DNA from: Gemmatimonadota bacterium
GTDB taxonomy: Bacteria > Gemmatimonadota > Gemmatimonadetes > Gemmatimonadales > GWC2-71-9
Assembly: GCA_039588295.1 (NCBI GenBank)
Contig: JBDHAB010000019.1
Location: 41,834-105,833 of the forward strand
Direction of reading: 5' to 3'
Length of the DNA: 64,000 nucleotides
Shown here: positions 1 through 64,000 of the stretch, in pieces
Layout: each line of letters starts with the position of its first letter
Numbering within the stretch: the first letter of the stretch is position 1
Made by a program: the position numbers and the translations under genes
The notes under the pieces: generated by a model
What the model was told of the DNA's origin: nothing
What the model saw: the letters and a program-made list of their open reading frames with translations, nothing else
The model's database searches: none

Positions 1-2
1 TC

Positions 3-413
3 ACGGCGACGGGTTCGTATGTCCCGAGCAAGCTGCAGGCGACGATTACCGAGACCGGGATCTCGCAAGACGCGGCGAGCAACACCACCCTTTGGTTCGG
101 CACCGGGCGGCTCAACGTCTGGCTGCTGCCGCCGTCGAGCATTCTGTCGATTGGCGTGAACGGCGGCGTCGGCGTTGTGGGCCGCGGCGCGACGACTGTG
201 ACCGATGACAACGGCACGACCTATACCGACCAGTCGAGAAACGACATCGGCGGCGTCGTAGGCGGCACCGTCGGCCTCAATCTCGGCGTCATCGGTGTGT
301 TCGTGTCGGTGGACGACTACATCTACAATCCAAGCGTGTTCGAACAGCTCGGTGTGAAGTCCCGGACCCAGAACGACCTTCAGTTCTCGTTCGGGTTCGG
401 CGGGAAGTTCTGA
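3..413 (+). CDS. Outer-membrane beta-barrel protein, C-terminal part (5' truncated by the window)
   Basis: Frame is open from base 3; alternating hydrophobic/polar beta strands; ends ...LQFSFGFGGKF with a terminal Phe typical of a BamA beta-signal. Confidence 0.7.
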   Translation, partial: TATGSYVPSKLQATITETGISQDAASNTTLWFGTGRLNVWLLPPSSILSIGVNGGVGVVGRGATTVTDDNGTTYTDQSRNDIGGVVGGTVGLNLGVIGVFVSVDDYIYNPSVFEQLGVKSRTQNDLQFSFGFGGKF

Positions 414-460
414 GCGAGCGTTTGACGGCAGCCCGTGCTGCCGCGACCGTCAAACGAACC

Positions 461-488
461 AAACGCCCGGCCCGTAGGCCGGGCGTTT
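461..488. terminator. Bidirectional intrinsic terminator
   Basis: AAACGCCCGGCC-cgta-GGCCGGGCGTTT perfect hairpin between convergent genes; a second hairpin at about 419-456. Confidence 0.75.
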
Positions 489-498
489 GGTGTCTCGT

Positions 499-1665
499 TC
501 AGCTCGTCCCTCCAGCTGCCTCACGCAACAGGTTTCGCGCGATCACCAATCGCTGGACCTGATTCGTCCCTTCGTAGATCTGGGTGATCTTCGCGTCCCG
601 CATGAACTTCTCGATGGGGTAGTCCTTGCAGTATCCGTAGCCGCCGAACAGCTGGACGCAGTCCGTCGTCACCCGCATGGCCACGTCGGTTGCCATGAGC
701 TTGCACATGGCGGAGATCTTGGTGATCTGCTTGTGCCCCGAGTCGATGGTTCTGGCGGCGGCATGCACGAGCTGGCGAGCTGCCTCGACCTGGGTCGCCA
801 TATCCGCCAACATCCACTGGATGCCCTGGAAGGAACTGACCGGCTGGCCGAACTGCTGCCGCTCGTGCGTGTACTGCATCGCCAAATCGAGCGCGCCTTG
901 CGCGAGTCCCACCGCCTGCGCCGCCACACCGGGACGGGCCCGGTCCAGGGTGATCATGGCGTGCTTGAAGCCGAGGCCCTCCCGCTCCCCCAGCAGGTGG
1001 TCGGCCGGGACGCGGCAATCCTCCAGATGGATCTCGACGACCGGTACGCAACGGATGCCCATCTTGTCCTCGTGCTTGCCCACGCGATAGCCGGGGGTCC
1101 CCTCCTCGACGACGAACGCCGAGATGCCGCGCGCACCCCGATCGGGATTGGTGACCGCAAAGATGGTGTTGAACGCCGCAACCGCGCCGCCGGTGTTCCA
1201 CTTCTTCTCACCGTTCAACACGTACGTGTCGCCGTCCCGCGCCGCGCGAGTGGTCATCGAGCCGGCGTCCGATCCGGCCATCTTCTCCGACAGGCCGAAC
1301 GCGATCAGCTTCTCCCCCGCCGCGATCGGAGGTAGCCAGCGCTCCTTTTGCTCATCGGTCCCACCCACGAGAATCGGGAACGAGCCCAACGCGTTGACGG
1401 CGAAGCCGACACCCATACCGCCGCAGGCCCGGGAGAATTCCTCTACCACAATGCACAGGTCGAGCACACCGCCACCGAGGCCACCGTACTCGGGCGGAAT
1501 CCAGACACCGGACAGTTCGGCCTCCTTGATCGCCTTCTGGACTTCCCAGGGATAGGTCTGCTCGACATCGTACTTGGCGGCCACGGGGCGCATGACCGTT
1601 TCGGCAAGCTCCCGAGCGCGTTCTCGAAGTTCGATTTGCTGGGCGGTGTAGAGCTCTTTGATCAT
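499..1665 (-). CDS. Acyl-CoA dehydrogenase (short/branched-chain type)
   Basis: Motifs LSEKMAGSDA, LNGEKKWNT, KMGIR, RQQFGQP, GGYGY and the catalytic IYEGT. Confidence 0.95.
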   Translation of the reverse strand: MIKELYTAQQIELRERARELAETVMRPVAAKYDVEQTYPWEVQKAIKEAELSGVWIPPEYGGLGGGVLDLCIVVEEFSRACGGMGVGFAVNALGSFPILVGGTDEQKERWLPPIAAGEKLIAFGLSEKMAGSDAGSMTTRAARDGDTYVLNGEKKWNTGGAVAAFNTIFAVTNPDRGARGISAFVVEEGTPGYRVGKHEDKMGIRCVPVVEIHLEDCRVPADHLLGEREGLGFKHAMITLDRARPGVAAQAVGLAQGALDLAMQYTHERQQFGQPVSSFQGIQWMLADMATQVEAARQLVHAAARTIDSGHKQITKISAMCKLMATDVAMRVTTDCVQLFGGYGYCKDYPIEKFMRDAKITQIYEGTNQVQRLVIARNLLREAAGGTS

Positions 1666-1812
1666 CGTAACACTCGTCTTCGGGTTCGCAGTCTTGGTGG
1701 ACCAGGGGTCGCCCTGGGATCGTACAATAGTACGGGGTGTGACGCTTCGTCGCCTGTCACCCGGGCCGGGAGAATGCGGGTCCCGCCTCCGACCGCAGGC
1801 CTCGACGCTGTG

Positions 1813-2004
1813 CTAGCCGATCTTGCCGTCGCGGTTGAGGTCCTCGCCAATCGCCTGTTCGAGTCGCAGCAACAGCGCCTGCAGCAACTCCTGCGTGTGA
1901 CGGTGCTCGACTTCGAGTCGCGCAACGCGGTCGTCCAGTGACGCCGATCGATCTTGCTGTTTGCTGATCTGATTCTGTTGGATCAAGTCCCAGAACAGGC
2001 CCAT
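1813..2004 (-). CDS. Small 63-aa coiled-coil protein with C-terminal DxNxDG motif
   Basis: GGAGG RBS upstream of ATG at 2004; MGLFWDLIQQ...EDLNRDGKIG. Confidence 0.7.
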   Translation of the reverse strand: MGLFWDLIQQNQISKQQDRSASLDDRVARLEVEHRHTQELLQALLLRLEQAIGEDLNRDGKIG

Positions 2005-2376
2005 GAGTTGACCTCCGGCCAAAGCGTGCAGTTCCTGTCGCAAAATATAGTCGGGGACTGACCGATGTCCGGCCGGGCAACGCCGCACACGTATGCCGAA
2101 GGCGTGTTGTGAGTCCGCAACGCAGAAATGGAGAAGTGTTGAGACGTCGCGCTAGCGGGTCGGCTACACTTTCAAGCAGCCGCGAGCGCACACATAGCCG
2201 CCGCCGAGCGCGGAGGACGTGCCCGGGGAGTATTTAGTGGTCAGGAGGGCGAAGACGATCATGGCGGACAACCAGCCAAGCAAGGGTGAGAAGGGGTCGG
2301 TCCTCGTCTTCGCCCTCCTCGGCCAACAGAATATGCAAGAAGCCAGCCACCCTCCGGCGCGAGGAGGTCTGCCGGC

Positions 2377-2577
2377 TCATTCGTCGGTGGGAAGCCCGCT
2401 CGGGCCCGATGTGCCGGTGGCTCGGCTCGCCAGTTCGAGCACCATGTGCCAGGGAAGCGTCAGGACTTCGGGATGGTACTCCGTGACTTGTACCTCCAGA
2501 CCTGCACGGCCATAGCGCACGCAGAATCCTTCGCGGGGAAACTCGATGGTACCTGATCTCGGAGTGCGGCGGTTCAT
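2377..2577 (-). CDS. Small hypothetical protein (66 aa)
   Basis: GGAGG RBS just upstream of the ATG; protein-like composition. Confidence 0.45.
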   Translation of the reverse strand: MNRRTPRSGTIEFPREGFCVRYGRAGLEVQVTEYHPEVLTLPWHMVLELASRATGTSGPSGLPTDE

Positions 2578-2756
2578 GCAATGCCTCCACCGTGTGTCGT
2601 ATCTGCAAGGTAGCCGCCGAAGTACGTCGCCGCCGTCTTAGGGTCCGAGGTCACCGATCCGCCACACCGATGCTATCTCGCTGTGCCCCATGTATGTTTC
2701 AACGTTAGGGTATAGGGGTGGACCGGCGGGGCCAACCACCAAGAAGGAGCGAGATT

Positions 2757-3419
2757 ATGAAGCGTGCCGTAGCGATCGTTGCGCTCTCGGCCATGACCGT
2801 GGGCTTTGTTGGTTGCGCGTCCAAAGCGCAGACCGGGACACTCATTGGCGCGGGTGGTGGGGCGGTCGTCGGCGGGGTGATCGGCAAGGCCGCTGGCAAC
2901 ACGGCTGCCGGGGTAATCATCGGCGCGGCCGTCGGCGGGGCCGCCGGAGCGATCATCGGCGGGTACATGGACCGTCAGGCAGCGGAGATGGAGCGAGATC
3001 TCGAGGGTGCCCGGATCGAGCGCATCGGCGAGGGCATCAAGGTCACGTTTGCAAGCGGTATTCTGTTTGACGTCGACAGGGCCGACCTCCGGCCCGAGGC
3101 GCAGGCGGATCTCGTCAAGCTCTCCCGCATCGTTAACAAGTACGAGGACACCAACATTCTGGTTGAGGGTCACACTGACGCGACTGGACCGGAGGACTAC
3201 AACGACCAGCTGTCGGTGCGCCGCGGTGAATCGGTGGCCAATTACGTGGTGGCGCAGAACGTCGCCAGCCAGCGGCTGAGTGTCGTGGGCTACGGTGAGC
3301 GCCAACCGATTGCGACGAACGACTCACCTGATGGCCGGCAACAGAATCGTCGGGTTGAGATAGCCATCTGGGCGAACGACAAGCTGAAGGAAACGGCCAG
3401 CAGGCAAGCGCAGCAGTAA
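2757..3419 (+). CDS. OmpA-family lipoprotein with glycine zipper (YiaD-like)
   Basis: AAGGAG RBS; lipobox FVGC; glycine zipper GAVVGGVIG/GAAVGGAAG; OmpA_C motifs VEGHTD, LSVRRGESV, NRRVEI. Confidence 0.93.
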   Translation: MKRAVAIVALSAMTVGFVGCASKAQTGTLIGAGGGAVVGGVIGKAAGNTAAGVIIGAAVGGAAGAIIGGYMDRQAAEMERDLEGARIERIGEGIKVTFASGILFDVDRADLRPEAQADLVKLSRIVNKYEDTNILVEGHTDATGPEDYNDQLSVRRGESVANYVVAQNVASQRLSVVGYGERQPIATNDSPDGRQQNRRVEIAIWANDKLKETASRQAQQ

Positions 3420-3463
3420 CGACCACGGCCACGTCGGCTTCGCCGACAAACCGTCGACGTTAC

Positions 3464-3498
3464 ACAGCCCCGCAGCTCGAGATCAGCTGCGGGGCTGT
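3464..3498. terminator. Hairpin terminator between convergent genes
   Basis: ACAGCCCCGCAGCT-cgagatc-AGCTGCGGGGCTGT, 14-bp perfect stem. Confidence 0.7.
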
Positions 3499-3522
3499 TC
3501 GTATCCGACACGCCACTCTCCG

Positions 3523-3735
3523 TTACGTCGGGCGGCTTGCAGCGCAGGCGGTCGCCACGGCCGCGGTGGGGCAGATACACTGGCATTGATTCCACGCGGC
3601 ATCAGTGCACTCCAACGTCCCGTCCTGATACACCGCTTCGGAGCGGCTGCAGGAGTACTCGCACTCGACCCCGGAATCGAGGCATGTCGTGGTGATGATC
3701 ACCAGGGCGATCAGCAGCGCTGTTCGGCGGAGCAT
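3523..3735 (-). CDS. Small cysteine-rich exported peptide / putative lipoprotein
   Basis: GAGG RBS; basic then hydrophobic signal MLRRTALLIALVIITTTC; 8 Cys in 70 aa. Confidence 0.5.
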   Translation of the reverse strand: MLRRTALLIALVIITTTCLDSGVECEYSCSRSEAVYQDGTLECTDAAWNQCQCICPTAAVATACAASRPT

Positions 3736-3945
3736 CGTTGGACCCTCACTGGCAAGGCCGATCTCACCTGCTGTACAGCTTGGGCACGGTCGATCCTCGA
3801 GTCAAGCGATTCACGGTGCTCCGGTTGTTAGTTCGCAAGGGTCAAGAGACGGTCGCGGAGGTGCCGAGCCGTTGCGCATCTTGGCAACCCCCCCATCCGG
3901 TGCGGTACATTTAGCTGGAGCCGAACCATGTGGTGGGAGGAACCG

Positions 3946-4359
3946 ATGGCCTACAAGATTCGCCGAGCCGAGTACTTCTATACCACGGTCCAGGATCAGC
4001 CAGGCGAGGGGTACGGCCTGCTATCCCAGCTCGCTGGCCTCGGAGTCAATCTGCTAGCCTTCACCGGCGTCCCCGTCGGTCCGATGCGGACACAGCTCAC
4101 GCTGTTTCCGGAGGCCCCCTCGAAACTCGTTGCCGCCGCGGATAAGGCCGGCCTTTCGCTGGACGGGCCTCACCCCGCGCTGCTCGTGCAGGGCGACGAC
4201 GAGCTCGGAGCATTGGCCCGTATCCACGAACAACTGGCGGACGCGGGCGTCAACGTCTACGCATCGAGCGGAGTGACCGATGGGCGTGGCAGCTTCGGCT
4301 ACGTCCTGTACGTACGCCCCGACAAGTACAACCAGGCGGTCGCCGCAATGGACGTGTAG
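3946..4359 (+). CDS. Tandem ACT-domain protein
   Basis: GGAGG RBS; two ACT-like repeats (DQPGEG..LLSQLA..GVNL and DELGALARIHEQLADAGVNV). Confidence 0.8.
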   Translation: MAYKIRRAEYFYTTVQDQPGEGYGLLSQLAGLGVNLLAFTGVPVGPMRTQLTLFPEAPSKLVAAADKAGLSLDGPHPALLVQGDDELGALARIHEQLADAGVNVYASSGVTDGRGSFGYVLYVRPDKYNQAVAAMDV

Positions 4360-4440
4360 CCGTGAGACCCGAAGCGCCCGGCGAGAATGCGGAGCGCTTC
4401 GGTGTCGCTCGTTAGATCTTCTTCGAGGTGGAGCCGTGCC

Positions 4441-6618
4441 CTAACGGCGAGTGGCGTCTGCCTCTTCCTCCGTTTGGTACAGCTGCTGCGTTGTCAATTC
4501 CAGCACGATGCGATCGGCATCGTAGACATGGTCCATGGCGGCTTGGATCGCGCGGACGTCGACCATGATATTCCGTCCCTGTTCCGGCAGATAGATGAAA
4601 TCCCGGGACAGGCCCTGGATGTTGCGGTCGAAGTTGAGGCCGACGAGTTCCAACTCGGGCGTCACCGCCGGGGAGCCTGAGTTCCCGCCGTAGGTATCCG
4701 CGGTAGAGACGAAGTTGAGCGGCGTCGCGAGATCCAATCCCTGAGGGGGCATCTGCCAGCGCGTTGGCAGCTCCCAATCCCCACCCGACCCGTGACTCCG
4801 GGCACGGTCATAGAGGCCGTAGAACGTCGTGTACGCCGGTGCGAGCGTCCCGTTGTACTCGTATGGCTTGACGACGCCGTCGGTGATGCGAGGTGATCGG
4901 CTGGCATCTGGCGGCACGCTGGCACCGTACACGTCGAATCGGGCACGGCCCAGCTCGGCAGCAAGCTCCCGCTCCTGCGCCGAGAGCCTCCCCGCCTCGG
5001 CCTGGTACTTGCCAAACACGGGTTGCAGGGCGGCCGCGAGTCGTAGCGCCGGATCGGACATGCCGAGCGCATCGCTTTCGACGGCGTGGGCGGTACCTTC
5101 GGCACTGCCGAGTACCGAGTTCGCGATGAGTACTTGGGCGGCGTCCCACGGTGATCGGCCGTTGAGCGCGGTGACCGTGACGGGATGGTCGGCGCCGAGG
5201 TGACGCTCGAGGTCCATGAATCGCTCGGCGAGCAGGCGGTGCTCCAGCTCCGCCGGGTGATCGCTGATGCCGAGGAGCGTCCTCCGGAGTCCGGAGACGG
5301 TCGTGGCGCCCGACTCCCGGGCCGCGAGGTACGCCAGCGCCTCCATGCCACGCCGCAACGTTGCGGACGAGAACGTCGACTGCAACGCGAAGAACGCGGC
5401 GTACTGTGCACCAAGCGACCGCTTCTGTCTCTGGATCTCGGTGATGCGATCGAACACGTCACCGTAGCGGCCGCGTAGCTCCGCGCGCGATTGGATCCCC
5501 TCTCGCAAGAGCCGCTCCGCATCTCGGCGTTTGGCCACGATGACCGGGGTGTTCAACGCCTGCAGCCTCCCGGTCGATGCCTTGAGTGAGTTGGACAGTC
5601 CGAACATCCGGTTGCGGAACCCGAGCGCCTCCGCGCGTTCCGGATGGGCCGCACGAAAGTCGCCGAGTGCATCGAGGCGGCTGCTCAGGAAGTGCACGGC
5701 CGCGGGAACCTGCACGTCGCGCTGATACTCGAGTTGCGCGACGGTGGCAAGACGGTTGGTTGGTCCGGGATTGCCGATCACGAACACCACATCGTCCTCT
5801 TCGACCCCCTCCTCGCTCCAACCGAAATAGTGATCGGTCTGGAACGGTTCGCCGGCGCGGTCGTAGACGCGGAGAAAGGCGAAGTCCAGGGCATACCGGG
5901 GGTACGTGAAATTGTCCGGATCGCCCCCGAAAAACCCCATTTGGAGCTCTGCGGCTGCTACCAGTCGGATGTCTGTGAAGCGGCGGAACACGTAGGCGGA
6001 ATACCGTCCGCCGTTGTACAGGCCAATCACCTGCACGATCACCGAGTCGCCGAGATCGGCGTGACGCTGGCGCGCCCGGTCCGTGATCCGTTCGATGACC
6101 TGGCTCCGCGCCTGGTCGCGCTCGGCGTCGCTCGTCGCACGATCCAGCGCCGCAAAGACCTCGTTGGACACGTCCTCGATGGCAATGAGTTGATCCGCCC
6201 GATACCCGGGAATGCGGCGCTCCTCCTCCAACGACGTTGCGTAGAACCCGTCATCCAGGAGGCCCTCGCCCTCGCGAGTCACACGAGCCACAACGCCGCG
6301 CACACAGTGGTGGTTGGTGGCCAGCAGTCCATGCGGTGAGACGAACGAGGCGGAACAGCCGGGAATTCTCAGCGCCGCGAGCCGCGCGCGCTCGAACCAG
6401 GCGTCGTTCGCGTCGAATCCGTAGGTCTCCGTGAAATACTCGGAGGGGGCATACTCGAACGTCCACATCTTCCCGTTGTCGAACCGGCCGGCCCGAGCCG
6501 TGTCGAGCTCGAACTGGGCGAAGAGGGGGTTGGCAGACGCCGCCGCCGCCGCCAGCGAGACTGCCAGGCAGAGGGTGCGAGGCGAAACCGTGAAGTACCG
6601 ATGCGTTGTGGGTCTCAT
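4441..6618 (-). CDS. S46 family dipeptidyl peptidase (DPP11-like)
   Basis: Signal peptide; GKMW, GCSASFVS, TNHHC (His), DFAFLR (Asp), GGNSGSP (Ser); GGAG RBS before ATG 6618. Confidence 0.92.
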   Translation of the reverse strand: MRPTTHRYFTVSPRTLCLAVSLAAAAASANPLFAQFELDTARAGRFDNGKMWTFEYAPSEYFTETYGFDANDAWFERARLAALRIPGCSASFVSPHGLLATNHHCVRGVVARVTREGEGLLDDGFYATSLEEERRIPGYRADQLIAIEDVSNEVFAALDRATSDAERDQARSQVIERITDRARQRHADLGDSVIVQVIGLYNGGRYSAYVFRRFTDIRLVAAAELQMGFFGGDPDNFTYPRYALDFAFLRVYDRAGEPFQTDHYFGWSEEGVEEDDVVFVIGNPGPTNRLATVAQLEYQRDVQVPAAVHFLSSRLDALGDFRAAHPERAEALGFRNRMFGLSNSLKASTGRLQALNTPVIVAKRRDAERLLREGIQSRAELRGRYGDVFDRITEIQRQKRSLGAQYAAFFALQSTFSSATLRRGMEALAYLAARESGATTVSGLRRTLLGISDHPAELEHRLLAERFMDLERHLGADHPVTVTALNGRSPWDAAQVLIANSVLGSAEGTAHAVESDALGMSDPALRLAAALQPVFGKYQAEAGRLSAQERELAAELGRARFDVYGASVPPDASRSPRITDGVVKPYEYNGTLAPAYTTFYGLYDRARSHGSGGDWELPTRWQMPPQGLDLATPLNFVSTADTYGGNSGSPAVTPELELVGLNFDRNIQGLSRDFIYLPEQGRNIMVDVRAIQAAMDHVYDADRIVLELTTQQLYQTEEEADATRR

Positions 6619-7020
6619 GCGTCTTCTCCGAGCGCAGGCCGGGACGTTGGCAGTGAAATCGGTGTGAAAGATACTCAGGCAGCCACGGAGGTGACGGGCT
6701 CCTGCCGAGCGTCGCGGCCAGCCGATCGAGCTATCGCAACACGGATCGCCGTGGCATCTTAAGTACTGCAACGTACGCTCTTCGAGCTGAGCCGTAGCCG
6801 ACAACCTCTCGATCGTGACCACCGTGCTGATCGACGAATCTGAACAACACCGTCCACCGCGCGTACGGGGATTTGCCCAACAGTGCGTACATCATCGCGC
6901 GGGTTTGCACCATTGTACCCAAGGACCTTTGCGCGGACTCAACCGACTGGCGTTGAATCCTATGAACGGCTCTCGAAGGGCGGCCATGGCGGTGAGCTGG
7001 CTGCGGAAGGCTCGATAAGC

Positions 7021-7464
7021 GTGTCGTCGCATCAACCCAGGCTCTCCGCCCGCGCCCGGGCACAGCTCGGTGTGCTCCAGGAAGCGCGACATAAGCTGGA
7101 TCGCATGCGGGCGCTCGTGGAGCAGGCCAAGGCAAGAAAGTCCGGCGTCTTTCGACACGGCGGCGGGTCGTCGAGCTCCGCCGATCGGGTCGCCCAGACC
7201 CTGCTTGCGCAGGTTGGCCGCACGGCGCTCGACGTCGGCAAGCTCTTGGAGGAGCGCGGGTACAAGGGTCTCTCCGAGCAGCTGATTGAGTTCCAGCAGC
7301 TGGCGCGGCGCAAGGGGAACGTGCCGCTCTCCACCTACCACCGCATGCGTGAGATTGTGAACGCGGTCCACGGCAGCATCGATGTGGCGGAGCGAGAGAT
7401 CAACCAGGAACGCTGGTCCCAGGTCGACGTCGAGCGCCCGCCGGAAGGAAGCAGTGAGGGCTAG
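7021..7464 (+). CDS. Hypothetical alpha-helical protein
   Basis: Helical ORF; GTG start with GGAAGG upstream (start uncertain; frame open from 6883). Confidence 0.55.
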   Translation: MSSHQPRLSARARAQLGVLQEARHKLDRMRALVEQAKARKSGVFRHGGGSSSSADRVAQTLLAQVGRTALDVGKLLEERGYKGLSEQLIEFQQLARRKGNVPLSTYHRMREIVNAVHGSIDVAEREINQERWSQVDVERPPEGSSEG

Positions 7465-8135
7465 GGCTCCCCGCCTTGATCGGTGAGAACCGAGTTGGCT
7501 ACAAACCCCACCCGCTCACCGTCCACGAACACCGACCACCACCCAAGCCGCAGCATCGCCACCTCGACCCGCTCCCCGGGCTGGAGGACCCGTATTACAG
7601 CAGACGGCACGCGCGGTGCCCCACGGAGGTTCGCCCAGGTTGTGGCCCAGCGTGTCTGCGTGGGTGGCAGTTGGGGCGTTTGGGCGGCCGGCAGTTGGGC
7701 AGGGCGCAGTTCCGCCTCCATCAGTGGTGCGGACGGGAGTGACTCGACGGTCGGTTGCGGCAGCGGACGTACGACGGATTCGGGAGTTGCGCTGGGCGGC
7801 GGTGAGGGCTCGCCCAACGAGGGCGCCGGAGGCGTCGTGGTGCCTCGCTGCGCGGTGAGCGCCCAGAGGCCCCACGCCGCGAGCACGAGCGCGCCGATTC
7901 CGGCGGCAGACCATATGGCGAGGCGCAGGCGTCGGCGGAACTGCCGCGGGTACCCGCAGAACTTGCACTCCGCCGTCGATCGGGCCACGAGCTTCCCGCA
8001 ACGGCGGCACTCGACAACCTGCCCGTCCTCGCTCTCTGACATCGGATTCTGCAGGAGGAGGTGCGAGCACTTGGGGCAGACGGAGGCCACGCTCAGCACC
8101 GTCTGCCCGCACTTCGGACACTTGATCAATGCCAT
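7461..8135 (-). CDS. Double zinc-ribbon + TM + Pro-rich linker + SH3b-like protein
   Basis: CPKC..CPKC and CRRC..CKFC; one TM helix; C-terminal ANLRGAP...VLQPGERVEV...WW...GFV (SH3b-like). Confidence 0.8.
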   Translation of the reverse strand: MALIKCPKCGQTVLSVASVCPKCSHLLLQNPMSESEDGQVVECRRCGKLVARSTAECKFCGYPRQFRRRLRLAIWSAAGIGALVLAAWGLWALTAQRGTTTPPAPSLGEPSPPPSATPESVVRPLPQPTVESLPSAPLMEAELRPAQLPAAQTPQLPPTQTRWATTWANLRGAPRVPSAVIRVLQPGERVEVAMLRLGWWSVFVDGERVGFVANSVLTDQGGEP

Positions 8136-8174
8136 GGGGGGCGTCTTGCGGTCTGCAGGCCCGAGGTCCGGTGC

Positions 8175-8411
8175 CTACACCTCGCGGCGCCAGTCGCGGC
8201 GGAAGACCTGCACGTGGCCACAGTGGTCACAAGCCTCGACGTGCCAGAGCACATCCGGCTCAGCGCTTGTGACGCCCAGTTTCGCCAGTCCGCCGGAACC
8301 CGAGTAGGCATCGGTCTCCAGGCGGGTTGCATAGACGCCTTGCAGACATACCCCGCAGGGTCGTTCCGGCAGGGATCGCCGCTCACGAGCTGGTGTCTGG
8401 GTTGCCGTCAT
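8175..8411 (-). CDS. Small zinc-finger protein (CxxC...CxxC)
   Basis: GGAG RBS; CGVC and CDHC motifs; lies directly upstream of the zinc-ribbon gene on the same strand. Confidence 0.6.
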   Translation of the reverse strand: MTATQTPARERRSLPERPCGVCLQGVYATRLETDAYSGSGGLAKLGVTSAEPDVLWHVEACDHCGHVQVFRRDWRREV

Positions 8412-8573
8412 GGGTGTGCTTCTCCGTCTGGACGGGTGGAGGTTGCTACCGGAACCTTAACCCGTCGCGGGGTCCTGGGCAAAGTAATCTCGGGACCCCT
8501 TCATGCGACCTTCATGGAGGCTTCATGGCAGGTGATGAAGCTCGATGGGGTCCTACCCGCCGGAGGGAGCGGC

Positions 8574-9836
8574 ATGTCCGCGAATGAAGTCGAGCGATCG
8601 CTGACGCTGACGGCGAACCCCTGGCTCCGCACCGCCAGCTTCGTCACGGGCGCGGGCATGGTGGTCGCCTCGGTCGTGACCATGCAGCACTACTTCGCTG
8701 CCAACTTCCCATCATCCATCTTCGAGGGGTCGTTCTGCGATCTGAACGCCTTCTTCAACTGTGATAGCTCCGCCTACTCGGTGATCTCGGCCGTGGCCGG
8801 TGTCCCGCTGGGGTACTTCGGGTTGATGGTCGGGGGGCTCGTCATGCTCGGTGCCATGTTTCCATCTGCGGCATTCGAGCGCACCAACAAGACGATCGCT
8901 GTGGTGAACGGCATCGGCGTGGTGGCGCTCTTGGTCTATTCGGTCGCCGTGCTCAAGAGCCTCTGCCTTCTGTGCACCGGCTACTACGTGTTCGCGCTGC
9001 TGAGCCTTGCGCTCTTCTGGCGCTATGGCATTGATGGTGGCCGGCGTGGGCTTGCGCGACGGTTCCTGCGCCCGTCCACACCGCACCTCGTGGCGTTTGG
9101 CGTATGCCTCCTGGGCGGTGCATACGCGCTTGCGTTGTTCCACCGCGCCAAGGAACAGGCGCGATCGGGTGGGGTGGCTGCCAGGATCGTGGAGCAGTAC
9201 ATCAACCTGCCTCTGGTTCCCAACCCGAGCATCATCTCCCCGTTCATGACCGCCCGTGCTACGGAACGGTTCGAGGACGCTCCAATTCGCCTCATCGAGT
9301 ATGGTGACTTTCTTTGTTCGGACTGTCGCTACCTCAACGAACAGTTGGATCGCCTGAAAGAGGAGTTCCGGGGTCAGATCAACATCGCGTTTCAGTTCTT
9401 CCCGCTCGACGCCCAATGCAACCGCGTCGTGAACAAGGACAAGCATCCGGGCGCCTGCGACCTGTCGTACATGGCGGCATACGACCCCGCGAAGTTCGCC
9501 GCGATCCACGACGAGGTGTTCGCCAACATGACTGCCGCCAAGGATCCTGCCTGGCGCGCCGATCTGGCCCGCCGCTACGGGGTGGAGGCGGCCCTCGCGG
9601 ACTCCGCTACCCAAGCGTTGGTGCTGCGCATGATCCAAACGGGGGCGGAGTACGAACAGACTTCGGAGCGGTACGCATACGGAATCAGATCAACGCCAAC
9701 GTTGATCCTCAACAACCGCATGGTGATTGGCACGTTTCCCTACGAGCAGCTTCGCGCGATCTTCCAGGCACTCGTGAATGAGCACGAGCAGGGAGACGAA
9801 GGACGGTTTCTCGAGAACTGGGTGGACGACGGCTAG
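8574..9836 (+). CDS. VKOR-DsbA/thioredoxin fusion (disulfide bond formation)
   Basis: VKOR loop Cys pair FCDLNAFFNC, TM helices, CLLC active site; C-terminal thioredoxin fold with CSDC and cis-Pro STPT; GGAGGGAG RBS. Confidence 0.88.
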   Translation: MSANEVERSLTLTANPWLRTASFVTGAGMVVASVVTMQHYFAANFPSSIFEGSFCDLNAFFNCDSSAYSVISAVAGVPLGYFGLMVGGLVMLGAMFPSAAFERTNKTIAVVNGIGVVALLVYSVAVLKSLCLLCTGYYVFALLSLALFWRYGIDGGRRGLARRFLRPSTPHLVAFGVCLLGGAYALALFHRAKEQARSGGVAARIVEQYINLPLVPNPSIISPFMTARATERFEDAPIRLIEYGDFLCSDCRYLNEQLDRLKEEFRGQINIAFQFFPLDAQCNRVVNKDKHPGACDLSYMAAYDPAKFAAIHDEVFANMTAAKDPAWRADLARRYGVEAALADSATQALVLRMIQTGAEYEQTSERYAYGIRSTPTLILNNRMVIGTFPYEQLRAIFQALVNEHEQGDEGRFLENWVDDG

Positions 9837-9902
9837 AACCGGGGTCCGTCGATCTCGGCTTCGAGGCCCTGCACGCTGGGATCCACCGATCCCGCCCGTT
9901 AC

Positions 9903-11300
9903 TCATCGCCACACCTGTCCGAGGAATGCCTGAACCTCCGGTACCCCACCCTGGAGGATGAGGTATCCGTCATGCGGTTCACGCTCGGTGGTCTCGCCGG
10001 CGAGCGTGGTCGTCATGAGCTCCTGCACGGCGCGCGGATCGCCGGGGTGCACGCCGAGTGCCCAGCAGAGTTTGACGAACGCGACCTCGGGCAGCATGTT
10101 GGCGAGCGGAACGACCCCGAGCTCTAGGATCTCCCGCCCCGTCTCGTACACGTGCATTTGCACGAAGCCCCAGAGGGTCTGCAGCGTCATGTACATGTGC
10201 ACGCCGGCGTCACGTGCCCGCTCGAGTGCCGGGTAGATCTTGCGGTTCACGTGTCCGAGTCCGGTGCCGGCGATCACGATTCCCTGGTAGCCACGGTCGA
10301 CGAACGCGTCAATGATGTCCCCGTGCATTCCAGGGTAGTAGTACATGAGCGTCACACGCTCGTTGTACTTCGCGAAGATTGTGACGTCTCGATCCTCGCG
10401 TCGCGGAAGGAAGTCGTCCTTGAACGGTGTGATCGTGTCGCGATCGACCATTGCGAGGGGGATGTCACCCAACGTACGGAACGTGCTTCGGTAGGAGCTG
10501 TGCATCTTGCGGACACGGGTGCCGCGGTGCAGCAGGTTGTAGCGATCGGACGTCGGGCCGAACATGCAGACCATGACCTCGGCAATCGGCCCGTGCGCTG
10601 CCGTCCATGTGGCGTTGATGAGGTTCTGCGCCGCGTCGGATGACGGTCGATCGGAGGATCGTTGGCTCCCCACCAGGACGACCGGCACCGGTGGCCGCTG
10701 AACCATGAAGCTCAGTGCGGCTGCTGTGTGATGCATGGTATCGGTGCCATGGCCGATCACGACTCCGTCGTATCCGTCGGCAATCGCATCACCGATCTTC
10801 TCCGCCAACACCAAATACTGCTCCGGGCCCATGTTCTCCGAGAAGACACCGAACAACTTCTCGGTCTCGAGATTGCAGATGTCGGCCAACTCCGGCACCG
10901 ACCCGTAGAGCTCTCCGGGGCTGAAGGCGGGGATCACCGCACCGGTGCGATAGTCGAGCCGTGACGCGATCGTGCCCCCGGTCCCAAATAGCTTCACGCG
11001 GGGATTGGCAGGGTCGACCGGAAACGCCTTCTCTGGAATCCTGTAATGCGCCTCCCGATACCCGACCTTCTCGATCTCGAGCACTGTGTCGTGACGGATA
11101 CCGACGTTGTACCCGCTCCCCAGCTTGAGCACCAAGTGTAGGTCATCGCTCGTTTCCGAGCGTGGCAGCAACAGCCCCTCGAAGTCACCGCGGGTCGTTC
11201 GTGCCACGACCTCGCACCACACGGTGATTCCGGAGCGTGCCATCAGGTCGCGCGTCGGGCCGCGATAGCCGCGGTAGGGATCGCTCTGCTGGTCGCTCAT
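9903..11300 (-). CDS. gatD: Glu-tRNA(Gln) amidotransferase subunit D (archaeal-type)
   Basis: GatD N-terminal domain (EGLLLPR..LVLKLGSGYNVGI) plus asparaginase core GTGGTIASRLDYRTGAV, HGTDTM, VGSQRSSDRPSSDA, GTRVRKMH; start overlaps the gatE stop (ATGA). Confidence 0.92.
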   Translation of the reverse strand: MSDQQSDPYRGYRGPTRDLMARSGITVWCEVVARTTRGDFEGLLLPRSETSDDLHLVLKLGSGYNVGIRHDTVLEIEKVGYREAHYRIPEKAFPVDPANPRVKLFGTGGTIASRLDYRTGAVIPAFSPGELYGSVPELADICNLETEKLFGVFSENMGPEQYLVLAEKIGDAIADGYDGVVIGHGTDTMHHTAAALSFMVQRPPVPVVLVGSQRSSDRPSSDAAQNLINATWTAAHGPIAEVMVCMFGPTSDRYNLLHRGTRVRKMHSSYRSTFRTLGDIPLAMVDRDTITPFKDDFLPRREDRDVTIFAKYNERVTLMYYYPGMHGDIIDAFVDRGYQGIVIAGTGLGHVNRKIYPALERARDAGVHMYMTLQTLWGFVQMHVYETGREILELGVVPLANMLPEVAFVKLCWALGVHPGDPRAVQELMTTTLAGETTEREPHDGYLILQGGVPEVQAFLGQVWR

Positions 11301-13369
11301 GACGCATGCTCGGGGGCGGGTTCTCGCAACGCGGCAGCCAGACGCTGCCGAATTGCCTGAGGGTCGACTCGGCCAAGAAACGCTGGTACGACTTGGCCCA
11401 TGGCCCACCGCAGCCTCGCGTCGAGAGAGCGTCCGTTGAGCTCGAGCGCCGTTGCCGCAACCTGGGCAATCCGCTGGTCGAGTCGCGCACCGTCTTGAGG
11501 TGCGGGCTGATAGCCCACGACGATTTCGTCGGCGCCGACGTCGGGCTGCCTAGTGAGGTCGTCGAGCACCCGCGCCGCTGCCTCGGGGCGGAGCGCGCCG
11601 GCTTCCAGCGCGCGGGCAAGGGGACGAAGTCGCGCCGCGTCGGGCAGGGAGGCTGCGCCGCGGCGGGAGTGGTAGGGCCACCGCTTCTCGAGCGCAGTGG
11701 CGAGTCGCCGTGCGGCACTGCGTGACGCCGGCCGTACCTCGTCGTACACATCCGCCCACGGTGCGCTGGCAAGCCGGCGTGCGCCCCGTGCGTCGAGCCC
11801 AAGGTCACGGTACCGTGCCTCCCGTTCCCACGGTCGCTCCGGCAAACGCTCGCGAATCTCCGTCACGGCGGCGTCGGTGATCGGTAGGGGCGGCGTATCC
11901 GTGTCCGGGTACATTCGGTCCGGACCCGGCAGGATCCGCTCGAATCCCGTCGTGCTGTCCGCGTGGGCCTGGCGCGTTTCGGCAGGCACGCCCACCAACG
12001 CTTCGCCGGCGCGCAGCAGCACCTCGCGGGCGGCGGTGGCTGCGTCCGCGTCATCGCCCCACACCAGTACGAGCGCATCACCGGACTCGGCCCCGACTTC
12101 CCGACCGAGGCGCTGCCACACGAGCGGGTCCAGGCCGCCGCGGTCATTCCCGGAATGGGCCAAGAACGGGCGGTGTACCGGGCAGGCAATCACGCGCACG
12201 CGTTCTGCCAGCTCGTTGGCGAAGGTGGCCCCGGGTTGGGTCGGGTGGTCGAGGAGCTGGTTGAATCCCGGGAGCCGCACGACACAGATGCGATGTCCGC
12301 GGCCGAGCGCCTCGAGGATAGGCCGAGCCGTACACGCACGGAGCAATGAGGCGGCGTCCCCAACCAAGTGCGACACCTCCCAGGGCCTTCCGGTGGATGG
12401 AAGCGCCAGCATCGTCGGTTCGACACCACGCCGGTCGAGCGCGTGCTTGATCCGGAGCAAGTTGAGTTGGCGAAACGCCTCGACGTGGACCAAACGTGGC
12501 AGCCCGCGATGGTGATGTACACCTTTGATCTCGACCCGCCGGCCACCGGCGATCGAGACGTTCACGTCCTGGCGGGCTGCGCCAGGCCCCCGTCGCACTT
12601 TGCCCGTGGCCTGCGCCACTCGTGCCAGGAGCCGTGCACCGGCCTGCAGCTCGAGCGGGGTCAGGAACTCTGGTTCCGTGACTGTCTCGGTGAGCGGCAT
12701 GCCGAGGCGATCGGTGCGGAAGGTGATGCGATGACCGATGTCGGAGACTTCGCGACAGGAGTCCTCCTCGAGCGACAGCTGCCTGATGCTGAGGTCCCGA
12801 TCCACACCGAGCTCCGGGGCTCGGAACGGAATCCGCCCGGTCAGACCCACCATGGCCGTTCGCTGGAAGCCGGTCGGGATCGACCCGTCGAGATACTGCT
12901 TGCGCATCACGTGGAGTTCCGAAACCAAGTTGAGATTGAGGAGCTGGGCGACCTCGAGGGCGATACGCACCGCCTCCCCGTCGATCTCAAACGGCGGGGT
13001 ATCGTCCATTTCGTAGGTGCAGACCGATCCGCGCTCGAGGAGGTAGACAATCTCCTTGCGTGTCTTGAACTCCATCAGCGCCGTCCCGTCGTACTCCCCC
13101 AACTCGCTCAACGTCGGTCGCATGTGTCGCAGCACTTCACCGTCAACACGCGTGACCCGATGACCGGGTGGACAGCGGCAGAACAGCTTCGATTTGGTGT
13201 GGAGCTGTTGATGCACCTCGAGGCCACCCATGAAGCCCAGCACCTGGTAGTCCTCGTGGCGCAGTTCCCCGTATGCCCGATCGGGAAAGTCGAGCACGGG
13301 ATCATGCCGCGGATTGACGTCCCCGGGGGGGCGGACGCCGTGGTTGGGTGCCCCGTTAGGAGGCGTCAA
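11297..13369 (-). CDS. gatE: Glu-tRNA(Gln) amidotransferase subunit E (archaeal-type)
   Basis: GLEVHQQL..KLFCRC, LRHMRPTLSELGEYD, MRKQYLDGSIPTGFQRTAMV, LEEDSCR, DRLGMPL, RQDVNVSI..GRRVEIKGV, AspRS-like insertion, GVPAETR, PGPDRMYPDTDTP; start uncertain. Confidence 0.92.
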   Translation of the reverse strand: MTPPNGAPNHGVRPPGDVNPRHDPVLDFPDRAYGELRHEDYQVLGFMGGLEVHQQLHTKSKLFCRCPPGHRVTRVDGEVLRHMRPTLSELGEYDGTALMEFKTRKEIVYLLERGSVCTYEMDDTPPFEIDGEAVRIALEVAQLLNLNLVSELHVMRKQYLDGSIPTGFQRTAMVGLTGRIPFRAPELGVDRDLSIRQLSLEEDSCREVSDIGHRITFRTDRLGMPLTETVTEPEFLTPLELQAGARLLARVAQATGKVRRGPGAARQDVNVSIAGGRRVEIKGVHHHRGLPRLVHVEAFRQLNLLRIKHALDRRGVEPTMLALPSTGRPWEVSHLVGDAASLLRACTARPILEALGRGHRICVVRLPGFNQLLDHPTQPGATFANELAERVRVIACPVHRPFLAHSGNDRGGLDPLVWQRLGREVGAESGDALVLVWGDDADAATAAREVLLRAGEALVGVPAETRQAHADSTTGFERILPGPDRMYPDTDTPPLPITDAAVTEIRERLPERPWEREARYRDLGLDARGARRLASAPWADVYDEVRPASRSAARRLATALEKRWPYHSRRGAASLPDAARLRPLARALEAGALRPEAAARVLDDLTRQPDVGADEIVVGYQPAPQDGARLDQRIAQVAATALELNGRSLDARLRWAMGQVVPAFLGRVDPQAIRQRLAAALREPAPEHAS

Positions 13370-13642
13370 TGGTCTCGTCCATTCGTACGACCATGCGCGC
13401 TGCGCCCGTGAGGCGATCCGACCGAGGTTCCGTACGGCACGCCTGAAGATACACGGGGAAGGGAGCGACGGTATCGGTACTTGCTCTGTGTCGGTGCGTC
13501 GGTTTGTGGCTCAGCGCACAGCGCTCGGTGGTGCGGAGTGGCGCTATTGTGTCCCGGAGTGAGCGATGCGACCCCAGCGGCAGGGGTGCGGAACTCCACG
13601 GTTGCGAATAGCTTTGTGTTCTCCGACGAAGGACCCACGAGG

Positions 13643-14326
13643 ATGGCCAAAGGCAAACCACCCCAGAACCGACATGATGATTTGATGGCGGCGGAGGTCG
13701 ACAAGCTTCTGAAGAAGCTGCCTCATGCCGACCCCTCCCTGTCGGGGGAGCGCGTGGCGCAGCCCGAGCCAGGCGCTGCGCCAGGTAGGCCTCCGGTGTC
13801 TGGTCACCGCCGTGAGATCCAGGGAGGTGCGCCGAGGGTACCGCGGCCGCGCACACCTGAAGAGGAACGCCGAGCGAATCTCGGTGTCTGGGGCCTCGTG
13901 GCGCTCGGGGTCGTGCTGGGGGTAGCGTTGACCCAGTGGCCGTACAACGCGGCGTGCGGTCTTGCGTTGCTGTGGTATGTGGGGGCCGTCGCCACCATGC
14001 TCGTCGTCGGTGGGTGGTGCGCTTTGTCATCGTGGGACCAGCGGCTTGGGGTCGCGCACGTTCTGTCCCTCATACTCGTGTTCTGGGGAATCGTGCTGTC
14101 CGCTGAGGTGATTCTCCCTCGCATCGGGTATTCCGTCGACAAAGCGACCTGGCGTTGTCGGGTGGCTGAGCCCGCACGTCCGTCAGCGACACCGGTCCCG
14201 GTCGTTCCGCCGTTGCCCGCTCCCGCGCCGGCCGATCTGGAGGTCGATTCGACCGTCTCGACCGAACAGCCATCGCAGCCGGGCACCGACTCCATCGTAG
14301 CTGAGCCGGGCGATTCGATAGGATAG
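13643..14326 (+). CDS. Hypothetical membrane protein (3 TM helices, Pro-rich termini)
   Basis: ATG 13643; three hydrophobic segments. Confidence 0.7.
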   Translation: MAKGKPPQNRHDDLMAAEVDKLLKKLPHADPSLSGERVAQPEPGAAPGRPPVSGHRREIQGGAPRVPRPRTPEEERRANLGVWGLVALGVVLGVALTQWPYNAACGLALLWYVGAVATMLVVGGWCALSSWDQRLGVAHVLSLILVFWGIVLSAEVILPRIGYSVDKATWRCRVAEPARPSATPVPVVPPLPAPAPADLEVDSTVSTEQPSQPGTDSIVAEPGDSIG

Positions 14327-14377
14327 ACCGAAGACGCGACGCACAGGGCCCCGGCGCCGGGTGTCGCGCCTGACGGG

Positions 14378-16153
14378 CTAGTGCTCCCGGACCTTCTGAA
14401 TGAGCGCCAGGGGGTGGATGGGTTTGCGGAGGATGGATTGGATCCGCAGATCCGCCACTTCCTCGGCGACGCTCACGGGCTCGCCGCTCGTCACCAACAC
14501 GATACCGGTGTCCGAAGCGTATTGCCGTACTTGCTCCATCGTGCTCCGCAGCGTGTCTCCAAGTTGATCGGCGTCGAACACCGCCGCCGCGATGGTGTTG
14601 CCGTGCACCCGGAGGAGGTCGACGGCGGCCTGAACGGTATCTGCGGACAAGACCTTGAGCCCGGCCGCCGCAAGCCCGCCGCGCGTTTCCGCCAGATCGG
14701 ATCCTCCGTCGGCCAACACCACGGTGCCCTCCAGCTGGACCTCGGGTTCACCTGCCACCGATTCCCGCTCGTTGGGCAAGTTCAAGGGGCGGACAATGCA
14801 CTGGTAGCCACGGATCGACCCGTCGGTACTTGCGCGGCGAGTCGCTGAGAGCAGCGCCTGAAACGTCGCTCCACTTTGGGTGGTGAGTTCGACTTCGAGA
14901 TCGCCGACGGCGCCGATCGTGTTCATCTGAACCTGGAATCGGCGAATATCGACTTGCCGCGCGAACAGCCTCCGTGCGTCGAGGCCGACGAGTTCGTCCC
15001 GTTTGTATCCGAAGAGCTCGACAGCCGCGGCGTTGACCGCCTCGATCTCACCGTCACGAGCCGTGAGGTAGATCGCGTCCCAGCACTGTTCGAACAGACT
15101 CTGGTATTGTTCCTCGCTCTGGTGTACGGATTCCTCGAAGGCTCGGCGTGCCTTGACGTCGCGCGCCACGGCGAGGACGAACTCCTCGGAACCGATCCTG
15201 TGGTGCGCGACGGCGATCTCCACCGGAAAGCTGCTTCCGTCCCGCCGTCGATGCTCGCCTTGCAGCATGAGCGGCCGCCGGGTGTCACGCGTGTCGGTGA
15301 ACTCCAGCTCGGCCTCCACCGGGGGCTGCACGGGAAACTCGAGTTGGAGCTCGTGGAGACGGTGTCCGATCACCTCTTCCCGGGCGCGGCCGAGCCAGCG
15401 GGCCGCCGTTTCGTTGACATCGATGACTTCTTCGGTGCGGGGATCTGTAACGAAGATTGCGTCGCCCGCATGATCCATCAGGGTGCGAAACCGTCGCCAC
15501 AGCTTCTCGCGTTCCGCGCGGCTGCGCGTTTCCTCCTGAATGGTCGCGTTTGCCCGATCGAGGTCGGCGGTGCGCTCCTCGAGCGAGCGCTGCAGGTCGC
15601 GACAAGCTCCCTCGAGCCGCTGGACGGCGCGCACATACTGTGTGATGTCGTGCGCGACCAGGGTCGCGGACACCACCCGGCCGTCGCGGATGTTCGGCGT
15701 GATGCGGCAGTCGTACCACGCGTCGGGATCGTGATTCTGTAGACCGGCCAGCTCGTGGTGCTGCGATAGGCCGGTCTCGAACGCCTGTGCTAGCGATTCA
15801 GCCACGCCTTCGTGCTGATTCGGTGGAATCCAGTCGAAGATGCTTGACCCAATGAGCTCGTCTTCAGACCGATCGCCGAGCGCGCAATTGGCGAATAGGA
15901 TCTCGCCGGTCTGCCGCACGATGAACACTGGATCGCGCGCGTCCGCCCGCGTGGCCGACGCCTCGAGCGGCGGGGGTGCGGGGCTGAACGCACTGTCCCG
16001 GATGCCACCGATCCGAGCGGGGGGCTTCAGCGATTCATCGCTCCCGCTTGGTTCGGAGCTCGTCTTTGTCTGACCCAGCAATGGGTAGCGTTCAGTCATC
16101 AGTCTCACCGAAAAGGGCCGGCTCGCCCGCGACTCGCTGTCGCGCTCCGTCAT
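14378..16153 (-). CDS. Multi-PAS sensor with C-terminal receiver domain and no kinase core
   Basis: Three PAS/PAC repeats (ILFAN..AHDIT; IDVNE..ARDV; EAVN..IVRP); coiled coil LEERTADL; REC motifs VVLAD, AVFD, LVTS, LRKP. Confidence 0.82.
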   Translation of the reverse strand: MTERDSESRASRPFSVRLMTERYPLLGQTKTSSEPSGSDESLKPPARIGGIRDSAFSPAPPPLEASATRADARDPVFIVRQTGEILFANCALGDRSEDELIGSSIFDWIPPNQHEGVAESLAQAFETGLSQHHELAGLQNHDPDAWYDCRITPNIRDGRVVSATLVAHDITQYVRAVQRLEGACRDLQRSLEERTADLDRANATIQEETRSRAEREKLWRRFRTLMDHAGDAIFVTDPRTEEVIDVNETAARWLGRAREEVIGHRLHELQLEFPVQPPVEAELEFTDTRDTRRPLMLQGEHRRRDGSSFPVEIAVAHHRIGSEEFVLAVARDVKARRAFEESVHQSEEQYQSLFEQCWDAIYLTARDGEIEAVNAAAVELFGYKRDELVGLDARRLFARQVDIRRFQVQMNTIGAVGDLEVELTTQSGATFQALLSATRRASTDGSIRGYQCIVRPLNLPNERESVAGEPEVQLEGTVVLADGGSDLAETRGGLAAAGLKVLSADTVQAAVDLLRVHGNTIAAAVFDADQLGDTLRSTMEQVRQYASDTGIVLVTSGEPVSVAEEVADLRIQSILRKPIHPLALIQKVREH

Positions 16154-16579
16154 CGCAGCGGACCCGCCGGACGGGGCTCCGCCCCGCAGGGGGGCCGCTC
16201 ACGGGGATGGAGAGGAGGGTTACACGACCCTCGGCCTATACTGCGCCAGCCTCCCCAGGTTCGCCAGCTGCTGTGGTAATGTTGCAGCAAAATCTTTGCC
16301 GCCTGTAGGACCCGGGTCACGTTCCGCGCGAGGCGTTTCCGGGAGCTGTTCACATAACTCATTGTCTCAAAAGGGTTTATGGGAACGGCTCGTGCTGATC
16401 GGCGGCTCCGGGGTTGCGGGGATGCCGGAACATCGTATGCTGAATATTCGCAAGACCGAGCGAAGCGAAGTGCCACACCATGTGGCGGAGAACGTGAGAG
16501 CCCGAGGCGTTCCCTCGGGCTCTGTCGCTTGACAGGCACCCCGCTGGAGCGCATGCGTACGATCCAGTCGGAGATGCCG

Positions 16580-17638
16580 ATGCCGTTTCCAGCCCCCACG
16601 CCGAGGTGCCGCGCGGTCGCGGCCGCGGCGCTCCTCGCGCTGGTTCTTCCGAGTTGTGACAACGCCGTTGCGCCCGGTACGATCGAGCCGATCGGCGAAA
16701 CCGCGCTGCGCAGGCATCTCGACGTTCTGGCGGACGACAGCCTCTACGGCCGAGCTGCAGGATGGTTGGACGAGCTCCGGGCGGCCGAGTATGTCCGCGA
16801 TCAGTTCATCGCGGTGGGCCTGAGCCCAGGGGTCGACGGGTATCTCCAGACGTTCTGGATCGGCGAGCAGCCACCCCCCGCGACCCCTCCTGACGCCGGT
16901 ATCGGGAGCGGCGACCACGATGGTCCGCGCGGCACCCCGGCAGACGACCCGATCCGCCCCGAGCGCTTTTGGTCGCAGAACGTGCTCGGTGTGCTTCCGG
17001 GCCGGGGTCGGCTAGCCCGACAATGGGTCGTGCTGGGCGCGCACTACGATCATATCGGGTGGACCGTGCCCCTGCCCGACTCCGTGGTCGTGTACAATGG
17101 CGCTGACGACAACGCCTCGGGAACGGCAATGCTTGTCGAGCTGGCGCGATACCTGAGCGCGCTGCTCACGACGAGCGAGTTGCAGAGCGGCGACCGGCGC
17201 TCGATCATGTTCCACGCCTACGGTGCGGAGGAGATTGGGCTGGTGGGATCGCGGCACTTCTGTGCGCACCCCACCGTGCCGATGGATAGCGTCGTCGCGA
17301 TGGTCAACCTCGATATGGTCGGGCGCCTGCGCGACGGTGTCGTCACAGCCGTGGGGACGTCGACGGCCCCGTCATTGTGGCAGCAGCTCCTGGAGGCAGC
17401 CAACGAGGACGGGCTCGAGTTCAACTTGCAGGACAAGGGTAGCAGTGATCATCGGTGCTTTGCCGAGGCAGGCAGGCCGGTGCTGCACTTGTTCACGGGC
17501 CTTCATCAGGAGTACCACACGCCGCTGGACGACGTGTGGTTGCTCAACGTGCCCGGCATGGTGCAAGTCGGAAACCTCGCGGCGGGTGTCCTCGTCGAAC
17601 TGGTGACCCGGCCTGACCTCAGCTCCGTCGGGAACTGA
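16580..17638 (+). CDS. M28 family zinc aminopeptidase, lipoprotein
   Basis: Lipobox LPSC; GAHYDH, NGADDNASG, AEEIGLVGS, NLDMVGR, SSDH, YHTP motifs. Confidence 0.9.
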   Translation: MPFPAPTPRCRAVAAAALLALVLPSCDNAVAPGTIEPIGETALRRHLDVLADDSLYGRAAGWLDELRAAEYVRDQFIAVGLSPGVDGYLQTFWIGEQPPPATPPDAGIGSGDHDGPRGTPADDPIRPERFWSQNVLGVLPGRGRLARQWVVLGAHYDHIGWTVPLPDSVVVYNGADDNASGTAMLVELARYLSALLTTSELQSGDRRSIMFHAYGAEEIGLVGSRHFCAHPTVPMDSVVAMVNLDMVGRLRDGVVTAVGTSTAPSLWQQLLEAANEDGLEFNLQDKGSSDHRCFAEAGRPVLHLFTGLHQEYHTPLDDVWLLNVPGMVQVGNLAAGVLVELVTRPDLSSVGN

Positions 17639-17847
17639 CCATCCACCGGCCGCGGTGGGTAGGGGTCGGTCGCCGCACGCGCTCCCGGTGATCGGTCCAA
17701 ACAAGTGGGAGAGAACCGCTCGCATTAGACGCGGCCCACCGCATCGCGTTCGACCGTCGAGGTTCACGCGGGTTTCACAACGGATTTACCTGCGTCGGTG
17801 TAAGCTGTAGCGGGCGATGTGCGCAGCTTTTAGCAGGAGCGAATACC

Positions 17848-18357
17848 ATGCGACACGTTGCGCTGCCGGTCTGTTGCCTACTTGCGGTGGTCACGAGTGG
17901 TGTGGCGGCCCAAGAGCAAACCCTCGATGAGACGCTCGTGTTCATCAACACCGCTCTGCGCGACAACGGCTTTCAAGATCATGAGGGGAAGCCGACGGTC
18001 TCACAGGTGAAGCTGGTGGCTGGTGGAAAGCTCGTGGTCGAGATCGCCAAGACGGAATCGGGCAATCGCTTCACCAACGTGTTATCGGTGGCACTCGGCG
18101 ATCTGGATGTGACTCGAGTCAAGGCGCACCAACGGAGCGGACACACGGTGCTATCACTCGGCGCGACGGGCCTGGTGACGGCACGTCTCAAGTGTGTGAT
18201 GGCAGCAGGGACGCGACACGAATGGGACCTGCCCAGCACCGACGAGGTTGCCGTGGAGTTCGCACCAGCTGATGAGCTGGCACGCACGCTGACGGCCGCG
18301 TTTGTCCGCCTGATTACGTTGGCTCGTGAGGACACCCGCTACCGCGTGTCCTCATAA
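17848..18357 (+). CDS. Hypothetical secreted protein
   Basis: AGGAG RBS; Sec signal ending VAA-Q. Confidence 0.7.
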   Translation: MRHVALPVCCLLAVVTSGVAAQEQTLDETLVFINTALRDNGFQDHEGKPTVSQVKLVAGGKLVVEIAKTESGNRFTNVLSVALGDLDVTRVKAHQRSGHTVLSLGATGLVTARLKCVMAAGTRHEWDLPSTDEVAVEFAPADELARTLTAAFVRLITLAREDTRYRVSS

Positions 18358-18384
18358 CTAGGCACGTCCGGTCCGTACCCTCCC

Positions 18385-18420
18385 GAGCGCCGGCGCCCGT
18401 GGGCGCCGGCGCTCCTGTTT
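18385..18420 (+). terminator. Intrinsic terminator-like hairpin
   Basis: GAGCGCCGGCGCCC-gt-GGGCGCCGGCGCTC followed by ctgttt. Confidence 0.55.
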
Positions 18421-18549
18421 GGGGCTTTGCGTGGGCGTCGGCACCGGTGTATTCTCGGTCTCATGCTTGCCAAGTTCCTACTCCCGTGCGTTGCCATCGG
18501 TGCCGTGGTCGGAATCGTCGGCCTGCCCGATCCCCAACAGGACAGTTCC

Positions 18550-18936
18550 ATGAAGAAGCTCTCACCTGTGATCTTCGTCGAAGAGATCGAACCATGTCTA
18601 GGTTTCTGGATCGACCGGCTTGGCTTCGAGCGAACCCTTGAGGTGCCGCACGGAGATCGGCTGGGGTTTGCGGCAATGGTGCGCGACAACGTGGAGGTCA
18701 TGTATCAGAGCCGCGCCAGCATCGCGGAGGACCTGCCGGTTTTGGCCCAGGGTCCGTTCGACCGCTCGGGTTCGGTGTTGTTCATCGAGGTCGGCGACCT
18801 CAATGCGATTCTGCCAAAGCTGGAAGGCGTGGAGGTCGTGGTTCCGGAGCGCACGACGTTCTATGGCGCCCGAGAGATCTTCGTGCGAGCGCCATGCGGC
18901 ACGGTAGTCGGTCTCGCCGAGCTGACTGGCGAGTAA
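18550..18936 (+). CDS. VOC / glyoxalase family protein
   Basis: LSPVIFVEEIEPCLGFWIDRLGF...TTFYGAREIFVRAPCG; possible earlier start at 18463. Confidence 0.85.
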   Translation: MKKLSPVIFVEEIEPCLGFWIDRLGFERTLEVPHGDRLGFAAMVRDNVEVMYQSRASIAEDLPVLAQGPFDRSGSVLFIEVGDLNAILPKLEGVEVVVPERTTFYGAREIFVRAPCGTVVGLAELTGE

Positions 18937-19089
18937 AGCGTTACGGCCGGCGCCTCACTCCCGCGCGAATCGAGGGTCGCGGCGTCGCCATCCAAACCGC
19001 GGGGGTGTGAGATTACGCGCATGTGACCGCATTGAGAGCGGGCGCACGACGGTGGGGCTCGTCGGGCGCCGGGGATGCAGGAGGGAACG

Positions 19090-20703
19090 ATGACGAAGCC
19101 TCAGTACCAAGACCCTTTTCCGCTGGCGCCCGACCACACGGCGTACCGATTGGTGACGCCAGACTACGTGTCGGTTGAAACCTTCGACGGACGGGAAGTG
19201 CTCAAGGTCGAGCCGGCAGGGCTTACGTTGCTGGCGCGCGAAGCGCTTCGTGACGCGTCGTTCCTGCTCCGTGCAGCACACCTGGAGCAAGTCGCTGCGA
19301 TTCTCGACGATCCCGAGGCGAGTGACAATGATCGTGGCGTCGCACTGGCAATGCTGCGCAACGCGGAGGTCGCTGCCGGTTACGTACTCCCCTTCTGCCA
19401 GGATACCGGTACGGCAACGGTCGTCGCCAAGAAAGGTCAGCAGGTGTGGACGGGCGGCGGGGATGCCGCGGCCCTGACAGAGGGGATCTTCGAGACCTAC
19501 GCCACGGAGAACCTGCGGTACTCGCAGACGATACCGCTCACCCTGTACGAAGAGCAGAACTCGGGTTCCAACCTCCCGGCACAAATCGACATCTACGCGA
19601 CGGACGGGATGGAGTACGCTTTCCTCTTCGTCGCCAAGGGTGGAGGATCTGCCAACAAGACCTATCTGTTTCAGGAAACGAAAGCACTGCTCAACCCCGA
19701 GCGGCTCGAGGCGTTTCTCACGGAGAAGATGAAGACGCTGGGGACGGCCGCGTGTCCGCCGTATCACCTGGGGTTCGTCATTGGTGGTACCTCGGCCGAA
19801 GCCTGCCTGAAGACGGTCAAGCTCGCGACGACCGGGTACCTAGACGGCCTGCCGTCGGCAGGGAACGCACACGGGCAGGCGTTCCGTGACCCCACGCTCG
19901 AGGCGGCGCTGCTTGAGGCGGCGTACCGCACGGGGATCGGTGCCCAGTTCGGCGGAAAGTATTTCGCCGTCGACGTCAGGGTGATCCGGCTACCACGGCA
20001 CGGTGCGTCCTGCCCGATCGGCATGGGCGTGTCGTGCTCCGCGCACCGCAATGTGAAGGCCAAGATCAACCGTGAGGGGATTTGGCTGGAAGAACTGGAG
20101 CGCAATCCGGGGCGCTTCATACCGGCGCACTACCGTGATAGGGAAGAGCGGGGTGTCGTGAACATCGACCTGAATCAGCCGATGCCGGAGATCCTCGCCG
20201 CATTGAGCAAGCACCCCATCAAGACGCGGCTGGCACTGACCGGCACGATGGTCGTTGCCCGTGACATCGCACACGCGAAGATCAAGGAGCGACTCGACGC
20301 CGGTGACGGATTGCCACAATACCTGAAGGATCACCCTGTGTACTACGCCGGGCCGTCGAAGACTCCGGACGGCATGGCGTCGGGTTCGTTCGGTCCGACG
20401 ACCGCCGGTCGGATGGACTCCTACGTGGATCCGTTCCAGGCCAACGGTGGCTCGATGATCATGATCGCCAAGGGGAACCGGAGCCGGCAGGTGACCGAGG
20501 CATGCCGGAGGTACGGCGGGTTCTATCTCGGGTCGATTGGCGGACCCGCGGCGGTGCTGGCGCAGGAGCACATCAGAAAAGTCGAGGTGCTCGAGTATCC
20601 CGAGCTCGGTATGGAGGCGGTGTACCGGATCGAGGTCGAGGATTTCCCGGCGTTCATCCTCGTCGACGACAAGGGGAATGACTTCTTTGCCGGGTTGTCC
20701 TAA
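19090..20703 (+). CDS. fumA: Fumarate hydratase class I (Fe-S)
   Basis: [47 protein letters not shown] motifs. Confidence 0.96.
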
Positions 20704-20748
20704 CGCGCAAACACGCGGCCACGGTGGAGCGTACCGCCAACCGGGTTC

Positions 20749-21855
20749 CTAGTCGTCCACCATCACGGTGAAGTTGTACGAACGCACGTCGCTGCCCGCC
20801 CTGATCGCGCCACGGATGCGTATCTGGGCGGGGAATCCGGTCAGGCCCTCCACCGACCAACTCCAGCTGGTCAGGACGACCGTGGGTACTCCTCCGCCAA
20901 TCGTCAGACTTCCATCGAGCACCATCGTCAAGCGACCAGCGTCGACGTCGAACTCCCCCCACGTGAAGCCAAACTGTCCGCTCGCGAACAAGCCCGGGAT
21001 CAGATGGCACTGGTCCCACTCGTTGTCGATTCGGGGCGTCACGGCATCGACGTGGCTCACGGAACTGGTGCCACAACCGAGGTCGTGGGTGTGCGGCGGT
21101 CGGCCGATCTCGAGGGTCTCGTCGAACAGAAACGATGCGAGTCCGATTCCCGCGTGGTACGCGAGGCGCTTGAGATCGGCCTCGGAGAGCGCTCCGAGCG
21201 ACCCACCGGGATTGGAGAGCGAGTTGATGTGCAAGCCGGTTGTATCGAACACCTGGGCTGGAAGACTCGGATCGGAGACGGTCACCGACCGGTCACCAAG
21301 GGTCGCGACCAGCGAACGGAGGCCGAGCTCCCCGGTGAGCGGGTTTGGCCCCTCCGGCAGGGGATCGCCGAAGGGCTGCATGTCGATCTGCGCGACCTCG
21401 AACCCCGGGACCAGCACGGTCGTGCCGTCTATCTCGACACGAAGATTGCCCGACCAGGACGCCTGTGGAGCGCAGGGTGGTGACGCGCCGAGAACGCAGA
21501 ATGGGTCCCGGTCCACGGCCGCGGGCCCGACCCACGTCAACTCGCCGTCCCCGTTGACCACGATGGCGTCTCCGACCTCGCACCCACTGAAGGTGACCCG
21601 ACGCCCCGTCGCAGTGTTCGAGTAATCAGCGACCCCGCGTCGCGTACAGGGGAGGAAGTTGTCAAAGAAGCTCCGGCCCTGCGGACCCACGGCTACCGAA
21701 AGCGCGATCACGGCCGCCCGAGCGAGCAGACGATCCTGTTGCGCGTCCGTGAGGGTGTCGAACGACACGACCTCGGTGGGCCCGTCGCCGCACTGGGTCA
21801 GAACGGTGAGGCCGAGCACCAGGCCGGTCGCGGCTGAGAACTTGCTCTTGAACAT
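20749..21855 (-). CDS. Hypothetical beta-rich lipoprotein
   Basis: Signal MFKSKFSAATGLVLGLTVLTQC; beta-rich body with Cys pairs. Confidence 0.65.
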   Translation of the reverse strand: MFKSKFSAATGLVLGLTVLTQCGDGPTEVVSFDTLTDAQQDRLLARAAVIALSVAVGPQGRSFFDNFLPCTRRGVADYSNTATGRRVTFSGCEVGDAIVVNGDGELTWVGPAAVDRDPFCVLGASPPCAPQASWSGNLRVEIDGTTVLVPGFEVAQIDMQPFGDPLPEGPNPLTGELGLRSLVATLGDRSVTVSDPSLPAQVFDTTGLHINSLSNPGGSLGALSEADLKRLAYHAGIGLASFLFDETLEIGRPPHTHDLGCGTSSVSHVDAVTPRIDNEWDQCHLIPGLFASGQFGFTWGEFDVDAGRLTMVLDGSLTIGGGVPTVVLTSWSWSVEGLTGFPAQIRIRGAIRAGSDVRSYNFTVMVDD

Positions 21856-21885
21856 GTGTGCCAGGTCGGCGGTGGCGACTCGTAA

Positions 21886-22206
21886 ATGGTAACACGGCGG
21901 ACGCCCGGCGTGCCGCCGCCGCCGGCTGTGGCGGAGGCCCAATACCTGAGTGGTCTTGTCGCAACAACGAGGGAGACTTCACAGTTTCTTCACGCGCTGG
22001 GTGATACCCTGCGCCAGCGATCGTCAGGAGTCGGGATGCAGGAGCAGCGTTGCGGTGTGCCCGTGCCGCGTAAGTCGAAGGTCATCCGAGACCGGATGCG
22101 CAAGATCGAGATGGAGCTTGGCACGCTCAATCCCGAGGAGGGATATGAGTGGCCGCAGCCGGAGGACCCTGACCCCAAGGCAGACCGCGACGTCGCTGCA
22201 AGTTGA
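21886..22206 (+). CDS. Possible small hypothetical protein (start uncertain)
   Basis: C-terminal half looks protein-like; followed by a canonical + strand terminator. Confidence 0.3.
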   Translation: MVTRRTPGVPPPPAVAEAQYLSGLVATTRETSQFLHALGDTLRQRSSGVGMQEQRCGVPVPRKSKVIRDRMRKIEMELGTLNPEEGYEWPQPEDPDPKADRDVAAS

Positions 22207-22233
22207 CGCTTGTGCAGACGCACCCCGATTCTG

Positions 22234-22256
22234 ACGCCCGGCGAGCCGGGCGTTTT
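22234..22256 (+). terminator. Rho-independent terminator
   Basis: ACGCCCGG-cgag-CCGGGCGT followed by TTT. Confidence 0.7.
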
Positions 22257-22331
22257 CCGTTGTCCGGGATTCTCGGAACCACCGTACGCCTAGTCATCGA
22301 TAGCTGTCGACTCTGTCACCGAGGAGGATCC

Positions 22332-22619
22332 ATGTCACTCAATGTGAAGGCACTGGCGTTCGCCGGTGCCGTGCTGTGGGGGGGAGCGTTCTTGGCGGTC
22401 GGCATCGCCAACCTGTGGTGGCCGACGTATGGGGACGCGTTCCTCGAGATCGGGCGATCGATCTATCCCGGGTACGCGGGGCCTGGTGGCTTCGGGTCCG
22501 TCATCGTGGTCACCCTCTACGCGCTGGTCGACGGGGCGGTGACGGGAGCCATTCTCGCCTGGTTGTACAACCTGATGGCGCGTGGGGCGGTGGCAAAGGG
22601 AGAGCGGTTCGCGGCGTGA
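22332..22619 (+). CDS. Small membrane protein (2 TM helices)
   Basis: GAGGAGG RBS; two hydrophobic helices flanking SIYPGY. Confidence 0.8.
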   Translation: MSLNVKALAFAGAVLWGGAFLAVGIANLWWPTYGDAFLEIGRSIYPGYAGPGGFGSVIVVTLYALVDGAVTGAILAWLYNLMARGAVAKGERFAA

Positions 22620-22756
22620 GCACCGACTAGGGAACCCGGAGGAGTCATCCAGGGTGTAAAAGGGTTATGGTGCATAATTCCGACTCGAATTGTCACGGAT
22701 TGTCCCACCGGTTCTCGGATCGTGAGGGTCGAGTATGGAGCCGATGGGTGGGTTTC

Positions 22757-23815
22757 GTGCACGTGGTGCGAGGGCGGCGGTGGGACGTGGTCGCCGCGGC
22801 CCTGACCCTGGGGGTTGTTGGCTGCGACGATGCGAAGCTCTTGGGACCGCGCTTGTACGTGGCCTCGGGATTCACGGACGAGGTGCTCCAGTTGGATCCC
22901 GACAACGGCGCTGTCGTGACCAGTATTTCGATGGACGTCCGACGAGCTGAGACCGATGAGCCGCACGCCGTGGCGGTCGACCCGAACGGGAGGTACTGGT
23001 ACGCGACGGTGGCACACGGGGAGCCCACGCTGTGGAAGTTCGAGCTGCGTGGGAACCGCCTCGTCGGTCGGGTGCGGTTGGGCATGGCGGGTGCCGGCCG
23101 GATCGGCGTGACGCCCGGTGGCGACCGCGCGTTTGTCCCGGATTATTATCGCTCCGGCGGTGACGTGCGCAGCGAGGTGGCCGTGGTGCGTCTCGCCGAT
23201 CTCGAGGTCATCGATCGGGTGCGGGTGTGTGTCGCGCCCCACGATGCGCAGGTGTCGCCGCTGGGTGACGTGGTGGCAATCACGTGTAGCAAGAGTGATG
23301 AAATCGTGGTACTGGACGTCGCGACGCTCGAGGAGCGCACGAGATTCGCCGTGGGGCCCGATGCCGGTCTGCCCGGGGCACCGCACTACCGGCCGCTCAA
23401 CGCGGTCTGGTCACCCAGTGGCGAGCGGTTGTTCGTGACCTTGCACGATGTGGCAACCGTGCGCGCGTTTGCGCCCGACGGAGAAGTGCTCGGTTCGGTG
23501 ACAGTGGGAGACGGCCCAGCCCAGATCGCGCAGACCGGGGACGGACGAAGGCTGACCGTTGCCAACCGCCGTGACGGGTCGGTTTCGGTGGTTCTGACGG
23601 CAGCGCTGGCAGAAGAGGCACGGATCCCATTGGGCGTTCTCCATCCGCACGGCGTCGCGCTCTCCGGTGACGACAGCGTGGCCTTCGTGACCTATGAAGG
23701 CGATACACGGTCGCCCGGGGGCGTCGTGGCGATGGATCTACGGAGCCGGGCCGTCCTCTGGAGTGCGGAGGCGGGCGCGTACACGCTGGGCGTGGCCTTC
23801 GCCGCCGGACCGTGA
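22757..23815 (+). CDS. YncE/YVTN-type beta-propeller lipoprotein
   Basis: Lipobox VVGC; repeats PHAVAVDP, PHDAQVSP, PAQIAQT, PHGVALS; start uncertain (frame open from 22667). Confidence 0.8.
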   Translation: MHVVRGRRWDVVAAALTLGVVGCDDAKLLGPRLYVASGFTDEVLQLDPDNGAVVTSISMDVRRAETDEPHAVAVDPNGRYWYATVAHGEPTLWKFELRGNRLVGRVRLGMAGAGRIGVTPGGDRAFVPDYYRSGGDVRSEVAVVRLADLEVIDRVRVCVAPHDAQVSPLGDVVAITCSKSDEIVVLDVATLEERTRFAVGPDAGLPGAPHYRPLNAVWSPSGERLFVTLHDVATVRAFAPDGEVLGSVTVGDGPAQIAQTGDGRRLTVANRRDGSVSVVLTAALAEEARIPLGVLHPHGVALSGDDSVAFVTYEGDTRSPGGVVAMDLRSRAVLWSAEAGAYTLGVAFAAGP

Positions 23816-23879
23816 TGCGGGCCGTGGTTACGAGCACGAGGCATGAACTGATGCGCCAATCACCGACGGAGGGTATGGC

Positions 23880-25649
23880 GTGAGCCGTTCGAGTCGTGGT
23901 CTCATCGTCGCGGTCCAGGCGATGGCGGTGGCACTGCTGGGGTCGTGCAGTGATTCGGCTGCACCGACGGGCTCGCCGCGGCTCGTGTTCGAGCCCGCGG
24001 TGGTTGCGCTCGACACCGCGGGCCCCGCGACGGTTGTGATTCGCAACACCGGCGACGCGGCGGCCGGACCGCTCGAGATGGCCGCCAGCCAGCTACGGGA
24101 CACGGCGGGGACCACCCTGGTCGGCCCGAGCGTTGCCGTGTCTCCACGGGACATCGCGACCCTCAATCCCGGAGCAGAGCGAACGGTCACGCTGTCACTC
24201 ACGCTGGCACCGCTGACGCAGCCCGGCCGCTACGTTGCGGACCTGGCGGTGCGATCTCAGGGAAACACGTTGGCATCCTTGGATCTCGATATTCGGGTCG
24301 ACCAAGAGGTGACTGGCGCCCCCGGGCAGTCGGTCGCCGTCATGGGAGGGCCGTCCACCGTGCGCCAGGGCGACGTCGCCCAGTACACGGCAGAGGTCCG
24401 GGACTCGGCCGGAGCGGAGATGAACGGTGCCGTCGTGCACTGGTCGGTGGTTCCGTCGACGGCAGGGGTGTTCTCCGCCGGGGGGCGTTTTGTCGGGTAC
24501 GACGTGCGCGATGTACGGGTCGTAGCGCGATCAGGCGCCGCCGCCGACACGCTGGACGTGACGGTTCAGCCCCGCGCCCTGTCGGGATCGTTCACCACGG
24601 TGGGGCAGGGCTCCGTGCCTGCCCGCTTCTCCGCCGATCTCTGGGTGCACGGCGGGACGCTGTACACGGGGACCTGGGGAGGTCGGACGGTGAATGGTGT
24701 CACCCAGTTCGGCAATGCGCTGTTTGCGTGGGACATCACTAACCCGACCCAACCGGCCATTGTCGACTCGGTGATCGTCGATGCTCGAGTGGTGAACGAT
24801 GTCAAAGTCCGCGCGGATGGCCGGCTCGCGGTGATCACCCACGAGGCCTCCGGCGACGGCAAGAACGGCGTCACGCTGTTGGATCTGTCGGACCCCCACC
24901 ATCCGTCGGTCATCACGCGGTTCACGAACTCTCTGGAGACCGGCGTGCACAACGCCTGGATCGAGGGGGATTACGTGTACCTCGTCGTGGACGGTACCAG
25001 CGCGACGAGCGGTTTGCGCGTTCTCGACATCAGCAACCCGACGCAGCCCACGGTCATGGCCAGCTTTCACGCGGGCTCGAGCTTCCTGCACGATGTGTAT
25101 GTTCGCGACGGACTCGCGCTGCTGTCGCATTGGGACGCGGGGCTCGTGATCGTCGATGTTGGCAACGGCATTGCCGGTGGGTCCCCCACGAACCCCGTCG
25201 AGGTGAGCCGCGTTCTCGTGGCCGGAGGGCAGACCCACAATGCGTGGTACTGGCCTGATGCGGGCTACGTGTTCGTCGGAGAGGAGGACTTCGCCACGCC
25301 CGGCATCATCCACGTCGTGGATGTGCGAGACCTGCGCAGTCCCGTCGAAGTCGCAACCTTCCAGATCGGCGGTGGCACCCCGCACAACTTCTGGCTCGAC
25401 GAGGCCACCGGTATGCTGTACCTCGCGTGGTATGAGAATGGCGTTCGTGCGCTCGATGTAACGGGCGAGCTGATGGGCCAGCTCGAGCGACAGGGCCGGG
25501 AAGTCGCCGCGCTCCAGTACTCGGGGGGCTCGGGGTGCCCGGCTTCCGTGGGTGGTGGTACATGCGCGTGGGCCCCGCAGCTCAAGACTGGCCTGGTGTA
25601 TGTGTCGGACATGAACACCGGCGTCTGGGTGCTCCAGCCACAGTTCTAG
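23880..25649 (+). CDS. Lipoprotein with Ig-like domains and LVIVD-repeat propeller
   Basis: GGAGGG RBS; lipobox LGSC; repeats LFAWDITNP, VTLLDLSDP, LRVLDISNP, LVIVDV, IHVVDVRD. Confidence 0.85.
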   Translation: MSRSSRGLIVAVQAMAVALLGSCSDSAAPTGSPRLVFEPAVVALDTAGPATVVIRNTGDAAAGPLEMAASQLRDTAGTTLVGPSVAVSPRDIATLNPGAERTVTLSLTLAPLTQPGRYVADLAVRSQGNTLASLDLDIRVDQEVTGAPGQSVAVMGGPSTVRQGDVAQYTAEVRDSAGAEMNGAVVHWSVVPSTAGVFSAGGRFVGYDVRDVRVVARSGAAADTLDVTVQPRALSGSFTTVGQGSVPARFSADLWVHGGTLYTGTWGGRTVNGVTQFGNALFAWDITNPTQPAIVDSVIVDARVVNDVKVRADGRLAVITHEASGDGKNGVTLLDLSDPHHPSVITRFTNSLETGVHNAWIEGDYVYLVVDGTSATSGLRVLDISNPTQPTVMASFHAGSSFLHDVYVRDGLALLSHWDAGLVIVDVGNGIAGGSPTNPVEVSRVLVAGGQTHNAWYWPDAGYVFVGEEDFATPGIIHVVDVRDLRSPVEVATFQIGGGTPHNFWLDEATGMLYLAWYENGVRALDVTGELMGQLERQGREVAALQYSGGSGCPASVGGGTCAWAPQLKTGLVYVSDMNTGVWVLQPQF

Positions 25650-25657
25650 GCGGTCCG

Positions 25658-25701
25658 ACGCGCCGTGGCGCACGGAGCGGAACCCGTGCGCCACGGCGCG
25701 T
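25658..25701 (+). terminator. Long GC-rich hairpin (terminator-like)
   Basis: 18-bp perfect inverted repeat ACGCGCCGTGGCGCACGG / CCGTGCGCCACGGCGCGT just after the stop; weak U tail. Confidence 0.55.
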
Positions 25702-25754
25702 TGTGGTGTAGCGTACACGTGGGTGTCACCCCGATCCTCGCCGAGGGTTCGTGC

Positions 25755-26243
25755 ATGCTGGACGCGATCAAGCGCTTCTTCGACAATCATCTCGCTCCGT
25801 CCGACGCGGAGACACACGGCGAGCAGCAGGCCGAGGCCCCGAATGGGGGTGACCAGCGCCTTGCGCTCGCCGCGTGTGCCCTGATGCTCGAGCTGGCGCA
25901 CGCCGACGAGGAATTCTCGGAGGCAGAACGGCTCCACATCGAGGAGGTACTGACCCGACACTTTGACCTTCCCCTCGAGCAGGCCAAGGAGGTGATCGAG
26001 CTCGCGGACCAGGAGCGCCGGCGGGCGGTCGACCTCTATCAGTTCACGTCGTTGATGACTGAGAATTACGACGAGGGACAACGCATGGTGCTTGCCGAGG
26101 TCATGTGGCGACTGGTGTACGCCGATGGCGAGCTGGCGAAGCATGAGGATTACCTGATGCGCAAGCTGTCACACCTGCTCGAGCTGCGGCCCGGGTATCT
26201 GGCGGAAGCACGCCAGCGCGCGCTCGATTCCTCCGTCGAGTAG
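25755..26243 (+). CDS. TerB-family (tellurite-resistance-like) protein
   Basis: LAACALMLELAHADEEFSEAE...LVYADGELAKHED..MRKLSHLL. Confidence 0.85.
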   Translation: MLDAIKRFFDNHLAPSDAETHGEQQAEAPNGGDQRLALAACALMLELAHADEEFSEAERLHIEEVLTRHFDLPLEQAKEVIELADQERRRAVDLYQFTSLMTENYDEGQRMVLAEVMWRLVYADGELAKHEDYLMRKLSHLLELRPGYLAEARQRALDSSVE

Positions 26244-26255
26244 TCGAGCACCGCC

Positions 26256-27620
26256 GTGGATCTCCGTTCCCGGTTAGGTGATCATTTGCTGAAGCAGGAT
26301 CTGTTTCCCACTGCAGGTCGCGCTGTGCTGGCGGTTAGCGGGGGGTCGGACTCTGTTGCCCTGCTCGACCTCCTGGCGGGTCTCGCATCGGAGCTCGAAC
26401 TCGAACTCGTCGTGGGACATGTCGACCATGGGATCGCGTCGGAAAGCGGTGATGTGGCGAAGGTGGTTGCGGCCGCCGCCGCGCGGTATGGGTTGCCGTT
26501 CCACCTCGCCGTGTTGCAGTTGGGGCGGGGCACCTCCGAGACGACGGCTCGCAAGGAGCGGTACCGCGAGTTGCGAGCGATCCAACGCGAGGTCGGAGCG
26601 GCTTACCTGGTGACGGCGCACCACGCCGACGATCAGGTCGAGACCGTGCTGCACCGCCTGCTCAAGGGAACGGGGGTGGCGGGGCTCGCTGGGATCCCGG
26701 CGCGCGGTCCGCGGGGACTCGTACGACCCCTCCTGCCATTCAGCCGCGCTGAACTCGGTGCATGGCTCCGCGACGCCGGCCTCGAGGACACCGCGCACGA
26801 GGATCCGGCCAATCGGGACCTGCGTCATGACCGCTCGTGGATTCGTCAAGAACTGCTGCCGCTGCTCCGGAGCAGATTCGGTCCGGAGGTGGAGCGGCGA
26901 CTGACCAACGTCGGACGGTTCGCACGACAGGATCGGAAGGCATGGAGCAGCGCCCTTCGCGAGCTTGGTGAGCTTGAGTACCGTCGTGGCCTTCGCGGCG
27001 TCGAGGTCGCGAGAGAACCGCTGCGGCGGTACGATAACTCCTTGACCGATGCGATGTTGCGAGCTCTTGCTCGGGAGGTCGGCTGCCTGCTCGGTCCGCA
27101 GCGCGCGCAGCGACTTCGCCGGTTCGTGCAGTCCAGCTCCAGCGGCCGTGTGTTGCAGCTGGGCGGTGGTTGGGAAGCGGAACTCTCGTTCGACCGCCTG
27201 ACCCTCGTGCGCGCCCAGGCGGACGAGGACGCAGACGTCATCGAGTGCGGGGTGCTGCCAGAGGGTCGGGCAACGTGGGGCGCGTGGGTGTTCAGCTGGC
27301 GTATGGAGCCGGCGGGGTGTCCGAGCAGGGTCGCGTATGAAACCTGGGTCACCCCGGGGGCGAGCAGGGTGCGGGGAGCGGCACCCGGTGACCGCATCGC
27401 GCCGCTCGGCGGGGTCGGTCGCCGGAAGGTGCGGAGACTCCTGATGGAATCGCGGGTGCCGTTTCGTCAGCGGACGAAACACCCGGTGCTCGTGAGAGAT
27501 GCCGAGGTGTTGTGGATTCCCGGTGTCTGCCGCTCGAGCGTTGCCGTCCCGCGTGCAGGCGATCCCGCGCTGAAGATCGAGGCGCGCAGCGACTCGCCGC
27601 GTCGCGAGGGAGGCTCGTAG
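26256..27620 (+). CDS. tilS: tRNA(Ile)-lysidine synthetase
   Basis: PP-loop AVSGGSDS, ARKERY, TAHHADDQVET, RPLL, EDPAN. Confidence 0.95.
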   Translation: MDLRSRLGDHLLKQDLFPTAGRAVLAVSGGSDSVALLDLLAGLASELELELVVGHVDHGIASESGDVAKVVAAAAARYGLPFHLAVLQLGRGTSETTARKERYRELRAIQREVGAAYLVTAHHADDQVETVLHRLLKGTGVAGLAGIPARGPRGLVRPLLPFSRAELGAWLRDAGLEDTAHEDPANRDLRHDRSWIRQELLPLLRSRFGPEVERRLTNVGRFARQDRKAWSSALRELGELEYRRGLRGVEVAREPLRRYDNSLTDAMLRALAREVGCLLGPQRAQRLRRFVQSSSSGRVLQLGGGWEAELSFDRLTLVRAQADEDADVIECGVLPEGRATWGAWVFSWRMEPAGCPSRVAYETWVTPGASRVRGAAPGDRIAPLGGVGRRKVRRLLMESRVPFRQRTKHPVLVRDAEVLWIPGVCRSSVAVPRAGDPALKIEARSDSPRREGGS

Positions 27621-27785
27621 GGAACTCCGACCGCGGATTGCGTACTATTATGTGTCGGGCCTCTGGGAGGTCCTGCACGGGGCGGTGGCAGGGTAGCGCC
27701 GGAGCCACCGGGTGGGATCGGGGTGGGCTAGATTGAAGAAGGGGCATACCGGCGGCGAACGCCGCCAGACAGAGACTGGATGTGA

Positions 27786-29771
27786 ATGGCTGACCGAACA
27801 CCGCCGAACAATCGATTCAACTGGGCTGGGCTGAGCCGGAACCTGGTATTCTGGTTGCTCATCATCCTCATTCCGATCGCGTTCTATCAGATGATCGGCT
27901 CGAGTCGCGGATCGGCTGAGGAGATCTCCTATTCGAGTTTCCAGGATTATCTCGATCGAGACAACATCGCTCGAGTCGAGGTCACCAGCGGCAAGTTCGT
28001 CGAGGGGGACTTCAAGCGGCCGATCTCGGTGGACGGGCGCGACGTCGAGCGCTTCCGCGTCGTCCTCCCCATCCAAGACTCGGAGCTGTTCTTGGAGCGG
28101 CTGGAAGAGCAGAGTGTCCCGATCGCCGCGAAAGAGCCGAAGCCGTCGTTCGGTGCCGTGTTCATCCAACTGTTACCGTGGGTGATTCTCATTGGGCTAT
28201 GGGTGTTCTTCTTCCGCCAGGTGCAGCAGGGTGGCAATCGAGCCTTTGCCTTCGGCAAGTCGAAGGCGAAGCTGCTGACCGGTGACACGCCGAAGGTGAC
28301 CTTCCAGGACGTCGCCGGGTGCGATGAGGCGAAGGTCGAGCTCGAGGAGATCATTGAGTTTCTGCGGGATCCCCAGCGGTTTCAGCGTCTCGGCGGGCGC
28401 CTTCCCAAGGGCGTGCTGCTGGTCGGGCCGCCGGGAACCGGTAAGACGCTGCTGGCACGAGCCGTCGCCGGAGAGGCGGCTAGGCCGTTCTTCTCTATGT
28501 CCGGTTCCGACTTCGTGGAGATGTTCGTGGGCGTGGGTGCCTCGCGGGTTCGTGATCTCTTCGAACAGGGAAAGTCGCACGCGCCGTGCCTCATCTTCAT
28601 CGACGAGATCGACGCCGTTGGACGGCACCGCGGTGCTGGTCTCGGAGGTGGCCACGACGAGCGTGAGCAGACGCTGAATCAGCTCTTGGTCGAGATGGAC
28701 GGGTTCGAGTCGAACGAGGGCGTGATCCTGATCGCGGCCACCAACCGGCCCGATGTGCTGGATCCGGCGCTCCTGCGTCCCGGTCGGTTCGATCGACAGA
28801 TCGTGGTCGACATGCCGGACGTGCGCGGCCGCGAGATGATTCTCAAGGTCCACGCCCGCAAGATCCCGCTCGGCGATACCGTACAGCTGGAGGTGATTTC
28901 GCGGGCGACGCCGGGTCTCGCGGGGGCGGATCTGGCGAACATCGTCAATGAGGCGGCTCTGCTCGCCGCCCGTCGCAACAAGCAGAAGGTGGAGATGGTC
29001 GATTTCGAGGATGCCAAGGACAAGCTGATGCTCGGAATCGAACGAAAGAGCCTCGTGTTGTCCGATGAGGAGCGCAAGCTCACTGCCTATCACGAGGCGG
29101 GGCATGCCCTGGTGAGTCTCCGGGTTCCGGGCCTCGACCCGGTCCACAAGGTGACGATCGTGCCGCGCGGGCGCGCGTTGGGCATCACCTTCTCGTTGCC
29201 CGAAGAGGACCGCCACAACTACACCAAGGCCTACATTGTTGGGCGTCTGGCAATGGCCTATGGCGGGAGGGTTGCGGAGGAGATCATCTTCGGGGTTGAC
29301 AAGGTCACGACGGGAGCGGCGCAGGACATCCAGCAGGCGACGGAAATGGCGCGGCGCATGGTGACCCAGTTCGGTATGAGTGATGCAATAGGGCCCGTCG
29401 CCGTCGGTGACCGGGAACAGCAAATCTTCCTCGGCCGTGAGTTCGCGCAGCATCGGGAGATCTCCGACAAGACGGCGGAACTCGTGGATGTCGAGGTGCG
29501 GCGGATTCTCGACAAGGCCTTCCAGCGGGCCCGCGATATCCTGCGGGGAGACCTCAACACGTTGCACCGGATGGCGGAGGCACTGCTGGAGCGGGAGACG
29601 CTCGATCGGCAGGAAGTCGAGCTCATTGCTGAGGGCAAGGAGTTGCCGCAGCGGGCGCCACCGCCGGCGGAGCTGACGCCAGGTGCCGAGTCGGCGGCGT
29701 CGACCGTGTCGAGCGCGCCAGGGAAACGTCCGGTGTTGGGGACTCCCCCAGCCGAGCCGGCTGGCGCGTGA
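27786..29771 (+). CDS. ftsH: ATP-dependent zinc metalloprotease FtsH
   Basis: 2 TM helices; [43 protein letters not shown]. Confidence 0.98.
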
Positions 29772-30940
29772 GCGCCGCCCCACTCGTTCTTCACCACGCA
29801 CGCGAAATTGAAGCCGCCCTGGTGCGCCGGGGCGTTGCGCCGTCGCAGGCCGCCTCGGCTGCCCGGGGCGTGCAGTCCGTGGCACTGGTCTTTGATGCGA
29901 TAGACGCGGACATGCGTGATCGCCTCGGCCGTGAGGCGTCGCGCGCGGGACTCGATTGCCTGACGGGGACCGAATGGGCGTTGCTGGCGGGCGGGGTGTC
30001 CCGTTTGGCGGGACTGGCACGCCCGGGCGCGTCTTCCCTCCCCGAGCCCGTGGCCCACGTGCTTGGCAGCTCCTTGGCGGCGTTGGTCGAGCGCCCGCGG
30101 GCCTGGAATCTGGGGAGGGGCTCGGTTCCGCTCGATGGGCCCGTGGTGGTCGGGATTCTGAACGTGACGCCCGACTCGTTCAGTGACGGAGGTCGCTATC
30201 TGGATCCCGATGCGGCCTTGCGGCAGGCCGAGGCCTTGCTCGACCAGGGAGCGGCGATGCTCGATCTGGGGGCGGAGTCCACGCGCCCGGGGCGGCCAAC
30301 TCCCGTTTCTCCCGATGAGGAATGGGAACGCCTCGAACCTGTGCTCGCGCACCTCATCACCAGATTCCCGGACGTCCCTGTCAGTGTGGATACCGTCAAG
30401 GAAGCGGTCGCGCGACGCTCGCTCGAGGTCGGTGCCTGGGCGATCAACGATGTCTCAGGGTTACGGCTCGATCCCGGCGTGGCCGACGTGTGCGCGGAGT
30501 TCCAGGCCGGGCTCATTCTCATGCACTCGCGCGGTACGGTCGCGGACATGGCGACTTACGACCACGCGCAGTACGACCACGTGGGCGAAGCGGTCGTGCG
30601 GGAGCTCACGGTGGCAGCGCGCCAGGCGGAGCGTCGTGGGGTCGCCAGCGACCGGATCGTGGTGGACCCGGGGCTGGGATTTGCCAAGACGCCGGCGCAG
30701 ACGCTGGCTGCCATGCGGGATCTGCGAATGCTCGCGTCGCTCGGGTATCCGGTAATGGTCGGGCCGTCGCGCAAGCGCTTCCTGGGCACCGTGACAGGGC
30801 GGGAGGTCGACGCGCGCGACGGGGCGACGGCGGCAGCGTGCGTCACTCAGTATCTTATGGGGGCTGTATTCTTTCGGGTTCATGCCGTCGGTCCGACGCA
30901 TGAGGCACTGGCCGTTGCGCACGCAGTACGGAGCGCCTGA
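29768..30940 (+). CDS. folP: Dihydropteroate synthase with ~120-aa N-terminal extension
   Basis: ILNVTPDSFSDGG, GAESTRPG, INDVSG, DPGLGFAK, SRKRF, RVH. Confidence 0.94.
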   Translation: MSAAPLVLHHAREIEAALVRRGVAPSQAASAARGVQSVALVFDAIDADMRDRLGREASRAGLDCLTGTEWALLAGGVSRLAGLARPGASSLPEPVAHVLGSSLAALVERPRAWNLGRGSVPLDGPVVVGILNVTPDSFSDGGRYLDPDAALRQAEALLDQGAAMLDLGAESTRPGRPTPVSPDEEWERLEPVLAHLITRFPDVPVSVDTVKEAVARRSLEVGAWAINDVSGLRLDPGVADVCAEFQAGLILMHSRGTVADMATYDHAQYDHVGEAVVRELTVAARQAERRGVASDRIVVDPGLGFAKTPAQTLAAMRDLRMLASLGYPVMVGPSRKRFLGTVTGREVDARDGATAAACVTQYLMGAVFFRVHAVGPTHEALAVAHAVRSA

Positions 30941-31743
30941 TGTGGTTTGAGCAACTCACACTGCTGATTCCCGATTGGTACGACGTCATCGAGATCCTCA
31001 TCGTGGCGTACGTGATCTATCGGCTGTTGCTGTTCCTCGCCGGCACCCGCGCGCTGCAGATCATGGTTGGGATCACCGCGCTGGTGCTGATCTACTTCGC
31101 GGCCCTCGTGCTCAAGCTGAACATGATTACCACGCTCCTCGGCGTGGTGTTCACCTATGGTGCCTTCGCGGCGATCGTCGTGTTTCAACCGGAGCTCCGC
31201 CACGCGCTGGCGCGACTGGGGCGGTCTCGCGTCATCAGTTTCCTCGCCGGTTCGAGCAAGCAAGCGGTCGCGGACGAAATTGCGGAGGCGGTCGGCCGCT
31301 TGGCGCGAAACGGAACGGGGGCAATCATCGCGGTGGAGCGAGACGTATCGCTGGATCAGTACGTTGAGAGCGGCACCGTCATGCGCGCCACCGTGTCCGC
31401 CGATCTCCTCGCGACGATCTTCACGCCCTACTCGCCGCTGCACGATGGTGCGGTCATCATCCGTGGCGATCAGATCGTCGGTGCAGGCTGCGTCCTTCCG
31501 CTCACCCAGTTCCCGGTCAGCGACCGGTCGCTGGGCACCAGGCATCGTGCTGCCCTTGGTCTCTCGGAGGAAGCCGACGCGATCCTGATCGTGGTGTCGG
31601 AGGAAACGTCCAAGATCTCCGTCGCTGTGCGCGGCATGATCCGGCGGGGACTCACTCCCGATCAGGTCCGCGAAGCCCTGGCCAAGACCGCAGGGTCAGG
31701 CCTTGCGTTATCCGCCGCTCGGAGTGACGCTTCACCCGCCTAA
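30940..31743 (+). CDS. cdaA: Diadenylate cyclase CdaA/DacA
   Basis: 3 N-terminal TM helices, FQPELR, LHDGAVI, GTRHRAA, VSEETS. Confidence 0.93.
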   Translation: MWFEQLTLLIPDWYDVIEILIVAYVIYRLLLFLAGTRALQIMVGITALVLIYFAALVLKLNMITTLLGVVFTYGAFAAIVVFQPELRHALARLGRSRVISFLAGSSKQAVADEIAEAVGRLARNGTGAIIAVERDVSLDQYVESGTVMRATVSADLLATIFTPYSPLHDGAVIIRGDQIVGAGCVLPLTQFPVSDRSLGTRHRAALGLSEEADAILIVVSEETSKISVAVRGMIRRGLTPDQVREALAKTAGSGLALSAARSDASPA

Positions 31744-31757
31744 CGACCACCGCTCCG

Positions 31758-34286
31758 ATGCTGGATGTGAACACGAAACAGGCAGCGATCGAGACCCAAG
31801 CTGACACCGCGCCCTACCGGTTGGCGGTGGCGGTGTTCGGCGTGGTATTCGCCGGCTATGTCGTCACGTTGGCGCCGACGGTGACGTTCTGGGACGCGGG
31901 CGAGTTCATCGCCGCGGCGAGCATCCTCGGTATCCCGCATCCGCCGGGGACGCCACTCTTCGTGCTCATGGGGAATGTCTGGGGGAGCCTGGTCCCCATC
32001 GGCGAATTCGCTTTCCGCACCAACCTGATGACGGCGGTGTTCAGCGCCTCAGCGGCCGGGCTGTTCTTCCTGCTGGTCGCCAAAGCGCTCCGCGGGTGGT
32101 CGGCAACGCGGGGTCCGGAGGACGAGGACCGGGTGTTCGTGCTCGGTGGGGCGGTAGCGGCCGCCCTCGTGTCTGCCTTCGCGTTCACCGTGTGGCAGAA
32201 CTCGAACGAGACCGAAGTCTACATGGTCTCGGCGTTCAGCATCGCGGCCGTGTCGTGGCTCGCCTGGATGTGGCGTAAACACCGCGGGGGTGAGCGAGCC
32301 CCCCACGTGCTCCTGCTCATCGTCTATCTCGGGGCCGTCTCGCTAGGCAGCCACCTGCTCACGCTGCTCGTGGGGCCGGCGCTGATCGGGTATATGTGGC
32401 ATGTGCTACGAACCGAGCCCCTTGCCGACGAACGCGATCGGCGGACGGAGTGGGCGCAGTGGGCGGTGGTCGTCGGGATCTGGGCGCTCCTGATCGGGAT
32501 CGGGTTGGGCAGCAAGGGCCTGCTGATTGTCGGCGGCATCGCGTTCCTCGGCGCCGCACTGTACGCCACATCGCTCGGCGCCCTGCCGTTTGCCGCGACG
32601 GTGCTGGCGATCGGGCTCGTCGGTGCCTCGACCTACTTGTTCCTGCTGGTCCGGTCCCAAGTCGGTCCCCTCATCAACGAGGCCGATCCGTCGACGTGGG
32701 AAAGTCTGTGGGCGGTGATCCGCCGTGAGCAGTATCCACCGCGCTCACCGATCGACAACCCGATCTACACCCTGCGGGAAGGCGGAGTCACCGACCGGAT
32801 CGGAAACTTCATTGGCTGCCTCTTCCAGTTTGTGGACGGCCCCGTACAACCTGGCGAGGCGGTCTTCGGTATTCCCGACTGCTACGCGGTCCGCAGCATC
32901 CCACTCATGGGGCGGCAGCTCCAGATGTACTTGCAGTACTTCGACTGGCAGTGGGTCAACGGCCTCGCACCCACCGAGCCGGTCTTCGCGCGGGCGCGCC
33001 TCCCCGTCACGTTGATCTTCATCACCCTCGGGGTCTATGGCGCGTGGGTCTTACGCCAGCGCGATCGGTCGGTGTTCTGGCTCCTCATGCTGCTGTTCTT
33101 GACGACCGGCCCGGGCCTTGTGGGCTACATGAACTTCAAGCCGGGGTACTCGCTCGCGTGGGATCTGTTTCCCCAAATCGAGATGCACGAAGTCCGCGAA
33201 CGGGACTACTTCTTCACCGTGTCGTTCCAGACGTGGGGGCTCTTTGTCGGCATCGGCTTGGCCGGGATGTACCGGCGGCTTCGGGCCCGACTCGAGACCG
33301 GCGCAGCAGGACCGGCCCGGGCGCGTCTGGCGGCGGGCGTGTTCGTCTTGGCGCTGGTGCCGCTCGCCGTGAATTTCCGCGCGGCAAGCCGTCGGCACGG
33401 TCCCGAGGCAATGTTGGCGCGTGACTTCTCGTACAACCTGCTCCAGTCCGTCGAGCCGTACGGAATCGTGTTCACCAACGGGGACAACGACACATTCCCG
33501 TTGTGGTACCTGCAGGAGGTTGAGGGTGTCCGGCAGGACGTCTCCGTCGTGAACCTCTCGCTCGGGAACACCGACTGGTACATCCGTCAACTCAGGGACA
33601 ACCCCATCCGCGCGTTCGACCCGCAGCAGGCACCGTGGTATGCCGACATGGCCCCCGGCGCGCCGCCGGGGCCGCTGCTCACTCTCACTGACGATGAGAT
33701 CGCGCAGTTGGGCTCGCGTCTGCTCGCGCGCACACTCACGTTCAGCGCCGGCAGGCTGTCGCTCACGTACCCGGAGAACTCGGCGCTGTACACCTACGAC
33801 ATGCTGATTATCCGGCTCATCCAAGAGAATTGGCAGCGACGGCCCATCTACTTCTCGATGACGGCGGGGTCGGAGAACTGGGGTCGCATGCGGGAGTATC
33901 TGAGCCAGCAGGGACTGGTGTTCGCACTGCATGTCGCCGCACCGCCCGACACCGCACGGCTCGCACCCGGGCTGTTCGGCGGCGTGCCGATCGACGTGGT
34001 CCGCACGGACTCCCTTGTCTGGGACGTGTACCGCTATGCGGGCCTGTTTGACGTCGATACGCTCACGCTCGATCCGACGAATCGCAACATCACCGTGAAC
34101 ATGAGTTACCCGTTCTATGGCCTGGGGCTGGCGTACGAGACGCTTGGCGATTCCGCGCGAGCCGCCGAGAACATCCGCCGCGGGCTCCACCTCCAGTACA
34201 TTCCCGATGTCGCGCGAGCGCTGGATGCCAACGCGGCAATCTTCACGGGCCCACCCACGCTGGACGACACGCTGCCGCGTCGCTAA
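31758..34286 (+). CDS. DUF2723 membrane protein (TMEM260-like putative glycosyltransferase)
   Basis: TLAPTVTFWDAGEF, IPHPPGTPLF, ETEVY, RERDYFF, FTNGDNDTFPLWY, VVNLSL. Confidence 0.88.
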   Translation: MLDVNTKQAAIETQADTAPYRLAVAVFGVVFAGYVVTLAPTVTFWDAGEFIAAASILGIPHPPGTPLFVLMGNVWGSLVPIGEFAFRTNLMTAVFSASAAGLFFLLVAKALRGWSATRGPEDEDRVFVLGGAVAAALVSAFAFTVWQNSNETEVYMVSAFSIAAVSWLAWMWRKHRGGERAPHVLLLIVYLGAVSLGSHLLTLLVGPALIGYMWHVLRTEPLADERDRRTEWAQWAVVVGIWALLIGIGLGSKGLLIVGGIAFLGAALYATSLGALPFAATVLAIGLVGASTYLFLLVRSQVGPLINEADPSTWESLWAVIRREQYPPRSPIDNPIYTLREGGVTDRIGNFIGCLFQFVDGPVQPGEAVFGIPDCYAVRSIPLMGRQLQMYLQYFDWQWVNGLAPTEPVFARARLPVTLIFITLGVYGAWVLRQRDRSVFWLLMLLFLTTGPGLVGYMNFKPGYSLAWDLFPQIEMHEVRERDYFFTVSFQTWGLFVGIGLAGMYRRLRARLETGAAGPARARLAAGVFVLALVPLAVNFRAASRRHGPEAMLARDFSYNLLQSVEPYGIVFTNGDNDTFPLWYLQEVEGVRQDVSVVNLSLGNTDWYIRQLRDNPIRAFDPQQAPWYADMAPGAPPGPLLTLTDDEIAQLGSRLLARTLTFSAGRLSLTYPENSALYTYDMLIIRLIQENWQRRPIYFSMTAGSENWGRMREYLSQQGLVFALHVAAPPDTARLAPGLFGGVPIDVVRTDSLVWDVYRYAGLFDVDTLTLDPTNRNITVNMSYPFYGLGLAYETLGDSARAAENIRRGLHLQYIPDVARALDANAAIFTGPPTLDDTLPRR

Positions 34287-34366
34287 GGCGGGACGGCCGG
34301 CACCCTTCCGGGTTCCCAAGCGGCGCGGCTTTGCTTCGCTGCAAGGCACGGCTACCATTAAGGGTT

Positions 34367-35062
34367 ATGGATTTTGCGGTGCTTCCTGACAACCTCCGCC
34401 GGGTGCGAGATACCATTGCGCGTACGCAAGCGAAGGAAGGACTCACCGCGGAGGTGCGCATCGTCGCCGTGACAAAGGGCCATCACCCGGCGGCTGCGCG
34501 GGCGGCCGTGGCCGCCGGCCTCGCCGACCTGGGAGAGAACCGCGTGCAGGAGGCGATCACCAAGATCGATGGATTGGCCAGCCTGGAGGCGCGGTGGCAT
34601 CTGATTGGCCACCTGCAGACGAACAAGGCGAAGTACGTTCCGGAGCGCTTTGCGATGGTCCACTCGGTAGATAGCGCGCGAGTGGCTCGGGCGCTGCACG
34701 GCGCGATGGAGCAGCGGGCACCATCCGATCGGTTGCCCGTGCTGCTGCAAGTCAACATGGCAGGAGAATCCCAGAAGAGCGGGTGTGAACCCGACGAGGC
34801 ACAGGACGTGGCGCGCGCCGTCACGAGCTTCTCGCGACTCGAGCTCAAGGGCCTCATGACCATGGCGCCACTGACGGATGACCAGGTGGTCCAGCGGCAG
34901 GTCTTCGGCGATTTGCGTCGGTTGCGCGATCATCTCGAGCTGGTGGGATTCTCGCTGCCGGAGCTTTCAATGGGAATGTCCGGGGATTATGAGGCAGCCG
35001 TCGCCGAGGGCGCGACGATCTTGCGTTTGGGTACTGTGCTGTTTGGAGAACGGCCGACATGA
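34367..35062 (+). CDS. yggS: PLP homeostasis protein YggS
   Basis: VAVTK, GENRVQE, WHLIGHLQTNK, LMTM, LSMGMSGD, RLGT. Confidence 0.95.
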   Translation: MDFAVLPDNLRRVRDTIARTQAKEGLTAEVRIVAVTKGHHPAAARAAVAAGLADLGENRVQEAITKIDGLASLEARWHLIGHLQTNKAKYVPERFAMVHSVDSARVARALHGAMEQRAPSDRLPVLLQVNMAGESQKSGCEPDEAQDVARAVTSFSRLELKGLMTMAPLTDDQVVQRQVFGDLRRLRDHLELVGFSLPELSMGMSGDYEAAVAEGATILRLGTVLFGERPT

Positions 35063-35547
35063 ACGACAACGAATTCCGACTCACGCCGGCGGATGTACGA
35101 ACGCAGGAGTTTCGGCGCGTCCCGCTCGGGTACGAAGTGGCAGGCGTCGAGGAATTTCGCGGGCGGATGGCGGACGAACTGGAACGACTCCTGCGCGAAC
35201 GTGCGGCGCTGGAAGAACGGCTGCACAGTTTCCGTGAGCAGCTCAAAGCGTTCCGCGAGCGGGAAAAGGCGCTCAACGACGCCGTCGTGATGGCCCATCA
35301 GGTACGGACCGACATCGAGCAATCGGCAAAGCGCGAGTCCGAGTTGGCAATGCGGGAGGCACGGGCCAAGGCCGATGACATTCTCAATGGCGCCCGGAAG
35401 GCCGAGACTTTCGTGCGGCACGATCTTGAGGAGGCGCAGCGCCAGTTCAGTGCGTACCTCGCGGCGTTCCGTCGACTGCTCGAGCGGCAGCTCGCCCAGG
35501 TCGACGCCCTCGCCGACCAGGAGCGAGACGGGAGCCCGCCCGAGTGA
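35059..35547 (+). CDS. divIVA: DivIVA domain protein
   Basis: LTPADVRTQEFRRVPLGYEVAGVEEF N-terminal motif followed by a long coiled coil. Confidence 0.88.
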   Translation: MNDNEFRLTPADVRTQEFRRVPLGYEVAGVEEFRGRMADELERLLRERAALEERLHSFREQLKAFREREKALNDAVVMAHQVRTDIEQSAKRESELAMREARAKADDILNGARKAETFVRHDLEEAQRQFSAYLAAFRRLLERQLAQVDALADQERDGSPPE

Positions 35548-36380
35548 GCACCTCGACGTCGAGGTTGCGGGAGGAGATCGAGCGGGCCGTTCAGGAGATC
35601 CGCGGCGTCACAAAGGCGGAGCCGGCCGTGGCCGTGATACTGGGAACCGGACTCGGGGGGCTGGCCGAAGCGCTCGAGCTGGAGGCGGAAATCCCCTACG
35701 AGGCCATTCCCGGATTCCCGCTCTCCACGGTGGAGTCGCACTCGGGTCGTCTGCTGTTCGGGCGCGCGGGGCGGCAGCACGTCGTCGCCATGCAGGGCCG
35801 GTTCCACCGATACGAAGGCTATACGCTGCGTGAGATAGCGTTTCCGGTTCGGGTGATGCGGGCGCTGGGCGCGGGGACGCTGGTCGTGTCGAATGCGTGC
35901 GGCGGCTTGCACCCACTCTGGGCACCCGGTGATCTCGTGCTACTCGCGGACCACATCAACCTCCTCGGTGACAACCCGCTTATCGGTCCCAATGACGAGG
36001 CCCTTGGGCCGCGTTTCCCGGACATGTCGCAGCCGTATGACGAAGGACTGCGCTCGATCGCCCGTCGGGTTGCCCGGGATCTCAAGCTTGTGCTCCGTGA
36101 GGGCGTGTATGTCGGCGTCACGGGTCCGGCCCTCTCGACGGCGGCTGAGTATCGCTACTTGCGTGGCATTGGGGCGGACATCGTTGGCATGTCGACGGTT
36201 CCCGAAGTCATTGTCGCGGTCCATGGCGGTCTCCGGGTGCTCGGCCTGTCGGTGATCACCGACGCGTGCCTCCCGGATGCGCTCGAGCCGGTGGATGTCG
36301 CCACGATCATCCAGACGGCGAAGGATGCCGAGCCACAGTTGACCCGGTTGATCACGGGCGTGTTGGAGCAGCTGCCCTGA
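35544..36380 (+). CDS. punA: Purine nucleoside phosphorylase, trimeric family
   Basis: ILGTGLG, QGRFHRYEGY, SNACGG, DHIN, GPRFPDMS, VGMSTVPE. Confidence 0.92.
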   Translation: MSTSTSRLREEIERAVQEIRGVTKAEPAVAVILGTGLGGLAEALELEAEIPYEAIPGFPLSTVESHSGRLLFGRAGRQHVVAMQGRFHRYEGYTLREIAFPVRVMRALGAGTLVVSNACGGLHPLWAPGDLVLLADHINLLGDNPLIGPNDEALGPRFPDMSQPYDEGLRSIARRVARDLKLVLREGVYVGVTGPALSTAAEYRYLRGIGADIVGMSTVPEVIVAVHGGLRVLGLSVITDACLPDALEPVDVATIIQTAKDAEPQLTRLITGVLEQLP

Positions 36381-39300
36381 TGGGGTACGAACCGCTTCAC
36401 TACTCGACGCCCGACGCGTTCGAAGCGGCCATGCTGGAGCAGTGGCGTGCGGACGATCTGTTTCACCGCACGCTCGAGGCGACGGCGTCGGGGCAGCCCT
36501 TTGTGTTCTATGAAGGCCCGCCGACGGCCAACGGACGACCGGGTGTCCATCATGTATTTGCGCGAACGATCAAGGATCTGATCTGCCGCTACCACACGAT
36601 GCTCGGTGAGTCGGTGACGCGTATCGCTGGCTGGGACACGCATGGGCTTCCTGTGGAGATCGAAGTCGAGAAGGCGCTCAACATCAGCGGGAAGGCGGAC
36701 ATCGAGCGGTTCGGTGTCGCCGAGTTCAACGCTCGCTGCCGAGAGAGCGTCTTTCGGTACAAGGCAGACTGGGAATCCCTGTCCGAGCGGATCGGCTATT
36801 GGCTCGATTACTCGAAGCCGTACATCACGTACACTAACGACTACATCGAAAGCGTGTGGTGGCTGCTCAAGCAGCTGCATGAGCGCGATCTGTTGTACCT
36901 GGGACACAAGGTCTTGCCGTACTGTCCGCGATGCGGCACGGCACTGTCGAGTCACGAGCTCGCACAAGGATACGAGACGCATCGGAGCCCTTCGATCCAT
37001 GTGCTGTTTCGTCTTCGTGGAGAGGCAAAGCGCTACCTCCTCGTGTGGACGACGACGCCGTGGACGCTGCCGTCCAATGTCGCGGTCGCGGTCCACCCGG
37101 ACTTCCGGTATGTCGAGCACGAGGTTGATGGGCGGCGCCTGATCGTCGAGAAGGTGATCGCCGAGCAGCGTGTGGTTCCCGGAGCGACGGGCGGGGAAAC
37201 GCTGGCGGCGTTCCCACGGGTCGCCGAGCACATGGGAAGGGATTTGGTCGGACTCGAGTACGAGCAGTTGCTCGATGCGGTGCACGTGGATCCGGACCAG
37301 GCCTTTCGAGTCGTCGCCGGGGACTTCGTAACAAACGAGGAAGGCACGGGCCTGGTGCACATCGCCCCGGCGTTTGGCGCGGACGACTACGCCACGGGTC
37401 AGCGGGAGGGGTTGGCCTTCGTGAACCCGGTGGACGGCGAGGGTCGGTTTGCCAACACGACGTGGGCCGCGCTCAATGGGGTGGGAGTGTTCGACGCCAA
37501 CCCCATGATCGCCGAGCGACTCGCACACGAGCGGAAGGTGTTTGGCCGTTATCAACCAGAAGGGTACGAGCACACGTATCCCTTCTGCTGGCGCTGTGAC
37601 TCGCCACTGATCTACTACGCCCGCGAGTCCTGGTTCGTCGGCACTACGGCGTTCCGCGACCGCATGCTGTCGATCAATAGAGAGATTTCGTGGTCACCGC
37701 CCGAGGTCGGGGCGGGCCGGTTCGGTGAGTGGCTGGAGAACAACGTCGACTGGGCGCTGTCGCGGGACCGGTACTGGGGGACGCCGCTCCCAGTGTGGTT
37801 GTGCGACCGGCACCCCGAGCATCGTGTCGTGATTGGCTCCTACGCGGAGTTGGCGGAGCGATGGGGGCGGGGACTGCCGGCGGACTTCGATCCGCACAAG
37901 CCGTTCATCGATGAGTACGTGTTCGCCTGCTCCCAAGCGGGCTGTGGCGGAACGATGCGGCGCGTGTCGGGGGTGATCGACGCGTGGTTCGATTCGGGTG
38001 CGATGCCATACGCGCAATGGCACTATCCGTTCGAGCACCGTGAAGCATTCGAGCGCCAGTTCCCCGCCGACTTCATCTGCGAGGGATTGGACCAGACCAG
38101 GGGCTGGTTCTATTCGTTGCTCGCCATCGCCGCGGGCGTCTCTGAGGGTCCTGCGTATCACAACGTGATCGTCAACGGTCTCGTGCTCGATGCCGACGGT
38201 CGGAAGATGTCCAAGCGGGTTGGTAACGTAGTGGATCCGTGGGACGCGGTACGCGAGTTCGGCGCCGATGCGGTCCGCCTCTATCTGCTGGCGTCGTCGC
38301 AGGTGTGGCTACCCAAGCGGTTCGACGTGTCGGCCATTCCGGAGGTGGCAGCGGGGTTCCTCAACCGGCTGCGGAACACCTACGGGTTCTATGCGCTGTA
38401 TGCCGAAGACTGGACGCCGGACCATGTGCCGCCAGTCGACGGCCGGCCGTTGGTCGACCGCTGGTTGTTGAGCCGCCTGGATGCACTCGTGACCACGGTA
38501 CGGGATGCCTGGTCGGACTATGATGTCACGACTGGGGTGCGCGCGATTATCGAGTTCTGTGATTCGGAACTGTCGAACTGGTATGTCCGCGTGAATCGCC
38601 GTCGGTTCTGGGCACCCGACGCCAGCGCCGATCCTCAAGCGCTCGCGACATTGCACGAGACGCTGGTTACGCTCACGCAATTGCTTGCGCCGGCGGCACC
38701 GTTTCTCAGTGATGCCATTCACCGGCGCCTCACCGGGCAGTCGGTACACATTGCGGTGTTCCCGGTCGACAGGGGGCGTAGCGACCCGAACCTTGATGTC
38801 GCGATGGATGCGGCGCGCCGGCTCGCCTCCCTGGCGCGCGCGGCTCGCGAGTCGGCCGGCCTGCGCGTGCGCCAACCACTGGCTGTGATGCAGATCGCGG
38901 TGCCTACCGCCGCTCGCGGGCCCGCGCTCGACGCCTTCCTCGACGTGCTCGCGACCGAGGTCAACGTCAAGACCGTTACCGTCGTGGCCTCGGATGAGGA
39001 ACTCGTGCGCCTCAGAGGCAAACCGAATTTCCGCACGCTTGGCAGGATCTATGGAAAGGACACTCCACGCGCCGCCCGCGCGGTCGCGGCGCTTACGGCG
39101 ACCGAACTCCGGAGTCTCGAGGCCGGCACTCCGGTATCGGCCTCGTACGACGGCCGGTCGTTTGACTACGGTCCGGAGGACGTGGTGATCGAGCGCGAGG
39201 TGTTGACGGATTGGCTGGTGCAGAGCGACGGCCCGCTCGTCGTTGCCTTGAACCCGCACCTGACCGCTGAGCTGCGGCAGGAGGGGTTGGCACGGGAAGT

Positions 39301-39574
39301 GATCAATCGAGTGCAGAGACTACGCAAACAGGCGGGATACGATTACAATTCGCGGATCACGTTGGGCATCTCGGGGCCTGATGAGGTGGAGGCAGCGGTG
39401 GCGGCGTTTCGTGCGGTGATCGGGGCCGAAACGCTTGCGCGGCAACTCGAGGTGGGGAGTACCATTCCGCGCGCCGAGGGCCAGGAGGCCGTCGACATCG
39501 ACGGTCGGGAGGTGCTGCTCTCGATGCGGCGGACGGCGGATCACGGGTCAGCGGACGATTCAAAGGAAGTATAG
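36380..39574 (+). CDS. ileS: Isoleucine-tRNA ligase, type 2 (GXHH variant)
   Basis: EGPPTANGRPGVHH, GWDTHGLPVE, WTTTPWTLPSN, SRDRYWGTP, EGLDQTRGWF, KMSKR; type-2 C-terminus without zinc finger. Confidence 0.96.
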   Translation: MGYEPLHYSTPDAFEAAMLEQWRADDLFHRTLEATASGQPFVFYEGPPTANGRPGVHHVFARTIKDLICRYHTMLGESVTRIAGWDTHGLPVEIEVEKALNISGKADIERFGVAEFNARCRESVFRYKADWESLSERIGYWLDYSKPYITYTNDYIESVWWLLKQLHERDLLYLGHKVLPYCPRCGTALSSHELAQGYETHRSPSIHVLFRLRGEAKRYLLVWTTTPWTLPSNVAVAVHPDFRYVEHEVDGRRLIVEKVIAEQRVVPGATGGETLAAFPRVAEHMGRDLVGLEYEQLLDAVHVDPDQAFRVVAGDFVTNEEGTGLVHIAPAFGADDYATGQREGLAFVNPVDGEGRFANTTWAALNGVGVFDANPMIAERLAHERKVFGRYQPEGYEHTYPFCWRCDSPLIYYARESWFVGTTAFRDRMLSINREISWSPPEVGAGRFGEWLENNVDWALSRDRYWGTPLPVWLCDRHPEHRVVIGSYAELAERWGRGLPADFDPHKPFIDEYVFACSQAGCGGTMRRVSGVIDAWFDSGAMPYAQWHYPFEHREAFERQFPADFICEGLDQTRGWFYSLLAIAAGVSEGPAYHNVIVNGLVLDADGRKMSKRVGNVVDPWDAVREFGADAVRLYLLASSQVWLPKRFDVSAIPEVAAGFLNRLRNTYGFYALYAEDWTPDHVPPVDGRPLVDRWLLSRLDALVTTVRDAWSDYDVTTGVRAIIEFCDSELSNWYVRVNRRRFWAPDASADPQALATLHETLVTLTQLLAPAAPFLSDAIHRRLTGQSVHIAVFPVDRGRSDPNLDVAMDAARRLASLARAARESAGLRVRQPLAVMQIAVPTAARGPALDAFLDVLATEVNVKTVTVVASDEELVRLRGKPNFRTLGRIYGKDTPRAARAVAALTATELRSLEAGTPVSASYDGRSFDYGPEDVVIEREVLTDWLVQSDGPLVVALNPHLTAELRQEGLAREVINRVQRLRKQAGYDYNSRITLGISGPDEVEAAVAAFRAVIGAETLARQLEVGSTIPRAEGQEAVDIDGREVLLSMRRTADHGSADDSKEV

Positions 39575-39585
39575 GAATCGGCACT

Positions 39586-39969
39586 ATGAAGAAGAAATAC
39601 TTGACCCATCTCGAGAAGCGACTGCTCGAAGAACGGGGTCGCGTCATGAAGGAGCTCGGGCACTACGACGAGCAATTCAGTGGCACGCTCCAGGCGTCAG
39701 ATGGGGACCTGTCATCGTATTCGTTTCACATGGCCGATCAGGGCACGGATGCCATGGAGCGCGAGAAGCAGTTCCTGTTCGCCTCCAAAGAAGGGCGCTA
39801 TCTCTGGCACGTGAACGAAGCACTCCGGCGGCTCTACAGCGCCCCTGGGGACTTTGGGAAGTGCCACGAGTGTGGGGACGAGATTGACTTCGACCGGCTC
39901 GACGCGCTCCCGCACGCGCGCTTGTGTATCAAGTGCAAGGCCAAGGAGGAAGATGCCAAGCGGGAGTAA
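39586..39969 (+). CDS. TraR/DksA family C4 zinc-finger protein
   Basis: Coiled coil with HMADQGTD; CHEC...RLDALPHARLCIKC. Confidence 0.9.
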   Translation: MKKKYLTHLEKRLLEERGRVMKELGHYDEQFSGTLQASDGDLSSYSFHMADQGTDAMEREKQFLFASKEGRYLWHVNEALRRLYSAPGDFGKCHECGDEIDFDRLDALPHARLCIKCKAKEEDAKRE

Positions 39970-40471
39970 ACACCCGCTCTTCTGGGGCGTCGCCGGCGCG
40001 GTGGTGATCCTCGACTTGCTCACGAAGCAAGTCGCGGTGGCTATGCTGACCGGGCGGATCGTGCGTATTCTGGGCGATTGGCTCTCGCTGCGCCTGGTGT
40101 ACAACCCTGGCGCTGCCTTCGGCATCAACGTTGGCACCCACTCACGCTGGGTCTTCATGGTGCTGGCCATCGTTGCGTTGGTCGTGCTCGGCTCCATGGT
40201 GCGACACACGCACGTGTCTCAGCGGTTTCGCCTCACGGCACTGGCATTGGTGTGCGGTGGCGCGGTTGGAAATCTGCTCGATCGAATACGGAGTCCGCGC
40301 GGCGTCGTCGATTTCGTCGACGTGTGGATTGGGCCGTTTCACTGGCCGACCTTCAACGTCGCGGACATGGCCGTGAGCTGTGGCGCCGTCGCGCTCGCGA
40401 CGGCGCTCTGGCTCGAAGGGCGGTCTGACCGTGATCGGGCGACCGAACATGCCGGTGCCGCCGAGGCCTGA
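39953..40471 (+). CDS. lspA: Lipoprotein signal peptidase II
   Basis: DLLTK, NPGAAFG, GAVGNLLDR, VVDF, FNVAD. Confidence 0.95.
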   Translation: MPSGSKHPLFWGVAGAVVILDLLTKQVAVAMLTGRIVRILGDWLSLRLVYNPGAAFGINVGTHSRWVFMVLAIVALVVLGSMVRHTHVSQRFRLTALALVCGGAVGNLLDRIRSPRGVVDFVDVWIGPFHWPTFNVADMAVSCGAVALATALWLEGRSDRDRATEHAGAAEA

Positions 40472-41474
40472 TCGCCTCTCGGAGCCTACCCGCACCTTCT
40501 CCATCTGCGTCTGCACCACTGAGCGGCTCGACCGCTTTCTCGCCGATCAGCTCGCATTCTCCCGGACCCACGCGGCACGGCTCGTCGCCGCGGGGACGGT
40601 GCGCGTGAACCACGAACCGGCGCGTGCGGCCCGTCAGCTGCAGCACGGGGACATCGTCGCCGTCACCATTCCCGAGAGCCCGCCACCGCAGGAACTTGCG
40701 CCGCGACCACGGTCGCTCGACATCGTATACGAGAACGGGGCACTCCTGGTGCTGGACAAGCCTGCGGGCCTTGTCGTGCATCCGGCTCCCGGACACTGGG
40801 ACGATACCCTGTTGAACGCGCTCGTCGCGCGGGGCACACCGCTGTCAGTGGGTGGCAGTGGTCGGCCCGGCATCGTCCACCGCCTCGACAAGGACACGTC
40901 GGGACTGCTGATCGTCGCGAAGACCGATGCCGCACATCGGTCGCTTGCTCGCGCTCTCGCACGGCGAAAGGTGGAACGGACGTACGCCGCCCTCATTTGG
41001 GGCCACATCAAGGGATCGGTCGAGATCGATGCGCCGATCGCGCGGCACCCCAAAGACCGCAAGCGGATGGCGGTGCTCGCCACCGGCCGGTCCGCCGTTA
41101 CGCAGGTCGATCGGATTGGGCGTTTCGGCGCCTGCGATCTGGTCCGCGTGCGGCTGCTGACCGGCAGAACCCACCAGATCCGGGTGCATTTGGCGCACGT
41201 CGGACATCCGGTCGTTGGCGACCCGACCTACGGTGGCGGCGGAGCGCGGCGGTTATCAGGGCCACAGCGACGCGAGGCAGCCGCCATCGAGCGCGCCGCG
41301 CCCCGACAGGCACTTCACGCGGCCCGGCTCCGGTTCGACCACCCCGCGACCGGCGAGGCATTGGACCTTCGGAGCGAATGGCCGCGCGATCTCCGGGCAG
41401 CGCTGTCTGCAGCTGCCGGTGATCACACGCTTGATCGGGAGAATTCACTCCAATATCTTGAATTCTTCGAGTGA
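40449..41474 (+). CDS. rluD: RluA-family pseudouridine synthase (RluD-like)
   Basis: S4 domain RLDRFL; DKPAGLVVHP, IVHRLDKDTSG, TGRTHQIRVH, GDPTYG, QALHA. Confidence 0.92.
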   Translation: MPVPPRPDRLSEPTRTFSICVCTTERLDRFLADQLAFSRTHAARLVAAGTVRVNHEPARAARQLQHGDIVAVTIPESPPPQELAPRPRSLDIVYENGALLVLDKPAGLVVHPAPGHWDDTLLNALVARGTPLSVGGSGRPGIVHRLDKDTSGLLIVAKTDAAHRSLARALARRKVERTYAALIWGHIKGSVEIDAPIARHPKDRKRMAVLATGRSAVTQVDRIGRFGACDLVRVRLLTGRTHQIRVHLAHVGHPVVGDPTYGGGGARRLSGPQRREAAAIERAAPRQALHAARLRFDHPATGEALDLRSEWPRDLRAALSAAAGDHTLDRENSLQYLEFFE

Positions 41475-41648
41475 GCGCCGAGCGGGTCGGCACGACCGAT
41501 ACCGACTGGCACCGTGATGCGCGGGAATGGAACCGCTCCTTGTCCCCTTCCAGCCAGCCTTATCGACGAATATCCGTGAGCAGCGTGTGGTGAGAGCCAA
41601 CAGGCGGTGGTGCGGATGCGTCAGTCTGAGCGACTGGAGCGAGACCGC

Positions 41649-44324
41649 GTGACGGGTGCTCCACCGCTTGAGCGTGACCGGGCCATTCTTCGGGCCCTCG
41701 CCGGGCGGATCGATCCTAGTGATGCCGGTGCGCAGAACAACCTCGGCGTGCTCTACTACCGTCGCGGACTCATCGAAGAGGCGGTCCGGCAATTCCGCGA
41801 GGCATTGGAGCTCGATCCGCGGCTGCACACCGCTCGGCGGAACCTCGAGATCGCGTACACGGAGACGGGCTACTACGATCACCGGATCGCGGAACTCAGC
41901 GAGCAGCTCCGCGCGAATCCGCAAAACGATGAAGCCCAGTGGGAGCTTGGGCGAATCTACGCGTCCATGCGGCACTTCGATTCGGCGATCGATGCGTTTC
42001 AGACCATCGTCCTCCGCGCGCCGGAACGGACGGAGGTCCTCGTGGAGTTGGGTCTGGCCGAGCGCGGTCGCGGGCGCCTGGAGCCGGCGCTGGAATGGCT
42101 GGAGCGCGCGCGGACCATCGATCCACACGATGCCACCGTGCTACAGCACCTGGGTACGGTGCTGCATGAGCACGGTGCCGACACCGAAGCGTTCTCGGCG
42201 CTGACCCGCGCCACCCAGCTCGCCCCGGACAACGCGGAAGCGCATTATCAGCTCGCGTTCGTGCTTGGCACCCTTGGCCGGCACGACGAGGCAAGAAGCG
42301 CCACGAAACTCGCCATGCAGTTGAGTCCGTCCTTGGGCCGCCCGCACGCCACGCTATCGCTCACCTCCACGCCACATGACGGCGTTCCTCCACCAGCCGC
42401 CGCGCCGGGCCAGCAACCGACGGCGGCGCTCGCGCACTACAACCTCGGACTCGTGTTCCGCCGGCAGGGCCGGTACACCGAGGCGCTACGCGAGTTTCGC
42501 CTCGCATTGGAGGCAGGGGACGATCGCCGTCTCGTGCTGCCGGCCGTGGCCGAGCTCCATTTGCTCCGGCGGGACCACGATGCCGCGATCGAGGCGTACG
42601 ATCATTTGGTGGAAGACATGGCTGACACGCCCAAGGTCTGGAACGAGCGAGGCGTCGTGCTGCACCTGCTGGGGCGATTCGATGAGGCGCTTGCCTCGTT
42701 CGAGCGTGCGATTTCGTTGGATGCCGATTATGCGCTCGCGCTCAACAACCTTGCGATCACCGCGGCGTACGGTGGCGAGCCGGCGAAGGCGATGACGGCT
42801 CTGCGCGATGCGATTCGGCGAGCGCCGGCGGTGACGCTCCCGCACACGAACCTGGGGATGCTCCTCTTCAAAGTCGGACAGCTCCAGGTGGCCATGGACG
42901 CGTTTCAGCGGGCGGCGGACTTGGATCCGACGGATGCGGCGGCGTGGAACGGCATCGGATTGGTGTTGACGGAGCTTGGGCGCGATCGGGATGCACGGCG
43001 CGCCTTCGCACGGGCCGTGGACGCCGATCCCGACTCCGCCGAACCGCACTACAACTTGAGCTTTGCACTCTCCCGTCTCGGGGAGTTCGACGAGGCATTG
43101 CGTGAGGTGACCCGCGCACAAACCCTGGATCCGTATTACATGCCCGGCAAGTTCCGTCTCGGGATCGACGCGGTCTACGAGCATCGGTCTACCGCGGTGG
43201 CGCCAGAAATCTCGGCGGATGTCGCGTCCGGATTGGGTGGACGCGGGTTTGCGTTTGAGGCGGAGTTGTTCGACGACGTGTTTGCCCAGCTGGATCAGGA
43301 GCCCGACGAGCCAGCAGCCGCCGGTGACGAGTCGGACCGGTACGCGGCGGCGCGCGCGCACCTGGATCGCGGCGAGGTCGATCGTGCGATCGAGGAGGCC
43401 CAGCGGGTGCTGCAGGCCGGCGGTGAGCCAGTGGCCGGTAACGCGCTGCTCGGCATGCTGTTCGAGCGCCGGGAGTTGTACACGGAGGCGCTGGAACGGT
43501 ACCGCGCCGCCCGCGCCAAGGCGCCACAACGCGTCGACCTCCGACTCGGCGAGATTCGGCAGCTCCTGGCACTCGGACGCAGCACGGTCGCGCTCGGGGA
43601 GGCCGTTGCGTTGTCCGCTGCTCACCCGGATGAAGTCGAGGCGGCGGTGCTCGTCGCCCGCGCCCGGCTCGCGAGCGGCGACCCGGCGCGCGCGCGGGAG
43701 GTTCTGGCGGAGGCGATCCATCGCACTCCGCGGCGCACCGATCTGCTCGCGCTGGAGGCGGAGATCGCCCTGGCCCTGGGGGATCTTCATGTCGCCCGCG
43801 ACGCCTGCCAATCGGCGGTGGAGCTCGAACCGGGATTCGTGCACGCGTGGCTGATGCTCGGCACGGTCGCCGAAGAGGCCGAGGAATGGGATGACGCCGA
43901 GTCGGCCTATCGGTCGGCGCTGGAGGGAGACCCCGCGTTTGTGGCCGCAACCCTTGCGTTGGCCGACGTTCACCGTAAGCGTGGGGCCTCGGAGCGAGCT
44001 GTGAACCTCCTGGCCGACGTGCTGGCCGAGCATCCTTCGAACCTGGACGCGTTGGTCGGTCTCGGCCGCGCGTTGCTCGACGGCGGTCGCACGGAGCAGG
44101 CCCTGGAGGCCTTCGATCGGCTGCTGCAATACGATAGTGAGCACGTCGGGGCGCTGTTTCTGTCTGCGGTGGCGGACGCGCGCCTCCGGAGATTTCGGGA
44201 AGCCGTGGCGTGTTGGGAACGCGTGGTGGCGCTCGAACCGACGAGTCCATTGGCCGCACGAGCGAAGGATCTCGCGCGAACGGCCCTCGACCTCGACCGC
44301 TTGTTTCCGGTTGGAGAGCTGTAG
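41649..44324 (+). CDS. Large cytoplasmic multi-TPR protein
   Basis: Many TPR repeats (AQNNLGVLY, AHYNLG, VWNERG, AWNGIG) with an acidic linker; no signal peptide; start uncertain (41607/41616/41649). Confidence 0.88.
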   Translation: MTGAPPLERDRAILRALAGRIDPSDAGAQNNLGVLYYRRGLIEEAVRQFREALELDPRLHTARRNLEIAYTETGYYDHRIAELSEQLRANPQNDEAQWELGRIYASMRHFDSAIDAFQTIVLRAPERTEVLVELGLAERGRGRLEPALEWLERARTIDPHDATVLQHLGTVLHEHGADTEAFSALTRATQLAPDNAEAHYQLAFVLGTLGRHDEARSATKLAMQLSPSLGRPHATLSLTSTPHDGVPPPAAAPGQQPTAALAHYNLGLVFRRQGRYTEALREFRLALEAGDDRRLVLPAVAELHLLRRDHDAAIEAYDHLVEDMADTPKVWNERGVVLHLLGRFDEALASFERAISLDADYALALNNLAITAAYGGEPAKAMTALRDAIRRAPAVTLPHTNLGMLLFKVGQLQVAMDAFQRAADLDPTDAAAWNGIGLVLTELGRDRDARRAFARAVDADPDSAEPHYNLSFALSRLGEFDEALREVTRAQTLDPYYMPGKFRLGIDAVYEHRSTAVAPEISADVASGLGGRGFAFEAELFDDVFAQLDQEPDEPAAAGDESDRYAAARAHLDRGEVDRAIEEAQRVLQAGGEPVAGNALLGMLFERRELYTEALERYRAARAKAPQRVDLRLGEIRQLLALGRSTVALGEAVALSAAHPDEVEAAVLVARARLASGDPARAREVLAEAIHRTPRRTDLLALEAEIALALGDLHVARDACQSAVELEPGFVHAWLMLGTVAEEAEEWDDAESAYRSALEGDPAFVAATLALADVHRKRGASERAVNLLADVLAEHPSNLDALVGLGRALLDGGRTEQALEAFDRLLQYDSEHVGALFLSAVADARLRRFREAVACWERVVALEPTSPLAARAKDLARTALDLDRLFPVGEL

Positions 44325-45485
44325 ATGGCAATCGAAGGTCCGCTGAGAGAACTCGGGATTCACGACGTGTTCCAATTGCTCGATCTCAGTCGAAAGACGG
44401 GCGTGTTGACGATTACCTCCCGCGTCCGCCAGAACCGAGGGGTCGTGTACTTCGAGCACGGTGCAGTGGTGCACGCCGGCATTCAGGCGAATCCCCATCC
44501 GCTGGGTGGGGTGCTCCTTCGCGCGGGTAAGATCGCCGAGGCGGATCTCCACCGAGCGCGAGCCATGCAGCAACGTGGCGATACCCGTCGCTTGGGGGAG
44601 ATCTTGGTGGCGATCGGTGCGCTGGCGCGACGGGAAGTGGAGCGTCAGGTGCGGCTCCAGATCGAAGAGGTCGTCTTCGAGGTGATGAGCTGGCGCGAGG
44701 GCTATTTCTCGTTTATCGAGGGTCCCTTGGACGGTATCCCGGCCGAGGCAACGGTGCGCATCCCAACCGGTTCGCTCCTGCTGGAGGCCGCGCGGAGAAT
44801 CGACGAATGGTCACGGATCGAGTCGCACATCCCGCGGTTGACCTTGGTGCCGCACCTCGCCGAACTCGAGGGCGAGGGCGGCTGGCTGGACCTCCTACCC
44901 GCGGAATGGGAGGTGCTTGCCGCCATTGACGGCCAACGCGATCTTCGCGCCATCGGGCGGACGCTGCGCAAATCCGAATTCGACGTGGCGAGAACGGTGT
45001 TCGGACTCGAGAGCGCCGGAGTGGTCGCGCTCAAGGAAGAGGGTATGCCGATCGCTGAGGGGGGAGAGAACCGTGGGGATCTGCAGGAGCTGCTCGACCG
45101 AGTCGAGGACGCTTTGGCCCGCGGGGATGCGCAGGACGCCGTGCGGTTAGCCGAAGCGGCGCGTGGGCGCTTCCGTGATGAACCCGGCGTCGCATTCATC
45201 TCAGGACGGGCCAGTCTGGTGGGTGGCCGGATCGCGGAGGCCGAGGAGGCGTTTCGCCATGCGCTCCGACTCGACCCCTTGATGCTCCCCGCCCACCGAT
45301 TCCTCGGCGATGCCCTGGCGAAGCAAGGCAAGATCGCCGAAGCCGTCGAGTGGTGGGAGCGATGGCTCACGCTGCGTGGACACGGGAATGATGTGGAGGC
45401 GGACGACGACGAGACTGCAGCCGTGCGCAGCGCGCTTCAGGCAGCGCACACTCTCGCTACCTTCCTGCAGGTACCACATGAATGA
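44325..45485 (+). CDS. DUF4388 (PATAN-like) + MshEN-like + TPR protein
   Basis: MAIEGPLRELGIHDVFQLL..KTGVL..YFEHG; RLGEILV; WREGYFSF; LLLEAARRIDEW; C-terminal TPRs. Confidence 0.85.
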   Translation: MAIEGPLRELGIHDVFQLLDLSRKTGVLTITSRVRQNRGVVYFEHGAVVHAGIQANPHPLGGVLLRAGKIAEADLHRARAMQQRGDTRRLGEILVAIGALARREVERQVRLQIEEVVFEVMSWREGYFSFIEGPLDGIPAEATVRIPTGSLLLEAARRIDEWSRIESHIPRLTLVPHLAELEGEGGWLDLLPAEWEVLAAIDGQRDLRAIGRTLRKSEFDVARTVFGLESAGVVALKEEGMPIAEGGENRGDLQELLDRVEDALARGDAQDAVRLAEAARGRFRDEPGVAFISGRASLVGGRIAEAEEAFRHALRLDPLMLPAHRFLGDALAKQGKIAEAVEWWERWLTLRGHGNDVEADDDETAAVRSALQAAHTLATFLQVPHE

Positions 45486-46272
45486 CGAGATCGCGGCCCT
45501 CACGGACGCGCTGACCCGGGATCCGGGCAGCCTGGCATTTCTTGAGCTGGGGGAGATGTTGCGCCGACGGGGCGAGTTCGAGGCAGCCGTCGGGGTGTCG
45601 CTCTCCGGTCTCGAGCATCACCCGGATCTGCTCGAGGCGCACGATCTGTACGCGCGCATCCTGGCGGACGTGGGAGATGTGGACCGTGCCTGGGAGGTGT
45701 GGGAGGGGATCTTGGCGCGTGAGCCGCGGCACGTGGGCGCCCTCAAGGGTCTTGGGTTCCTGTCCTTTGGAGCGGGCGATCTGGATTCGGCCCTCGATCG
45801 CTTGGAGCTCGCGCTGGCCGCCGATCCGACGGACCCGACGGTGGTTCAGGCGCTCATGACGGCGCGTGCGGCAGCCGAAGGCGGCGTGCCCGTCGGCTCG
45901 CCTGAGCTGGCGGATCCGGTGTTTGCGGGGCTCGATGGTGCCGAGCAGGGAATCCTGCTCGTGGACGAACGGGGGCAGGTGTTGGGCGGTGGCGTGGCGG
46001 ATGAGCGTGGCGAGGACGTGTCGGAGAAATCCGCGGCTTTTCTGGCGGGCGCGGCGCGTGAAGCCGAACGTACGGCACGCCTGCTGGACATGGGCTATTG
46101 GCGCTGGGTCGCAGCCGAATCGTCGGGAGGCAACGTGCATCTCAGCGCCCCGGCGGAGGGAAGCCTGCTGATGATCGTGCGCGATCGCAGCGTGCCATCC
46201 GGTCGGCTCGCGATGCTCGCCGCACGTGCGGCGGAGGCCGCGCGAACCTGGCTCTGGGAGCAGCAGTTGTGA
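45478..46272 (+). CDS. TPR + roadblock/LC7 domain protein
   Basis: N-terminal TPRs; C-terminal GILLVDERGQVL..AAFLAG..LLMIV roadblock pattern. Confidence 0.78.
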   Translation: MNDEIAALTDALTRDPGSLAFLELGEMLRRRGEFEAAVGVSLSGLEHHPDLLEAHDLYARILADVGDVDRAWEVWEGILAREPRHVGALKGLGFLSFGAGDLDSALDRLELALAADPTDPTVVQALMTARAAAEGGVPVGSPELADPVFAGLDGAEQGILLVDERGQVLGGGVADERGEDVSEKSAAFLAGAAREAERTARLLDMGYWRWVAAESSGGNVHLSAPAEGSLLMIVRDRSVPSGRLAMLAARAAEAARTWLWEQQL

Positions 46273-46619
46273 ACCCGCGGTTCCAACAGGCACTTGACGG
46301 GATCACCCGGGTCGGAGGGGTTCGGGGGGCGATGCTGGTGACGGCCGACGACGGGCTGGTGATTGCCGACACCGTGATGGAAGGAGTGCGGGGGAACGCG
46401 GTAGCGGCACTGGCCGCGAGCTTGATGAAGCGGTTTCGCCGGGTGTCGGCGGCCGCGTCAGTTGGGGCGCCCCACTTTCTACACTTGCAGGCAGACAATG
46501 GGACCCTGGTCGTTGTGCCCGCGCCGAACGACGTGCTCGTGGTGACGATCGGCAGCCCGGAGCTGAACGTCGGACTGACACGACTGGTAATGATGCGGGC
46601 AGCCGAGGTGATGACGTGA
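46269..46619 (+). CDS. Roadblock/LC7 domain protein (MglB/MglC-like paralog)
   Basis: GVRGAMLVTADDGLVIA..AALAASL..LVVT..NVGL; GTGA overlap with the upstream gene. Confidence 0.85.
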   Translation: MNPRFQQALDGITRVGGVRGAMLVTADDGLVIADTVMEGVRGNAVAALAASLMKRFRRVSAAASVGAPHFLHLQADNGTLVVVPAPNDVLVVTIGSPELNVGLTRLVMMRAAEVMT

Positions 46620-47086
46620 AGACGACGCGGGCTGTCGAGTCGTGGACGCTGCAGCCGTTAGAGCGGTTCATTTACGATACGGGGGCGCGCCTGACGCTGA
46701 TCATGACCCCGGCTGGGCAGGTACTGGCCCAACATGGCTTCACGCGGGCCGTCGACGTGATGGCGGCTGCGGCACTGGGGGCGGCCATCTTCTCGTCCAC
46801 GGGCGAGATTGCAAAGATGCTGCGGGAGGGCGGATTTTCGTCGTTGAATCATCAAGGGCGACGGCATGGGGTCTTCCTCGGTGGATTTGAGACCCGCCGA
46901 GGCCGGCTGCTCGCGCTCGTGGTGTACGGCCCCGACTCGTCGCTCGGTCTGGTCCAGTTGTTCTTCGAGGAGCTGGTGGAGCGTCTAGCGCTCGCGTCGC
47001 CGATGCAGGACGATCGACGTCCCATCCTCGCAGCCGACTTCGAACGCGAGCTGAATGAGAGCCTCTCTAGCCTGTTTGGACGGTGA
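46616..47086 (+). CDS. mglB: MglB-type GTPase-activating roadblock protein
   Basis: Roadblock fold with AGQVLAQHG, AALGAA, HQG, SSLGLV and C-terminal helix LNESLSSLFG; immediately upstream of mglA. Confidence 0.82.
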   Translation: MKTTRAVESWTLQPLERFIYDTGARLTLIMTPAGQVLAQHGFTRAVDVMAAAALGAAIFSSTGEIAKMLREGGFSSLNHQGRRHGVFLGGFETRRGRLLALVVYGPDSSLGLVQLFFEELVERLALASPMQDDRRPILAADFERELNESLSSLFGR

Positions 47087-47089
47087 GCG

Positions 47090-47689
47090 TTGTCACTAGT
47101 CAACTTCACGAACCGTGAGATCACCTGCAAGATCGTCTACTACGGGCCGGGCCGCTCGGGAAAGACGACGAATCTGCAGTACATTTACGGTCGCGTGCCC
47201 GACGGCCGCCGAGGCAGAATGGTATCGCTCGCGACGGAGACCGAGCGTACGCTGTTCTTCGATTTCCTCCCGCTCGAGCTCGGAAGCATCTCGGGGTTCA
47301 CGACGCGGTTTCACCTCTATACAGTGCCGGGACAGGTGTACTACAACTCGACCCGCAAGCTGGTGCTGCAGGGCGCCGACGGCGTCGTGTTCGTGGCTGA
47401 CAGTCAGGCCCGGCAGCTCGATGACAACATCGACAGCTTGCAGAACCTCCAGGCCAACCTGATCGAGTTGGATATCGAGGTGCGCTCGTTGCCGCTCGTG
47501 TTTCAATACAACAAGCAAGACCTGCCCGAGGATCTCATCCTGACGCACACGGAGCTGGATGACGCGGTCAACTTCTGGGGCGTCCCGAGCTTCACGTCAG
47601 ACGCGTTGCGTGGGGTTGGAGTGTTCGAAACCTTGAAGGCCGTATCCGAGATGGTCCTGCGCAGATTGAGCCGGGAGGCTCCCGAGTGA
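47090..47689 (+). CDS. mglA: MglA small Ras-like GTPase
   Basis: KIVYYGPGRSGKTTNL, ERTLFFDFLP, YTVPGQVYY, GADGVVFVADSQ, NKQDL; TTG start. Confidence 0.95.
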   Translation: MSLVNFTNREITCKIVYYGPGRSGKTTNLQYIYGRVPDGRRGRMVSLATETERTLFFDFLPLELGSISGFTTRFHLYTVPGQVYYNSTRKLVLQGADGVVFVADSQARQLDDNIDSLQNLQANLIELDIEVRSLPLVFQYNKQDLPEDLILTHTELDDAVNFWGVPSFTSDALRGVGVFETLKAVSEMVLRRLSREAPE

Positions 47690-49638
47690 ACGAAGAACTC
47701 AACCCGCGGTTCACGTTCGACGCCTTCGTGGTCGGCGCCGCCAATCGGCTCGCGGTGACCGCTACCCGAACCGTCGCCGAGTCGCCGGGGACGGCGTACA
47801 ACCCGCTCTTCATCTACGGTGAGAGCGGCTTGGGCAAGACGCACCTGCTCATGGCCATTGGCCACTTGTCCAAAGAGCTCGCACCGGGCCTGGACGTGGA
47901 GTATGTGACGCTGGACGAGTTTGTGGAGCTCTATCAAGCGGCGGTTGGCGCGGGGCAGAGCGAGGCTCTGCGGGGGCGGCTCGGCCGGATCGACGTGCTT
48001 CTCGTCGATGACGTGCATTTCCTCACGCACCGCCGCGAGATGCAGGCTGAACTGCTGCGGGTCGTGGAGCAGCTGCAGGGCGGAAACCGTCAGGTCGTGC
48101 TGACCAGCGATCGTCCCCCAGCAGAGATCCAGGAACTCGACACCAGGCTGTTGACCCGGTTCGACGGCGGTTTGGTGGTGGACATCGACACCCCCGACTA
48201 CGAGACCCGCCTTGCGATCCTCAAGCGTCGAGCGGCCGACCGCGGAGCACAATTCGCTTCAGGGGTGCTCGACGTGGTGGCCCAGGTCGAGGTCAACAAC
48301 GTCCGCGAGCTGTTGGGTCTCCTGAACCGCCTCGTGGCGTACCAGGCCGTCAGTGAGACCCCACTCACACCGGATGCCGCCCATCAACTGCTTTCGGGTG
48401 AGGTGCCGCAGCGTCCCAGCGTCACCGGCGTGCCCGACGCAGCCGTTCGAGCGGCAGACGAATTCGCAGAGTTCCTCTCTGGTATCAGCCACACCGTCCA
48501 GGAGCAGATCGACGCGTGGCGCACGCGGGTAGGCGACGGCATCAAACGGTGGGGGAGTGAGGGGTACCGTACGGCGCGACTGGAACAGCTCCTGAAGCAA
48601 GATGTGCCCACGGGGGTCGATCGCGTGATCAAGGCCTATGAACAGGATGTCGACCACTTGAAGGCCTTCCAGCGTGCGATGGCGCGGGTCGACCCCCACC
48701 GGGTGAGTGATCCAGTATTCTACGACCCCGATCGACTGGAGGAGGCCGACGCGCTCGTGCAGGCGGCGCTGCGCGAAGGTCGCCCGCCGCCGGGTCCTTC
48801 CTCCGCCTGGACCATGGAAACGCTCGTCGTGGGAGAGGCGAACAAGTTCGCGTTGAACGCGGCGAATGGTGTGATCGCGGCGCCGGGCGTGAGTTATAAC
48901 CCGATGGTGGTCGTGGGACCGCCCGGCGTTGGGAAGACCCATCTGCTGCACGCGATGGGCAACGCGCTTGCTGAGGATCCCGAGGCCCGCGTGGCGTGCC
49001 TGTCGGCCCAGCAGTTCGTCGACGAGCTCCTCGATGCGATCGATGGGGACCGTGTGGAATCGTGGCGGAAGCGCTATCGGTCCGCCACTGCGTTGCTGCT
49101 GGACGATGTGCATCTCCTCGCAGGCAAGGAGCGGTCGCAGGAGGAGTTGTTTCACCTCTACAATTCGTTCATCCAGGGCGAGCAGCAGCTCATGTTCACG
49201 TTGATACTGCCCCCCAAGGATGTGGAGGGTTTCGACGCGCGACTGGTGTCTCGGTTGGAAGGTGGCCTGCTGGCACAACTGGCTGCCCCCGATCGGGAGT
49301 TGCGGCGTGAGATTGCCCTGCGGAAGCTCGGAGGGAAATTCGGCGATGTGGAGGTACCGTTGGTGGACTATCTGGCGGATCGTCCGGCGGATTCGATCCG
49401 TGAGGTCCTCAATGTCGTTCAGCGCATCGTGCGAGCAGCGCAGGCGCAGGGGGCTGAGCCAACGGCCGCCTTCGCCAAGGCGTTGCTGGAAGGGGCGAGG
49501 CCCTCGGCGGCCCGAACGGCCGGAGCCGTTCGAACAAGCGGGATCATGATCTCGCCGATCGGGAGCATCCGCAGCCGGGAGAAGGTAGTGTGGGATTGGC
49601 CCGAGCCGGCGGACCGGGTCATTGAGGAGCTGGTGTGA
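47686..49638 (+). CDS. Tandem double DnaA/Hda-type AAA+ ATPase lacking the DNA-binding domain
   Basis: Two DnaA domain-III modules (YNPLFIYGESGLGKTHLL/VDDVHF/TRF and YNPMVVVGPPGVGKTHLL/LDDVHL/SRL); no domain I/II or domain IV. Confidence 0.88.
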   Translation: MNEELNPRFTFDAFVVGAANRLAVTATRTVAESPGTAYNPLFIYGESGLGKTHLLMAIGHLSKELAPGLDVEYVTLDEFVELYQAAVGAGQSEALRGRLGRIDVLLVDDVHFLTHRREMQAELLRVVEQLQGGNRQVVLTSDRPPAEIQELDTRLLTRFDGGLVVDIDTPDYETRLAILKRRAADRGAQFASGVLDVVAQVEVNNVRELLGLLNRLVAYQAVSETPLTPDAAHQLLSGEVPQRPSVTGVPDAAVRAADEFAEFLSGISHTVQEQIDAWRTRVGDGIKRWGSEGYRTARLEQLLKQDVPTGVDRVIKAYEQDVDHLKAFQRAMARVDPHRVSDPVFYDPDRLEEADALVQAALREGRPPPGPSSAWTMETLVVGEANKFALNAANGVIAAPGVSYNPMVVVGPPGVGKTHLLHAMGNALAEDPEARVACLSAQQFVDELLDAIDGDRVESWRKRYRSATALLLDDVHLLAGKERSQEELFHLYNSFIQGEQQLMFTLILPPKDVEGFDARLVSRLEGGLLAQLAAPDRELRREIALRKLGGKFGDVEVPLVDYLADRPADSIREVLNVVQRIVRAAQAQGAEPTAAFAKALLEGARPSAARTAGAVRTSGIMISPIGSIRSREKVVWDWPEPADRVIEELV

Positions 49639-51257
49639 TGGCCATCAAGGGCAGTCTGAAGGAAGCCTCGCTCGCCGACGTGCTCCAGCTGCTCTCGCTG
49701 GGCCAGAAGACCGGATGTCTCACAGTCACGGATCGCACCAACCTGGGCTACATCTACTTTGAGAAGGGGAGGATCATCTATGCGTCGATCGTGAATCGGC
49801 GCGATCGCCTCGGCGATATCCTGCTCAAGGGTGGGCGGATCACCGGCGAACAGCTCGAGTCCGGTATCGAACGGCAGTCCCAGCAGCGAGACCTGCGACT
49901 GGGGGAGATCCTCGTGACGCAGGGCTCGATCTCGCGTGACGATCTTGAGCACTACATGCGCGTGCAGATCGAGGAAGCCGTGTATTTCCTCTTCACGTGG
50001 ACGCGAGGGAACTTCACCTTCGAGGCCGACCTGCAGCCGGAAGAGCAGGACTTTGTGGTGAACATCAACCCCGAGACCCTGCTGCTGGAAGGGGCGCGTC
50101 GCGTCGATGAATGGGGCCTGATTCGGAAGAAGATCCCGTCCATGGACTACATCTTCACCGTGGAGCAAGGCCGAATCGACGGCTCCGACGTCCAGCTCAC
50201 TCGGGAACAGGAACGGATCGTTCCGCTTCTGGACGGATCCAGAGACGTGACGACGCTGGTTGATGACTCCGGTCTCGTCGAATTCGAGGTCGGCAAGGCG
50301 TTGTATGGCTTGATCACCGCAGGATTTGCGCACCGTACGGGTCGCAGCGAGACTCCGCGCCCCGTCGTGGCCGGAGACGCTCGAGCCAACGAACACAACA
50401 ATCTGGGCATCGCCTTCTACAAGACGGACATGCTGGATGAGGCGACTCGGGAGTTTCAGAAGGTCGTGGAACTGCGGCCAGCTGACGGGGATGCCTACTT
50501 CTACCTGGGCCTGATCGCCCTGAAGCAATCGCACTGGGAGGCAGCGGCCGCCTACTTCAATCAGGCGGTCGACAACGCCGGTCCGCGGGCGGCCGTGCTG
50601 GCCAATATGGCGTTCAGCTATGAAAAGGCAGGTCGCTTCGAGGAGGCAGACGACATCTATGCAGAGGCAGCGGCCCTCGCACCCAACGACCCGCGCATCC
50701 TCACGGGCTGGGGTATCGGCGCGCTCCACCGGGGTGATTTCGCGGTGGCGGCCGGCCGGTTGGACCGAGCACGCGAAGTCTCAGAGGATCGGGCGCTCGC
50801 TCCCCTGTGGTACTGGGCGCGGTCCCTGACCGCGGCGACGCTCGACCAGCTGGATGAAGCGGTGCGCCTGCTGCGCCAGGGGCTCGAGGCGTTTCCCGAC
50901 AATGTCGTGCTCCTGAACAATTTGGCCGTCGCGCTGGAATTGACGGGGGACGTGGATGAGGCGGGCGAGGCATTGCGGGCGTCATTGGCGGAAGAGCAGT
51001 CGGTCCCGCAGGTGTCTAAGAACCTCGGAGACCTGCTCTACCGCGCCGCACGGTATGACGATGCGTGGGAGGCCTATCAACGAGCGGTGCGGCTGCAACC
51101 GACGTTAGGTGACGACATCTACTTCAAGCTCGGCAACATCGCGTATAAGCGCCAGGATCGGGAACTCGCCACCGAGTACTGGAATCGCGCGTTGGAGCTG
51201 AACCCCGATCACGAACTGGCGCGGACCAATCTCGAGACGGTGAGCGCCCTGTCATGA
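49638..51257 (+). CDS. DUF4388 (PATAN-like) + tandem MshEN + TPR protein
   Basis: MAIKGSLKEASLADVLQLL; RLGDILL..RLGEILV; LLLEGARRVDEW; multiple C-terminal TPRs. Confidence 0.87.
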   Translation: MAIKGSLKEASLADVLQLLSLGQKTGCLTVTDRTNLGYIYFEKGRIIYASIVNRRDRLGDILLKGGRITGEQLESGIERQSQQRDLRLGEILVTQGSISRDDLEHYMRVQIEEAVYFLFTWTRGNFTFEADLQPEEQDFVVNINPETLLLEGARRVDEWGLIRKKIPSMDYIFTVEQGRIDGSDVQLTREQERIVPLLDGSRDVTTLVDDSGLVEFEVGKALYGLITAGFAHRTGRSETPRPVVAGDARANEHNNLGIAFYKTDMLDEATREFQKVVELRPADGDAYFYLGLIALKQSHWEAAAAYFNQAVDNAGPRAAVLANMAFSYEKAGRFEEADDIYAEAAALAPNDPRILTGWGIGALHRGDFAVAAGRLDRAREVSEDRALAPLWYWARSLTAATLDQLDEAVRLLRQGLEAFPDNVVLLNNLAVALELTGDVDEAGEALRASLAEEQSVPQVSKNLGDLLYRAARYDDAWEAYQRAVRLQPTLGDDIYFKLGNIAYKRQDRELATEYWNRALELNPDHELARTNLETVSALS

Positions 51258-51291
51258 CGCGGACGCGGCATGCGGGCCGCGGAGTGTGCTG

Positions 51292-52164
51292 GTGACGGAA
51301 TCCTTTACGGAATCCTTTCTCGACCTGGTTCGAGAGCGTTATGCCCGCGTGTTGGAGCGCCTCGAAACTGTGCGCACGCCCCAAGAGCGCGATCAGGTGA
51401 AGCGCGACATCATCGCGCTGTTCAAGACCGTCGATCAGTCCATCACCGATTTGTCGAAGCTGAAGGAAGACATCCGCGTTCTGGTGGATCGCTACAAGGA
51501 GCTGTCGCAGGACGAGCAAGAGGGCCAGGCGCCGCAATTCAGCGGGAGCGCTCCGGTGCTCCACGCCGATCACATTGGGGCCTCGACCTTCATCGAGAAG
51601 GGGTGGAGCCTCATCTCACTGGGTGATTACCCCGGCGCGATCCACGCGTTGGGAAAGGCACTTTCGTTGGCACCAGGGGACTTACAGGCTGAATCGATGC
51701 TGGGCTGGGCGCAGATGCTCAATGAGGAGTATGACTCGGCGCTGGGCACTTTCCAGGAAGTGCTCACCAAACAGCCGACGAACTCCCTCGCGCAGATCAA
51801 CGTCGGATACATCTGTCTCAAGAAACGCCTGTTTGCAGAGGCCATCGAGCACCTGTCGAAGGCAATCCGGTTGGACAATGACAAGAAGGCCACGCTCTAC
51901 GCGCACTACTATCTCGGACTCGTCTATTTCGCGCGTGAGATGTTTGCGGAAGCGCAGAGCTTCTTCGAGAAGACGCTGAAGATTGGACCGAACCTGATCG
52001 AAGCGTACTATGAACTGGGTCGTACTCAGTGGTTCGCGGGCGATCGAGAGGCGGCGAAGCATACCTGGGAACGGGGCTATCAGGCCAACAAGTTCAACCC
52101 GTGGGGCAAACGCTGCATGCAGACGCTCGATCTGGTCGCTCGAGGCCAGGAGCCCCCACGCTAG
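51292..52164 (+). CDS. Coiled-coil + TPR protein
   Basis: N-terminal coiled coil then about 5 TPRs; GGAG RBS before the GTG. Confidence 0.85.
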   Translation: MTESFTESFLDLVRERYARVLERLETVRTPQERDQVKRDIIALFKTVDQSITDLSKLKEDIRVLVDRYKELSQDEQEGQAPQFSGSAPVLHADHIGASTFIEKGWSLISLGDYPGAIHALGKALSLAPGDLQAESMLGWAQMLNEEYDSALGTFQEVLTKQPTNSLAQINVGYICLKKRLFAEAIEHLSKAIRLDNDKKATLYAHYYLGLVYFAREMFAEAQSFFEKTLKIGPNLIEAYYELGRTQWFAGDREAAKHTWERGYQANKFNPWGKRCMQTLDLVARGQEPPR

Positions 52165-53024
52165 TTCCACTCCTGCTCTTGTTGGCTCAGACCGGCGAGC
52201 CCAGCGTGGTGCAGGTGGGGCGTGTCAACGTCATCTATTGGGCGGGATCGGGGGCCACCGCCGTCGCCCTCGGCGAGTTCGCCGATCGTGCGGGACCCTG
52301 GCCCGGCATTCCCGATCCGCCGCGGCGTCCCATACGGCTGATTCTCGCGCCCGATGCCCGGCGCTTCGATTCGCTGACGGCTGGGCGCATTCCGGAGTGG
52401 GGCCAGGCCGCGTCATTTCCGGCCTCCAATACGATCGTGCTCACGCTCTCGCGGGATCATCGTCGAGTGCTCCGCCACGAGCTGGCGCATCTGGCGCTCC
52501 ACAGCGTGGTGCAACGCGTGCCGCGGTGGTTCGACGAAGGCTATGCGGCCCGTGCTGCGGGGGAATGGGATCGGTTGGAGGCCCTCCGCGTGAACTGGGC
52601 GCTGCTGCGCGGAGCCGCCCCGTCCCTGGCGGCCCTGGATCGGTATATCCGCTCGGGCACGGCGGCGGAGGCTGAGGCGTCCTACGCGCTGGCGACCACT
52701 GCGGTGCTGCTGCTGGAGCGGATGGGTGGAGAGCGGCGGCTCGAACCACTGCTGGCGAGGCTGCGCGGCACGTCCGACTTCGATCTCGCACTGCGGGCCA
52801 CGCACCAGATCACGCTGGGGCAGTTCGAAGAGTCGTGGCGCAAGGATCTGCGCACGCGCTATGGCTGGTTGCTGCTGGTCACGTCTCTGACCGTGTTTTG
52901 GGCGTTCGTCGCGCTCATCCTCACGGCACTCTGGGCCCGCCGACGCCAACGCGACCCCGAGCGCCGCCGGGCGCTCGACGAGGGGTGGGTTGTCCCGGAA
53001 GATCAATGGAACCCGGATGCTTGA
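52101..53024 (+). CDS. Peptidase MA / gluzincin-like protein with C-terminal TM anchor
   Basis: HELAH and WFDEG motifs; hydrophobic N-terminal segment and C-terminal TM; start uncertain. Confidence 0.72.
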   Translation: MGQTLHADARSGRSRPGAPTLVPLLLLLAQTGEPSVVQVGRVNVIYWAGSGATAVALGEFADRAGPWPGIPDPPRRPIRLILAPDARRFDSLTAGRIPEWGQAASFPASNTIVLTLSRDHRRVLRHELAHLALHSVVQRVPRWFDEGYAARAAGEWDRLEALRVNWALLRGAAPSLAALDRYIRSGTAAEAEASYALATTAVLLLERMGGERRLEPLLARLRGTSDFDLALRATHQITLGQFEESWRKDLRTRYGWLLLVTSLTVFWAFVALILTALWARRRQRDPERRRALDEGWVVPEDQWNPDA

Positions 53025-53049
53025 CGCTCCCGGAACCTAGGATTAGCCT
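53021..53049 (+). promoter_or_regulatory. Sigma70-type promoter for the small ORF and tRNA-Val
   Basis: TTGACG-17 nt-TAGCCT. Confidence 0.55.
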
Positions 53050-53057
53050 GAGTGTCT

Positions 53058-53243
53058 ATGAAGAATAGGACCGAGTCACCAGCGCGTCTTCGGTTTCGGC
53101 GCCGCAACATGGTGCTGCTGGGAGCGGCCATCGGGGCGCTCGCAGTAGGGTATGTGCTGCTTGCGCGGGGTTCGACGGTGGCAGCCCCTGTGCTCTTGGT
53201 CCTGGGCTACTGTGTGTTGTTCCCATTGGGACTGGCGCTGTGA
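53058..53243 (+). CDS. Small 2-TM membrane protein (DUF3098-like)
   Basis: F.RRN.VLLG...GYVLL..GS...APVLLVLGY pattern. Confidence 0.7.
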   Translation: MKNRTESPARLRFRRRNMVLLGAAIGALAVGYVLLARGSTVAAPVLLVLGYCVLFPLGLAL

Positions 53244-53256
53244 GCGGCGGTCTCGC

Positions 53257-53330
53257 GGGCGAATAGCTCAGGGGTTCAGAGCGCCTGCCTTACAAGCAGG
53301 AAGTCGGGGGTTCAAATCCCTCTTCGCCCA
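53257..53330 (+). tRNA. tRNA-Val(TAC)
   Basis: Acceptor GGGCGAA/TTCGCCC; anticodon arm CCTGC-cttacaa-GCAGG; T loop GGTTCAAATCC; CCA not encoded. Confidence 0.96.
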
Positions 53331-53376
53331 TGTTGAGGGCAATCATGAACCGGTACAGATCCGGAGGGCAGTAGTC

Positions 53377-55125
53377 TTGCGGACACGCTTACAGATTCGA
53401 CTTGTTGTAGCATTGCTTGGTGCTGTGCTGGCGGTGTCCTTCACGACCACCGGCGCGCAGGCCCAGCTTGCCGTTCGGCAGTCCAACTTGAAGATCCTCT
53501 TCCTGATTCCGCACGCGGCTGAAACTGCCGATTCCGCGTTTGCCGTCCAACTGGCCAACGAAGTGCGAACGCGGCTGCGCAACAAGATGCGGCATAAGCT
53601 CCTGATCATTCAGAGCGACGTGATCTGCCAGGTGCTCGAGGAATCGGCCTACAGCTGTGACGCCGTGCTCGGTCCGGCGGACGCCGACCGGTTGGCGCGC
53701 GCGCTGGTGTCGGACGCCTACATCACCGGCAGTCTGTGGCGTGACGGCGACGCTCCGGTTGCGCGGTTCCACATCATCAACGTCAGCCGGTCCGGGCTGT
53801 CTGGCTGGACCACCGTCACCGGTTTGACTGAAGATCAGCCGCGGGACTTCGCGGAAACCATCGTCGACAGCCTGGACAATCAGGTGCGAGCGGCGGAGCA
53901 CGCCCGTGAGTGCTCCGATCGCATTGGCCGCGGTGACTTCTCGGGGGCGAGAAACCGGGCGGAGCGCGCGTTCCGCCTGTATCCGAACCACCCGTCGGCC
54001 GCGATGTGTGCCGAAGTGGTCGCGGAAGCGATGCGTCAGCCGCCCGACAGCCAGATTGCCATGCTCGAGCGGGCCGTGGCCGGCGATTCGCTGCTGGTGC
54101 GCGGGTGGGAGCGACTGGGGCGGCTGTATCAACAACGTGGCGACACGCTGAGTGCGCTCCAGGCGTTCGCGCGCCAGAGCACCATCGACCAGGGCAACCG
54201 CGAGTTGCGGATGGGAGTCGTGGCCGGCGCCATCACCGCCAGAGAGTATGCCGTGGCGCGCGACCTTGCCAACGAATGGTTAAATCGGAACCCCACCGAC
54301 CTTGGCATGCTGCAGCTCAAAGCGCGGACGTGCGTCGAGGGAGCGCTGTGGGGTTGTGCAGTGGCTGCGCTGTCGTCGCAGTACGAGGTCGACACCACGC
54401 TTGTCGGCGACACGGTGTTCTACCAGCAGATCATCGGTGCCGCACAGGCGATGGGCGATACCGCGGCACAACTCGAGTGGTCCGGTATCGCGGTCGATGA
54501 AGCACCGGACGTCGTCACCCTCTGGCGGGCGCATGCCAGCGCGCTGGCCACCATCGGGAATACGGATTCGGTGGTAGCCGTCTACGAGCGCCTCCTGTCG
54601 CTCGACCCAACGGATTTCCGCAGCGCCTTGGCGGGAGCACGCATCCTGCTCGAGGATCTGCCGATCGACACGGCGACCCCGCTGGATACGGCGCGCCTCC
54701 GCAAGGGCGGAAGTTTCCTCATGCGCGCGACGACCGCCAGTCGAGACACGTCCGTACTCATGAACGCCGCGGTCATGTACTACCAGAAGGGATCGGCGCT
54801 GGTGCGGGCGCGCAAGGAGCTGGCGACCGCCGTGCAGTGGTTGGAGCGGTCCGTCGAGAACGATGTCCTCGGTCGACTGTCGCAACAGAGCAATTTCTTC
54901 CTCGGACTCGGCCTGATGTTCCGGATCTTCGAGTTCGATCCGCAGGTCACGGAGACGAAGTCGTGTGACCTGGTGGAAGTGGAGGCGAGCATGGTGTCAC
55001 GCGGCATTCAGGCCATGCGACTGGGGTCCTCGATCGCGCCGGATCGAGCTGAGCAGTTCCTGCAGCAGTTCCAGGCGTTCGAGTCGAGGATTCCAAATCT
55101 CCGACGCGCATTCCAGTGTCGATAG
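53377..55125 (+). CDS. Secreted TPR-like protein with N-terminal alpha/beta domain
   Basis: GGAGG RBS before TTG; signal peptide ending AQA-Q; helical repeats; several Cys pairs. Confidence 0.75.
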   Translation: MRTRLQIRLVVALLGAVLAVSFTTTGAQAQLAVRQSNLKILFLIPHAAETADSAFAVQLANEVRTRLRNKMRHKLLIIQSDVICQVLEESAYSCDAVLGPADADRLARALVSDAYITGSLWRDGDAPVARFHIINVSRSGLSGWTTVTGLTEDQPRDFAETIVDSLDNQVRAAEHARECSDRIGRGDFSGARNRAERAFRLYPNHPSAAMCAEVVAEAMRQPPDSQIAMLERAVAGDSLLVRGWERLGRLYQQRGDTLSALQAFARQSTIDQGNRELRMGVVAGAITAREYAVARDLANEWLNRNPTDLGMLQLKARTCVEGALWGCAVAALSSQYEVDTTLVGDTVFYQQIIGAAQAMGDTAAQLEWSGIAVDEAPDVVTLWRAHASALATIGNTDSVVAVYERLLSLDPTDFRSALAGARILLEDLPIDTATPLDTARLRKGGSFLMRATTASRDTSVLMNAAVMYYQKGSALVRARKELATAVQWLERSVENDVLGRLSQQSNFFLGLGLMFRIFEFDPQVTETKSCDLVEVEASMVSRGIQAMRLGSSIAPDRAEQFLQQFQAFESRIPNLRRAFQCR

Positions 55126-55129
55126 GAGC

Positions 55130-55158
55130 TTGAATTCGAGTCAGAGCGGGTCTACATT
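55130..55158 (+). promoter_or_regulatory. Sigma70-type promoter for tRNA-Asp
   Basis: TTGAAT-17 nt-TACATT followed by a GC-rich discriminator. Confidence 0.65.
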
Positions 55159-55176
55159 GCGTCGCTGCTGTGGATT

Positions 55177-55250
55177 GGGGCTGTAGCTCAGCTGGTTAGA
55201 GTGCCGGTCTGTCACACCGGAGGCCGCGGGTTCAAATCCCGTCAGCCCCG
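55177..55250 (+). tRNA. tRNA-Asp(GTC)
   Basis: Acceptor GGGGCTG/CAGCCCC; anticodon arm CCGGT-ctgtcac-ACCGG; T loop GGTTCAAATCC; CCA not encoded. Confidence 0.96.
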
Positions 55251-55279
55251 TTCGGCTCATGATCGCTCGACACAACTTC

Positions 55280-55315
55280 GGCCCCGCGCGCACCGCTCGC
55301 GGGGCCATCGTTTTT
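55280..55315 (+). terminator. Intrinsic terminator after tRNA-Asp
   Basis: GGCCCCGCG...CGCGGGGCC stem then atcgTTTTT. Confidence 0.6.
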
Positions 55316-55317
55316 CC

Positions 55318-56238
55318 GTGAGCCCGACGGAACGCCGCTACCACGCACCCGTGATGGCGGACGTCGTGCTTCGCCTAGCGACCGGATGCCGGCGCGCGGT
55401 CGACGGCACCGCCGGGGACGGTGGGCACACGGCGCGGCTACGGGGACTCGGTGCGCGGGTGCTCGCCGTGGATCGCGACCCGCGTGCTTTGGAACGCGCG
55501 CGGACGCGGCTTGGCGATCCGGACATCCGGTGGGTCGACGGTTCGTTCGCGAGTGAACAGGTGCTCGCCGAGATCGCCTCCTACCGGCCCGATTTCGTCC
55601 TCCTCGACCTCGGTGTGTCCTCCCTCCAGCTCGATGACGACACGCGTGGCTTCTCGTTTCGACGGGGTGCGCCGCTGGATATGCGGATGAGTGGCCGCGG
55701 GTGGACGGCGGCCGAATGCGTGAACGAACTCGATCAGGCCGAGCTCGCCCGGGTGTTTCGGGAGTACGGAGACGAACGGCGTGCCTCGCGGCTGGCGCGG
55801 ACCATCGTACAGCGGCGATCGCGCCAGCCCTTGGCGACCAGCGATGACCTCGTGAATGCGATCCGGGCGGCCCTTGGCCCGCGAACGGGCCCCCCGGAGT
55901 TTGCACGGCTGTTTCAGGCCCTTCGTATTGCGGTGAACGACGAGTTGCGTGAGCTCAGCGCCGCACTCCCCGAGTTACGCGAGGCCCTCGAGCCCGGCGG
56001 ACGACTCGTGGTGATTGCGTATCATTCAGGGGAAGACCGCATCGTGAAGCGGCTGTTTCGCGATTGGACGCGTTCCTGTGTGTGCCCGCCCGGTCAGCCC
56101 GTCTGCACCTGCCGTGGCCGGCCGCTCGGCGCGCTGGATCCGGCGAAACCGGTCACGCCGTCGTCCGAAGAGGTGGCGGCCAATCCTCGTGCGCGGAGCG
56201 CAAGGCTTCGAGGCTTCCGGATGCATGGCGCAAGCTAG
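55318..56238 (+). CDS. rsmH: 16S rRNA m4C1402 methyltransferase
   Basis: HAPVM, VDGTAGDGGH, DLGVSSLQLD, LDMRM, FQALRIAVN, YHSGEDRIVK, NPRARSARLR. Confidence 0.95.
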   Translation: MSPTERRYHAPVMADVVLRLATGCRRAVDGTAGDGGHTARLRGLGARVLAVDRDPRALERARTRLGDPDIRWVDGSFASEQVLAEIASYRPDFVLLDLGVSSLQLDDDTRGFSFRRGAPLDMRMSGRGWTAAECVNELDQAELARVFREYGDERRASRLARTIVQRRSRQPLATSDDLVNAIRAALGPRTGPPEFARLFQALRIAVNDELRELSAALPELREALEPGGRLVVIAYHSGEDRIVKRLFRDWTRSCVCPPGQPVCTCRGRPLGALDPAKPVTPSSEEVAANPRARSARLRGFRMHGAS

Positions 56239-56515
56239 GGGTCGTCTGTGGGTGATCGTGTGGCTCGGGTTCGTTCTCGGGATCCTCGCATGGGTCGTAG
56301 CGCGTCAAACCTCGGCGGTCGTCACGGCGTCGGAGCTCGAGGAGCGCCGCAATGAGCGTCGCGTACTCGAGGGACGCAAAGCGCAGCTCCTACGCCGGAT
56401 CAGCACGGCAGAGAGCCGTGCGATTCTCATTCCGCGCGCGCGGGCCTTGGGACTTCGGCCGGCAGCGGACTCCGAGCTGGTGATTCTCGAAGCCCTCCCC
56501 GGTGAGAGGCGGTAA
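56225..56515 (+). CDS. ftsL: Cell division protein FtsL-like
   Basis: TM helix + coiled coil + ARALGL; lies between rsmH and ftsI. Confidence 0.7.
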   Translation: MAQARGRLWVIVWLGFVLGILAWVVARQTSAVVTASELEERRNERRVLEGRKAQLLRRISTAESRAILIPRARALGLRPAADSELVILEALPGERR

Positions 56516-56517
56516 CG

Positions 56518-58440
56518 GTGGCCAAACCGACGGTCCGACTCCGGCTGGTCCAGCTCGCGTTCGTGGTTGGCCTCGTGCTGCTGCTGGCGCGTGCGGCACA
56601 AGTGCAGCTGGTCCAAGGCGCCGAACATGCTGCCACGGCCGCTTCGAGGCGCACGACCGTGCGCGACCTGCCAGCGCCACGCGGCACGATCTACGACCGC
56701 AACGGTACTGCACTCGCGCTCACCGAACAGCGATTCCACGTGGGCGTCGCCAGCAACGAACTACGCAACCCTGAAGCCGACATGCAGCTGCTGGCGCGGC
56801 AACTGCGCCTGGGGCTCCGGGATGTGCGGAGCAAGCTCCGCGAGCGGTGGGCGCATTTTCGCGGACCGTACAGTTCGCTGGACGTCCAGCCACTGCGGCA
56901 GATGCGCGGAGTCCATCTCAATGAGTGGGAGTATGAGCGGTTTCATCCGCACCCGGACTTGGCCCGAGGCCTCCTCGGGCGACGCGGAGTGCCGGGTCGT
57001 CCCGCGAGTGGGCTCGAACGGATCCTGGACAGCCTGCTCACGGGAACCCCGGGGCAGGCGGTGGTGCTGAAGGATCCGAGCGGTGGAGATCTCGAATCCC
57101 CGTCGCGGCTGAGCGCCTTTCCGGTACCCGGACACGATGTGTGGCTCACGATCGATGCCGACCTCCAGGAGATCGTAGAGCGGGCGCTGGCGGATGCGGT
57201 GGAGCAGTTCGACGCTGGTGGGGGCGATGTCGTCGTTCTCGATCCGGGAACGGGAGAGATCCTCGCGGCGGCGTGGCGCGGGGCGAGCACCACGAGCGCC
57301 TTTGCCAGCACGTTCGAACCAGGATCCACCGCGAAGTTGTTCACCGCGTCCGCCGTGCTCGCCCACGGGTTGGCCCGGGCAGGGGACAGTGTATGGACAG
57401 AGCGGGGACGCTACGATCTGAACGGTCGCATCATCCGCGACGAGCACGAGTCGGGGTGGCTCAACCTCCGGGGCGTATTCCGGTACTCGAGTAACATCGG
57501 GATCGCGAAGTTCTCCCACCTCCTGACCCCGGAGCTGCAGTTTCGGATGCTGCGCGACTTCGGGGTGGGGACGCCGACGGGGGTAGAGTTTCCGCTCGAA
57601 GCCGAGGGCAGGCTGCGGCTGCCGCATCAGTGGAGCGGCACGAGTTCCGTGAGTCTGGCGATGGGATACGAACTGGCCGTGACGCCGCTCCAGTTGGCGC
57701 AGGCGTACGCCGTGATCGCCAACGACGGCGTGCTGATGCAGCCCACCCTGGTTCGTGAAGTCCGGGCACCCGACGGACGCGTCGTGTACCGCCACCGACC
57801 CCGGCCCGTCCGACGCGTCTTGCCCGGTGAAGTGGCCGCGACGCTGCGAACGCTGCTCCGAGCGGTGGTGTACGAGGGCGGCACGGGTGAGACGGCCGCG
57901 CTGACGAGCTACGAGGTGGCGGGGAAGACGGGAACCGCCCGGCGGGCGGGCCCGGGTGGCTATAGCCGGACAGAGCACGTGGCGAACTTCGCGTCCCTGT
58001 TTCCGGCCAACGATCCGCAGCTGGTCATGGTGGTGAAGCTCGATGATCCGCGGGAGACGTACGCGCGCCTTACCGCCGCGCCCGTGACGCGCCGTGTCCT
58101 CGAGGAATTGCTGGCTGCGCCGCACGGACCGCTGGACCGCGCGCGACTCAGTCGGTCCCAGGTCTCGGTCACGAGCGCTCCCCCAGGCGATGCACTCCCC
58201 GAACCGTGGGTCGTACCATGGCCGGCTCGGCAGACCACCGACTCGGCTACCCCGCGAGCTATTCCAGACGTGGCGGGACTCACCCTACGGAGTGCCGCCC
58301 GAGCCCTCCACGCCGCGGGCTTTCAGGTGCGCGCCGAGGGCTGGGGCATCGTCGCGGCTACCGATCCCGCTCCCGGGAAACAGGCGGCGCCCGGGACGGT
58401 GGTCACGGTGAGGGCCCGTCCCGCCTCGCGGACCCGATGA
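56518..58440 (+). CDS. ftsI: Class B penicillin-binding protein FtsI with PASTA domain
   Basis: RGTIYDRNG, EPGSTAK (SxxK), SSN, KTGT; C-terminal PASTA IPDVAGL. Confidence 0.92.
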   Translation: MAKPTVRLRLVQLAFVVGLVLLLARAAQVQLVQGAEHAATAASRRTTVRDLPAPRGTIYDRNGTALALTEQRFHVGVASNELRNPEADMQLLARQLRLGLRDVRSKLRERWAHFRGPYSSLDVQPLRQMRGVHLNEWEYERFHPHPDLARGLLGRRGVPGRPASGLERILDSLLTGTPGQAVVLKDPSGGDLESPSRLSAFPVPGHDVWLTIDADLQEIVERALADAVEQFDAGGGDVVVLDPGTGEILAAAWRGASTTSAFASTFEPGSTAKLFTASAVLAHGLARAGDSVWTERGRYDLNGRIIRDEHESGWLNLRGVFRYSSNIGIAKFSHLLTPELQFRMLRDFGVGTPTGVEFPLEAEGRLRLPHQWSGTSSVSLAMGYELAVTPLQLAQAYAVIANDGVLMQPTLVREVRAPDGRVVYRHRPRPVRRVLPGEVAATLRTLLRAVVYEGGTGETAALTSYEVAGKTGTARRAGPGGYSRTEHVANFASLFPANDPQLVMVVKLDDPRETYARLTAAPVTRRVLEELLAAPHGPLDRARLSRSQVSVTSAPPGDALPEPWVVPWPARQTTDSATPRAIPDVAGLTLRSAARALHAAGFQVRAEGWGIVAATDPAPGKQAAPGTVVTVRARPASRTR

Positions 58441-59903
58441 AATCGCTGCACGACATTGTTGCCGCTTTGAGGGCGGCGGACCTGCTGGTCCGGGCCCCGG
58501 AATCGTCCGTCTCCATCACCAGCATCACCGATGATTCGCGCAACGCGGCTCCGGGCACGCTCTTCTGCGCCGTGGAAGGAACGACAGACGATGGCCACCG
58601 CTACGTGGCGGATGCGGTATCCCGGGGCGCCAGCGCTGTAGTTCTCGTAACGCCCGTAGACGCACCGGTGCCGCAAATCGTGGTCCGGGAGAGCCGCTCG
58701 GCCGTGAGCCTGGTTGCCGGAGAGTGGTATGGGCGACCGGCGGACGATCTGACGGTAGCCGGCGTGACGGGCACCAACGGCAAGACGACCACCGTCGCGT
58801 ACCTCTGCCACCTCCTGAACGCGGATCGAGCCGCGGGGTCAATTGGCACCCTCGGGGCCTACGACAGTGCCGGAGAGCCACTGGACGGATATGGGAATCT
58901 GACGACCCCCGGGGCTATCGAACTCCATCGGGCGTTGGCGCAATTGCGCAGCCGCGGTGTTCGTCGCGTCGTGATGGAGGCGTCGTCACATGCCCTCGAC
59001 CAGCGGCGGCTGGAGACACTGCGGCTCCAGGCTGCCGTGTACACCAACCTGACCCAGGACCACCTGGACTACCACCGAACGCTCGCAGCCTATCGCACCG
59101 CCAAGGAGCGGCTCTCGGACCAGCTCGAGGCCGGCGGCGTCGAGGTGGTCAACGCGGATGATGATGCGTGGCAAGGGCTTGCGCGGCGGGCGGGGGTGCG
59201 GCGTGTCAGCTATGGACGGCGCGAGCCCGCAGATGTGCGGGCCGAGGCCGTAACACTGGAATCGCAAGGATCGAGGGCGACCTTCGTATTCGCCGGTGTG
59301 GCGGTCCCGGTGCGGGTGCCGCTACTCGGTGACTTCAATGTCGATAATGCGCTTGCGGCCGCGGCGGCGGCGTGGGCGCTGGGCCATCACCCGGACGAGA
59401 TCGCAGCGCGGCTTGCGACCACGTCTCAGGTGCCCGGTCGGCTGGAACTGCTGGTCGCGAATGCGTACTCCATTATTCGCGATTACGCACACACGCCGGA
59501 CGCCCTGGAGCGGGTGCTAGCCGTACTGCGACAGTCGGTGCCCGGGCGCCTCATCGTCCTGTTCGGGGCGGGGGGAGATCGGGATCGCGGGAAGCGGCCC
59601 ATGATGGGCCGCGCGGTCGATCGAGTGGCCGATGTGGCCATTGTGACGTCGGACAACCCACGCACGGAGGCTCCGGATCGCATCATCGACGACGTCGTCG
59701 CCGGCATGGAGCGGTTGCCACTGGTGCGGATGACCGACCGTCGCGAGGCCATCGCGCACGGCGTGTCGCTGTTACGACCGGGTGACTGCCTCCTCCTCGC
59801 CGGCAAGGGCCACGAGACGCATCAGGTCATTGGGATGGAGCGAATCCCGTTTGACGAACGAGAGATCGTGCGGGCCTGCCTCTCCCACCGGGGGGCGACG
59901 TGA
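58437..59903 (+). CDS. murE: UDP-MurNAc-tripeptide synthetase (meso-DAP type)
   Basis: GTNGKTT, EASSH, DHLDYH, DYAHTPDAL, DNPR, AGKGHE. Confidence 0.96.
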   Translation: MKSLHDIVAALRAADLLVRAPESSVSITSITDDSRNAAPGTLFCAVEGTTDDGHRYVADAVSRGASAVVLVTPVDAPVPQIVVRESRSAVSLVAGEWYGRPADDLTVAGVTGTNGKTTTVAYLCHLLNADRAAGSIGTLGAYDSAGEPLDGYGNLTTPGAIELHRALAQLRSRGVRRVVMEASSHALDQRRLETLRLQAAVYTNLTQDHLDYHRTLAAYRTAKERLSDQLEAGGVEVVNADDDAWQGLARRAGVRRVSYGRREPADVRAEAVTLESQGSRATFVFAGVAVPVRVPLLGDFNVDNALAAAAAAWALGHHPDEIAARLATTSQVPGRLELLVANAYSIIRDYAHTPDALERVLAVLRQSVPGRLIVLFGAGGDRDRGKRPMMGRAVDRVADVAIVTSDNPRTEAPDRIIDDVVAGMERLPLVRMTDRREAIAHGVSLLRPGDCLLLAGKGHETHQVIGMERIPFDEREIVRACLSHRGAT

Positions 59904-61246
59904 CATCCTGGACGAGTTCACGGGTCGCGCAGGTCCTCCACACCGCCGTTCCATCCGAAGTCGAGTTCTCTGCGGTCAGTACCGATACGCGCACACTTGA
60001 GCCGGGCGCGCTGTTCGTCGCGTTGGTCGGTGAGCGATTCGACGGGCATGCCTTTCTGGTGGATGCCCAGCGCGGTGGTGCACTCGGAGCGGTTGTGCAG
60101 GTTGGGAGGGACGTTCCCGACGGCCTCATCAGTTTCGCAGTGGAGGACACGCTCACGGCGCTGGGAGACCTGGCCCACGACCGCCGACGATGCGTCACTG
60201 GCCCTGTCGTGGCAGTCACGGGGACGAACGGGAAGACGGCGACGAAGGAGATGCTGGCGCGTGCGCTCGGGACGCACTGGCAGGTGCACGCCACGCAGGG
60301 CAACCTCAATAATTTGATCGGTGTTCCCCTCACCATTCTGTCGGCGCCTCCCGCGACCGAGGCCCTCGTGGTCGAAATCGGGGCCAGTGTGCCGGGCGAG
60401 GTCGCGCGTCTCCGCGACGTGACGGAGCCAACGATCGCCGTGGTGACGAACGTGGCCTCGGGCCACCTCGAGGGTTTCGGTACGCTCGACGACGTGTTGC
60501 GAGAGAAGGTTTCCCTCCTGGAGGGTGCCCCAACAGCGGTGGTTGGCACCACCCCGCCGGAGCTCGCCCACCGTGCGCGTGCGGTGGCGCAGCACGTGGT
60601 GACGGCCGGCGCGGATGAGGAGGCCGGGGTGCACCCCGACCGGTGGGCGATCCGGGTGGACGGTGCCGCGGAAATCGTGGTGCGGGGCATTGCGATGACG
60701 CTGCCCATCGTTGGCAAGCATCAGGTGGACAACGCGATGCTCGCCCTGGCCGTGGCGGCCGAGCTCGGTCTGGACCTCGTGGAAGTGGCCGCCGCCGTCG
60801 CCGCCGTCTCGCTTCCCCCCGGACGCTGCCAGGTGCTCCGTCACGGTAGCCTCACCGTGTTGCACGACGCGTACAATGCGAACCCGGGATCTGTGGCGGC
60901 TGCATTGGAGTCCGCGGAGGCCCTGCGGACCGGCCGCAAGTTCGTGGTGGTGTTGGGGTCCATGCTGGAGCTGGGTGGGCAGAGCACGGCGCTCCATGAG
61001 GAGGTGGCGGATCGGGTCCTCGCGGCGGACCCGGACCTCATCGCAGTCACCGGGCAGTTCGTGCCGGCGTTCCGACGGCACGCATCACTTCTCGGAGAGC
61101 GGTTGCTCACGGCGGACGACCCCCCCACTTTGGGTAAGCGTCTGGCAGGACGCCTCGAGGGGACCGAGGTAGTGCTGGTGAAAGCCTCCCGCGGCATTCG
61201 GCTGGAACGGGCGATCCCGTACCTCATTCCGGGTGGCGACGGCTAG
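59900..61246 (+). CDS. murF: UDP-MurNAc-pentapeptide synthetase
   Basis: GERFDGH, GTNGKTATKEM, NLNNLIGVP, DAYNANP, MLELG, KASRG. Confidence 0.96.
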   Translation: MTSWTSSRVAQVLHTAVPSEVEFSAVSTDTRTLEPGALFVALVGERFDGHAFLVDAQRGGALGAVVQVGRDVPDGLISFAVEDTLTALGDLAHDRRRCVTGPVVAVTGTNGKTATKEMLARALGTHWQVHATQGNLNNLIGVPLTILSAPPATEALVVEIGASVPGEVARLRDVTEPTIAVVTNVASGHLEGFGTLDDVLREKVSLLEGAPTAVVGTTPPELAHRARAVAQHVVTAGADEEAGVHPDRWAIRVDGAAEIVVRGIAMTLPIVGKHQVDNAMLALAVAAELGLDLVEVAAAVAAVSLPPGRCQVLRHGSLTVLHDAYNANPGSVAAALESAEALRTGRKFVVVLGSMLELGGQSTALHEEVADRVLAADPDLIAVTGQFVPAFRRHASLLGERLLTADDPPTLGKRLAGRLEGTEVVLVKASRGIRLERAIPYLIPGGDG

Positions 61247-62370
61247 TGCTCTACCATCTTTTCGCACCGCTGTCTTCGGACCTCATCATTTTCAACCTCT
61301 TCAACTACATCACCTTCCGTGCGGCGGGCGCGGCGGTGACAGCCATTGTCATGGCGTTCATGGTGGGCCCCCCAATCATTCGCAGGCTGCGGGGGCGGAA
61401 CGTGGGACAGGTAATACGCGCCGAAGGGCCGGCATCGCACCAATCGAAGCGTGGCACACCAACCATGGGCGGCATCATCATTCTGGCCAGCACATTGGTG
61501 CCGACGCTTCTGTGGGCTCCCTTGAACAATCGATTCGTCATGGTGGCGACCATCGCGACACTGTGGATGGGCTGCATCGGGTTCGTCGACGACTACTTGA
61601 AGTTCATCGAGGGGAAGCCGCGAGGACTGGTTGCCCGGCACAAGCTCGTCGGGCAGGTGACCTTCGGTGTGGTGCTGGGAGCGTACTTGCTGCTGCAACC
61701 GTTGTGGGGAGACGTCGTGCCTGCAAACGCGACGACGCTCCCGTTCATCAAGTACGTGCTCGTTTCGCTGCCGATCCTCCTGTACATCGGGTTCGTGACG
61801 TTCATCGTCACGGGTTTCAGCAATGCGGTCAATCTGACCGATGGGTTGGACGGGCTCGCGACGGGACTCACGGCGATCGCGGCGGCGGCCTTCGCCGTGT
61901 TTGCATACGTGTTTGGTCGGGTGGACACCGCCGAGTACCTCTTTGTGTACTATCTGCCTGGGGCCGGGGAACTCGCGATCTTCTGTGCCAGCCTCATGGG
62001 AGCCGCGCTTGGCTTCCTGTGGTTCAACTCGCACCCGGCGGAAGTCTTTATGGGGGATACCGGGAGCCTCGCCATCGGTGGTGCGTTTGGCACGGTGGCG
62101 ATTCTCCTGAAATCGGAGTTCCTCTTGCTGCTGGTCGGTGGAGTGTTCGTTGCTGAAACGACGTCGGTCATTCTGCAGACCAGCGTCTATCGCTGGCGTA
62201 AGCGGAGGAGAGGGAGGGAGTACGCCGATCAGCATCGGGTGTTCCGCATGGCCCCGCTCCACCATCATTTCGAGAAGCTCGGGTGGCCGGAATCCAAGGT
62301 CGTAGCCCGGTTCTACATCATCGGCATCCTCTGTGCCCTGTTCGCGCTCTCTACGCTGAAGATTCGATGA
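61246..62370 (+). CDS. mraY: Phospho-MurNAc-pentapeptide transferase
   Basis: KRGTPTMGG, DDYLK, NAVNLTDGLDGL, FMGDTGS, MAPLHHHFE. Confidence 0.97.
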   Translation: MLYHLFAPLSSDLIIFNLFNYITFRAAGAAVTAIVMAFMVGPPIIRRLRGRNVGQVIRAEGPASHQSKRGTPTMGGIIILASTLVPTLLWAPLNNRFVMVATIATLWMGCIGFVDDYLKFIEGKPRGLVARHKLVGQVTFGVVLGAYLLLQPLWGDVVPANATTLPFIKYVLVSLPILLYIGFVTFIVTGFSNAVNLTDGLDGLATGLTAIAAAAFAVFAYVFGRVDTAEYLFVYYLPGAGELAIFCASLMGAALGFLWFNSHPAEVFMGDTGSLAIGGAFGTVAILLKSEFLLLLVGGVFVAETTSVILQTSVYRWRKRRRGREYADQHRVFRMAPLHHHFEKLGWPESKVVARFYIIGILCALFALSTLKIR

Positions 62371-63716
62371 TCCCCGACGCCTGGCGGCGCCACGAGGTCG
62401 CGGTCGTTGGACTCGGACGTAGCGGCGTCGCGGCCGCCACGTATCTGGTGCGCCGCGGGGTGGCCGTGTATGCGTCCGATGCTGCGCAGAGCGCCGATCT
62501 CGAGGCTGCAGCGCGTGCGCTGCGGTCACAGGGTGTCACGGTGGAGCTGGGCCGCCACGATCTGCTGCGAATCGCCGCCGCAGCGGCGGTTGTGGTCTCA
62601 CCGGGTGTGCCGCCCGCTGCCGCTCCGGTCTCCGCGGCGCGAAATGCTGGCGTGGAGATCGTGGCCGAGTTGGATCTGGGGGCCCGGGCGCTCGAGGACA
62701 CGCGACTGGCCGTGGTGACGGGCACCAACGGAAAGACGACGACGACGGCGCTCCTCGCGCACCTCCTGGCAGAATCGGGTGTTCGAGCCGCCGCCGCCGG
62801 CAACATCGGTCGGCCACTGACCGACCTCGCCGATGAGTCGCCGCGGTTCGACTGGATCGCGGTCGAAGCGTCGTCGTTCCAACTACACGATGCTCCACAC
62901 TTGGCTCCCGCGATTGGTGTGGTGACGAATCTCGCGCCCAACCACCTGGATCGGTATCCGAGCGTTGACGCCTACTATGCGGATAAGCGGCTCCTCTTTC
63001 GCAACGCGTCGGACTCATCCGTGTGGATCCTGAACGGTGATGATCCGGCCGTACTCGAACTCGCTAGGGGAGCGTCAGGTACGACGCAGCGCTGGAGTCT
63101 CCAGAATCGGTCCGAGGCGTGGTTCGATCGTGACGCGGGCAAGCTCGTCTGCAGGGGGTGTGTCGTCATCTCGCGGCGGGATCTGGCCTTGCTCGGCGAT
63201 CACAACGTGGCGAATGCCCTCGCCGCGACACTCGCCGCGACAGCGGCAGGCTGCCCGGTGAAGGACGTTGCGCAAGGGCTCGCCGGGTTTGCACCACCGC
63301 GGCACCGCCTCGAACCCGTCGGGACCATCCGGGACGTCCTATGGATCAACGATTCCAAAGCCACGAACGTTGCGGCAACGACCGTTGCGTTGCGCGCGAT
63401 GACACGGCCGTTCGTGCTCATCCTGGGCGGGCGGCCGAAAGGTGAGCCATTCGATGTGTTGAGCCCGCTCCTCGCCCCGGCGTGTCGCGGTGTGATCGCC
63501 TATGGGGAGGCCGCGGACCGGATCACGCTGGAGCTGACGGGGACCGTCCTGGCTGAGCGGGTGCCCCAGTTCGACGCGGCGGTCGAGCGGGCGAGGTCCA
63601 TGGCCGAACTCGGGGACGCGGTTCTCCTGTCCCCGGCCTGCGCGAGCTTCGATCAGTTCTCGGGCTACGAGGAGCGTGGCGACCGGTTCCGCAACTTGGT
63701 GGAGGCCATGGCATGA
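62367..63716 (+). CDS. murD: UDP-MurNAc-L-Ala-D-Glu ligase
   Basis: GLGRSG, GTNGKTTT, GNIG, SSFQL, HLDRY, NDSKATN, SPACASFDQF. Confidence 0.96.
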   Translation: MIPDAWRRHEVAVVGLGRSGVAAATYLVRRGVAVYASDAAQSADLEAAARALRSQGVTVELGRHDLLRIAAAAAVVVSPGVPPAAAPVSAARNAGVEIVAELDLGARALEDTRLAVVTGTNGKTTTTALLAHLLAESGVRAAAAGNIGRPLTDLADESPRFDWIAVEASSFQLHDAPHLAPAIGVVTNLAPNHLDRYPSVDAYYADKRLLFRNASDSSVWILNGDDPAVLELARGASGTTQRWSLQNRSEAWFDRDAGKLVCRGCVVISRRDLALLGDHNVANALAATLAATAAGCPVKDVAQGLAGFAPPRHRLEPVGTIRDVLWINDSKATNVAATTVALRAMTRPFVLILGGRPKGEPFDVLSPLLAPACRGVIAYGEAADRITLELTGTVLAERVPQFDAAVERARSMAELGDAVLLSPACASFDQFSGYEERGDRFRNLVEAMA

Positions 63717-64000
63717 GGTGGCAGGTGGATTCGGGGGGAGTGTGGGAGAGCCGCCTGCTGGGCATCCTGGCCGCGACACTCGCGGTGTTCGGTGTGGCGG
63801 CAGTGTATGGCGCGTCGAGTATCTGGGCGGTTCGACATGGTGATCCGGGCGGCATGTACGCCGTTCGCCAACTGGAGGGAGTCGCGGTCGGTCTGGTGCT
63901 GCTCCTCGTGGGAGCACGAGTCGACTACCACCACTGGCGTGGCCTGGCGTGGCCCTTCCTCGGCCTCATCGCGCTCCTCCTCCTGATCCTGTTGCTGCCG
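63713..64000 (+). CDS. ftsW: FtsW peptidoglycan glycosyltransferase (3' truncated by the window)
   Basis: ATGA overlap with murD; LAVFGVAAVYGAS..RQL..DYHHW TM pattern; dcw position. Confidence 0.85.
   Translation, partial: MRWQVDSGGVWESRLLGILAATLAVFGVAAVYGASSIWAVRHGDPGGMYAVRQLEGVAVGLVLLLVGARVDYHHWRGLAWPFLGLIALLLLILLLP

What the first reader, a model, noticed from the sequence alone, without database searches (positions are those of the whole stretch)
9903..13369. Archaeal-signature GatDE amidotransferase encoded in a bacterial chromosome
Seen: full-length gatE followed by gatD with an ATGA overlap. GatD keeps its specific N-terminal domain and catalytic Thr (GGT), Thr-Asp (GTDT) and Lys (RKMH). 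GatE keeps the His/Glu/Glu metal ligands and the AspRS-like insertion that separates it from GatB. Flanking genes are clearly bacterial (OmpA lipoprotein, dcw, lspA) and base composition looks like the rest of the window by eye. Established: GatDE is described as the archaea-specific Gln-tRNA pathway that reads the A1-U72 pair of tRNA-Gln, whereas bacteria use GatCAB (U1-A72) or GlnRS. Inference: an old, ameliorated interdomain transfer giving a non-canonical route to Gln-tRNA, or a repurposed amidotransferase.
Basis: partly seen in the sequence, partly recalled or inferred. Interest (0 to 1): 0.8.

Follow-up and report, generated by a model that had tools for sequence, protein, structure and literature searches.

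The report
Bacterial GatDE replacing GatCAB beside GlnRS
This bacterium carries an intact copy of GatDE, a tRNA-linked amide-forming enzyme that reviews call archaea-only, has lost the usual bacterial enzyme GatCAB and already charges glutamine tRNA directly, so GatDE here likely makes asparagine on its tRNA rather than glutamine.

Summary
Observation confirmed. gatE (13369-11297) and gatD (11300-9903) are intact, overlap by ATGA, pass the archaeal TIGRFAM cut-offs and keep all catalytic residues. The host is a Gemmatimonadota genome; flanks are syntenic across its genus, so no chimera. The pair belongs to one bacterial clade spread over about 14 phylum labels; its nearest archaeal neighbours are Asgard sequences (root unresolved). 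GatCAB is cleanly deleted here. In Gemmatimonadota, E. coli-type AsnB or AsnA occurs in 16 of 26 genomes without any amidotransferase, but in 0 of 12 with GatDE only and 0 of 28 with GatCAB. Best reading (0.45): GatDE took over GatCAB's asparagine-making role. Rival (0.33): back-up repair of Glu-tRNA(Gln), favoured by glnS/glnA/gltX neighbours. Kin are not independent and nothing is biochemically shown. Databases already label these proteins; I found no paper; this scan found the same pair before (20 findings, at least 18 genomes). New variant of a known kind; interest 0.62.

The parts
11297..13369 (-). gatE, 690 aa: GatB/E catalytic cradle with H53/E201/E228, AspRS-like insertion (about 310-460), helical and tail domains; H285 stands where archaeal GatE has an almost invariant Gln (Q240 of 2D6F)
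9903..11300 (-). gatD, 465 aa: GatD N-terminal domain plus type I asparaginase fold with T110, T186, D187, K265
11297..11300 (-). ATGA overlap of gatE stop and gatD start (translational coupling inferred)
13481..14326 (+). divergent upstream membrane hypothetical; conserved beside gatE in 7 of 8 other genomes of the genus (marks synteny, not part of the enzyme)
14378..16153 (-). PAS-domain protein, conserved upstream flank in 6 of 8 other genomes of the genus
8061..9836 (+). convergent VKOR/thioredoxin gene downstream of gatD (near gatD in 2 other genomes of the genus)
7461..8135 (-). zinc-ribbon/SH3 protein, conserved downstream flank in 6 of 8 other genomes of the genus

Best explanation
The two genes encode an intact GatDE-family tRNA-dependent amidotransferase of a bacterial branch, in a genome that has lost GatCAB and has GlnRS, and the enzyme likely converts Asp-tRNA(Asn) to Asn-tRNA(Asn) as the cell's asparagine source. 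Inferred mechanism: the single AspRS mischarges tRNA(Asn) (U1-A72) with Asp; GatE phosphorylates the Asp with ATP/Mg; GatD releases ammonia from Gln, which a neighbouring glutamine synthetase supplies in several lineages; the ammonia passes through the tunnel and amidates the intermediate. GlnRS covers Gln-tRNA, so GlnRS plus GatDE together would replace both jobs of GatCAB, which would explain gatE-gatD-glnS clusters. Shown: genes, residues, purifying selection, gene inventory, co-occurrence. Inferred: substrate, a non-discriminating AspRS, expression, Asgard origin.
For: (1) G000 has no gatB; gatA-gatB sit between uvrD and a phospholipase-C-like gene in relative G001, and these two genes are 92 bp apart on one contig in G000, so the loss is real. 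(2) GlnRS is present and keeps the Gln-specific residues, including C229 (PMC3439900 passage), in 24 of 24 carriers aligned; GlnRS over cut-off in 46 of 50 carriers from many phyla and in 14 of 16 carriers against 139 of 285 non-carriers in a phylum sample. (3) In the host family, gatB is kept in 14 of 16 GlnRS+ non-carriers but in 3 of 16 carriers. (4) E. coli-type AsnB (NF006949 over cut-off) or AsnA in Gemmatimonadota: 16 of 26 GlnRS+ genomes without amidotransferase; 0 of 12 GatDE-only; 0 of 5 with both; 0 of 23 GatCAB-only. Outside the phylum 3 of 14 GatDE-only genomes. (5) tRNA-Asn keeps U1-A72 in 9 of 9 GatDE-only genomes where found (11 tried), against 5 of 8 genomes with AsnB and no amidotransferase (10 tried; 3 have G1-C72) (one-sided p 0.08). 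(6) Precedent: bacteria with GlnRS, AsnRS and GatCAB but no AsnA/AsnB use the amidotransferase for Asn (PMC4206432, Discussion read). (7) The archaeal Gln after the KGV motif is in 122 of 125 readable canonical archaeal rows and 19 of 19 Asgard-type metagenome rows, but 0 of 87 readable bacterial loci (89 examined), so tRNA contacts have likely changed. (8) One Cytophagia locus has aspS directly before gatE. (9) dN/dS roughly 0.1 for gatD and 0.2 for gatE against 8 relatives (dS near saturation).
Against: Neighbours point to glutamine: glnS within about 10 kb in 9 genomes, gltX in 4, a glutamine synthetase-family gene in 11 of 94 loci; asnS in none, aspS once. Characterised GatDE only amidates Glu-tRNA(Gln), rejects Asp-tRNA(Asn) by the first pair and D-loop, and its insertion is predicted to clash with ND-AspRS (PMC2330236, PMC2943598, PMC1635274 passages). 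28 of 58 carriers also have gatB over cut-off. G000 has three AsnB-family proteins over the broad TIGR01536 cut-off, any of which might make Asn, and 10 of 26 genomes without amidotransferase also lack canonical AsnA/AsnB. The 11 family-level carriers form one clade in a GluRS tree, so those counts are one event; within the order the contrast is 0 of 10 against 2 of 6 (p 0.125). No control set for the 14 genomes outside the phylum. The AspRS anticodon-domain signature does not separate the groups.
Confidence: 0.45

Rival explanations
1. GatDE keeps its archaeal chemistry and is a back-up or proofreader for Gln-tRNA: a GluRS that is still non-discriminating makes Glu-tRNA(Gln), and GatDE amidates it (using Gln or Asn as donor) beside the direct GlnRS route, possibly docking on GlnRS, which shares its fold with archaeal GluRS.
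For: gatE-gatD-glnS run-on clusters, with gltX divergent, in Gemmatimonadota; glnS beside gatE in a myxococcal and a deltaproteobacterial locus; two kinds of glutamine synthetase gene directly beside the pair. All catalytic residues, the insertion and the short first-pair loop are archaeal-like. The host GluRS has GlnRS-less (obligately non-discriminating) relatives as near outgroup. This is the only activity shown for the family.
Against: [quoted passage not shown] A competent Glu-amidotransferase should often occur without GlnRS; it rarely does (4 of 50; genomes of unknown completeness). 27 of 80 GlnRS+ relatives need no amidotransferase. It does not explain the AsnA/AsnB pattern. The GluRS anticodon residue does not separate groups.
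Confidence: 0.33
2. GatDE has become dual-specific for U1-A72 tRNAs like bacterial GatCAB, or has another role in amide-nitrogen handling (for example a tRNA-gated asparaginase/glutaminase linked to glutamine synthetase).
For: Both tRNA-Gln and tRNA-Asn have U1-A72; GatD is the only asparaginase-family hit in G000; glnA-family genes also flank a second, fast-evolving archaeal GatDE paralogue, and one archaeal contig has two tandem gatE-gatD pairs, so accessory copies exist in archaea too.
Against: A full GatCAB mimic should replace GatCAB in GlnRS-less genomes, which is seen at most in G008 and G354, both fragmented assemblies. No direct evidence for a non-translational role.
Confidence: 0.16
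3. GatDE is the main, required route to Gln-tRNA in this genome.
For: No GatCAB in the genome.
Against: An intact GlnRS with Gln-specific residues is present; no A1-U72 tRNA-Gln.
Confidence: 0.05
4. Assembly or binning artefact, or a decaying recent transfer.
For: All carriers seen are metagenome-assembled; this bin also holds a phage contig by earlier scan notes (not checked).
Against: One 105.8-kb contig with bacterial core genes; gatE in 9 of 9 genomes of the genus with conserved flanks; native composition; purifying selection; homologues on megabase contigs.
Confidence: 0.01

Closest known systems
Archaeal GatDE, Glu-tRNA(Gln) amidotransferase (M. thermautotrophicus PDB 2D6F; P. abyssi PDB 1ZQ1)
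   Same: Both subunits, GatD N-domain, asparaginase catalytic set, GatE His/Glu/Glu, insertion domain, short loop in place of GatB's 3-10 turn, overall fold.
   Different: Bacterial host with GlnRS and U1-A72 tRNAs; order gatE then gatD; Asgard-type motifs; the Gln at 2D6F position 240 is lost in 87 of 87 readable bacterial copies; the tail Gly motif is kept in only 14 of 89; not the sole Gln-tRNA route.
Asgard archaeal GatDE (Heimdallarchaeota-, Loki-, Thor-, Odin-labelled records; uncharacterised)
   Same: Shared motif variants in the cradle; gatE-gatD order in Loki-like contigs; nearest archaeal branch for GatE (Heimdall-labelled, SH-aLRT 92-100).
   Different: Asgard copies keep the Gln; Heimdall-like contigs have gatD divergent from gatE; GatD's sister is a Loki-like pair instead (support 92), so the exact donor is open.
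Bacterial GatCAB used for tRNA-dependent Asn synthesis beside GlnRS and AsnRS (Bdellovibrio, Thermus, Deinococcus; PMC4206432)
   Same: Same genomic logic: GlnRS and AsnRS present, no canonical AsnA/AsnB, tRNA-Asn with U1-A72, one amidotransferase.
   Different: The amidotransferase is GatDE (asparaginase-type donor subunit, no GatC, insertion domain); activity on Asp-tRNA(Asn) is not shown.

Membership tests
GatDE (protein family) | GatE above TIGR00134 cut-off and far below GatB models | tested here: met
   390.9 against 319.55; TIGR00133 107 against 314.8; PRK04028 449.3 is just under its 456
GatDE (protein family) | GatD above TIGR02153/PRK04183 with GatD_N domain | tested here: met
   483/324, 478/310, PF18195 47/25.7
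GatDE (protein family) | GatE Mg ligands His15/Glu157/Glu184 and GatD Thr plus Thr-Asp-Lys | tested here: met
   H53/E201/E228; T110/T186/D187/K265; His motif in 88 and both Glu motifs in 89 of 89 bacterial GatE; all three motifs in 72 of 80 GatD by strict regex
GatDE (protein family) | AspRS-like insertion domain absent from GatB | tested here: met
   aligned through the insertion with 1ZQ1/2D6F; AspRS Foldseek hits; Pfam GAD not scored in this copy
Archaeal Gln-tRNA pathway (function) | Substrate tRNA(Gln) with A1-U72 | tested here: not met
   both tRNA-Gln of G000 have U1-A72; also 4 tRNA-Gln from 3 of 5 other carriers searched
Archaeal Gln-tRNA pathway (function) | No GlnRS; archaeal-type ND-GluRS partner | tested here: not met
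   GlnRS 723.7 bits (425.8); GluRS is bacterial type
Archaeal Gln-tRNA pathway (function) | [quoted passage not shown] | tested here: not met
   last Gly replaced in this copy; strict motif in 14 of 89 bacterial copies
Archaeal Gln-tRNA pathway (function) | Amidates Glu-tRNA(Gln), not Asp-tRNA(Asn) | not testable with these tools
   needs in vitro assay
Asp-AdT route to Asn (GatCAB-like role) | tRNA(Asn) with U1-A72 | tested here: met
   9 of 9 GatDE-only genomes where found
Asp-AdT route to Asn (GatCAB-like role) | No free-Asn synthetase | tested here: inconclusive
   no AsnA, no E. coli-type AsnB, but three AsnB-family proteins over TIGR01536
Asp-AdT route to Asn (GatCAB-like role) | Non-discriminating AspRS | tested here: inconclusive
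   the recalled His/Leu signature is Leu in nearly all groups, with or without amidotransferase; no paper for the signature found
GatCAB | GatB without insertion, amidase GatA, GatC | tested here: not met

The most novel reading that the evidence does not exclude
An Asgard-derived GatDE entered bacteria once, switched from Glu-tRNA(Gln) to Asp-tRNA(Asn), and now spreads across many phyla, at times in a gatE-gatD-glnS cassette that replaces both jobs of GatCAB. It would be the first GatDE that makes asparagine and a third bacterial route to Asn-tRNA.
Probability: 0.35. Interest if true: 0.8.

Novelty: new variant of a known kind. Interest (0 to 1): 0.62.

Why it matters
Reviews up to 2022 call GatDE archaea-only and explain this by co-evolution with archaeal tRNA(Gln) (PMC9499178, PMC2330236, PMC2811023 passages). 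A widespread, selected bacterial branch breaks that rule and gives a natural experiment on how amidotransferases read the first base pair and D-loop. It also changes annotation logic: the rule that GlnRS without gatCAB means no indirect pathway and a discriminating GluRS (PMC3927822 passages) would miss these genomes, and metabolic models would miscall their asparagine supply. The Asgard link adds a case of exchange of a translation enzyme between domains.

Tried and rejected
GlnRS as a hidden Glu-charging enzyme: rejected, residues canonical in 24 of 24 carriers and 5 of 5 non-carriers. AspRS and GluRS specificity signatures: uninformative (residue identities recalled). Rooting with GatB: branch too long; quick tree nests bacteria in Asgard, but the constrained archaea-only tree scored 24 log units higher (AU p 0.76); on 266 core columns GatB falls inside Asgard without support and archaeal monophyly has p 0.09; the p 0.024 for bacteria+Heimdall is a search artefact, since the free tree holds that very split. 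Two tree runs did not finish and one timed out. Mobile carriers: none in viral contigs or plasmids. No promoter, terminator or Rfam hit near the pair; no tRNA-Gln or tRNA-Asn gene in 60 loci. lspA not checked. Literature: nine searches listed no paper on bacterial GatDE; I saw listings and abstract starts, and passages of nine papers only; most subscription journals are not held, and Oshikane 2006 and Sheppard and Soll 2008 were not read; no supplements were opened.
Full report
1. The observation. The minus strand carries a 690-aa ORF (13369-11297) and a 465-aa ORF from the ATG at 11300 to 9903, joined by ATGA. They pass the archaeal models TIGR00134 (390.9, cut-off 319.55) and TIGR02153 (483.3, cut-off 324) and score far below GatB and AnsA cut-offs; PRK04028 is just missed (449.3 against 456). 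GatD has the GatD_N domain. GatE H53, E201, E228 align with H15, E157, E184 of 2D6F, the Mg ligands named in PMC2330236 (passages). GatD keeps T110, T186, D187, K265. The model (pLDDT 92) matches 1ZQ1 and 2D6F first, GatB second, and AspRS weakly through the insertion.

2. It is native and selected. The contig is 105.8 kb of a 4.5-Mb genome, 96% complete, 1.6% contaminated, with ftsH, tilS, ileS and dcw genes. The closest named homologues are Gemmatimonadota. GC3 and tetranucleotide use are native. All 9 genomes of the genus have a GatE-type hit and both flanks are conserved. Rough dN/dS against 8 relatives is about 0.1 for gatD and 0.2 for gatE, with dS near saturation.

3. Distribution. GatD is in 16 of 301 genomes of the phylum, in 5 of 12 families (the sample holds one unpublished genome, G133, as does; one search holds G021; they enter tallies only). 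A GTDB scan kept the best 80 of 597 confirmed stretches; all 80 are bacterial metagenome-assembled records with about 14 phylum labels, among them Ignavibacteriota, Bacteroidota, Planctomycetota, Myxococcota, Calditrichota, Eisenbacteria, Krumholzibacteriota and Fermentibacterota. The estimate of about 3700 stretches includes Asgard copies with the same motifs, so it is an upper bound. GatD follows gatE in 72 of the 80 as listed; one more is hidden by my overlap filter, five loci end at a contig edge and two stand alone. None was found in viral contigs or plasmids.

4. Origin. Bacterial GatE is one clade (support 99-100) in every tree, and so is GatD, with the same subclades (no canonical archaeal GatD in that tree), so the pair travels together. 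One record labelled Thermoplasmata and its twin sit at the base of the bacterial clade. The nearest archaeal branch for GatE is a Heimdallarchaeota-labelled group; under LG+C20+F+G4 that split has 99 and all Asgard-type plus bacterial rows against canonical archaea 100 (quick tree, unrooted in effect). Asgard and bacterial copies share cradle motif variants and Loki-like contigs share the gatE-gatD order. The best 120 hits of a Heimdall-like GatD carry Asgard and bacterial names, bar one Bathyarchaeia label. The root is not resolved: archaeal monophyly is not rejected (p 0.76; p 0.09). Transfer from Asgard is the simplest reading (inference from patchy bacterial and general archaeal occurrence); an old relic is not excluded, and PMC9499178 (passages) reports that GatDE is thought to date from LUCA.

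5. Gene inventory of G000. One PF02934 hit, the gatE itself. gatA-gatB lie between uvrD and a phospholipase-C-like gene in G001; in G000 these genes are 92 bp apart on one contig. GlnRS, bacterial GluRS, AsnRS, one AspRS and GlnA are present; AsnA is not. Four AsnB-like genes exist; three pass the broad TIGR01536 cut-off, none the E. coli-type NF006949. Both tRNA-Gln and tRNA-Asn begin with U1-A72.

6. What the neighbours in other genomes say. GlnRS over cut-off in 46 of 50 carriers (50 of the 80 loci were submitted); 14 of 16 carriers against 139 of 285 non-carriers in the phylum sample, and 9 of 11 against 17 of 115 in the family (one of the 17, G257, has gatE). These GlnRSs keep C229 (PMC3439900 passage) and the recalled R30, Y211, F233, Q255 in 24 of 24. 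gatB is in 28 of 58 carriers; in the family in 3 of 16 carriers against 14 of 16 GlnRS+ non-carriers. 27 of 80 GlnRS+ genomes have neither enzyme. E. coli-type AsnB or AsnA: 16 of 26 of those (26 of the 27 submitted), 0 of 12 GatDE-only, 0 of 5 with both, 0 of 17 GatCAB+GlnRS, 0 of 6 GatCAB without GlnRS; 3 of 14 GatDE-only genomes of other phyla. tRNA-Asn has U1-A72 in 9 of 9 GatDE-only genomes against 5 of 8 with AsnB and no amidotransferase. The nominal Fisher values overstate: the 11 family carriers are one clade on a GluRS tree, leaving about three independent GatDE-only lineages in the phylum, and within the order the contrast is 0 of 10 against 2 of 6. Against this Asn signal stands the gene context: glnS near the pair in 9 genomes (abutting gatD in several), gltX in 4, glutamine synthetase-family genes of two kinds in 11 of 94 loci, aspS once, asnS never.

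7. Sequence changes. The Gln at 2D6F position 240 is in 122 of 125 readable canonical archaeal rows and 19 of 19 Asgard-type metagenome rows, and in 0 of 87 readable bacterial loci; here it is H285 (the mixed 'asgard-type' tally of that call also holds bacterial rows and is not used). That this residue touches the acceptor stem is recalled, not found in the papers I could open. The short loop that stands for GatB's 3-10 turn is archaeal-like (PMC2811023 passages). The tail Gly motif is kept in 14 of 89.

8. Mechanism. Chemistry follows the family (PMC2330236 passages): GatE phosphorylates the acid on the tRNA, GatD frees ammonia from Gln or Asn, a tunnel joins them. Which tRNA is the open step. 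I put 0.45 on Asp-tRNA(Asn): GatDE stands where GatCAB stood, in genomes where GlnRS leaves GatCAB mainly its Asn role (precedent PMC4206432, Discussion), and GlnRS plus GatDE would then make a full replacement cassette, which also accounts for the glnS link. I put 0.33 on repair of Glu-tRNA(Gln), 0.16 on dual or other roles, 0.05 on a required Gln route. My reading before seeing earlier scan notes was 55% Gln and 15% Asn; note e1-9948194 gave the Asn lead, which I then tested.

9. Known or new. The proteins are family members; the functional setting fails two defining features of the archaeal pathway (A1-U72 tRNA, no GlnRS). NCBI and JGI already label such proteins GatE/GatD in bacteria. Nine literature searches listed no paper describing them, and the passages I read of PMC2811023, PMC2943598, PMC2330236, PMC1635274 and PMC9499178 call GatDE archaea-specific; PMC9976931 and PMC3927822 passages do not mention bacterial GatDE. 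The library lacks most subscription journals. This scan has 20 earlier findings in at least 18 genomes and one on this same stretch. Verdict: real, a new variant of a known kind, interest 0.62.

Noticed in passing
G000:C38 about 26690 (L006 1279-2898, - strand): The only aspS has a frameshift with a short gap near its C-terminus; relatives G001, G003, G004 are intact, so probably an assembly error.
   Followed up: partly
L265 7977-14504: An archaeal, Loki-like contig has two complete gatE-gatD pairs in tandem, both over cut-off; the second belongs to a fast-evolving paralogue clade that lacks the tail motif.
   Followed up: partly
L330 5327-11323 (also L298, L323, L325, L328, L331, L335, L336, L340): Archaeal contigs with a glnA-family gene, often tRNA-Ala(GGC), then gatE-gatD of that second paralogue clade.
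   Followed up: partly
L016 5625-6935, L025 11636-12919, L052 10718-11905: A divergent glutamine synthetase-family gene (TIGR00653 133-155 bits, far under cut-off) directly after gatD in several Gemmatimonadota and an Eisenbacteria genome.
   Followed up: partly
L015 5' of gltX (11778-11867); G000:C21 12689-12780: In G032 the gatE-gatD-glnS cluster sits beside tRNA-Ser(GCT) and gltX; in G000 the same tRNA precedes gltX without the cluster, so the gltX link may reflect an insertion site.
   Followed up: partly
L003 1201-2532: The host GluRS is a short form (443 aa) shared by the carrier clade and three relatives; all 14 genomes with it in my sample have an amidotransferase.
   Followed up: partly
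L231, L233, L236: Bacterial tRNA-Asn with G1-C72 in three Gemmatimonadota that have E. coli-type AsnB and no amidotransferase.
   Followed up: yes
P0099 (969 aa): A database protein carrying GatE and GatD domains in one chain, a possible fusion or read-through.
   Followed up: no
window 47563-49635: A 691-aa frame scoring as DnaA (TIGR00362 464.6) with two matched stretches, between TPR proteins before the dcw cluster.
   Followed up: no
G000:C14 47647-63751: A dense array of 19 tRNA genes on a contig of lower GC (0.60), without tRNA-Gln or tRNA-Asn; earlier scan notes call such contigs phage.
   Followed up: no

Follow-up and report, generated by a model that had tools for sequence, protein, structure and literature searches.

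The ten co-oriented genes described here lie in a window of 64 000 nucleotides (the whole stretch of Gemmatimonadota DNA analysed) and are almost certainly the remnant of a larger F1-type chemosensory operon, from which this genus has deleted the chemosensory part. Our best explanation of the whole, to which we give about an even chance, is that they form the retained output half of a che–Mgl operon, with gene 8 as the hub, and steer pili. To our knowledge, Myxococcus, with its scattered genes, is the only case in which chemosensory control of an MglA switch has been worked out. In the present operon, input, switch, a probable c-di-GMP sensor and an unstudied ATPase are kept together throughout a bacterial class, so that the partners to be tested are named, and the genus that lost the input constitutes a natural deletion experiment.

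Organization of the locus

The features of the locus are reported in table 1. ORF calls and Pfam searches within the window recovered the ten forward-strand genes and the domains that a preliminary description had assigned to them. The abutting or overlapping stop and start codons noted there were also found: the distances at the successive junctions of genes 1–9 are 0, -8, -4, -4, +3, -4, -4 and +28, values that depend on the chosen start codons. The roadblock domain of gene 3 is under the Pfam cut-off (20.1 versus 23 bits). The profile of gene 1 matches generic TPRs only, and a role as MglA effector or scaffold is a candidate one. No ATG, GTG or TTG is present at the gene 9 stop, hence the uncertain start of gene 10. 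Residues H105, E106, H109 and E125 of gene 10 are found in 47/47 sequences; in 10 of the 53 loci compared, including one masked by Ns, the gene was not found, and it is probably a neighbour, not a core part. A scan for promoters and terminators at the locus remained at chance level (2 versus 1.8 and 8 versus 8.9 expected).

Table 1. Features of the locus, in window positions.
Feature	Positions	Strand	Description
Deletion junction 1	41475..41648	.	between rluD and gene 1; relatives have cheW-cheY-cheA-cheC, about 3.3 kb
Gene 1	41649..44324	+	TPR protein, 891 aa, no transmembrane segment
Gene 2	44325..45485	+	DUF4388/PATAN, partly degenerate MshEN-like insert (44499-44660), TPRs, 386 aa
Gene 3	45478..46272	+	TPR and weak roadblock domain, 264 aa
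Gene 4	46269..46619	+	stand-alone roadblock/LC7 protein, 116 aa
Gene 5	46616..47086	+	MglB-like roadblock with C-terminal helix, 156 aa
Gene 6	47090..47689	+	second MglA paralogue, 199 aa
Gene 7	47686..49638	+	tandem DnaA-type AAA+ ATPase (two Bac_DnaA modules), 650 aa
Gene 7, module N	about 47698-48393
Gene 7, middle domain	48448-48780		helical
Gene 7, module C	about 48799-49491
Gene 7, docking peptide	49543..49635	+	C-terminal, predicted; residues 620-650
Gene 8	49635..51257	+	PATAN/DUF4388, tandem MshEN motif (49806-49967), TPR groove (50490-51239), 540 aa
Deletion junction 2	51258..51285	.	relatives have cheR-cheD-cheB-cheW-cheW, about 3.2 kb
Gene 9	51286..52164	+	N-terminal helical region, highly conserved TPRs, 292 aa
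Gene 10	52158..53024 (start uncertain)	+	HExxH+E zinc peptidase-like, C-terminal transmembrane helix

The block had been placed between divIVA and the dcw cluster, with a hint of a link to division. The order holds, but other genes intervene: divIVA (35059–35547) is 6 kb upstream, beyond five housekeeping genes, and rsmH-ftsL-ftsI begin more than 2 kb downstream, past a small ORF, two tRNAs and a TPR gene. This position is inherited synteny; it persists whichever subset of the module remains and is thus no pointer to division.

Conservation of the block and loss of the chemosensory genes

All ten genes are real, and their order is conserved across the class Gemmatimonadetes. There are 80 public loci in the comparison, and counts are given for those with enough flanking sequence. 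The order mglA–ATPase–DUF4388, proposed earlier as a synteny check, is kept in 73/73 loci; that of genes 3–8 is kept in 60 of 64 and that of genes 1–8 in 44 of 50, and gene 9 is followed by gene 10 in 43 of 53. Some loci carry only a subset: genes 7, 8 and 10 without this mglA (L127 and L129), mglA without the ATPase (L121, L122, L162 and L163, the last with mglA plus gene 8), che genes plus gene 8 without genes 1–7 (L164 and L165), or a block without roadblocks (L074, L078, L080 and L128). None of the variants seen lacks gene 8, which partly reflects how the loci were found.

In the relatives, cheW-cheY-cheA-cheC precede gene 1 (42 of 43 loci show cheA-cheC there), and 51 of 54 loci have cheR-cheD-cheB-cheW(-cheW) between gene 8 and gene 9. 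Since che genes both flank and interrupt it there, the block is not the self-contained switch initially proposed. CheW, MCP and CheB methylesterase are found in 0/9 genomes of this genus, and CheW and MCP in 32/32 other relatives. The window's own genome, 96% complete, has no CheW, MCP or CheB methylesterase, and a CheA query returned one weak HATPase match only. The che-less loci constitute a single nested clade (SH-aLRT 100) inside a clade of support 99 that includes the che-bearing loci L016 and L018; these, like all trees in this work, are quick trees.

Judged by its Pfam domains and by receptor length, the relatives' operon has the features of the F1 class. Pfam identifies CheC, CheD and a CheA with P2. 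Of 13 receptors from relatives, nine have 165–171 residues beyond the tip motif and the remaining four have 178–211; the Thermotoga maritima reference 2CH7, which we take to be of class 44H, has about 164. CheC together with CheD, and 44H receptors, characterize the F1 class (PMC10746217). In the loci read, neither the interval from rluD to gene 1 nor that separating genes 8 and 9 holds a receptor gene; the receptors looked at are encoded elsewhere and mostly have long N-terminal regions.

Judged by substitution patterns, the ten genes are under purifying selection in the che-less genus, with a dN/dS of 0.07–0.26 in three che-less pairs (rough values, at a dS of 1.0–2.0). An output half maintained without chemoreceptors serves a purpose for which the kinase is not required. 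A hunt for a CheY docking site, as residues lost specifically after che loss, gave no clear excess over control clades; for gene 1, 30 of 189 conserved residues are lost in the che-less clade, compared with 9–25 in the control clades.

A second MglA/MglB pair

Gene 6 matches Myxococcus xanthus MglA with an E-value of 1.6e-71. Residues R53 (which we take to be catalytic), T54, TVPGQ82 and NK are invariant in 60/60 sequences, and the P-loop GPGRSGKT (R22) and NKQD differ from those of Myxococcus MglA. The substitution Q82A locks MglA in the GTP form (PMC7519303). By sequence, gene 6 is an MglA paralogue, the second in this genome, with intact catalytic residues. The other mglBA pair lies on contig C8, after recR; its MglA, 52% identical to gene 6, keeps GPGL and NKRD as in M. 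xanthus, and it is this pair, not the window pair, that is Myxococcus-like.

Gene 5 probably codes for the GAP. Its profile matches MglB chains only (E 1e-17 against M. xanthus MglB), C-terminal helix included; it is far under the NCBIfam cut-off for Thermus MglB (31 versus 200 bits) and 29% identical to the other MglB of the genome. The profile of gene 4 gives generic roadblock matches, with no MglC named.

The tandem DnaA-type ATPase

By its Walker A and B, sensor I, arginine-finger and sensor II motifs, the product of gene 7 is an initiator-clade AAA+ ATPase, as the preliminary description had recognized, and it keeps both ATP sites. Module N conserves K51 and D108 (64/64 each), D142 (62/64), R158 (57/64) and R207 (59/64); module C conserves K417 (58/60), D473 (60/60), R523 (59/60) and R572 (53/60). 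The sensor-I Asp of module C is present in 39/60 sequences and is Ile (I507) in the window. Both modules keep the residues aligned to K178, D235, R281, R285 and R334 of Escherichia coli DnaA; superposition of module N with domain III of DnaA gives 1.4 Å, and module C retains the DnaA stretch GKERTQEELF.

Gene 7 shares with DnaA and Hda the domain III fold and the catalytic motifs, each present twice. It differs from them in its two modules, its extra helical domain and the absence of domains I and IV: Pfam detects neither, and nothing aligns to domain IV of the genome's own DnaA, encoded with dnaN elsewhere, on contig C1. Since gene 7 nevertheless passes the TIGR00362 cut-off (464 versus 344, in two matched stretches) without a DNA-binding domain, its automatic naming as DnaA, frequent in annotation pipelines, is misleading. 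An identification as Hda, a single-module protein with a degenerate Walker A and an N-terminal clamp-binding motif, was rejected, given the two modules, the intact GKT and a TIGR03420 score of 167 against a cut-off of 195. The modules are 40% and 36% identical to DnaA, while the DnaAs share 77%, and both form old separate clades. The positions presumed to contact ssDNA in DnaA are uninformative in gene 7, because one of these is variable even among the true DnaAs compared.

The helical domain, into which module C is inserted, is apparently lineage-specific, with a conserved tail. The ESM Atlas gave no usable match for it; a wide fold search reached at best Z 5.9, with generic helical bundles, which indicates neither a match nor a new fold, and Foldseek with the full gene 7 model returned AAA+ proteins only. 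A profile search with the middle domain gave 437 clusters at E 0.001. Among the best 150 of the 437, which include long repetitive, likely false matches, the named taxa (a minority of the matches) are Gemmatimonadota except for one ‘Acidimicrobiales’ protein, partial and from a 1.3-kb contig. The protein P0034, considered as a fusion of the middle domain with DUF4388, reads as a frameshift artefact.

Gene 8 and its predicted contact with the ATPase

MshEN c-di-GMP receptors carry two 24-residue RLG...Q motifs with a short spacer (PMC5013675). In gene 8, R58, G60, L63 and L74 of the first motif are conserved in 74/74 sequences and Q81 in 71/74, and R/K88, G90 and Q111 of the second in 71/74 each; the spacer is 6 residues, not 5. 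Of the proposed c-di-GMP scaffolds, gene 8 is the stronger case, its tandem motif scoring 42 bits against an NCBIfam cut-off of 38; gene 2 reaches only 31, and Pro replaces its first MshEN Arg both in the window and in 34/63 sequences. The strict MshEN pattern is matched in the window's genome only by gene 8 (twice) and PilB, and there are nine GGDEF matches. Gene 8 is a probable c-di-GMP-binding scaffold.

The C-terminal peptide of gene 7, in which E632, K633, W636, W638 and P639 are invariant, is likely to contact the TPR groove of gene 8. Modelled alone, the peptide has low confidence; in the groove, the complex model scores 0.74, compared with 0.00 for the best of three controls. The mark used is reached by 116 of 157 solved pairs and, among mismatched pairs, by 2 of 215. 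The runs agree in at least 57% of contacts, with a partner pLDDT of at least 74, and within the gene 8 TPR region conservation is higher at the predicted interface than elsewhere (0.69 versus 0.60). Moreover, gene 8 lacks 44–69 of the last 81 TPR residues in 7/7 loci without gene 7 and in 0/67 loci with it. These seven shortened copies may go back to a single event or to two (a single clade has a support of 65), and conserved interface residues are often substituted also in distant loci that have gene 7 (8–20 of 22). The contact is a small, directly testable prediction.

Because genes 7 and 8 occur together without mglA, and mglA without the ATPase, in the subset loci given above, the ATPase appears to be tied to the PATAN–MshEN–TPR protein and not to MglA. 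The earlier view that all the parts work together thus stands for the ATPase and gene 8 (controlled model, co-loss) and does not extend to an ATPase–MglA link. TPR grooves bind peptides generically, and genes 1, 2, 3 and 9 are possible alternative partners.

Comparison with known systems

The theme of MglA, MglB, PATAN and chemosensory input is already known. MglA–MglB–PATAN neighbourhoods reportedly go back to a 2006 study by Makarova, cited by Wuichet and Sogaard-Andersen in 2014. The latter authors have published such neighbourhoods (PMC4316618), and their table S2 includes Gemmatimonas aurantiaca GAU_1409 as PATAN>MglA>-PATAN>. This is the order in L074, L078 and L080, a Group 1 mglA beside PATAN genes being common to both. 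The main text mentions neither DnaA nor chemotaxis and leaves the gene between MglA and PATAN unnamed; the che genes, MshEN and TPR parts seen here or in relatives are likewise not described in it. Of the composition for which the preliminary description knew no characterized system, the neighbourhood is thus already in print; of the full operon and the tandem ATPase, no description was found in the literature covered, which is largely outside subscription journals. A doubled initiator-clade ATPase without a DNA-binding domain, probably tethered to a signalling scaffold, is thus a component for which we found no description.

The module resembles that of M. xanthus (MglA/MglB with SgmX, RomY and MglC, under Frz) in several respects: its MglA is of the Group 1 type and keeps the catalytic residues, an MglB-like gene is adjacent, roadblocks beyond that one and TPR proteins are present, relatives have a chemosensory input, and the genome has type IVa pili. 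It differs in that MglA is a second paralogue, with R22 in its P-loop and NKQD, inside one operon, whereas in Myxococcus mglA lies apart from the genes of its partners (PMC4316618); the relatives' input is F1-type, with CheC and CheD, and the PATAN–MshEN hubs and the DnaA-derived ATPase have no counterpart there. The PATAN/DUF4388 domain is shared with cyanobacterial PatA-type regulators and the tandem RLG...Q motifs with MshEN receptors; here there is no receiver domain, and MshEN lies within PATAN, fused to TPRs, with its 6-residue spacer. With the F1 systems, including those of Myxococcus (Dif) and Geobacter (Dif-like), the relatives have in common CheA with P2, CheC, CheD, CheB, CheR, CheY and receptors of 44H-like length; they differ in that the operon holds no receptor, flagella are mostly absent and a Mgl/PATAN/ATPase block is inserted, and none of the che genes was found in this genus.

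Proposed working and alternative explanations

On the genomic comparison, an F1-type pathway (CheW, CheY, CheA, CheC, CheR, CheD and CheB) was almost certainly interleaved with the second MglA/MglB switch in the ancestral operon, and this genus deleted it. In the working that we propose, gene 8, as the hub, would read c-di-GMP through its tandem MshEN motif and hold the ATPase by its C-terminal peptide, as the model and the co-loss suggest. The ATPase, whose catalytic residues are present, might cluster or release the hub by ATP-dependent self-assembly of the DnaA type. By analogy with Myxococcus, MglA would follow a GTP/GDP cycle with gene 5 as GAP, genes 3 and 4 as co-factors and TPR proteins as effectors. 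The PATAN domains may act on the type IVa pilus motor, as in cyanobacteria, and so determine the place or the timing of pilus extension. In relatives, the module would be reset by CheY-P; in this genus, c-di-GMP and nucleotide state alone would drive it.

Type IVa pili are the most likely output, with a confidence that we consider evenly balanced. PATAN binds PilB1 in Synechocystis (10.1101/2021.06.11.447907), and MglA-GTP with the TPR protein SgmX leads to pilus formation (PMC7519303). The window's genome codes for PilM, three PilT-family ATPases and PilB; the operon itself holds no pilus gene. Across the phylum, 74 of 80 genomes have a PilM over the cut-off, and many of these lack the locus; the distribution of pili thus does not follow that of the locus, and co-occurrence is uninformative. 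The mglBA pair on C8 may do the pilus job instead of the window MglA. Flagellin is over the cut-off in only 7 of 32 che-bearing relatives, so the che pathway is not mainly flagellar; flagellar chemotaxis was rejected for the window's genome, which has no rod or FlhA family and a flagellin on a 3.5-kb contig.

Alternatively, c-di-GMP and MglA could gate a motile–sessile choice, not pilus position, in a role in surface attachment, exopolysaccharide or biofilm like that of the Dif chemosensory system in Myxococcus, which we regard as possible but unlikely. The relatives' order cheW-cheY-cheA-cheC equals what we take to be the dif order, difC-D-E-G, and gene 8 carries the MshEN motif. The CheC, CheD, CheA with P2 and receptors of 44H-like length of the relatives are Dif-like features (PMC2577667, PMC3945109). 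However, the operon has no DifA-type receptor, whereas Dif-like clusters include a 44H receptor with a tiny periplasmic domain. There is no polysaccharide gene nearby, and MglA, the roadblocks and the ATPase would be left unexplained.

Coupling to the cell cycle seems improbable. The ATPase would co-assemble with or inactivate true DnaA (Hda-like, through arginine fingers), and gene 8 would sequester it in a c-di-GMP-dependent manner, so that replication initiation or budding would depend on the polarity state. The DnaA-like catalytic and arginine residues of both modules, the domain III superposition and the stretch kept in module C fit this, as does a location between divIVA-ileS-lspA-rluD and the dcw genes, but that location stays whichever genes remain. 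Gene 7 is also dispensable: it is absent from seven loci, was not found in most of families f6 and f7, and is found in 0/19 genomes of other classes. Its modules are divergent, and comparison by eye with E. coli Hda revealed no N-terminal clamp-binding motif. As a related reading, just as doubtful, the ATPase would be a signalling-controlled DnaA regulator that joins or caps DnaA filaments, with its tail anchored on a c-di-GMP receptor and a Ras-like GTPase as its gate, joined in relatives by a chemosensory kinase; if true, replication initiation in Gemmatimonadetes would be coupled directly to surface sensing and cell polarity.

That two or three modules (che; genes 1–6; genes 7–8) are merely co-transcribed from an old shared chromosomal slot is a slim possibility: almost all subsets occur (L127 and L129; L163; L164 and L165; L074, L078, L080 and L128), but the interleaved arrangement and the overlapping junctions persist from one order to another, gene 8 is ubiquitous among the variants (in part by locus selection) and two PATAN paralogues flank mglA.

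ParC/ParP or PpfA place or assemble chemosensory arrays, and it is very improbable that genes 1–9 once did so and now position other cargo: the interleaving with che genes in nearly all relatives, the ATPase and the TPR scaffolds fit such a role, but the nine genes are intact and constrained in an array-less genus, with no clear extra residue loss, and che genes persist without genes 1–7 in L164 and L165.

Conservation and organization of the operon

ORF calling and a domain search of the window recovered the ten genes in the order and with the domains given in the preliminary description. They encode a TPR protein (gene 1), a PATAN (DUF4388)–TPR protein (gene 2), a TPR–roadblock protein (gene 3), a roadblock (gene 4), an MglB-like protein (gene 5), MglA (gene 6), a tandem DnaA-type ATPase (gene 7), a PATAN–MshEN–TPR protein (gene 8), a further TPR protein (gene 9) and a peptidase-like protein (gene 10). 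The close packing described there also holds: seven of the nine junctions abut or overlap to within 8 bases, one other measures 28 bases, and the remaining one depends on the start of gene 10, whose position is not fixable from sequence. No transmembrane segments are found in genes 1–9; a single one is present close to the C-terminus of gene 10, which also has an invariant HExxH+E site. Gene 1 carries a conserved non-TPR stretch between TPR blocks (PYY...F.L.ID and F.FD..LLD.LF..L), which may be a docking helix.

The synteny check in relatives showed the order to be kept. Among those of 80 fetched loci with enough flank, mglA–gene 7–gene 8 is present in 73 of 73, genes 3–8 are in order in 60 of 64 and genes 1–8 in 44 of 50. 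Three of the six misses in the last count genuinely lack the roadblocks (L074, L078 and L080), and the other three resemble detection or assembly problems. The public relatives that carry titles are all Gemmatimonadota, except one titled just 'bacterium'. The block is real, conserved and uncharacterised. The association of Group 1 mglA with adjoining PATAN genes was already noted in PMC4316618, the available part of which gives a Gemmatimonas locus as PATAN>MglA>-PATAN>. The full texts searched, which include few of the subscription papers, describe neither the operon as a whole nor the tandem ATPase, and supplements may list the genes; the accessible portions of PMC11580455, PMC12448109 and 10.64898/2026.05.11.724246 add nothing further on the locus. 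One component of the operon is apparently undescribed.

Coordinates of the operon and of other features discussed in the text (G000, genome carrying the window; C, contig of the named genome; L, locus stretch).
Feature	Position	Position in locus stretch
Genes 1–10	window 41649–53024 (+)	
Conserved stretch of gene 1 (residues about 490–550)	window 42.1–43.4 kb	
61-aa two-helix membrane ORF	window 53058–53243	
tRNA-Val	window 53257–53330	
tRNA-Asp	window 55176–55251	
Second mglBA pair	G000:C8:68937–70130	L011:8938–10131
Additional roadblock gene	G000:C40:46987–47247	
PilB	G000:C42:46451	L106:1078–2685
Second PilB/GspE-like ATPase	G000:C2:115986–117590	
Orphan CheR-like match	G000:C53:13–630	
Flagellin gene	G000:C114:11–1462	
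Operon CheY of a relative		L112:5312–5674
Single-module form of gene 7		L087:about 9995–11176
Middle-domain fusion	G037	L142:4363–6363
Tandem lspA-like genes	G027	L115:3604–4624

Loss of the chemotaxis genes

The block had been proposed to be a self-contained switch. It is instead part of a larger operon, which che genes flank and interrupt in relatives. There, about 3.2 kb between genes 8 and 9 encodes CheR, CheD, CheB and two CheW; che genes are present in 51 of the 54 loci spanning this interval, and the remaining three group with the window. Between rluD and gene 1 the relatives carry cheW–cheY–cheA–cheC (cheA and cheC in 42 of 43 loci). The corresponding intervals of the window are 28 and 174 bases. 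CheW and receptor domains turned up in none of the 9 genomes of the window's genus but in all 32 of the other relatives, CheB methylesterase is absent from the same nine, and a CheA query of G000 (96% complete) gave a single weak kinase-domain match. In a quick tree of gene 8 covering 69 of 74 proteins (length excluded the other five), the five che-less rows group as a single clade (100), nested with the che-bearing L016 and L018 (99). Loss of the che genes in this genus, and not ancestral absence, is therefore the simple reading of the sequences. The ten genes remain under constraint: their dN/dS is 0.07–0.26 in three che-less pairs, comparable to rluD (0.15–0.22), these values being rough because dS is 1.0–2.0.

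An orphan match to a CheR-like methyltransferase, at 33% identity, lies at a contig start in G000, a genome without receptors. In several relatives, for example L131 (G016:C17), a chemoreceptor gene is situated 7–10 kb from the true dnaA, which may be plain synteny; no such receptor was found in the matching G000 region (L012).

The pathway of the relatives is F1-like, judging by CheC, CheD, a CheA with P2 and the receptor tail length, features that define this class in the available text of PMC10746217. In 9 of the 13 receptors examined the tail agrees in length with that of the T. maritima receptor. Flagellin exceeds the cut-off in only 7 of 32 che-bearing relatives, and the main service of the pathway is therefore something other than flagella. 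Between orders the operon CheY keeps 75–90% identity, falling to 64% in a single reduced locus, and the genomes with this highly conserved CheY are mostly without flagellin. In G000 a 3.5-kb contig, possibly mis-binned, carries a flagellin gene; the genome gave no rod or FlhA match and the genus no other flagellin.

The tandem DnaA-type ATPase

Gene 7 encodes two DnaA domain III modules, N and C (model pLDDT 88; 1.4 Å to Bacillus subtilis DnaA domain III). Walker A/B, arginine finger and sensor II are conserved in both; conservation of sensor I drops in module C, where the window has Ile. In a tree of 27 of the 64 aligned proteins the modules are separate clades (99 and 100); identity to DnaA is 40% for N and 36% for C, and the two modules share 34%. 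Gene 7 was rejected as DnaA itself, since the domain search found neither domain I nor domain IV and the true dnaA–dnaN sits on contig C1; it was also rejected as Hda.

For the helical domain between the modules, a fold search gave no clear match. A single-protein query found it in 134 of 201 phylum genomes (a tally that, alone among these results, counts the unpublished G176): 124 of 137 others from the same order, 12 of 44 from the class's remaining orders and 0 of 19 from other classes. A 392-aa single-module form occurs in other orders (L087–L089, L091, L092, L126 and L169). In this form the middle domain is contiguous with the conserved tail, so that module C was either inserted or cleanly lost. 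Three proteins (one in L142, P0097 and P0117) fuse the middle domain to an N-terminal region weakly similar to the C-terminal domain of the iron-only hydrogenase large subunit (Pfam E about 3e-5 in two of the three). P0117 has a WDW tail similar to that of gene 7, and the fusion may be another client of the groove in gene 8.

The gene 7 tail and the gene 8 groove

Although five residues of the gene 7 tail (residues 620–650) are invariant, two monomer models give it low confidence, a pattern suggesting that the tail folds on a partner. L127 and L129 retain gene 7 along with gene 8 but have neither che genes nor this mglA, and a complex of the two was therefore modelled, using gene 7 residues 250–650 and gene 8, the sole TPR protein of the operon tried. 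The score was 0.74 versus 0.00 for the best of three controls; among solved complexes 116 of 157 reach the mark used, as against 2 of 215 among mismatched pairs (rough counts here, own alignments). Runs share at least 57% of contacts, with partner pLDDT of at least 74, and residues 620–650 are placed inside the TPR groove of gene 8. The model supports, but does not show, binding of the tail, TPR–peptide complexes being frequent among solved structures.

Conservation is higher at the 52 residues predicted to form the interface than at the remaining 198 (0.69 versus 0.60; permutation 0.0067, ignoring burial and kinship). In all seven loci without gene 7, gene 8 has lost 44–69 of residues 455–535, compared with 0 of 67 copies beside gene 7; the MshEN insert is also cleanly lost in six of the seven and in none of the 67. 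These truncations may represent one or two events. Against the model, distant copies with gene 7 match 8–20 of 22 conserved interface residues, a range overlapping that of gene 7-less copies (8–14).

GTPase, c-di-GMP and pili

Gene 6 is MglA (E 1.6e-71). R53, T54 and Q82 are invariant among 60 sequences, as are two features of its own, R22 and the Q in NKQD. A second mglBA pair in G000 follows dnaX–ybaB–recR; its MglA is 52% identical to gene 6 and carries the Myxococcus residues at these last two positions, and the window MglA is therefore a paralogue. The second MglA has a 30-residue insertion following NKRD. The MglB-like gene 5 is a putative GAP; Myxococcus MglB requires a co-factor, according to the accessible part of PMC9481161. 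Gene 4 is a roadblock, as is the tail of gene 3; their matches gave no assignment to MglC, nor did those of gene 1 to SgmX. Another roadblock gene lies elsewhere in G000.

The tandem MshEN motif (defined in the available part of PMC5013675) is well conserved in gene 8, with a 6-residue spacer, and partly degenerate in gene 2. Only gene 8 and PilB match the strict pattern in G000, which has nine GGDEF matches, PilM, three PilT-family ATPases and PilB. The motif stands at the start of PilB and diverges in its second half; another PilB/GspE-like ATPase adjoins a receiver-domain match. PilM is nearly universal (74 of 80 phylum genomes), so its co-occurrence with the operon is no test.

Proposed function and alternatives

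Gene 8 would bind c-di-GMP through its intact motif and receive the gene 7 tail in its groove, as modelled; gene 5 would act as GAP, ATP would drive assembly (the catalytic motifs are intact) and the module would act on the pilus motor. Control of pili by the operon is an evenly balanced proposition. In the accessible parts of the sources, PATAN domains bind PilB1 in Synechocystis (10.1101/2021.06.11.447907) and a TPR protein mediates the action of MglA-GTP on pili in Myxococcus (PMC7519303). The operon would work like the Myxococcus chemosensory–MglA circuit, yet it is not that module.

Dif-like control of surface state or EPS seems unlikely: the pathway of the relatives is similar to Dif-like clusters as presented in the available parts of PMC2577667 and PMC3945109, but its operon encodes no receptor. 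Coupling to DnaA or the cell cycle is decidedly improbable, for all the DnaA-type modules of gene 7; the position between divIVA and the dcw cluster, earlier taken as a hint of division, is not evidence for it, because both flanks stay whichever gene subset remains. For an order so widely kept, unlinked modules are a very improbable account, and array positioning, in a genus devoid of receptor domains, is hardly to be expected.

No mraZ was seen ahead of rsmH–ftsL–ftsI in the window, and the rsmH N-terminus appears short in this assembly. The interval from the operon to rsmH holds a TPR gene flanked by a 61-aa membrane ORF, tRNA-Val and tRNA-Asp. In G027, two tandem lspA-like genes lie upstream of rluD.

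Follow-up and report, generated by a model that had tools for sequence, protein, structure and literature searches.

A tandem DnaA-domain-III ATPase in an mglA gene cluster of Gemmatimonadota, with a C-terminal tail predicted to dock on a TPR partner

The window, a stretch of 64,000 nucleotides from a Gemmatimonadota genome (GCA_039588295.1, contig JBDHAB010000019.1), carries a gene cluster whose members described here are all encoded on the forward strand. In this genome the cluster begins with the gene for a 905-aa TPR protein (41607..44324), followed by genes for a DUF4388-TPR paralogue (44325..45485), a TPR plus roadblock protein (45478..46272), a second roadblock/LC7 protein (46269..46619), an MglB-like roadblock protein (46616..47086) and an mglA-type small GTPase (47090..47689). 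The GTPase gene, which has a second copy in the genome, is assigned from its motifs and context, the libraries giving small-GTPase matches only. Next comes an open reading frame of 650 aa (47686..49638) that encodes a tandem DnaA-domain-III ATPase, arranged as module 1, helical repeat, module 2 and tail. It is followed by genes for a DUF4388 (PATAN-type) protein that combines TPRs with an MshE-related c-di-GMP motif (49638..51257), a TPR protein (51286..52164) and a Peptidase MA family protein that is conserved in the cluster (52029..53024). Most relatives have cheR-cheD-cheB-cheW-cheW between the genes for the DUF4388 and the TPR protein, and their clusters include cheW, cheY, cheA, cheC, cheR, cheD and cheB. 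Since cheD is missing from the window's genus (0/9) and no CheW was found in the window's genome, a chemosensory link is not needed here. The cluster contains no replication gene, the segment 41000-53500 has no consensus DnaA box, and promoters and terminators in 41300-53300 occur at chance level.

The ATPase gene begins with a GTG that overlaps the stop codon of mglA (GTGA) and ends with a TGA that shares one base with the next ATG (TGATG), as an earlier note on this DNA had read them. That note's description of two DnaA domain-III modules without a DNA-binding domain is borne out by Pfam, in which PF00308 matches the protein twice (E 3.9e-99) and PF08299, which represents domain IV, is absent from it among the 21 families inspected at E<=0.01. 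A profile search of the genome contigs places the PF00308 matches at 47698-48183 and 48805-49272 of the window, and PF08299 only on contigs other than the window's. Domains I and II are also missing; residue 4 of the protein aligns with residue 110 of B. subtilis DnaA, and the relatives begin at the same position. A canonical dnaA of 460 aa with domain IV lies on a separate contig (C1), in keeping with the earlier view that the paralogue is not an initiator. The AlphaFold2 model (mean pLDDT 85, pTM 0.47) has two domain-III folds and, between them, a disordered segment (239-260) and a set of helices (259-364); at this pTM the relative placement of the modules is unfixed. The top Foldseek match is domain III of B. 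subtilis DnaA (8bv3; TM 0.94 by target length). The duplication is real: an assembly artefact was ruled out because the two modules have diverged to 30.5% identity and because many independent genomes encode full-length relatives with both modules. Public contigs matching this DNA are not long enough to span the two modules and carry no weight in this respect.

Module 1 (aa 5-237; 47698..48396) has an intact nucleotide site and ATP-site face, while its single-stranded DNA residue I190 and its finger-face residues R206 and H231 (B. subtilis numbering) are substituted. Module 2 (aa 375-603; 48808..49494) retains the arginine-finger face, and its sensor I and ATP-site face have decayed. The Walker A motifs, GESGLGKT at 47818..47841 in module 1 and GPPGVGKT at 48916..48939 in module 2, lie where they had been placed, and both modules keep the box VII arginine (R158 and R523) and the sensor II arginine (R207 and R572) ascribed to them. 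The module 2 counterpart of sensor I residue D142 of module 1 is I507, so that the loss noted earlier holds for this protein; it is not a general rule, since sensor I is retained in 12/37 second modules.

Judged from their residues, the modules appear to be complementary, with module 1 holding the nucleotide site and module 2 preserving the arginine-finger face, including in proteins whose module 2 nucleotide site is destroyed. In same-protein comparisons, in which related genomes are non-independent observations, the nucleotide-site residues are better retained in module 1 than in module 2 in 33/37 cases with four ties, and the ATP-site-face residues in 32/37 proteins with four ties, while the finger-face residues are better retained in module 2 in 25/37 proteins with ten ties. 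The split of residues between the faces follows how a figure legend of PMC6669920 orders them, together with AAA+ geometry. Six rows were excluded, one as a spurious weak match (L049), two as a different protein (L051 and L053), one because a contig end cuts the gene (L050) and two with a frameshift in module 1 (L056 and L058). The module 2 lid is lost in 13/37 proteins, in which the module 1 site is intact (1.00) and the module 2 finger face is retained at 0.88, and 4/37 second modules are missing the Walker A lysine. Among tandem forms the nucleotide residues of module 1 are conserved at 0.95-1.00. The pair of single-stranded DNA residues is retained at 0.15-0.29 in module 1. The arginine finger is present in 35/41 first modules and 35/37 second modules. 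Three genera (L054, L055, L061, L076) have module 1 as the more decayed copy. Since the two interface faces are conserved in a complementary manner, the earlier proposal of a putative pre-linked AAA+ dimer gains support from residue patterns.

The linker between the modules (aa 258-364; 48457..48777) is helical, as had been described, and it forms a domain of its own, not a mere joining spacer. It consists of an unnamed helical repeat of about 97 aa, and homologous repeats are present in proteins of Thermoplasmata and Ca. Wallbacteria. The domain was found in 136 of the 201 Gemmatimonadota genomes searched, mostly within the Mgl/chemosensory cluster. It has no Pfam family and no usable match in the ESM Atlas; its best fold match is EzrA (Z 6.5, rmsd 3.7 over 107 aligned residues), within the range typical of helical bundles. 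The first linker helix (48457..48501) carries the motif E-F-x-x-F-L and persists in ATPase-less mini-ORFs of relatives.

The C-terminal tail (aa 630-650; 49573..49638) carries the motif E-K-x-x-W-x-W...R-x-I-E-E and is the most persistent part of the protein. W638 is present in 34/35 full-length proteins that were not chosen for it. These were counted instead of the rows of the tail alignment A6, in which invariance of the tryptophan is circular because the rows were chosen by the W pattern, and which was discarded as evidence. The complex model sets the tail in an asparagine-lined TPR groove of the DUF4388-TPR protein with a score of 0.84, against 0.02 for the best of three controls. The pass mark was attained by 116/157 solved and 2/215 mismatched pairs, a calibration that is only roughly valid for the custom alignments on which the model was built. 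The runs share at least 72% of their contacts, and the pLDDT of the partner is at least 71. Since TPR-peptide complexes are a textbook class, the pass may reflect resemblance to solved structures. The polar residues of the groove have a conservation of 0.66 (18 positions) versus 0.47 for the other polar TPR positions (71). The model thus predicts that the tail docks on the product of the downstream gene, in its TPR groove. A dedicated search for shorter proteins carrying the tail yielded none.

The DUF4388-TPR gene lies directly downstream of the ATPase gene in 36 of the 37 fetched loci, and the remaining locus stops at a contig end. The mglA gene lies directly upstream in 35/37, and the ATPase start falls within -26 to +14 bases of the mglA stop in 32/35, a count obtained with a script that preferred starts close to this stop. 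Strict co-occurrence with mglA fails, since three loci (L044, L045 and L181) have no mglA and yet keep the coupling to the downstream TPR gene, and mglA was not found in the genomes of families f11 and f12, which have the ATPase gene. The emphasis that the earlier note placed on mglA is weakened; in gene order the constant partner is the downstream DUF4388-TPR gene, not mglA.

The gene also occurs in reduced forms. Some have a shrunken linker. In five genomes from two distant families, a single module and the tail are encoded ahead of a TPR-only gene, and mglA is absent from these genomes at E<=1e-25. In four genera, mini-ORFs of about 50-80 aa immediately 5' of the TPR gene combine the tail with the first linker helix. 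All eight sampled genomes with the TPR gene and a single PF00308 match retain such a mini-ORF, four of the eight having been found after they were predicted in advance. The ATPase gene is missing from families f6, f9, f10 and most of f7, in which dnaA is normal. Searches of viral contigs with DnaA and of metagenome contigs with the archaeal alignment found nothing.

In our view the paralogue is, with a probability of about one half, a switch that is tethered through TPRs, probably gated by ATP and part of an MglA/chemosensory complex for polarity or motility, and not a component of replication. The tail would anchor the ATPase to the DUF4388-TPR protein encoded next to it, within the TPR groove, and the arginine-finger face of module 2 would act on the ATP site of module 1, forming a composite site. 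ATP would then gate the tethered protein, with polarity or motility signalling as the presumed output. Since four genera manage with the two short motifs only, the paired ATPase modules would be modulators of an adaptor and not its essential core. Against this reading, module 1 may act on some other ATPase, because its own finger is kept even where the module 2 site is destroyed.

The residue pattern would fit canonical-like faces that pair with each other or with DnaA alike, and a regulator of replication is a possible, though doubtful, explanation. The finger face of module 2 would stimulate hydrolysis on DnaA-ATP filaments or cap them, and the TPR/MglA complex would position this activity at the pole, so that the protein would work in an Hda-like way without being Hda. 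An arginine finger is present in both modules, the target of Hda is DnaA in its ATP-bound form (PMC5397184), and module 2 retains R202 (36/37), R206 (31/37), R260 (37/37), R264 (35/37), H231 (21/37) and an I or V at position 190 (28/37). However, the clamp motif is absent from 35/35 proteins, the eight genomes with mini-ORFs have discarded both modules and retained the tail, whole families do without the gene beside a normal dnaA, and the cluster is free of replication genes. In addition, the ATP-site face of module 1 is weaker in the single-module forms (0.45 versus about 0.7; n=4, a small number), as would be expected if module 2 is its partner. The same low likelihood attaches to a TPR-tethered, MglA-positioned DnaA mimic, in which the tail would anchor the protein at a polar complex and its canonical-like faces would cap or discharge DnaA-ATP filaments, coupling polarity to replication initiation; the paralogue would then be one branch of an unnamed class, with domain III and the helical repeat, common to Gemmatimonadota and Thermoplasmata.

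No more probable is a direct effector or regulator of MglA, in which MglA-GTP would control assembly of the ATPase by binding to it, with the first linker helix as one candidate site. The immediate proximity of mglA, with the closely placed starts, is consistent with such a role, as is the persistence in mini-ORFs of a helix to which no partner is assigned. Nevertheless, the gene persists at loci without mglA and in families without a detectable copy, and the mini-ORF of genus g48 keeps the linker helix at a locus with no mgl gene.

An alternating module 1/module 2 filament, DnaA-like and serving as a polar scaffold or a binder of single-stranded nucleic acid, is less likely still. The finger face of module 1 appears to be constrained, because H231 is replaced by R in a conserved manner (35/41) and R264 and L269 are retained, and in the window's family the Walker A/B motifs and sensor II of module 2 are intact. 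However, loss of the lid (13/37) or of the Walker A lysine (4/37) in second modules would break every second interface, and module 1 is without I190 and mostly without K222, both essential in B. subtilis DnaA according to an excerpt of PMC6669920. That both ATPase modules are little more than vestiges, in a gene maintained mainly for its two short binding motifs, is improbable, since the mini-ORFs, single-module forms and shrunken linkers that suggest it are set against the near-complete conservation of the module 1 nucleotide residues in tandem forms and the three PF00308 matches in most f1-f4 genomes.

The AAA+ core of DnaA is a replication device, as in DnaA and Hda. If the favoured switch is correct, it would represent a non-replicative use of the DnaA fold, conserved in most of a bacterial class as part of a cluster with MglA, TPR and chemosensory genes, and reuse of a replication ATPase as a signalling switch is likely. 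The chain would be a natural two-protomer DnaA interface with donor and acceptor faces apart, from which one step of filament assembly could be isolated. The mini-ORFs delimit a minimal peptide for the predicted docking, and the shared repeat ties the paralogue to an abundant, uncharacterised archaeal family. The database name 'chromosomal replication initiator DnaA' is wrong for these genes.

The uncharacterised Thermoplasmata proteins share with the paralogue the helical repeat (HHalign probability 95%, E 3.5e-8) and a domain III without domain IV. They have a DUF2226-like head, about eight helical repeats, DnaA domain III and often a double zinc ribbon (JAEHCK010000034.1, L091). They differ in that their only module shares 60-64% identity with Bacillota DnaA and retains most of the filament and single-stranded DNA residues, and in forming a separate tree group with no mgl genes nearby and no detected tail motif. 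Among eight archaeal heads, Pfam places DUF2226 over the cut-off in two and DUF4388 at E 0.12 in one; a fusion argument that would tie these heads to DUF4388 is unsupported, with HHalign probabilities of 0.6%, in a run that contained two unrelated rows, and 0.35%. In a tree of 38 rows, hand-picked from 156 with Hda left out, both modules and the single-module forms fall on one side of a branch (support 76/86), and a 98-row quick tree does not join them. In AU tests, neither a grouping with the long forms of archaea (p 0.078) nor one with the DnaA of the phylum itself (p 0.135) was rejected.

Type II double-AAA+ proteins such as p97/Cdc48 and Rix7 have two AAA+ modules per chain, often unequal in activity. 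Proteins of this type are lower-ranked Foldseek matches (14-17% identity, TM about 0.3) and belong to another AAA+ clade, whereas both modules of the paralogue are DnaA-like. The fold, Walker A/B motifs, box VII arginines and sensor II are shared with DnaA domain III (PF00308; TIGR00362), known from B. subtilis (8BV3/8BTG), T. maritima (2Z4R) and A. aeolicus (2HCB/3R8F). Module 1 is 40% and module 2 34% identical to DnaA, and their summed score lies above the TIGR00362 cut-off; this accounts for database names such as 'DnaA'. Unlike DnaA, the paralogue has no domain I, II or IV, carries two modules per chain together with the helical repeat and tail, is not located at dnaN and coexists with a canonical dnaA; its filament faces are split between the modules, where an initiator would have both, and the single-stranded DNA residues, in each protomer. 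Hda/HdaA (TIGR03420, NF006571) is likewise a DnaA-clade AAA+ protein without domain IV that retains the arginine finger. Nevertheless, we read the paralogue as no initiator and, contrary to one earlier suggestion, as probably not Hda-like; it has two modules, an intact Walker A lysine and a polarity-cluster context, and no sliding-clamp motif in the first 25 residues of any of the 35 proteins, by a pattern that matches E. coli Hda as a control. Identity to E. coli Hda is 22%, versus 34-40% to DnaA, and the scores lie below the cut-offs of TIGR03420 (167 against 194.8 bits) and HdaA (63.5 against 297).

A closely related context is that of Group 1 MglA polarity systems such as M. xanthus MglA-MglB-SgmX, in which MglA, MglB and roadblock proteins adjoin PATAN-type and TPR proteins; here also the ATPase is encoded beside mglA, mglB, PATAN-type and TPR genes. 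The TPR regions of SgmX bind MglA and FrzS, according to an excerpt of PMC11580455. The DnaA-type ATPase sets the present cluster apart, being unmentioned in the portions of PMC4316618 and PMC11580455 consulted. A text search for 'DnaA' in PMC4316618 gave 0 occurrences in its main text and in three supplement files, outside which supplement file 1 could still mention the gene, and no title or opening of an abstract retrieved in literature searches describes the paralogue, which the 2006 PATAN paper could mention. In supplement file 3 of PMC4316618, G. aurantiaca GAU_1409 is given as 'PATAN>MglA>-PATAN>', and by our own reading of this entry the dash may be an unnamed slot where the ATPase gene would sit.

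The twin-module protein, the 650-residue product of an ORF at 47686–49638 (+), consists of two DnaA domain III modules joined by a helical linker and followed by a tail. As the earlier note had read them, its start overlaps the stop of mglA (GTGA) and its stop overlaps the start of the next gene (TGATG). The Pfam scan finds PF00308 twice and no PF08299, and the AlphaFold2 model contains two domain III folds, a disordered stretch (239–260), helices (259–364) and a mostly disordered tail, which bears out two modules without domain IV; the model, with a pTM of 0.47, does not fix how the modules are arranged relative to each other. The closest structural match is domain III of B. subtilis DnaA. 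Modules 1 and 2 are 40% and 34% identical to DnaA, 30.5% identical to each other and each 22% identical to E. coli Hda. Since the summed score exceeds the TIGR00362 DnaA cut-off (463.6 versus 343.9), relatives are named 'DnaA'. A canonical dnaA of 460 residues, with domain IV, is present on contig C1 of the same genome, and, as the earlier note had proposed, the twin-module protein is not an initiator. Nor is it a member of the Hda family, its score falling below the profile cut-off (167 versus 194.8). In trees, the module 1 and module 2 groups are each separate from the canonical DnaA of the phylum, and together with the single-module forms they make up one side of a branch (support 76/86), a topology consistent with internal duplication of the module. 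The same genome also encodes a stand-alone 100-residue DnaA domain IV protein (PF08299, E 7.5e-14; L002:1450–1752 (−), contig C154), and the ORFs around it look phage-like by eye (methylase-like, nuclease-like).

We favour, at a probability of about one half, an adaptor whose tail would dock onto the DUF4388-TPR protein encoded at 49638–51257 (+), with the paired DnaA modules forming a switch, gated by ATP, within an MglA/chemosensory polarity system. The downstream TPR gene is the constant partner of the twin-module gene. Among 40 fetched loci, picked for diversity, 37 contain the twin-module gene, and the TPR gene is next downstream in 36 of these, the remaining locus stopping at a contig end. 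The earlier emphasis on mglA is weakened. Although mglA directly precedes the gene in 35 of the 37 loci, an adjacency that would suit a direct MglA effector, such a role is unlikely: in L044, L045 and L181 the upstream neighbour is rluD and mgl genes are absent, and the TPR gene still abuts the twin-module gene. Families f11 and f12 gave no mglA match at E ≤ 1e-25 (0/3 in each), and the five genomes examined there have one module, an acidic spacer and a tail, followed by a TPR-only homologue. Eight genomes of the phylum sample have the TPR gene and only one PF00308 match; in all eight, from four genera, a predicted mini-ORF comprising just the first helix of the linker plus the tail lies right before the TPR gene. 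The mini-ORFs of the second four genomes were foretold before those loci were fetched, and at three of these loci mgl genes are absent. Among 35 full-length proteins, W638 and F263 are each present in 34 and E632 in 32. The partner scores above the NCBIfam cut-off for an MshE-related c-di-GMP motif (42 versus 38 bits), and its paralogue at 44325–45485 (+) below it (31 bits).

When the partner (539 residues, 43-row alignment) is folded with twin-module residues 616–650, the complex score is 0.84 (0.85, 0.83, 0.84) and that of the best control 0.02. TPR-peptide complexes are a well-solved structural class, so the pass, at a mark reached by 116 of 157 solved pairs and 2 of 215 mismatched pairs, may partly reflect likeness. 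Contact agreement between runs is at least 72% and partner pLDDT at least 71. The modelled tail runs along partner residues 285–494, with K633–V635, W638 and R644–I646 against N323, N427/N428 and N462. Polar positions of the partner are more conserved at the interface than elsewhere in the TPR (0.66 versus 0.47, from related rows that are not independent). Four rows have Gly in place of K633; in these, E434, D465 or D493, the acidic residues close by, are changed or cut off, a pattern that reflects few independent events. The model supports tail binding in the TPR groove of the partner.

The two modules appear complementary. The arginine-finger face was taken as F128, R202, R206, H231, R264 and L269 (plus R260) and the ATP-site face as E183, N187, F218, G317 and R321, in B. 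subtilis numbering, obtained via B. thuringiensis DnaA, in which the Walker A lysine likewise has number 157; the split follows the order of residues in a figure legend (PMC6669920) and general AAA+ geometry. Comparing 41 first with 37 second modules, the sensor I Asp (36 versus 12), F218 (30 versus 3), G317 (34 versus 14) and F117 (40 versus 6) are kept more often in module 1, and R206 (6 versus 31), H231 (1 versus 21) and R202 (24 versus 36) in module 2. Per protein, module 1 has the better-kept nucleotide site in 33/37 and ATP-site face in 32/37, and module 2 the better-kept finger face in 25/37, with 10 ties. In 13 proteins whose module 2 has lost its lid, the module 1 site stands at 1.00 and the module 2 finger face at 0.88. 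The simplest reading of these residues is one composite site, in which module 2 would donate an arginine finger to the ATP site of module 1, even though module 1 retains its own arginine finger in 35/41 and is decayed in three genera. The same pattern would be expected if the canonical-like faces bind DnaA; regulation of DnaA is about as improbable as a direct MglA role. A filament is less probable still, and vestigial ATPase modules are the least probable. Two near-complete genomes (L056, L058) have a frameshift in module 1, which may be a sequencing error or genuine decay.

The linker forms a domain of its own. Modelled alone it is a helical bundle (pLDDT 92), with no match in the Pfam scan and no significant match in a structural search. 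Its profile has 491 matches at E ≤ 0.001 among 1.84 billion representatives, the top ones being long proteins with 4–26 repeat copies, from Thermoplasmata or Ca. Wallbacteria where named; HHalign relates linker and repeat at 95% probability. In four of the long matches that were scanned, DnaA domain III accompanies some eight repeats, as it does in a gene on a Thermoplasmata contig among archaeal-type genes. In the class of that contig's genome, DnaA-domain-III-like genes occur in 32 of 37 genomes, with up to nine matches each, and 21 such loci show no domain IV or mgl match. The archaeal modules are 60–64% identical to Bacillota DnaA. In the tree they group separately from the bacterial paralogue, and the test did not reject a common origin for the two (p 0.078). 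A proposed link between the head domain of these archaeal proteins and DUF4388 gave no significant match.

Several related architectures were seen. Long helical-repeat proteins of the Thermoplasmata class end in DnaA domain III (L091:9959–14182, L124, L126, L128, L133, L136, L139, L142), and in L126 and L133 a second repeat gene without ATPase adjoins. Shorter archaeal DnaA-domain-III proteins of about 415–575 residues (L125, L127, L129, L134, L137, L138, L140, L141) share a similar, basic, possibly amphipathic N terminus, and a 1223-residue one (L130:8858–17075) lies near parA/parB-like genes, by eye. Giant proteins of 2300–3100 residues (P0043, P0045, P0057/P0197), two of them named from Ca. 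Wallbacteria, consist of 15–26 copies of the linker repeat. In a different Gemmatimonadota protein (L053:8063–10063 (+), L051:2235–3818 (+), P0162) the linker domain occurs together with a Pro-rich spacer and a Cys-rich N terminus that resembles the Fe-hydrogenase large subunit (PF02906); L053 has a tail-like motif at its C-terminal end. In L076 and L081 the linker between two modules is reduced to barely more than its first helix.

Homologues bear source names that put the genome in the phylum Gemmatimonadota. The linker profile matches 136 of 201 genomes of this phylum (f1 95/97, f2 28/40, f3 3/3, f4 3/4, f5 1/1, f8 3/3, f7 2/24; none in f6 and f9–f12); one genome in these tallies, G153, is unpublished and is never the sole basis of a claim. 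The commonest gene order is TPR, DUF4388-TPR, TPR-roadblock, roadblock, mglB, mglA, the twin-module gene and DUF4388-TPR, to which most relatives add downstream cheR, cheD, cheB and cheW, and several add upstream cheW, cheY, cheA and cheC. These flanking che genes are absent from the window at 41474–41607 and 51257–51286; cheD is found in 0/9 genomes of its genus, and CheW was not found in its genome, which encodes a flagellin, six PilB/PilT-family matches above cut-off and a second mglB–mglA pair (contig C8, 68997–70127). Most genomes of f1–f5 and f8 have two mglA copies. In six genomes, from f4, f7 and f8, the match to the other copy is interrupted by a single TGA (G102:C4, G093:C10, G163:C8, G176:C96, G112:C2, G155:C193), which may only reflect a shorter C terminus. 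No description of the twin-module gene was found in the openly available literature searched. In PMC4316618, whose text and three searched supplement files do not mention DnaA, the G. aurantiaca locus is given as 'PATAN>MglA>-PATAN>' (supplement file 3).
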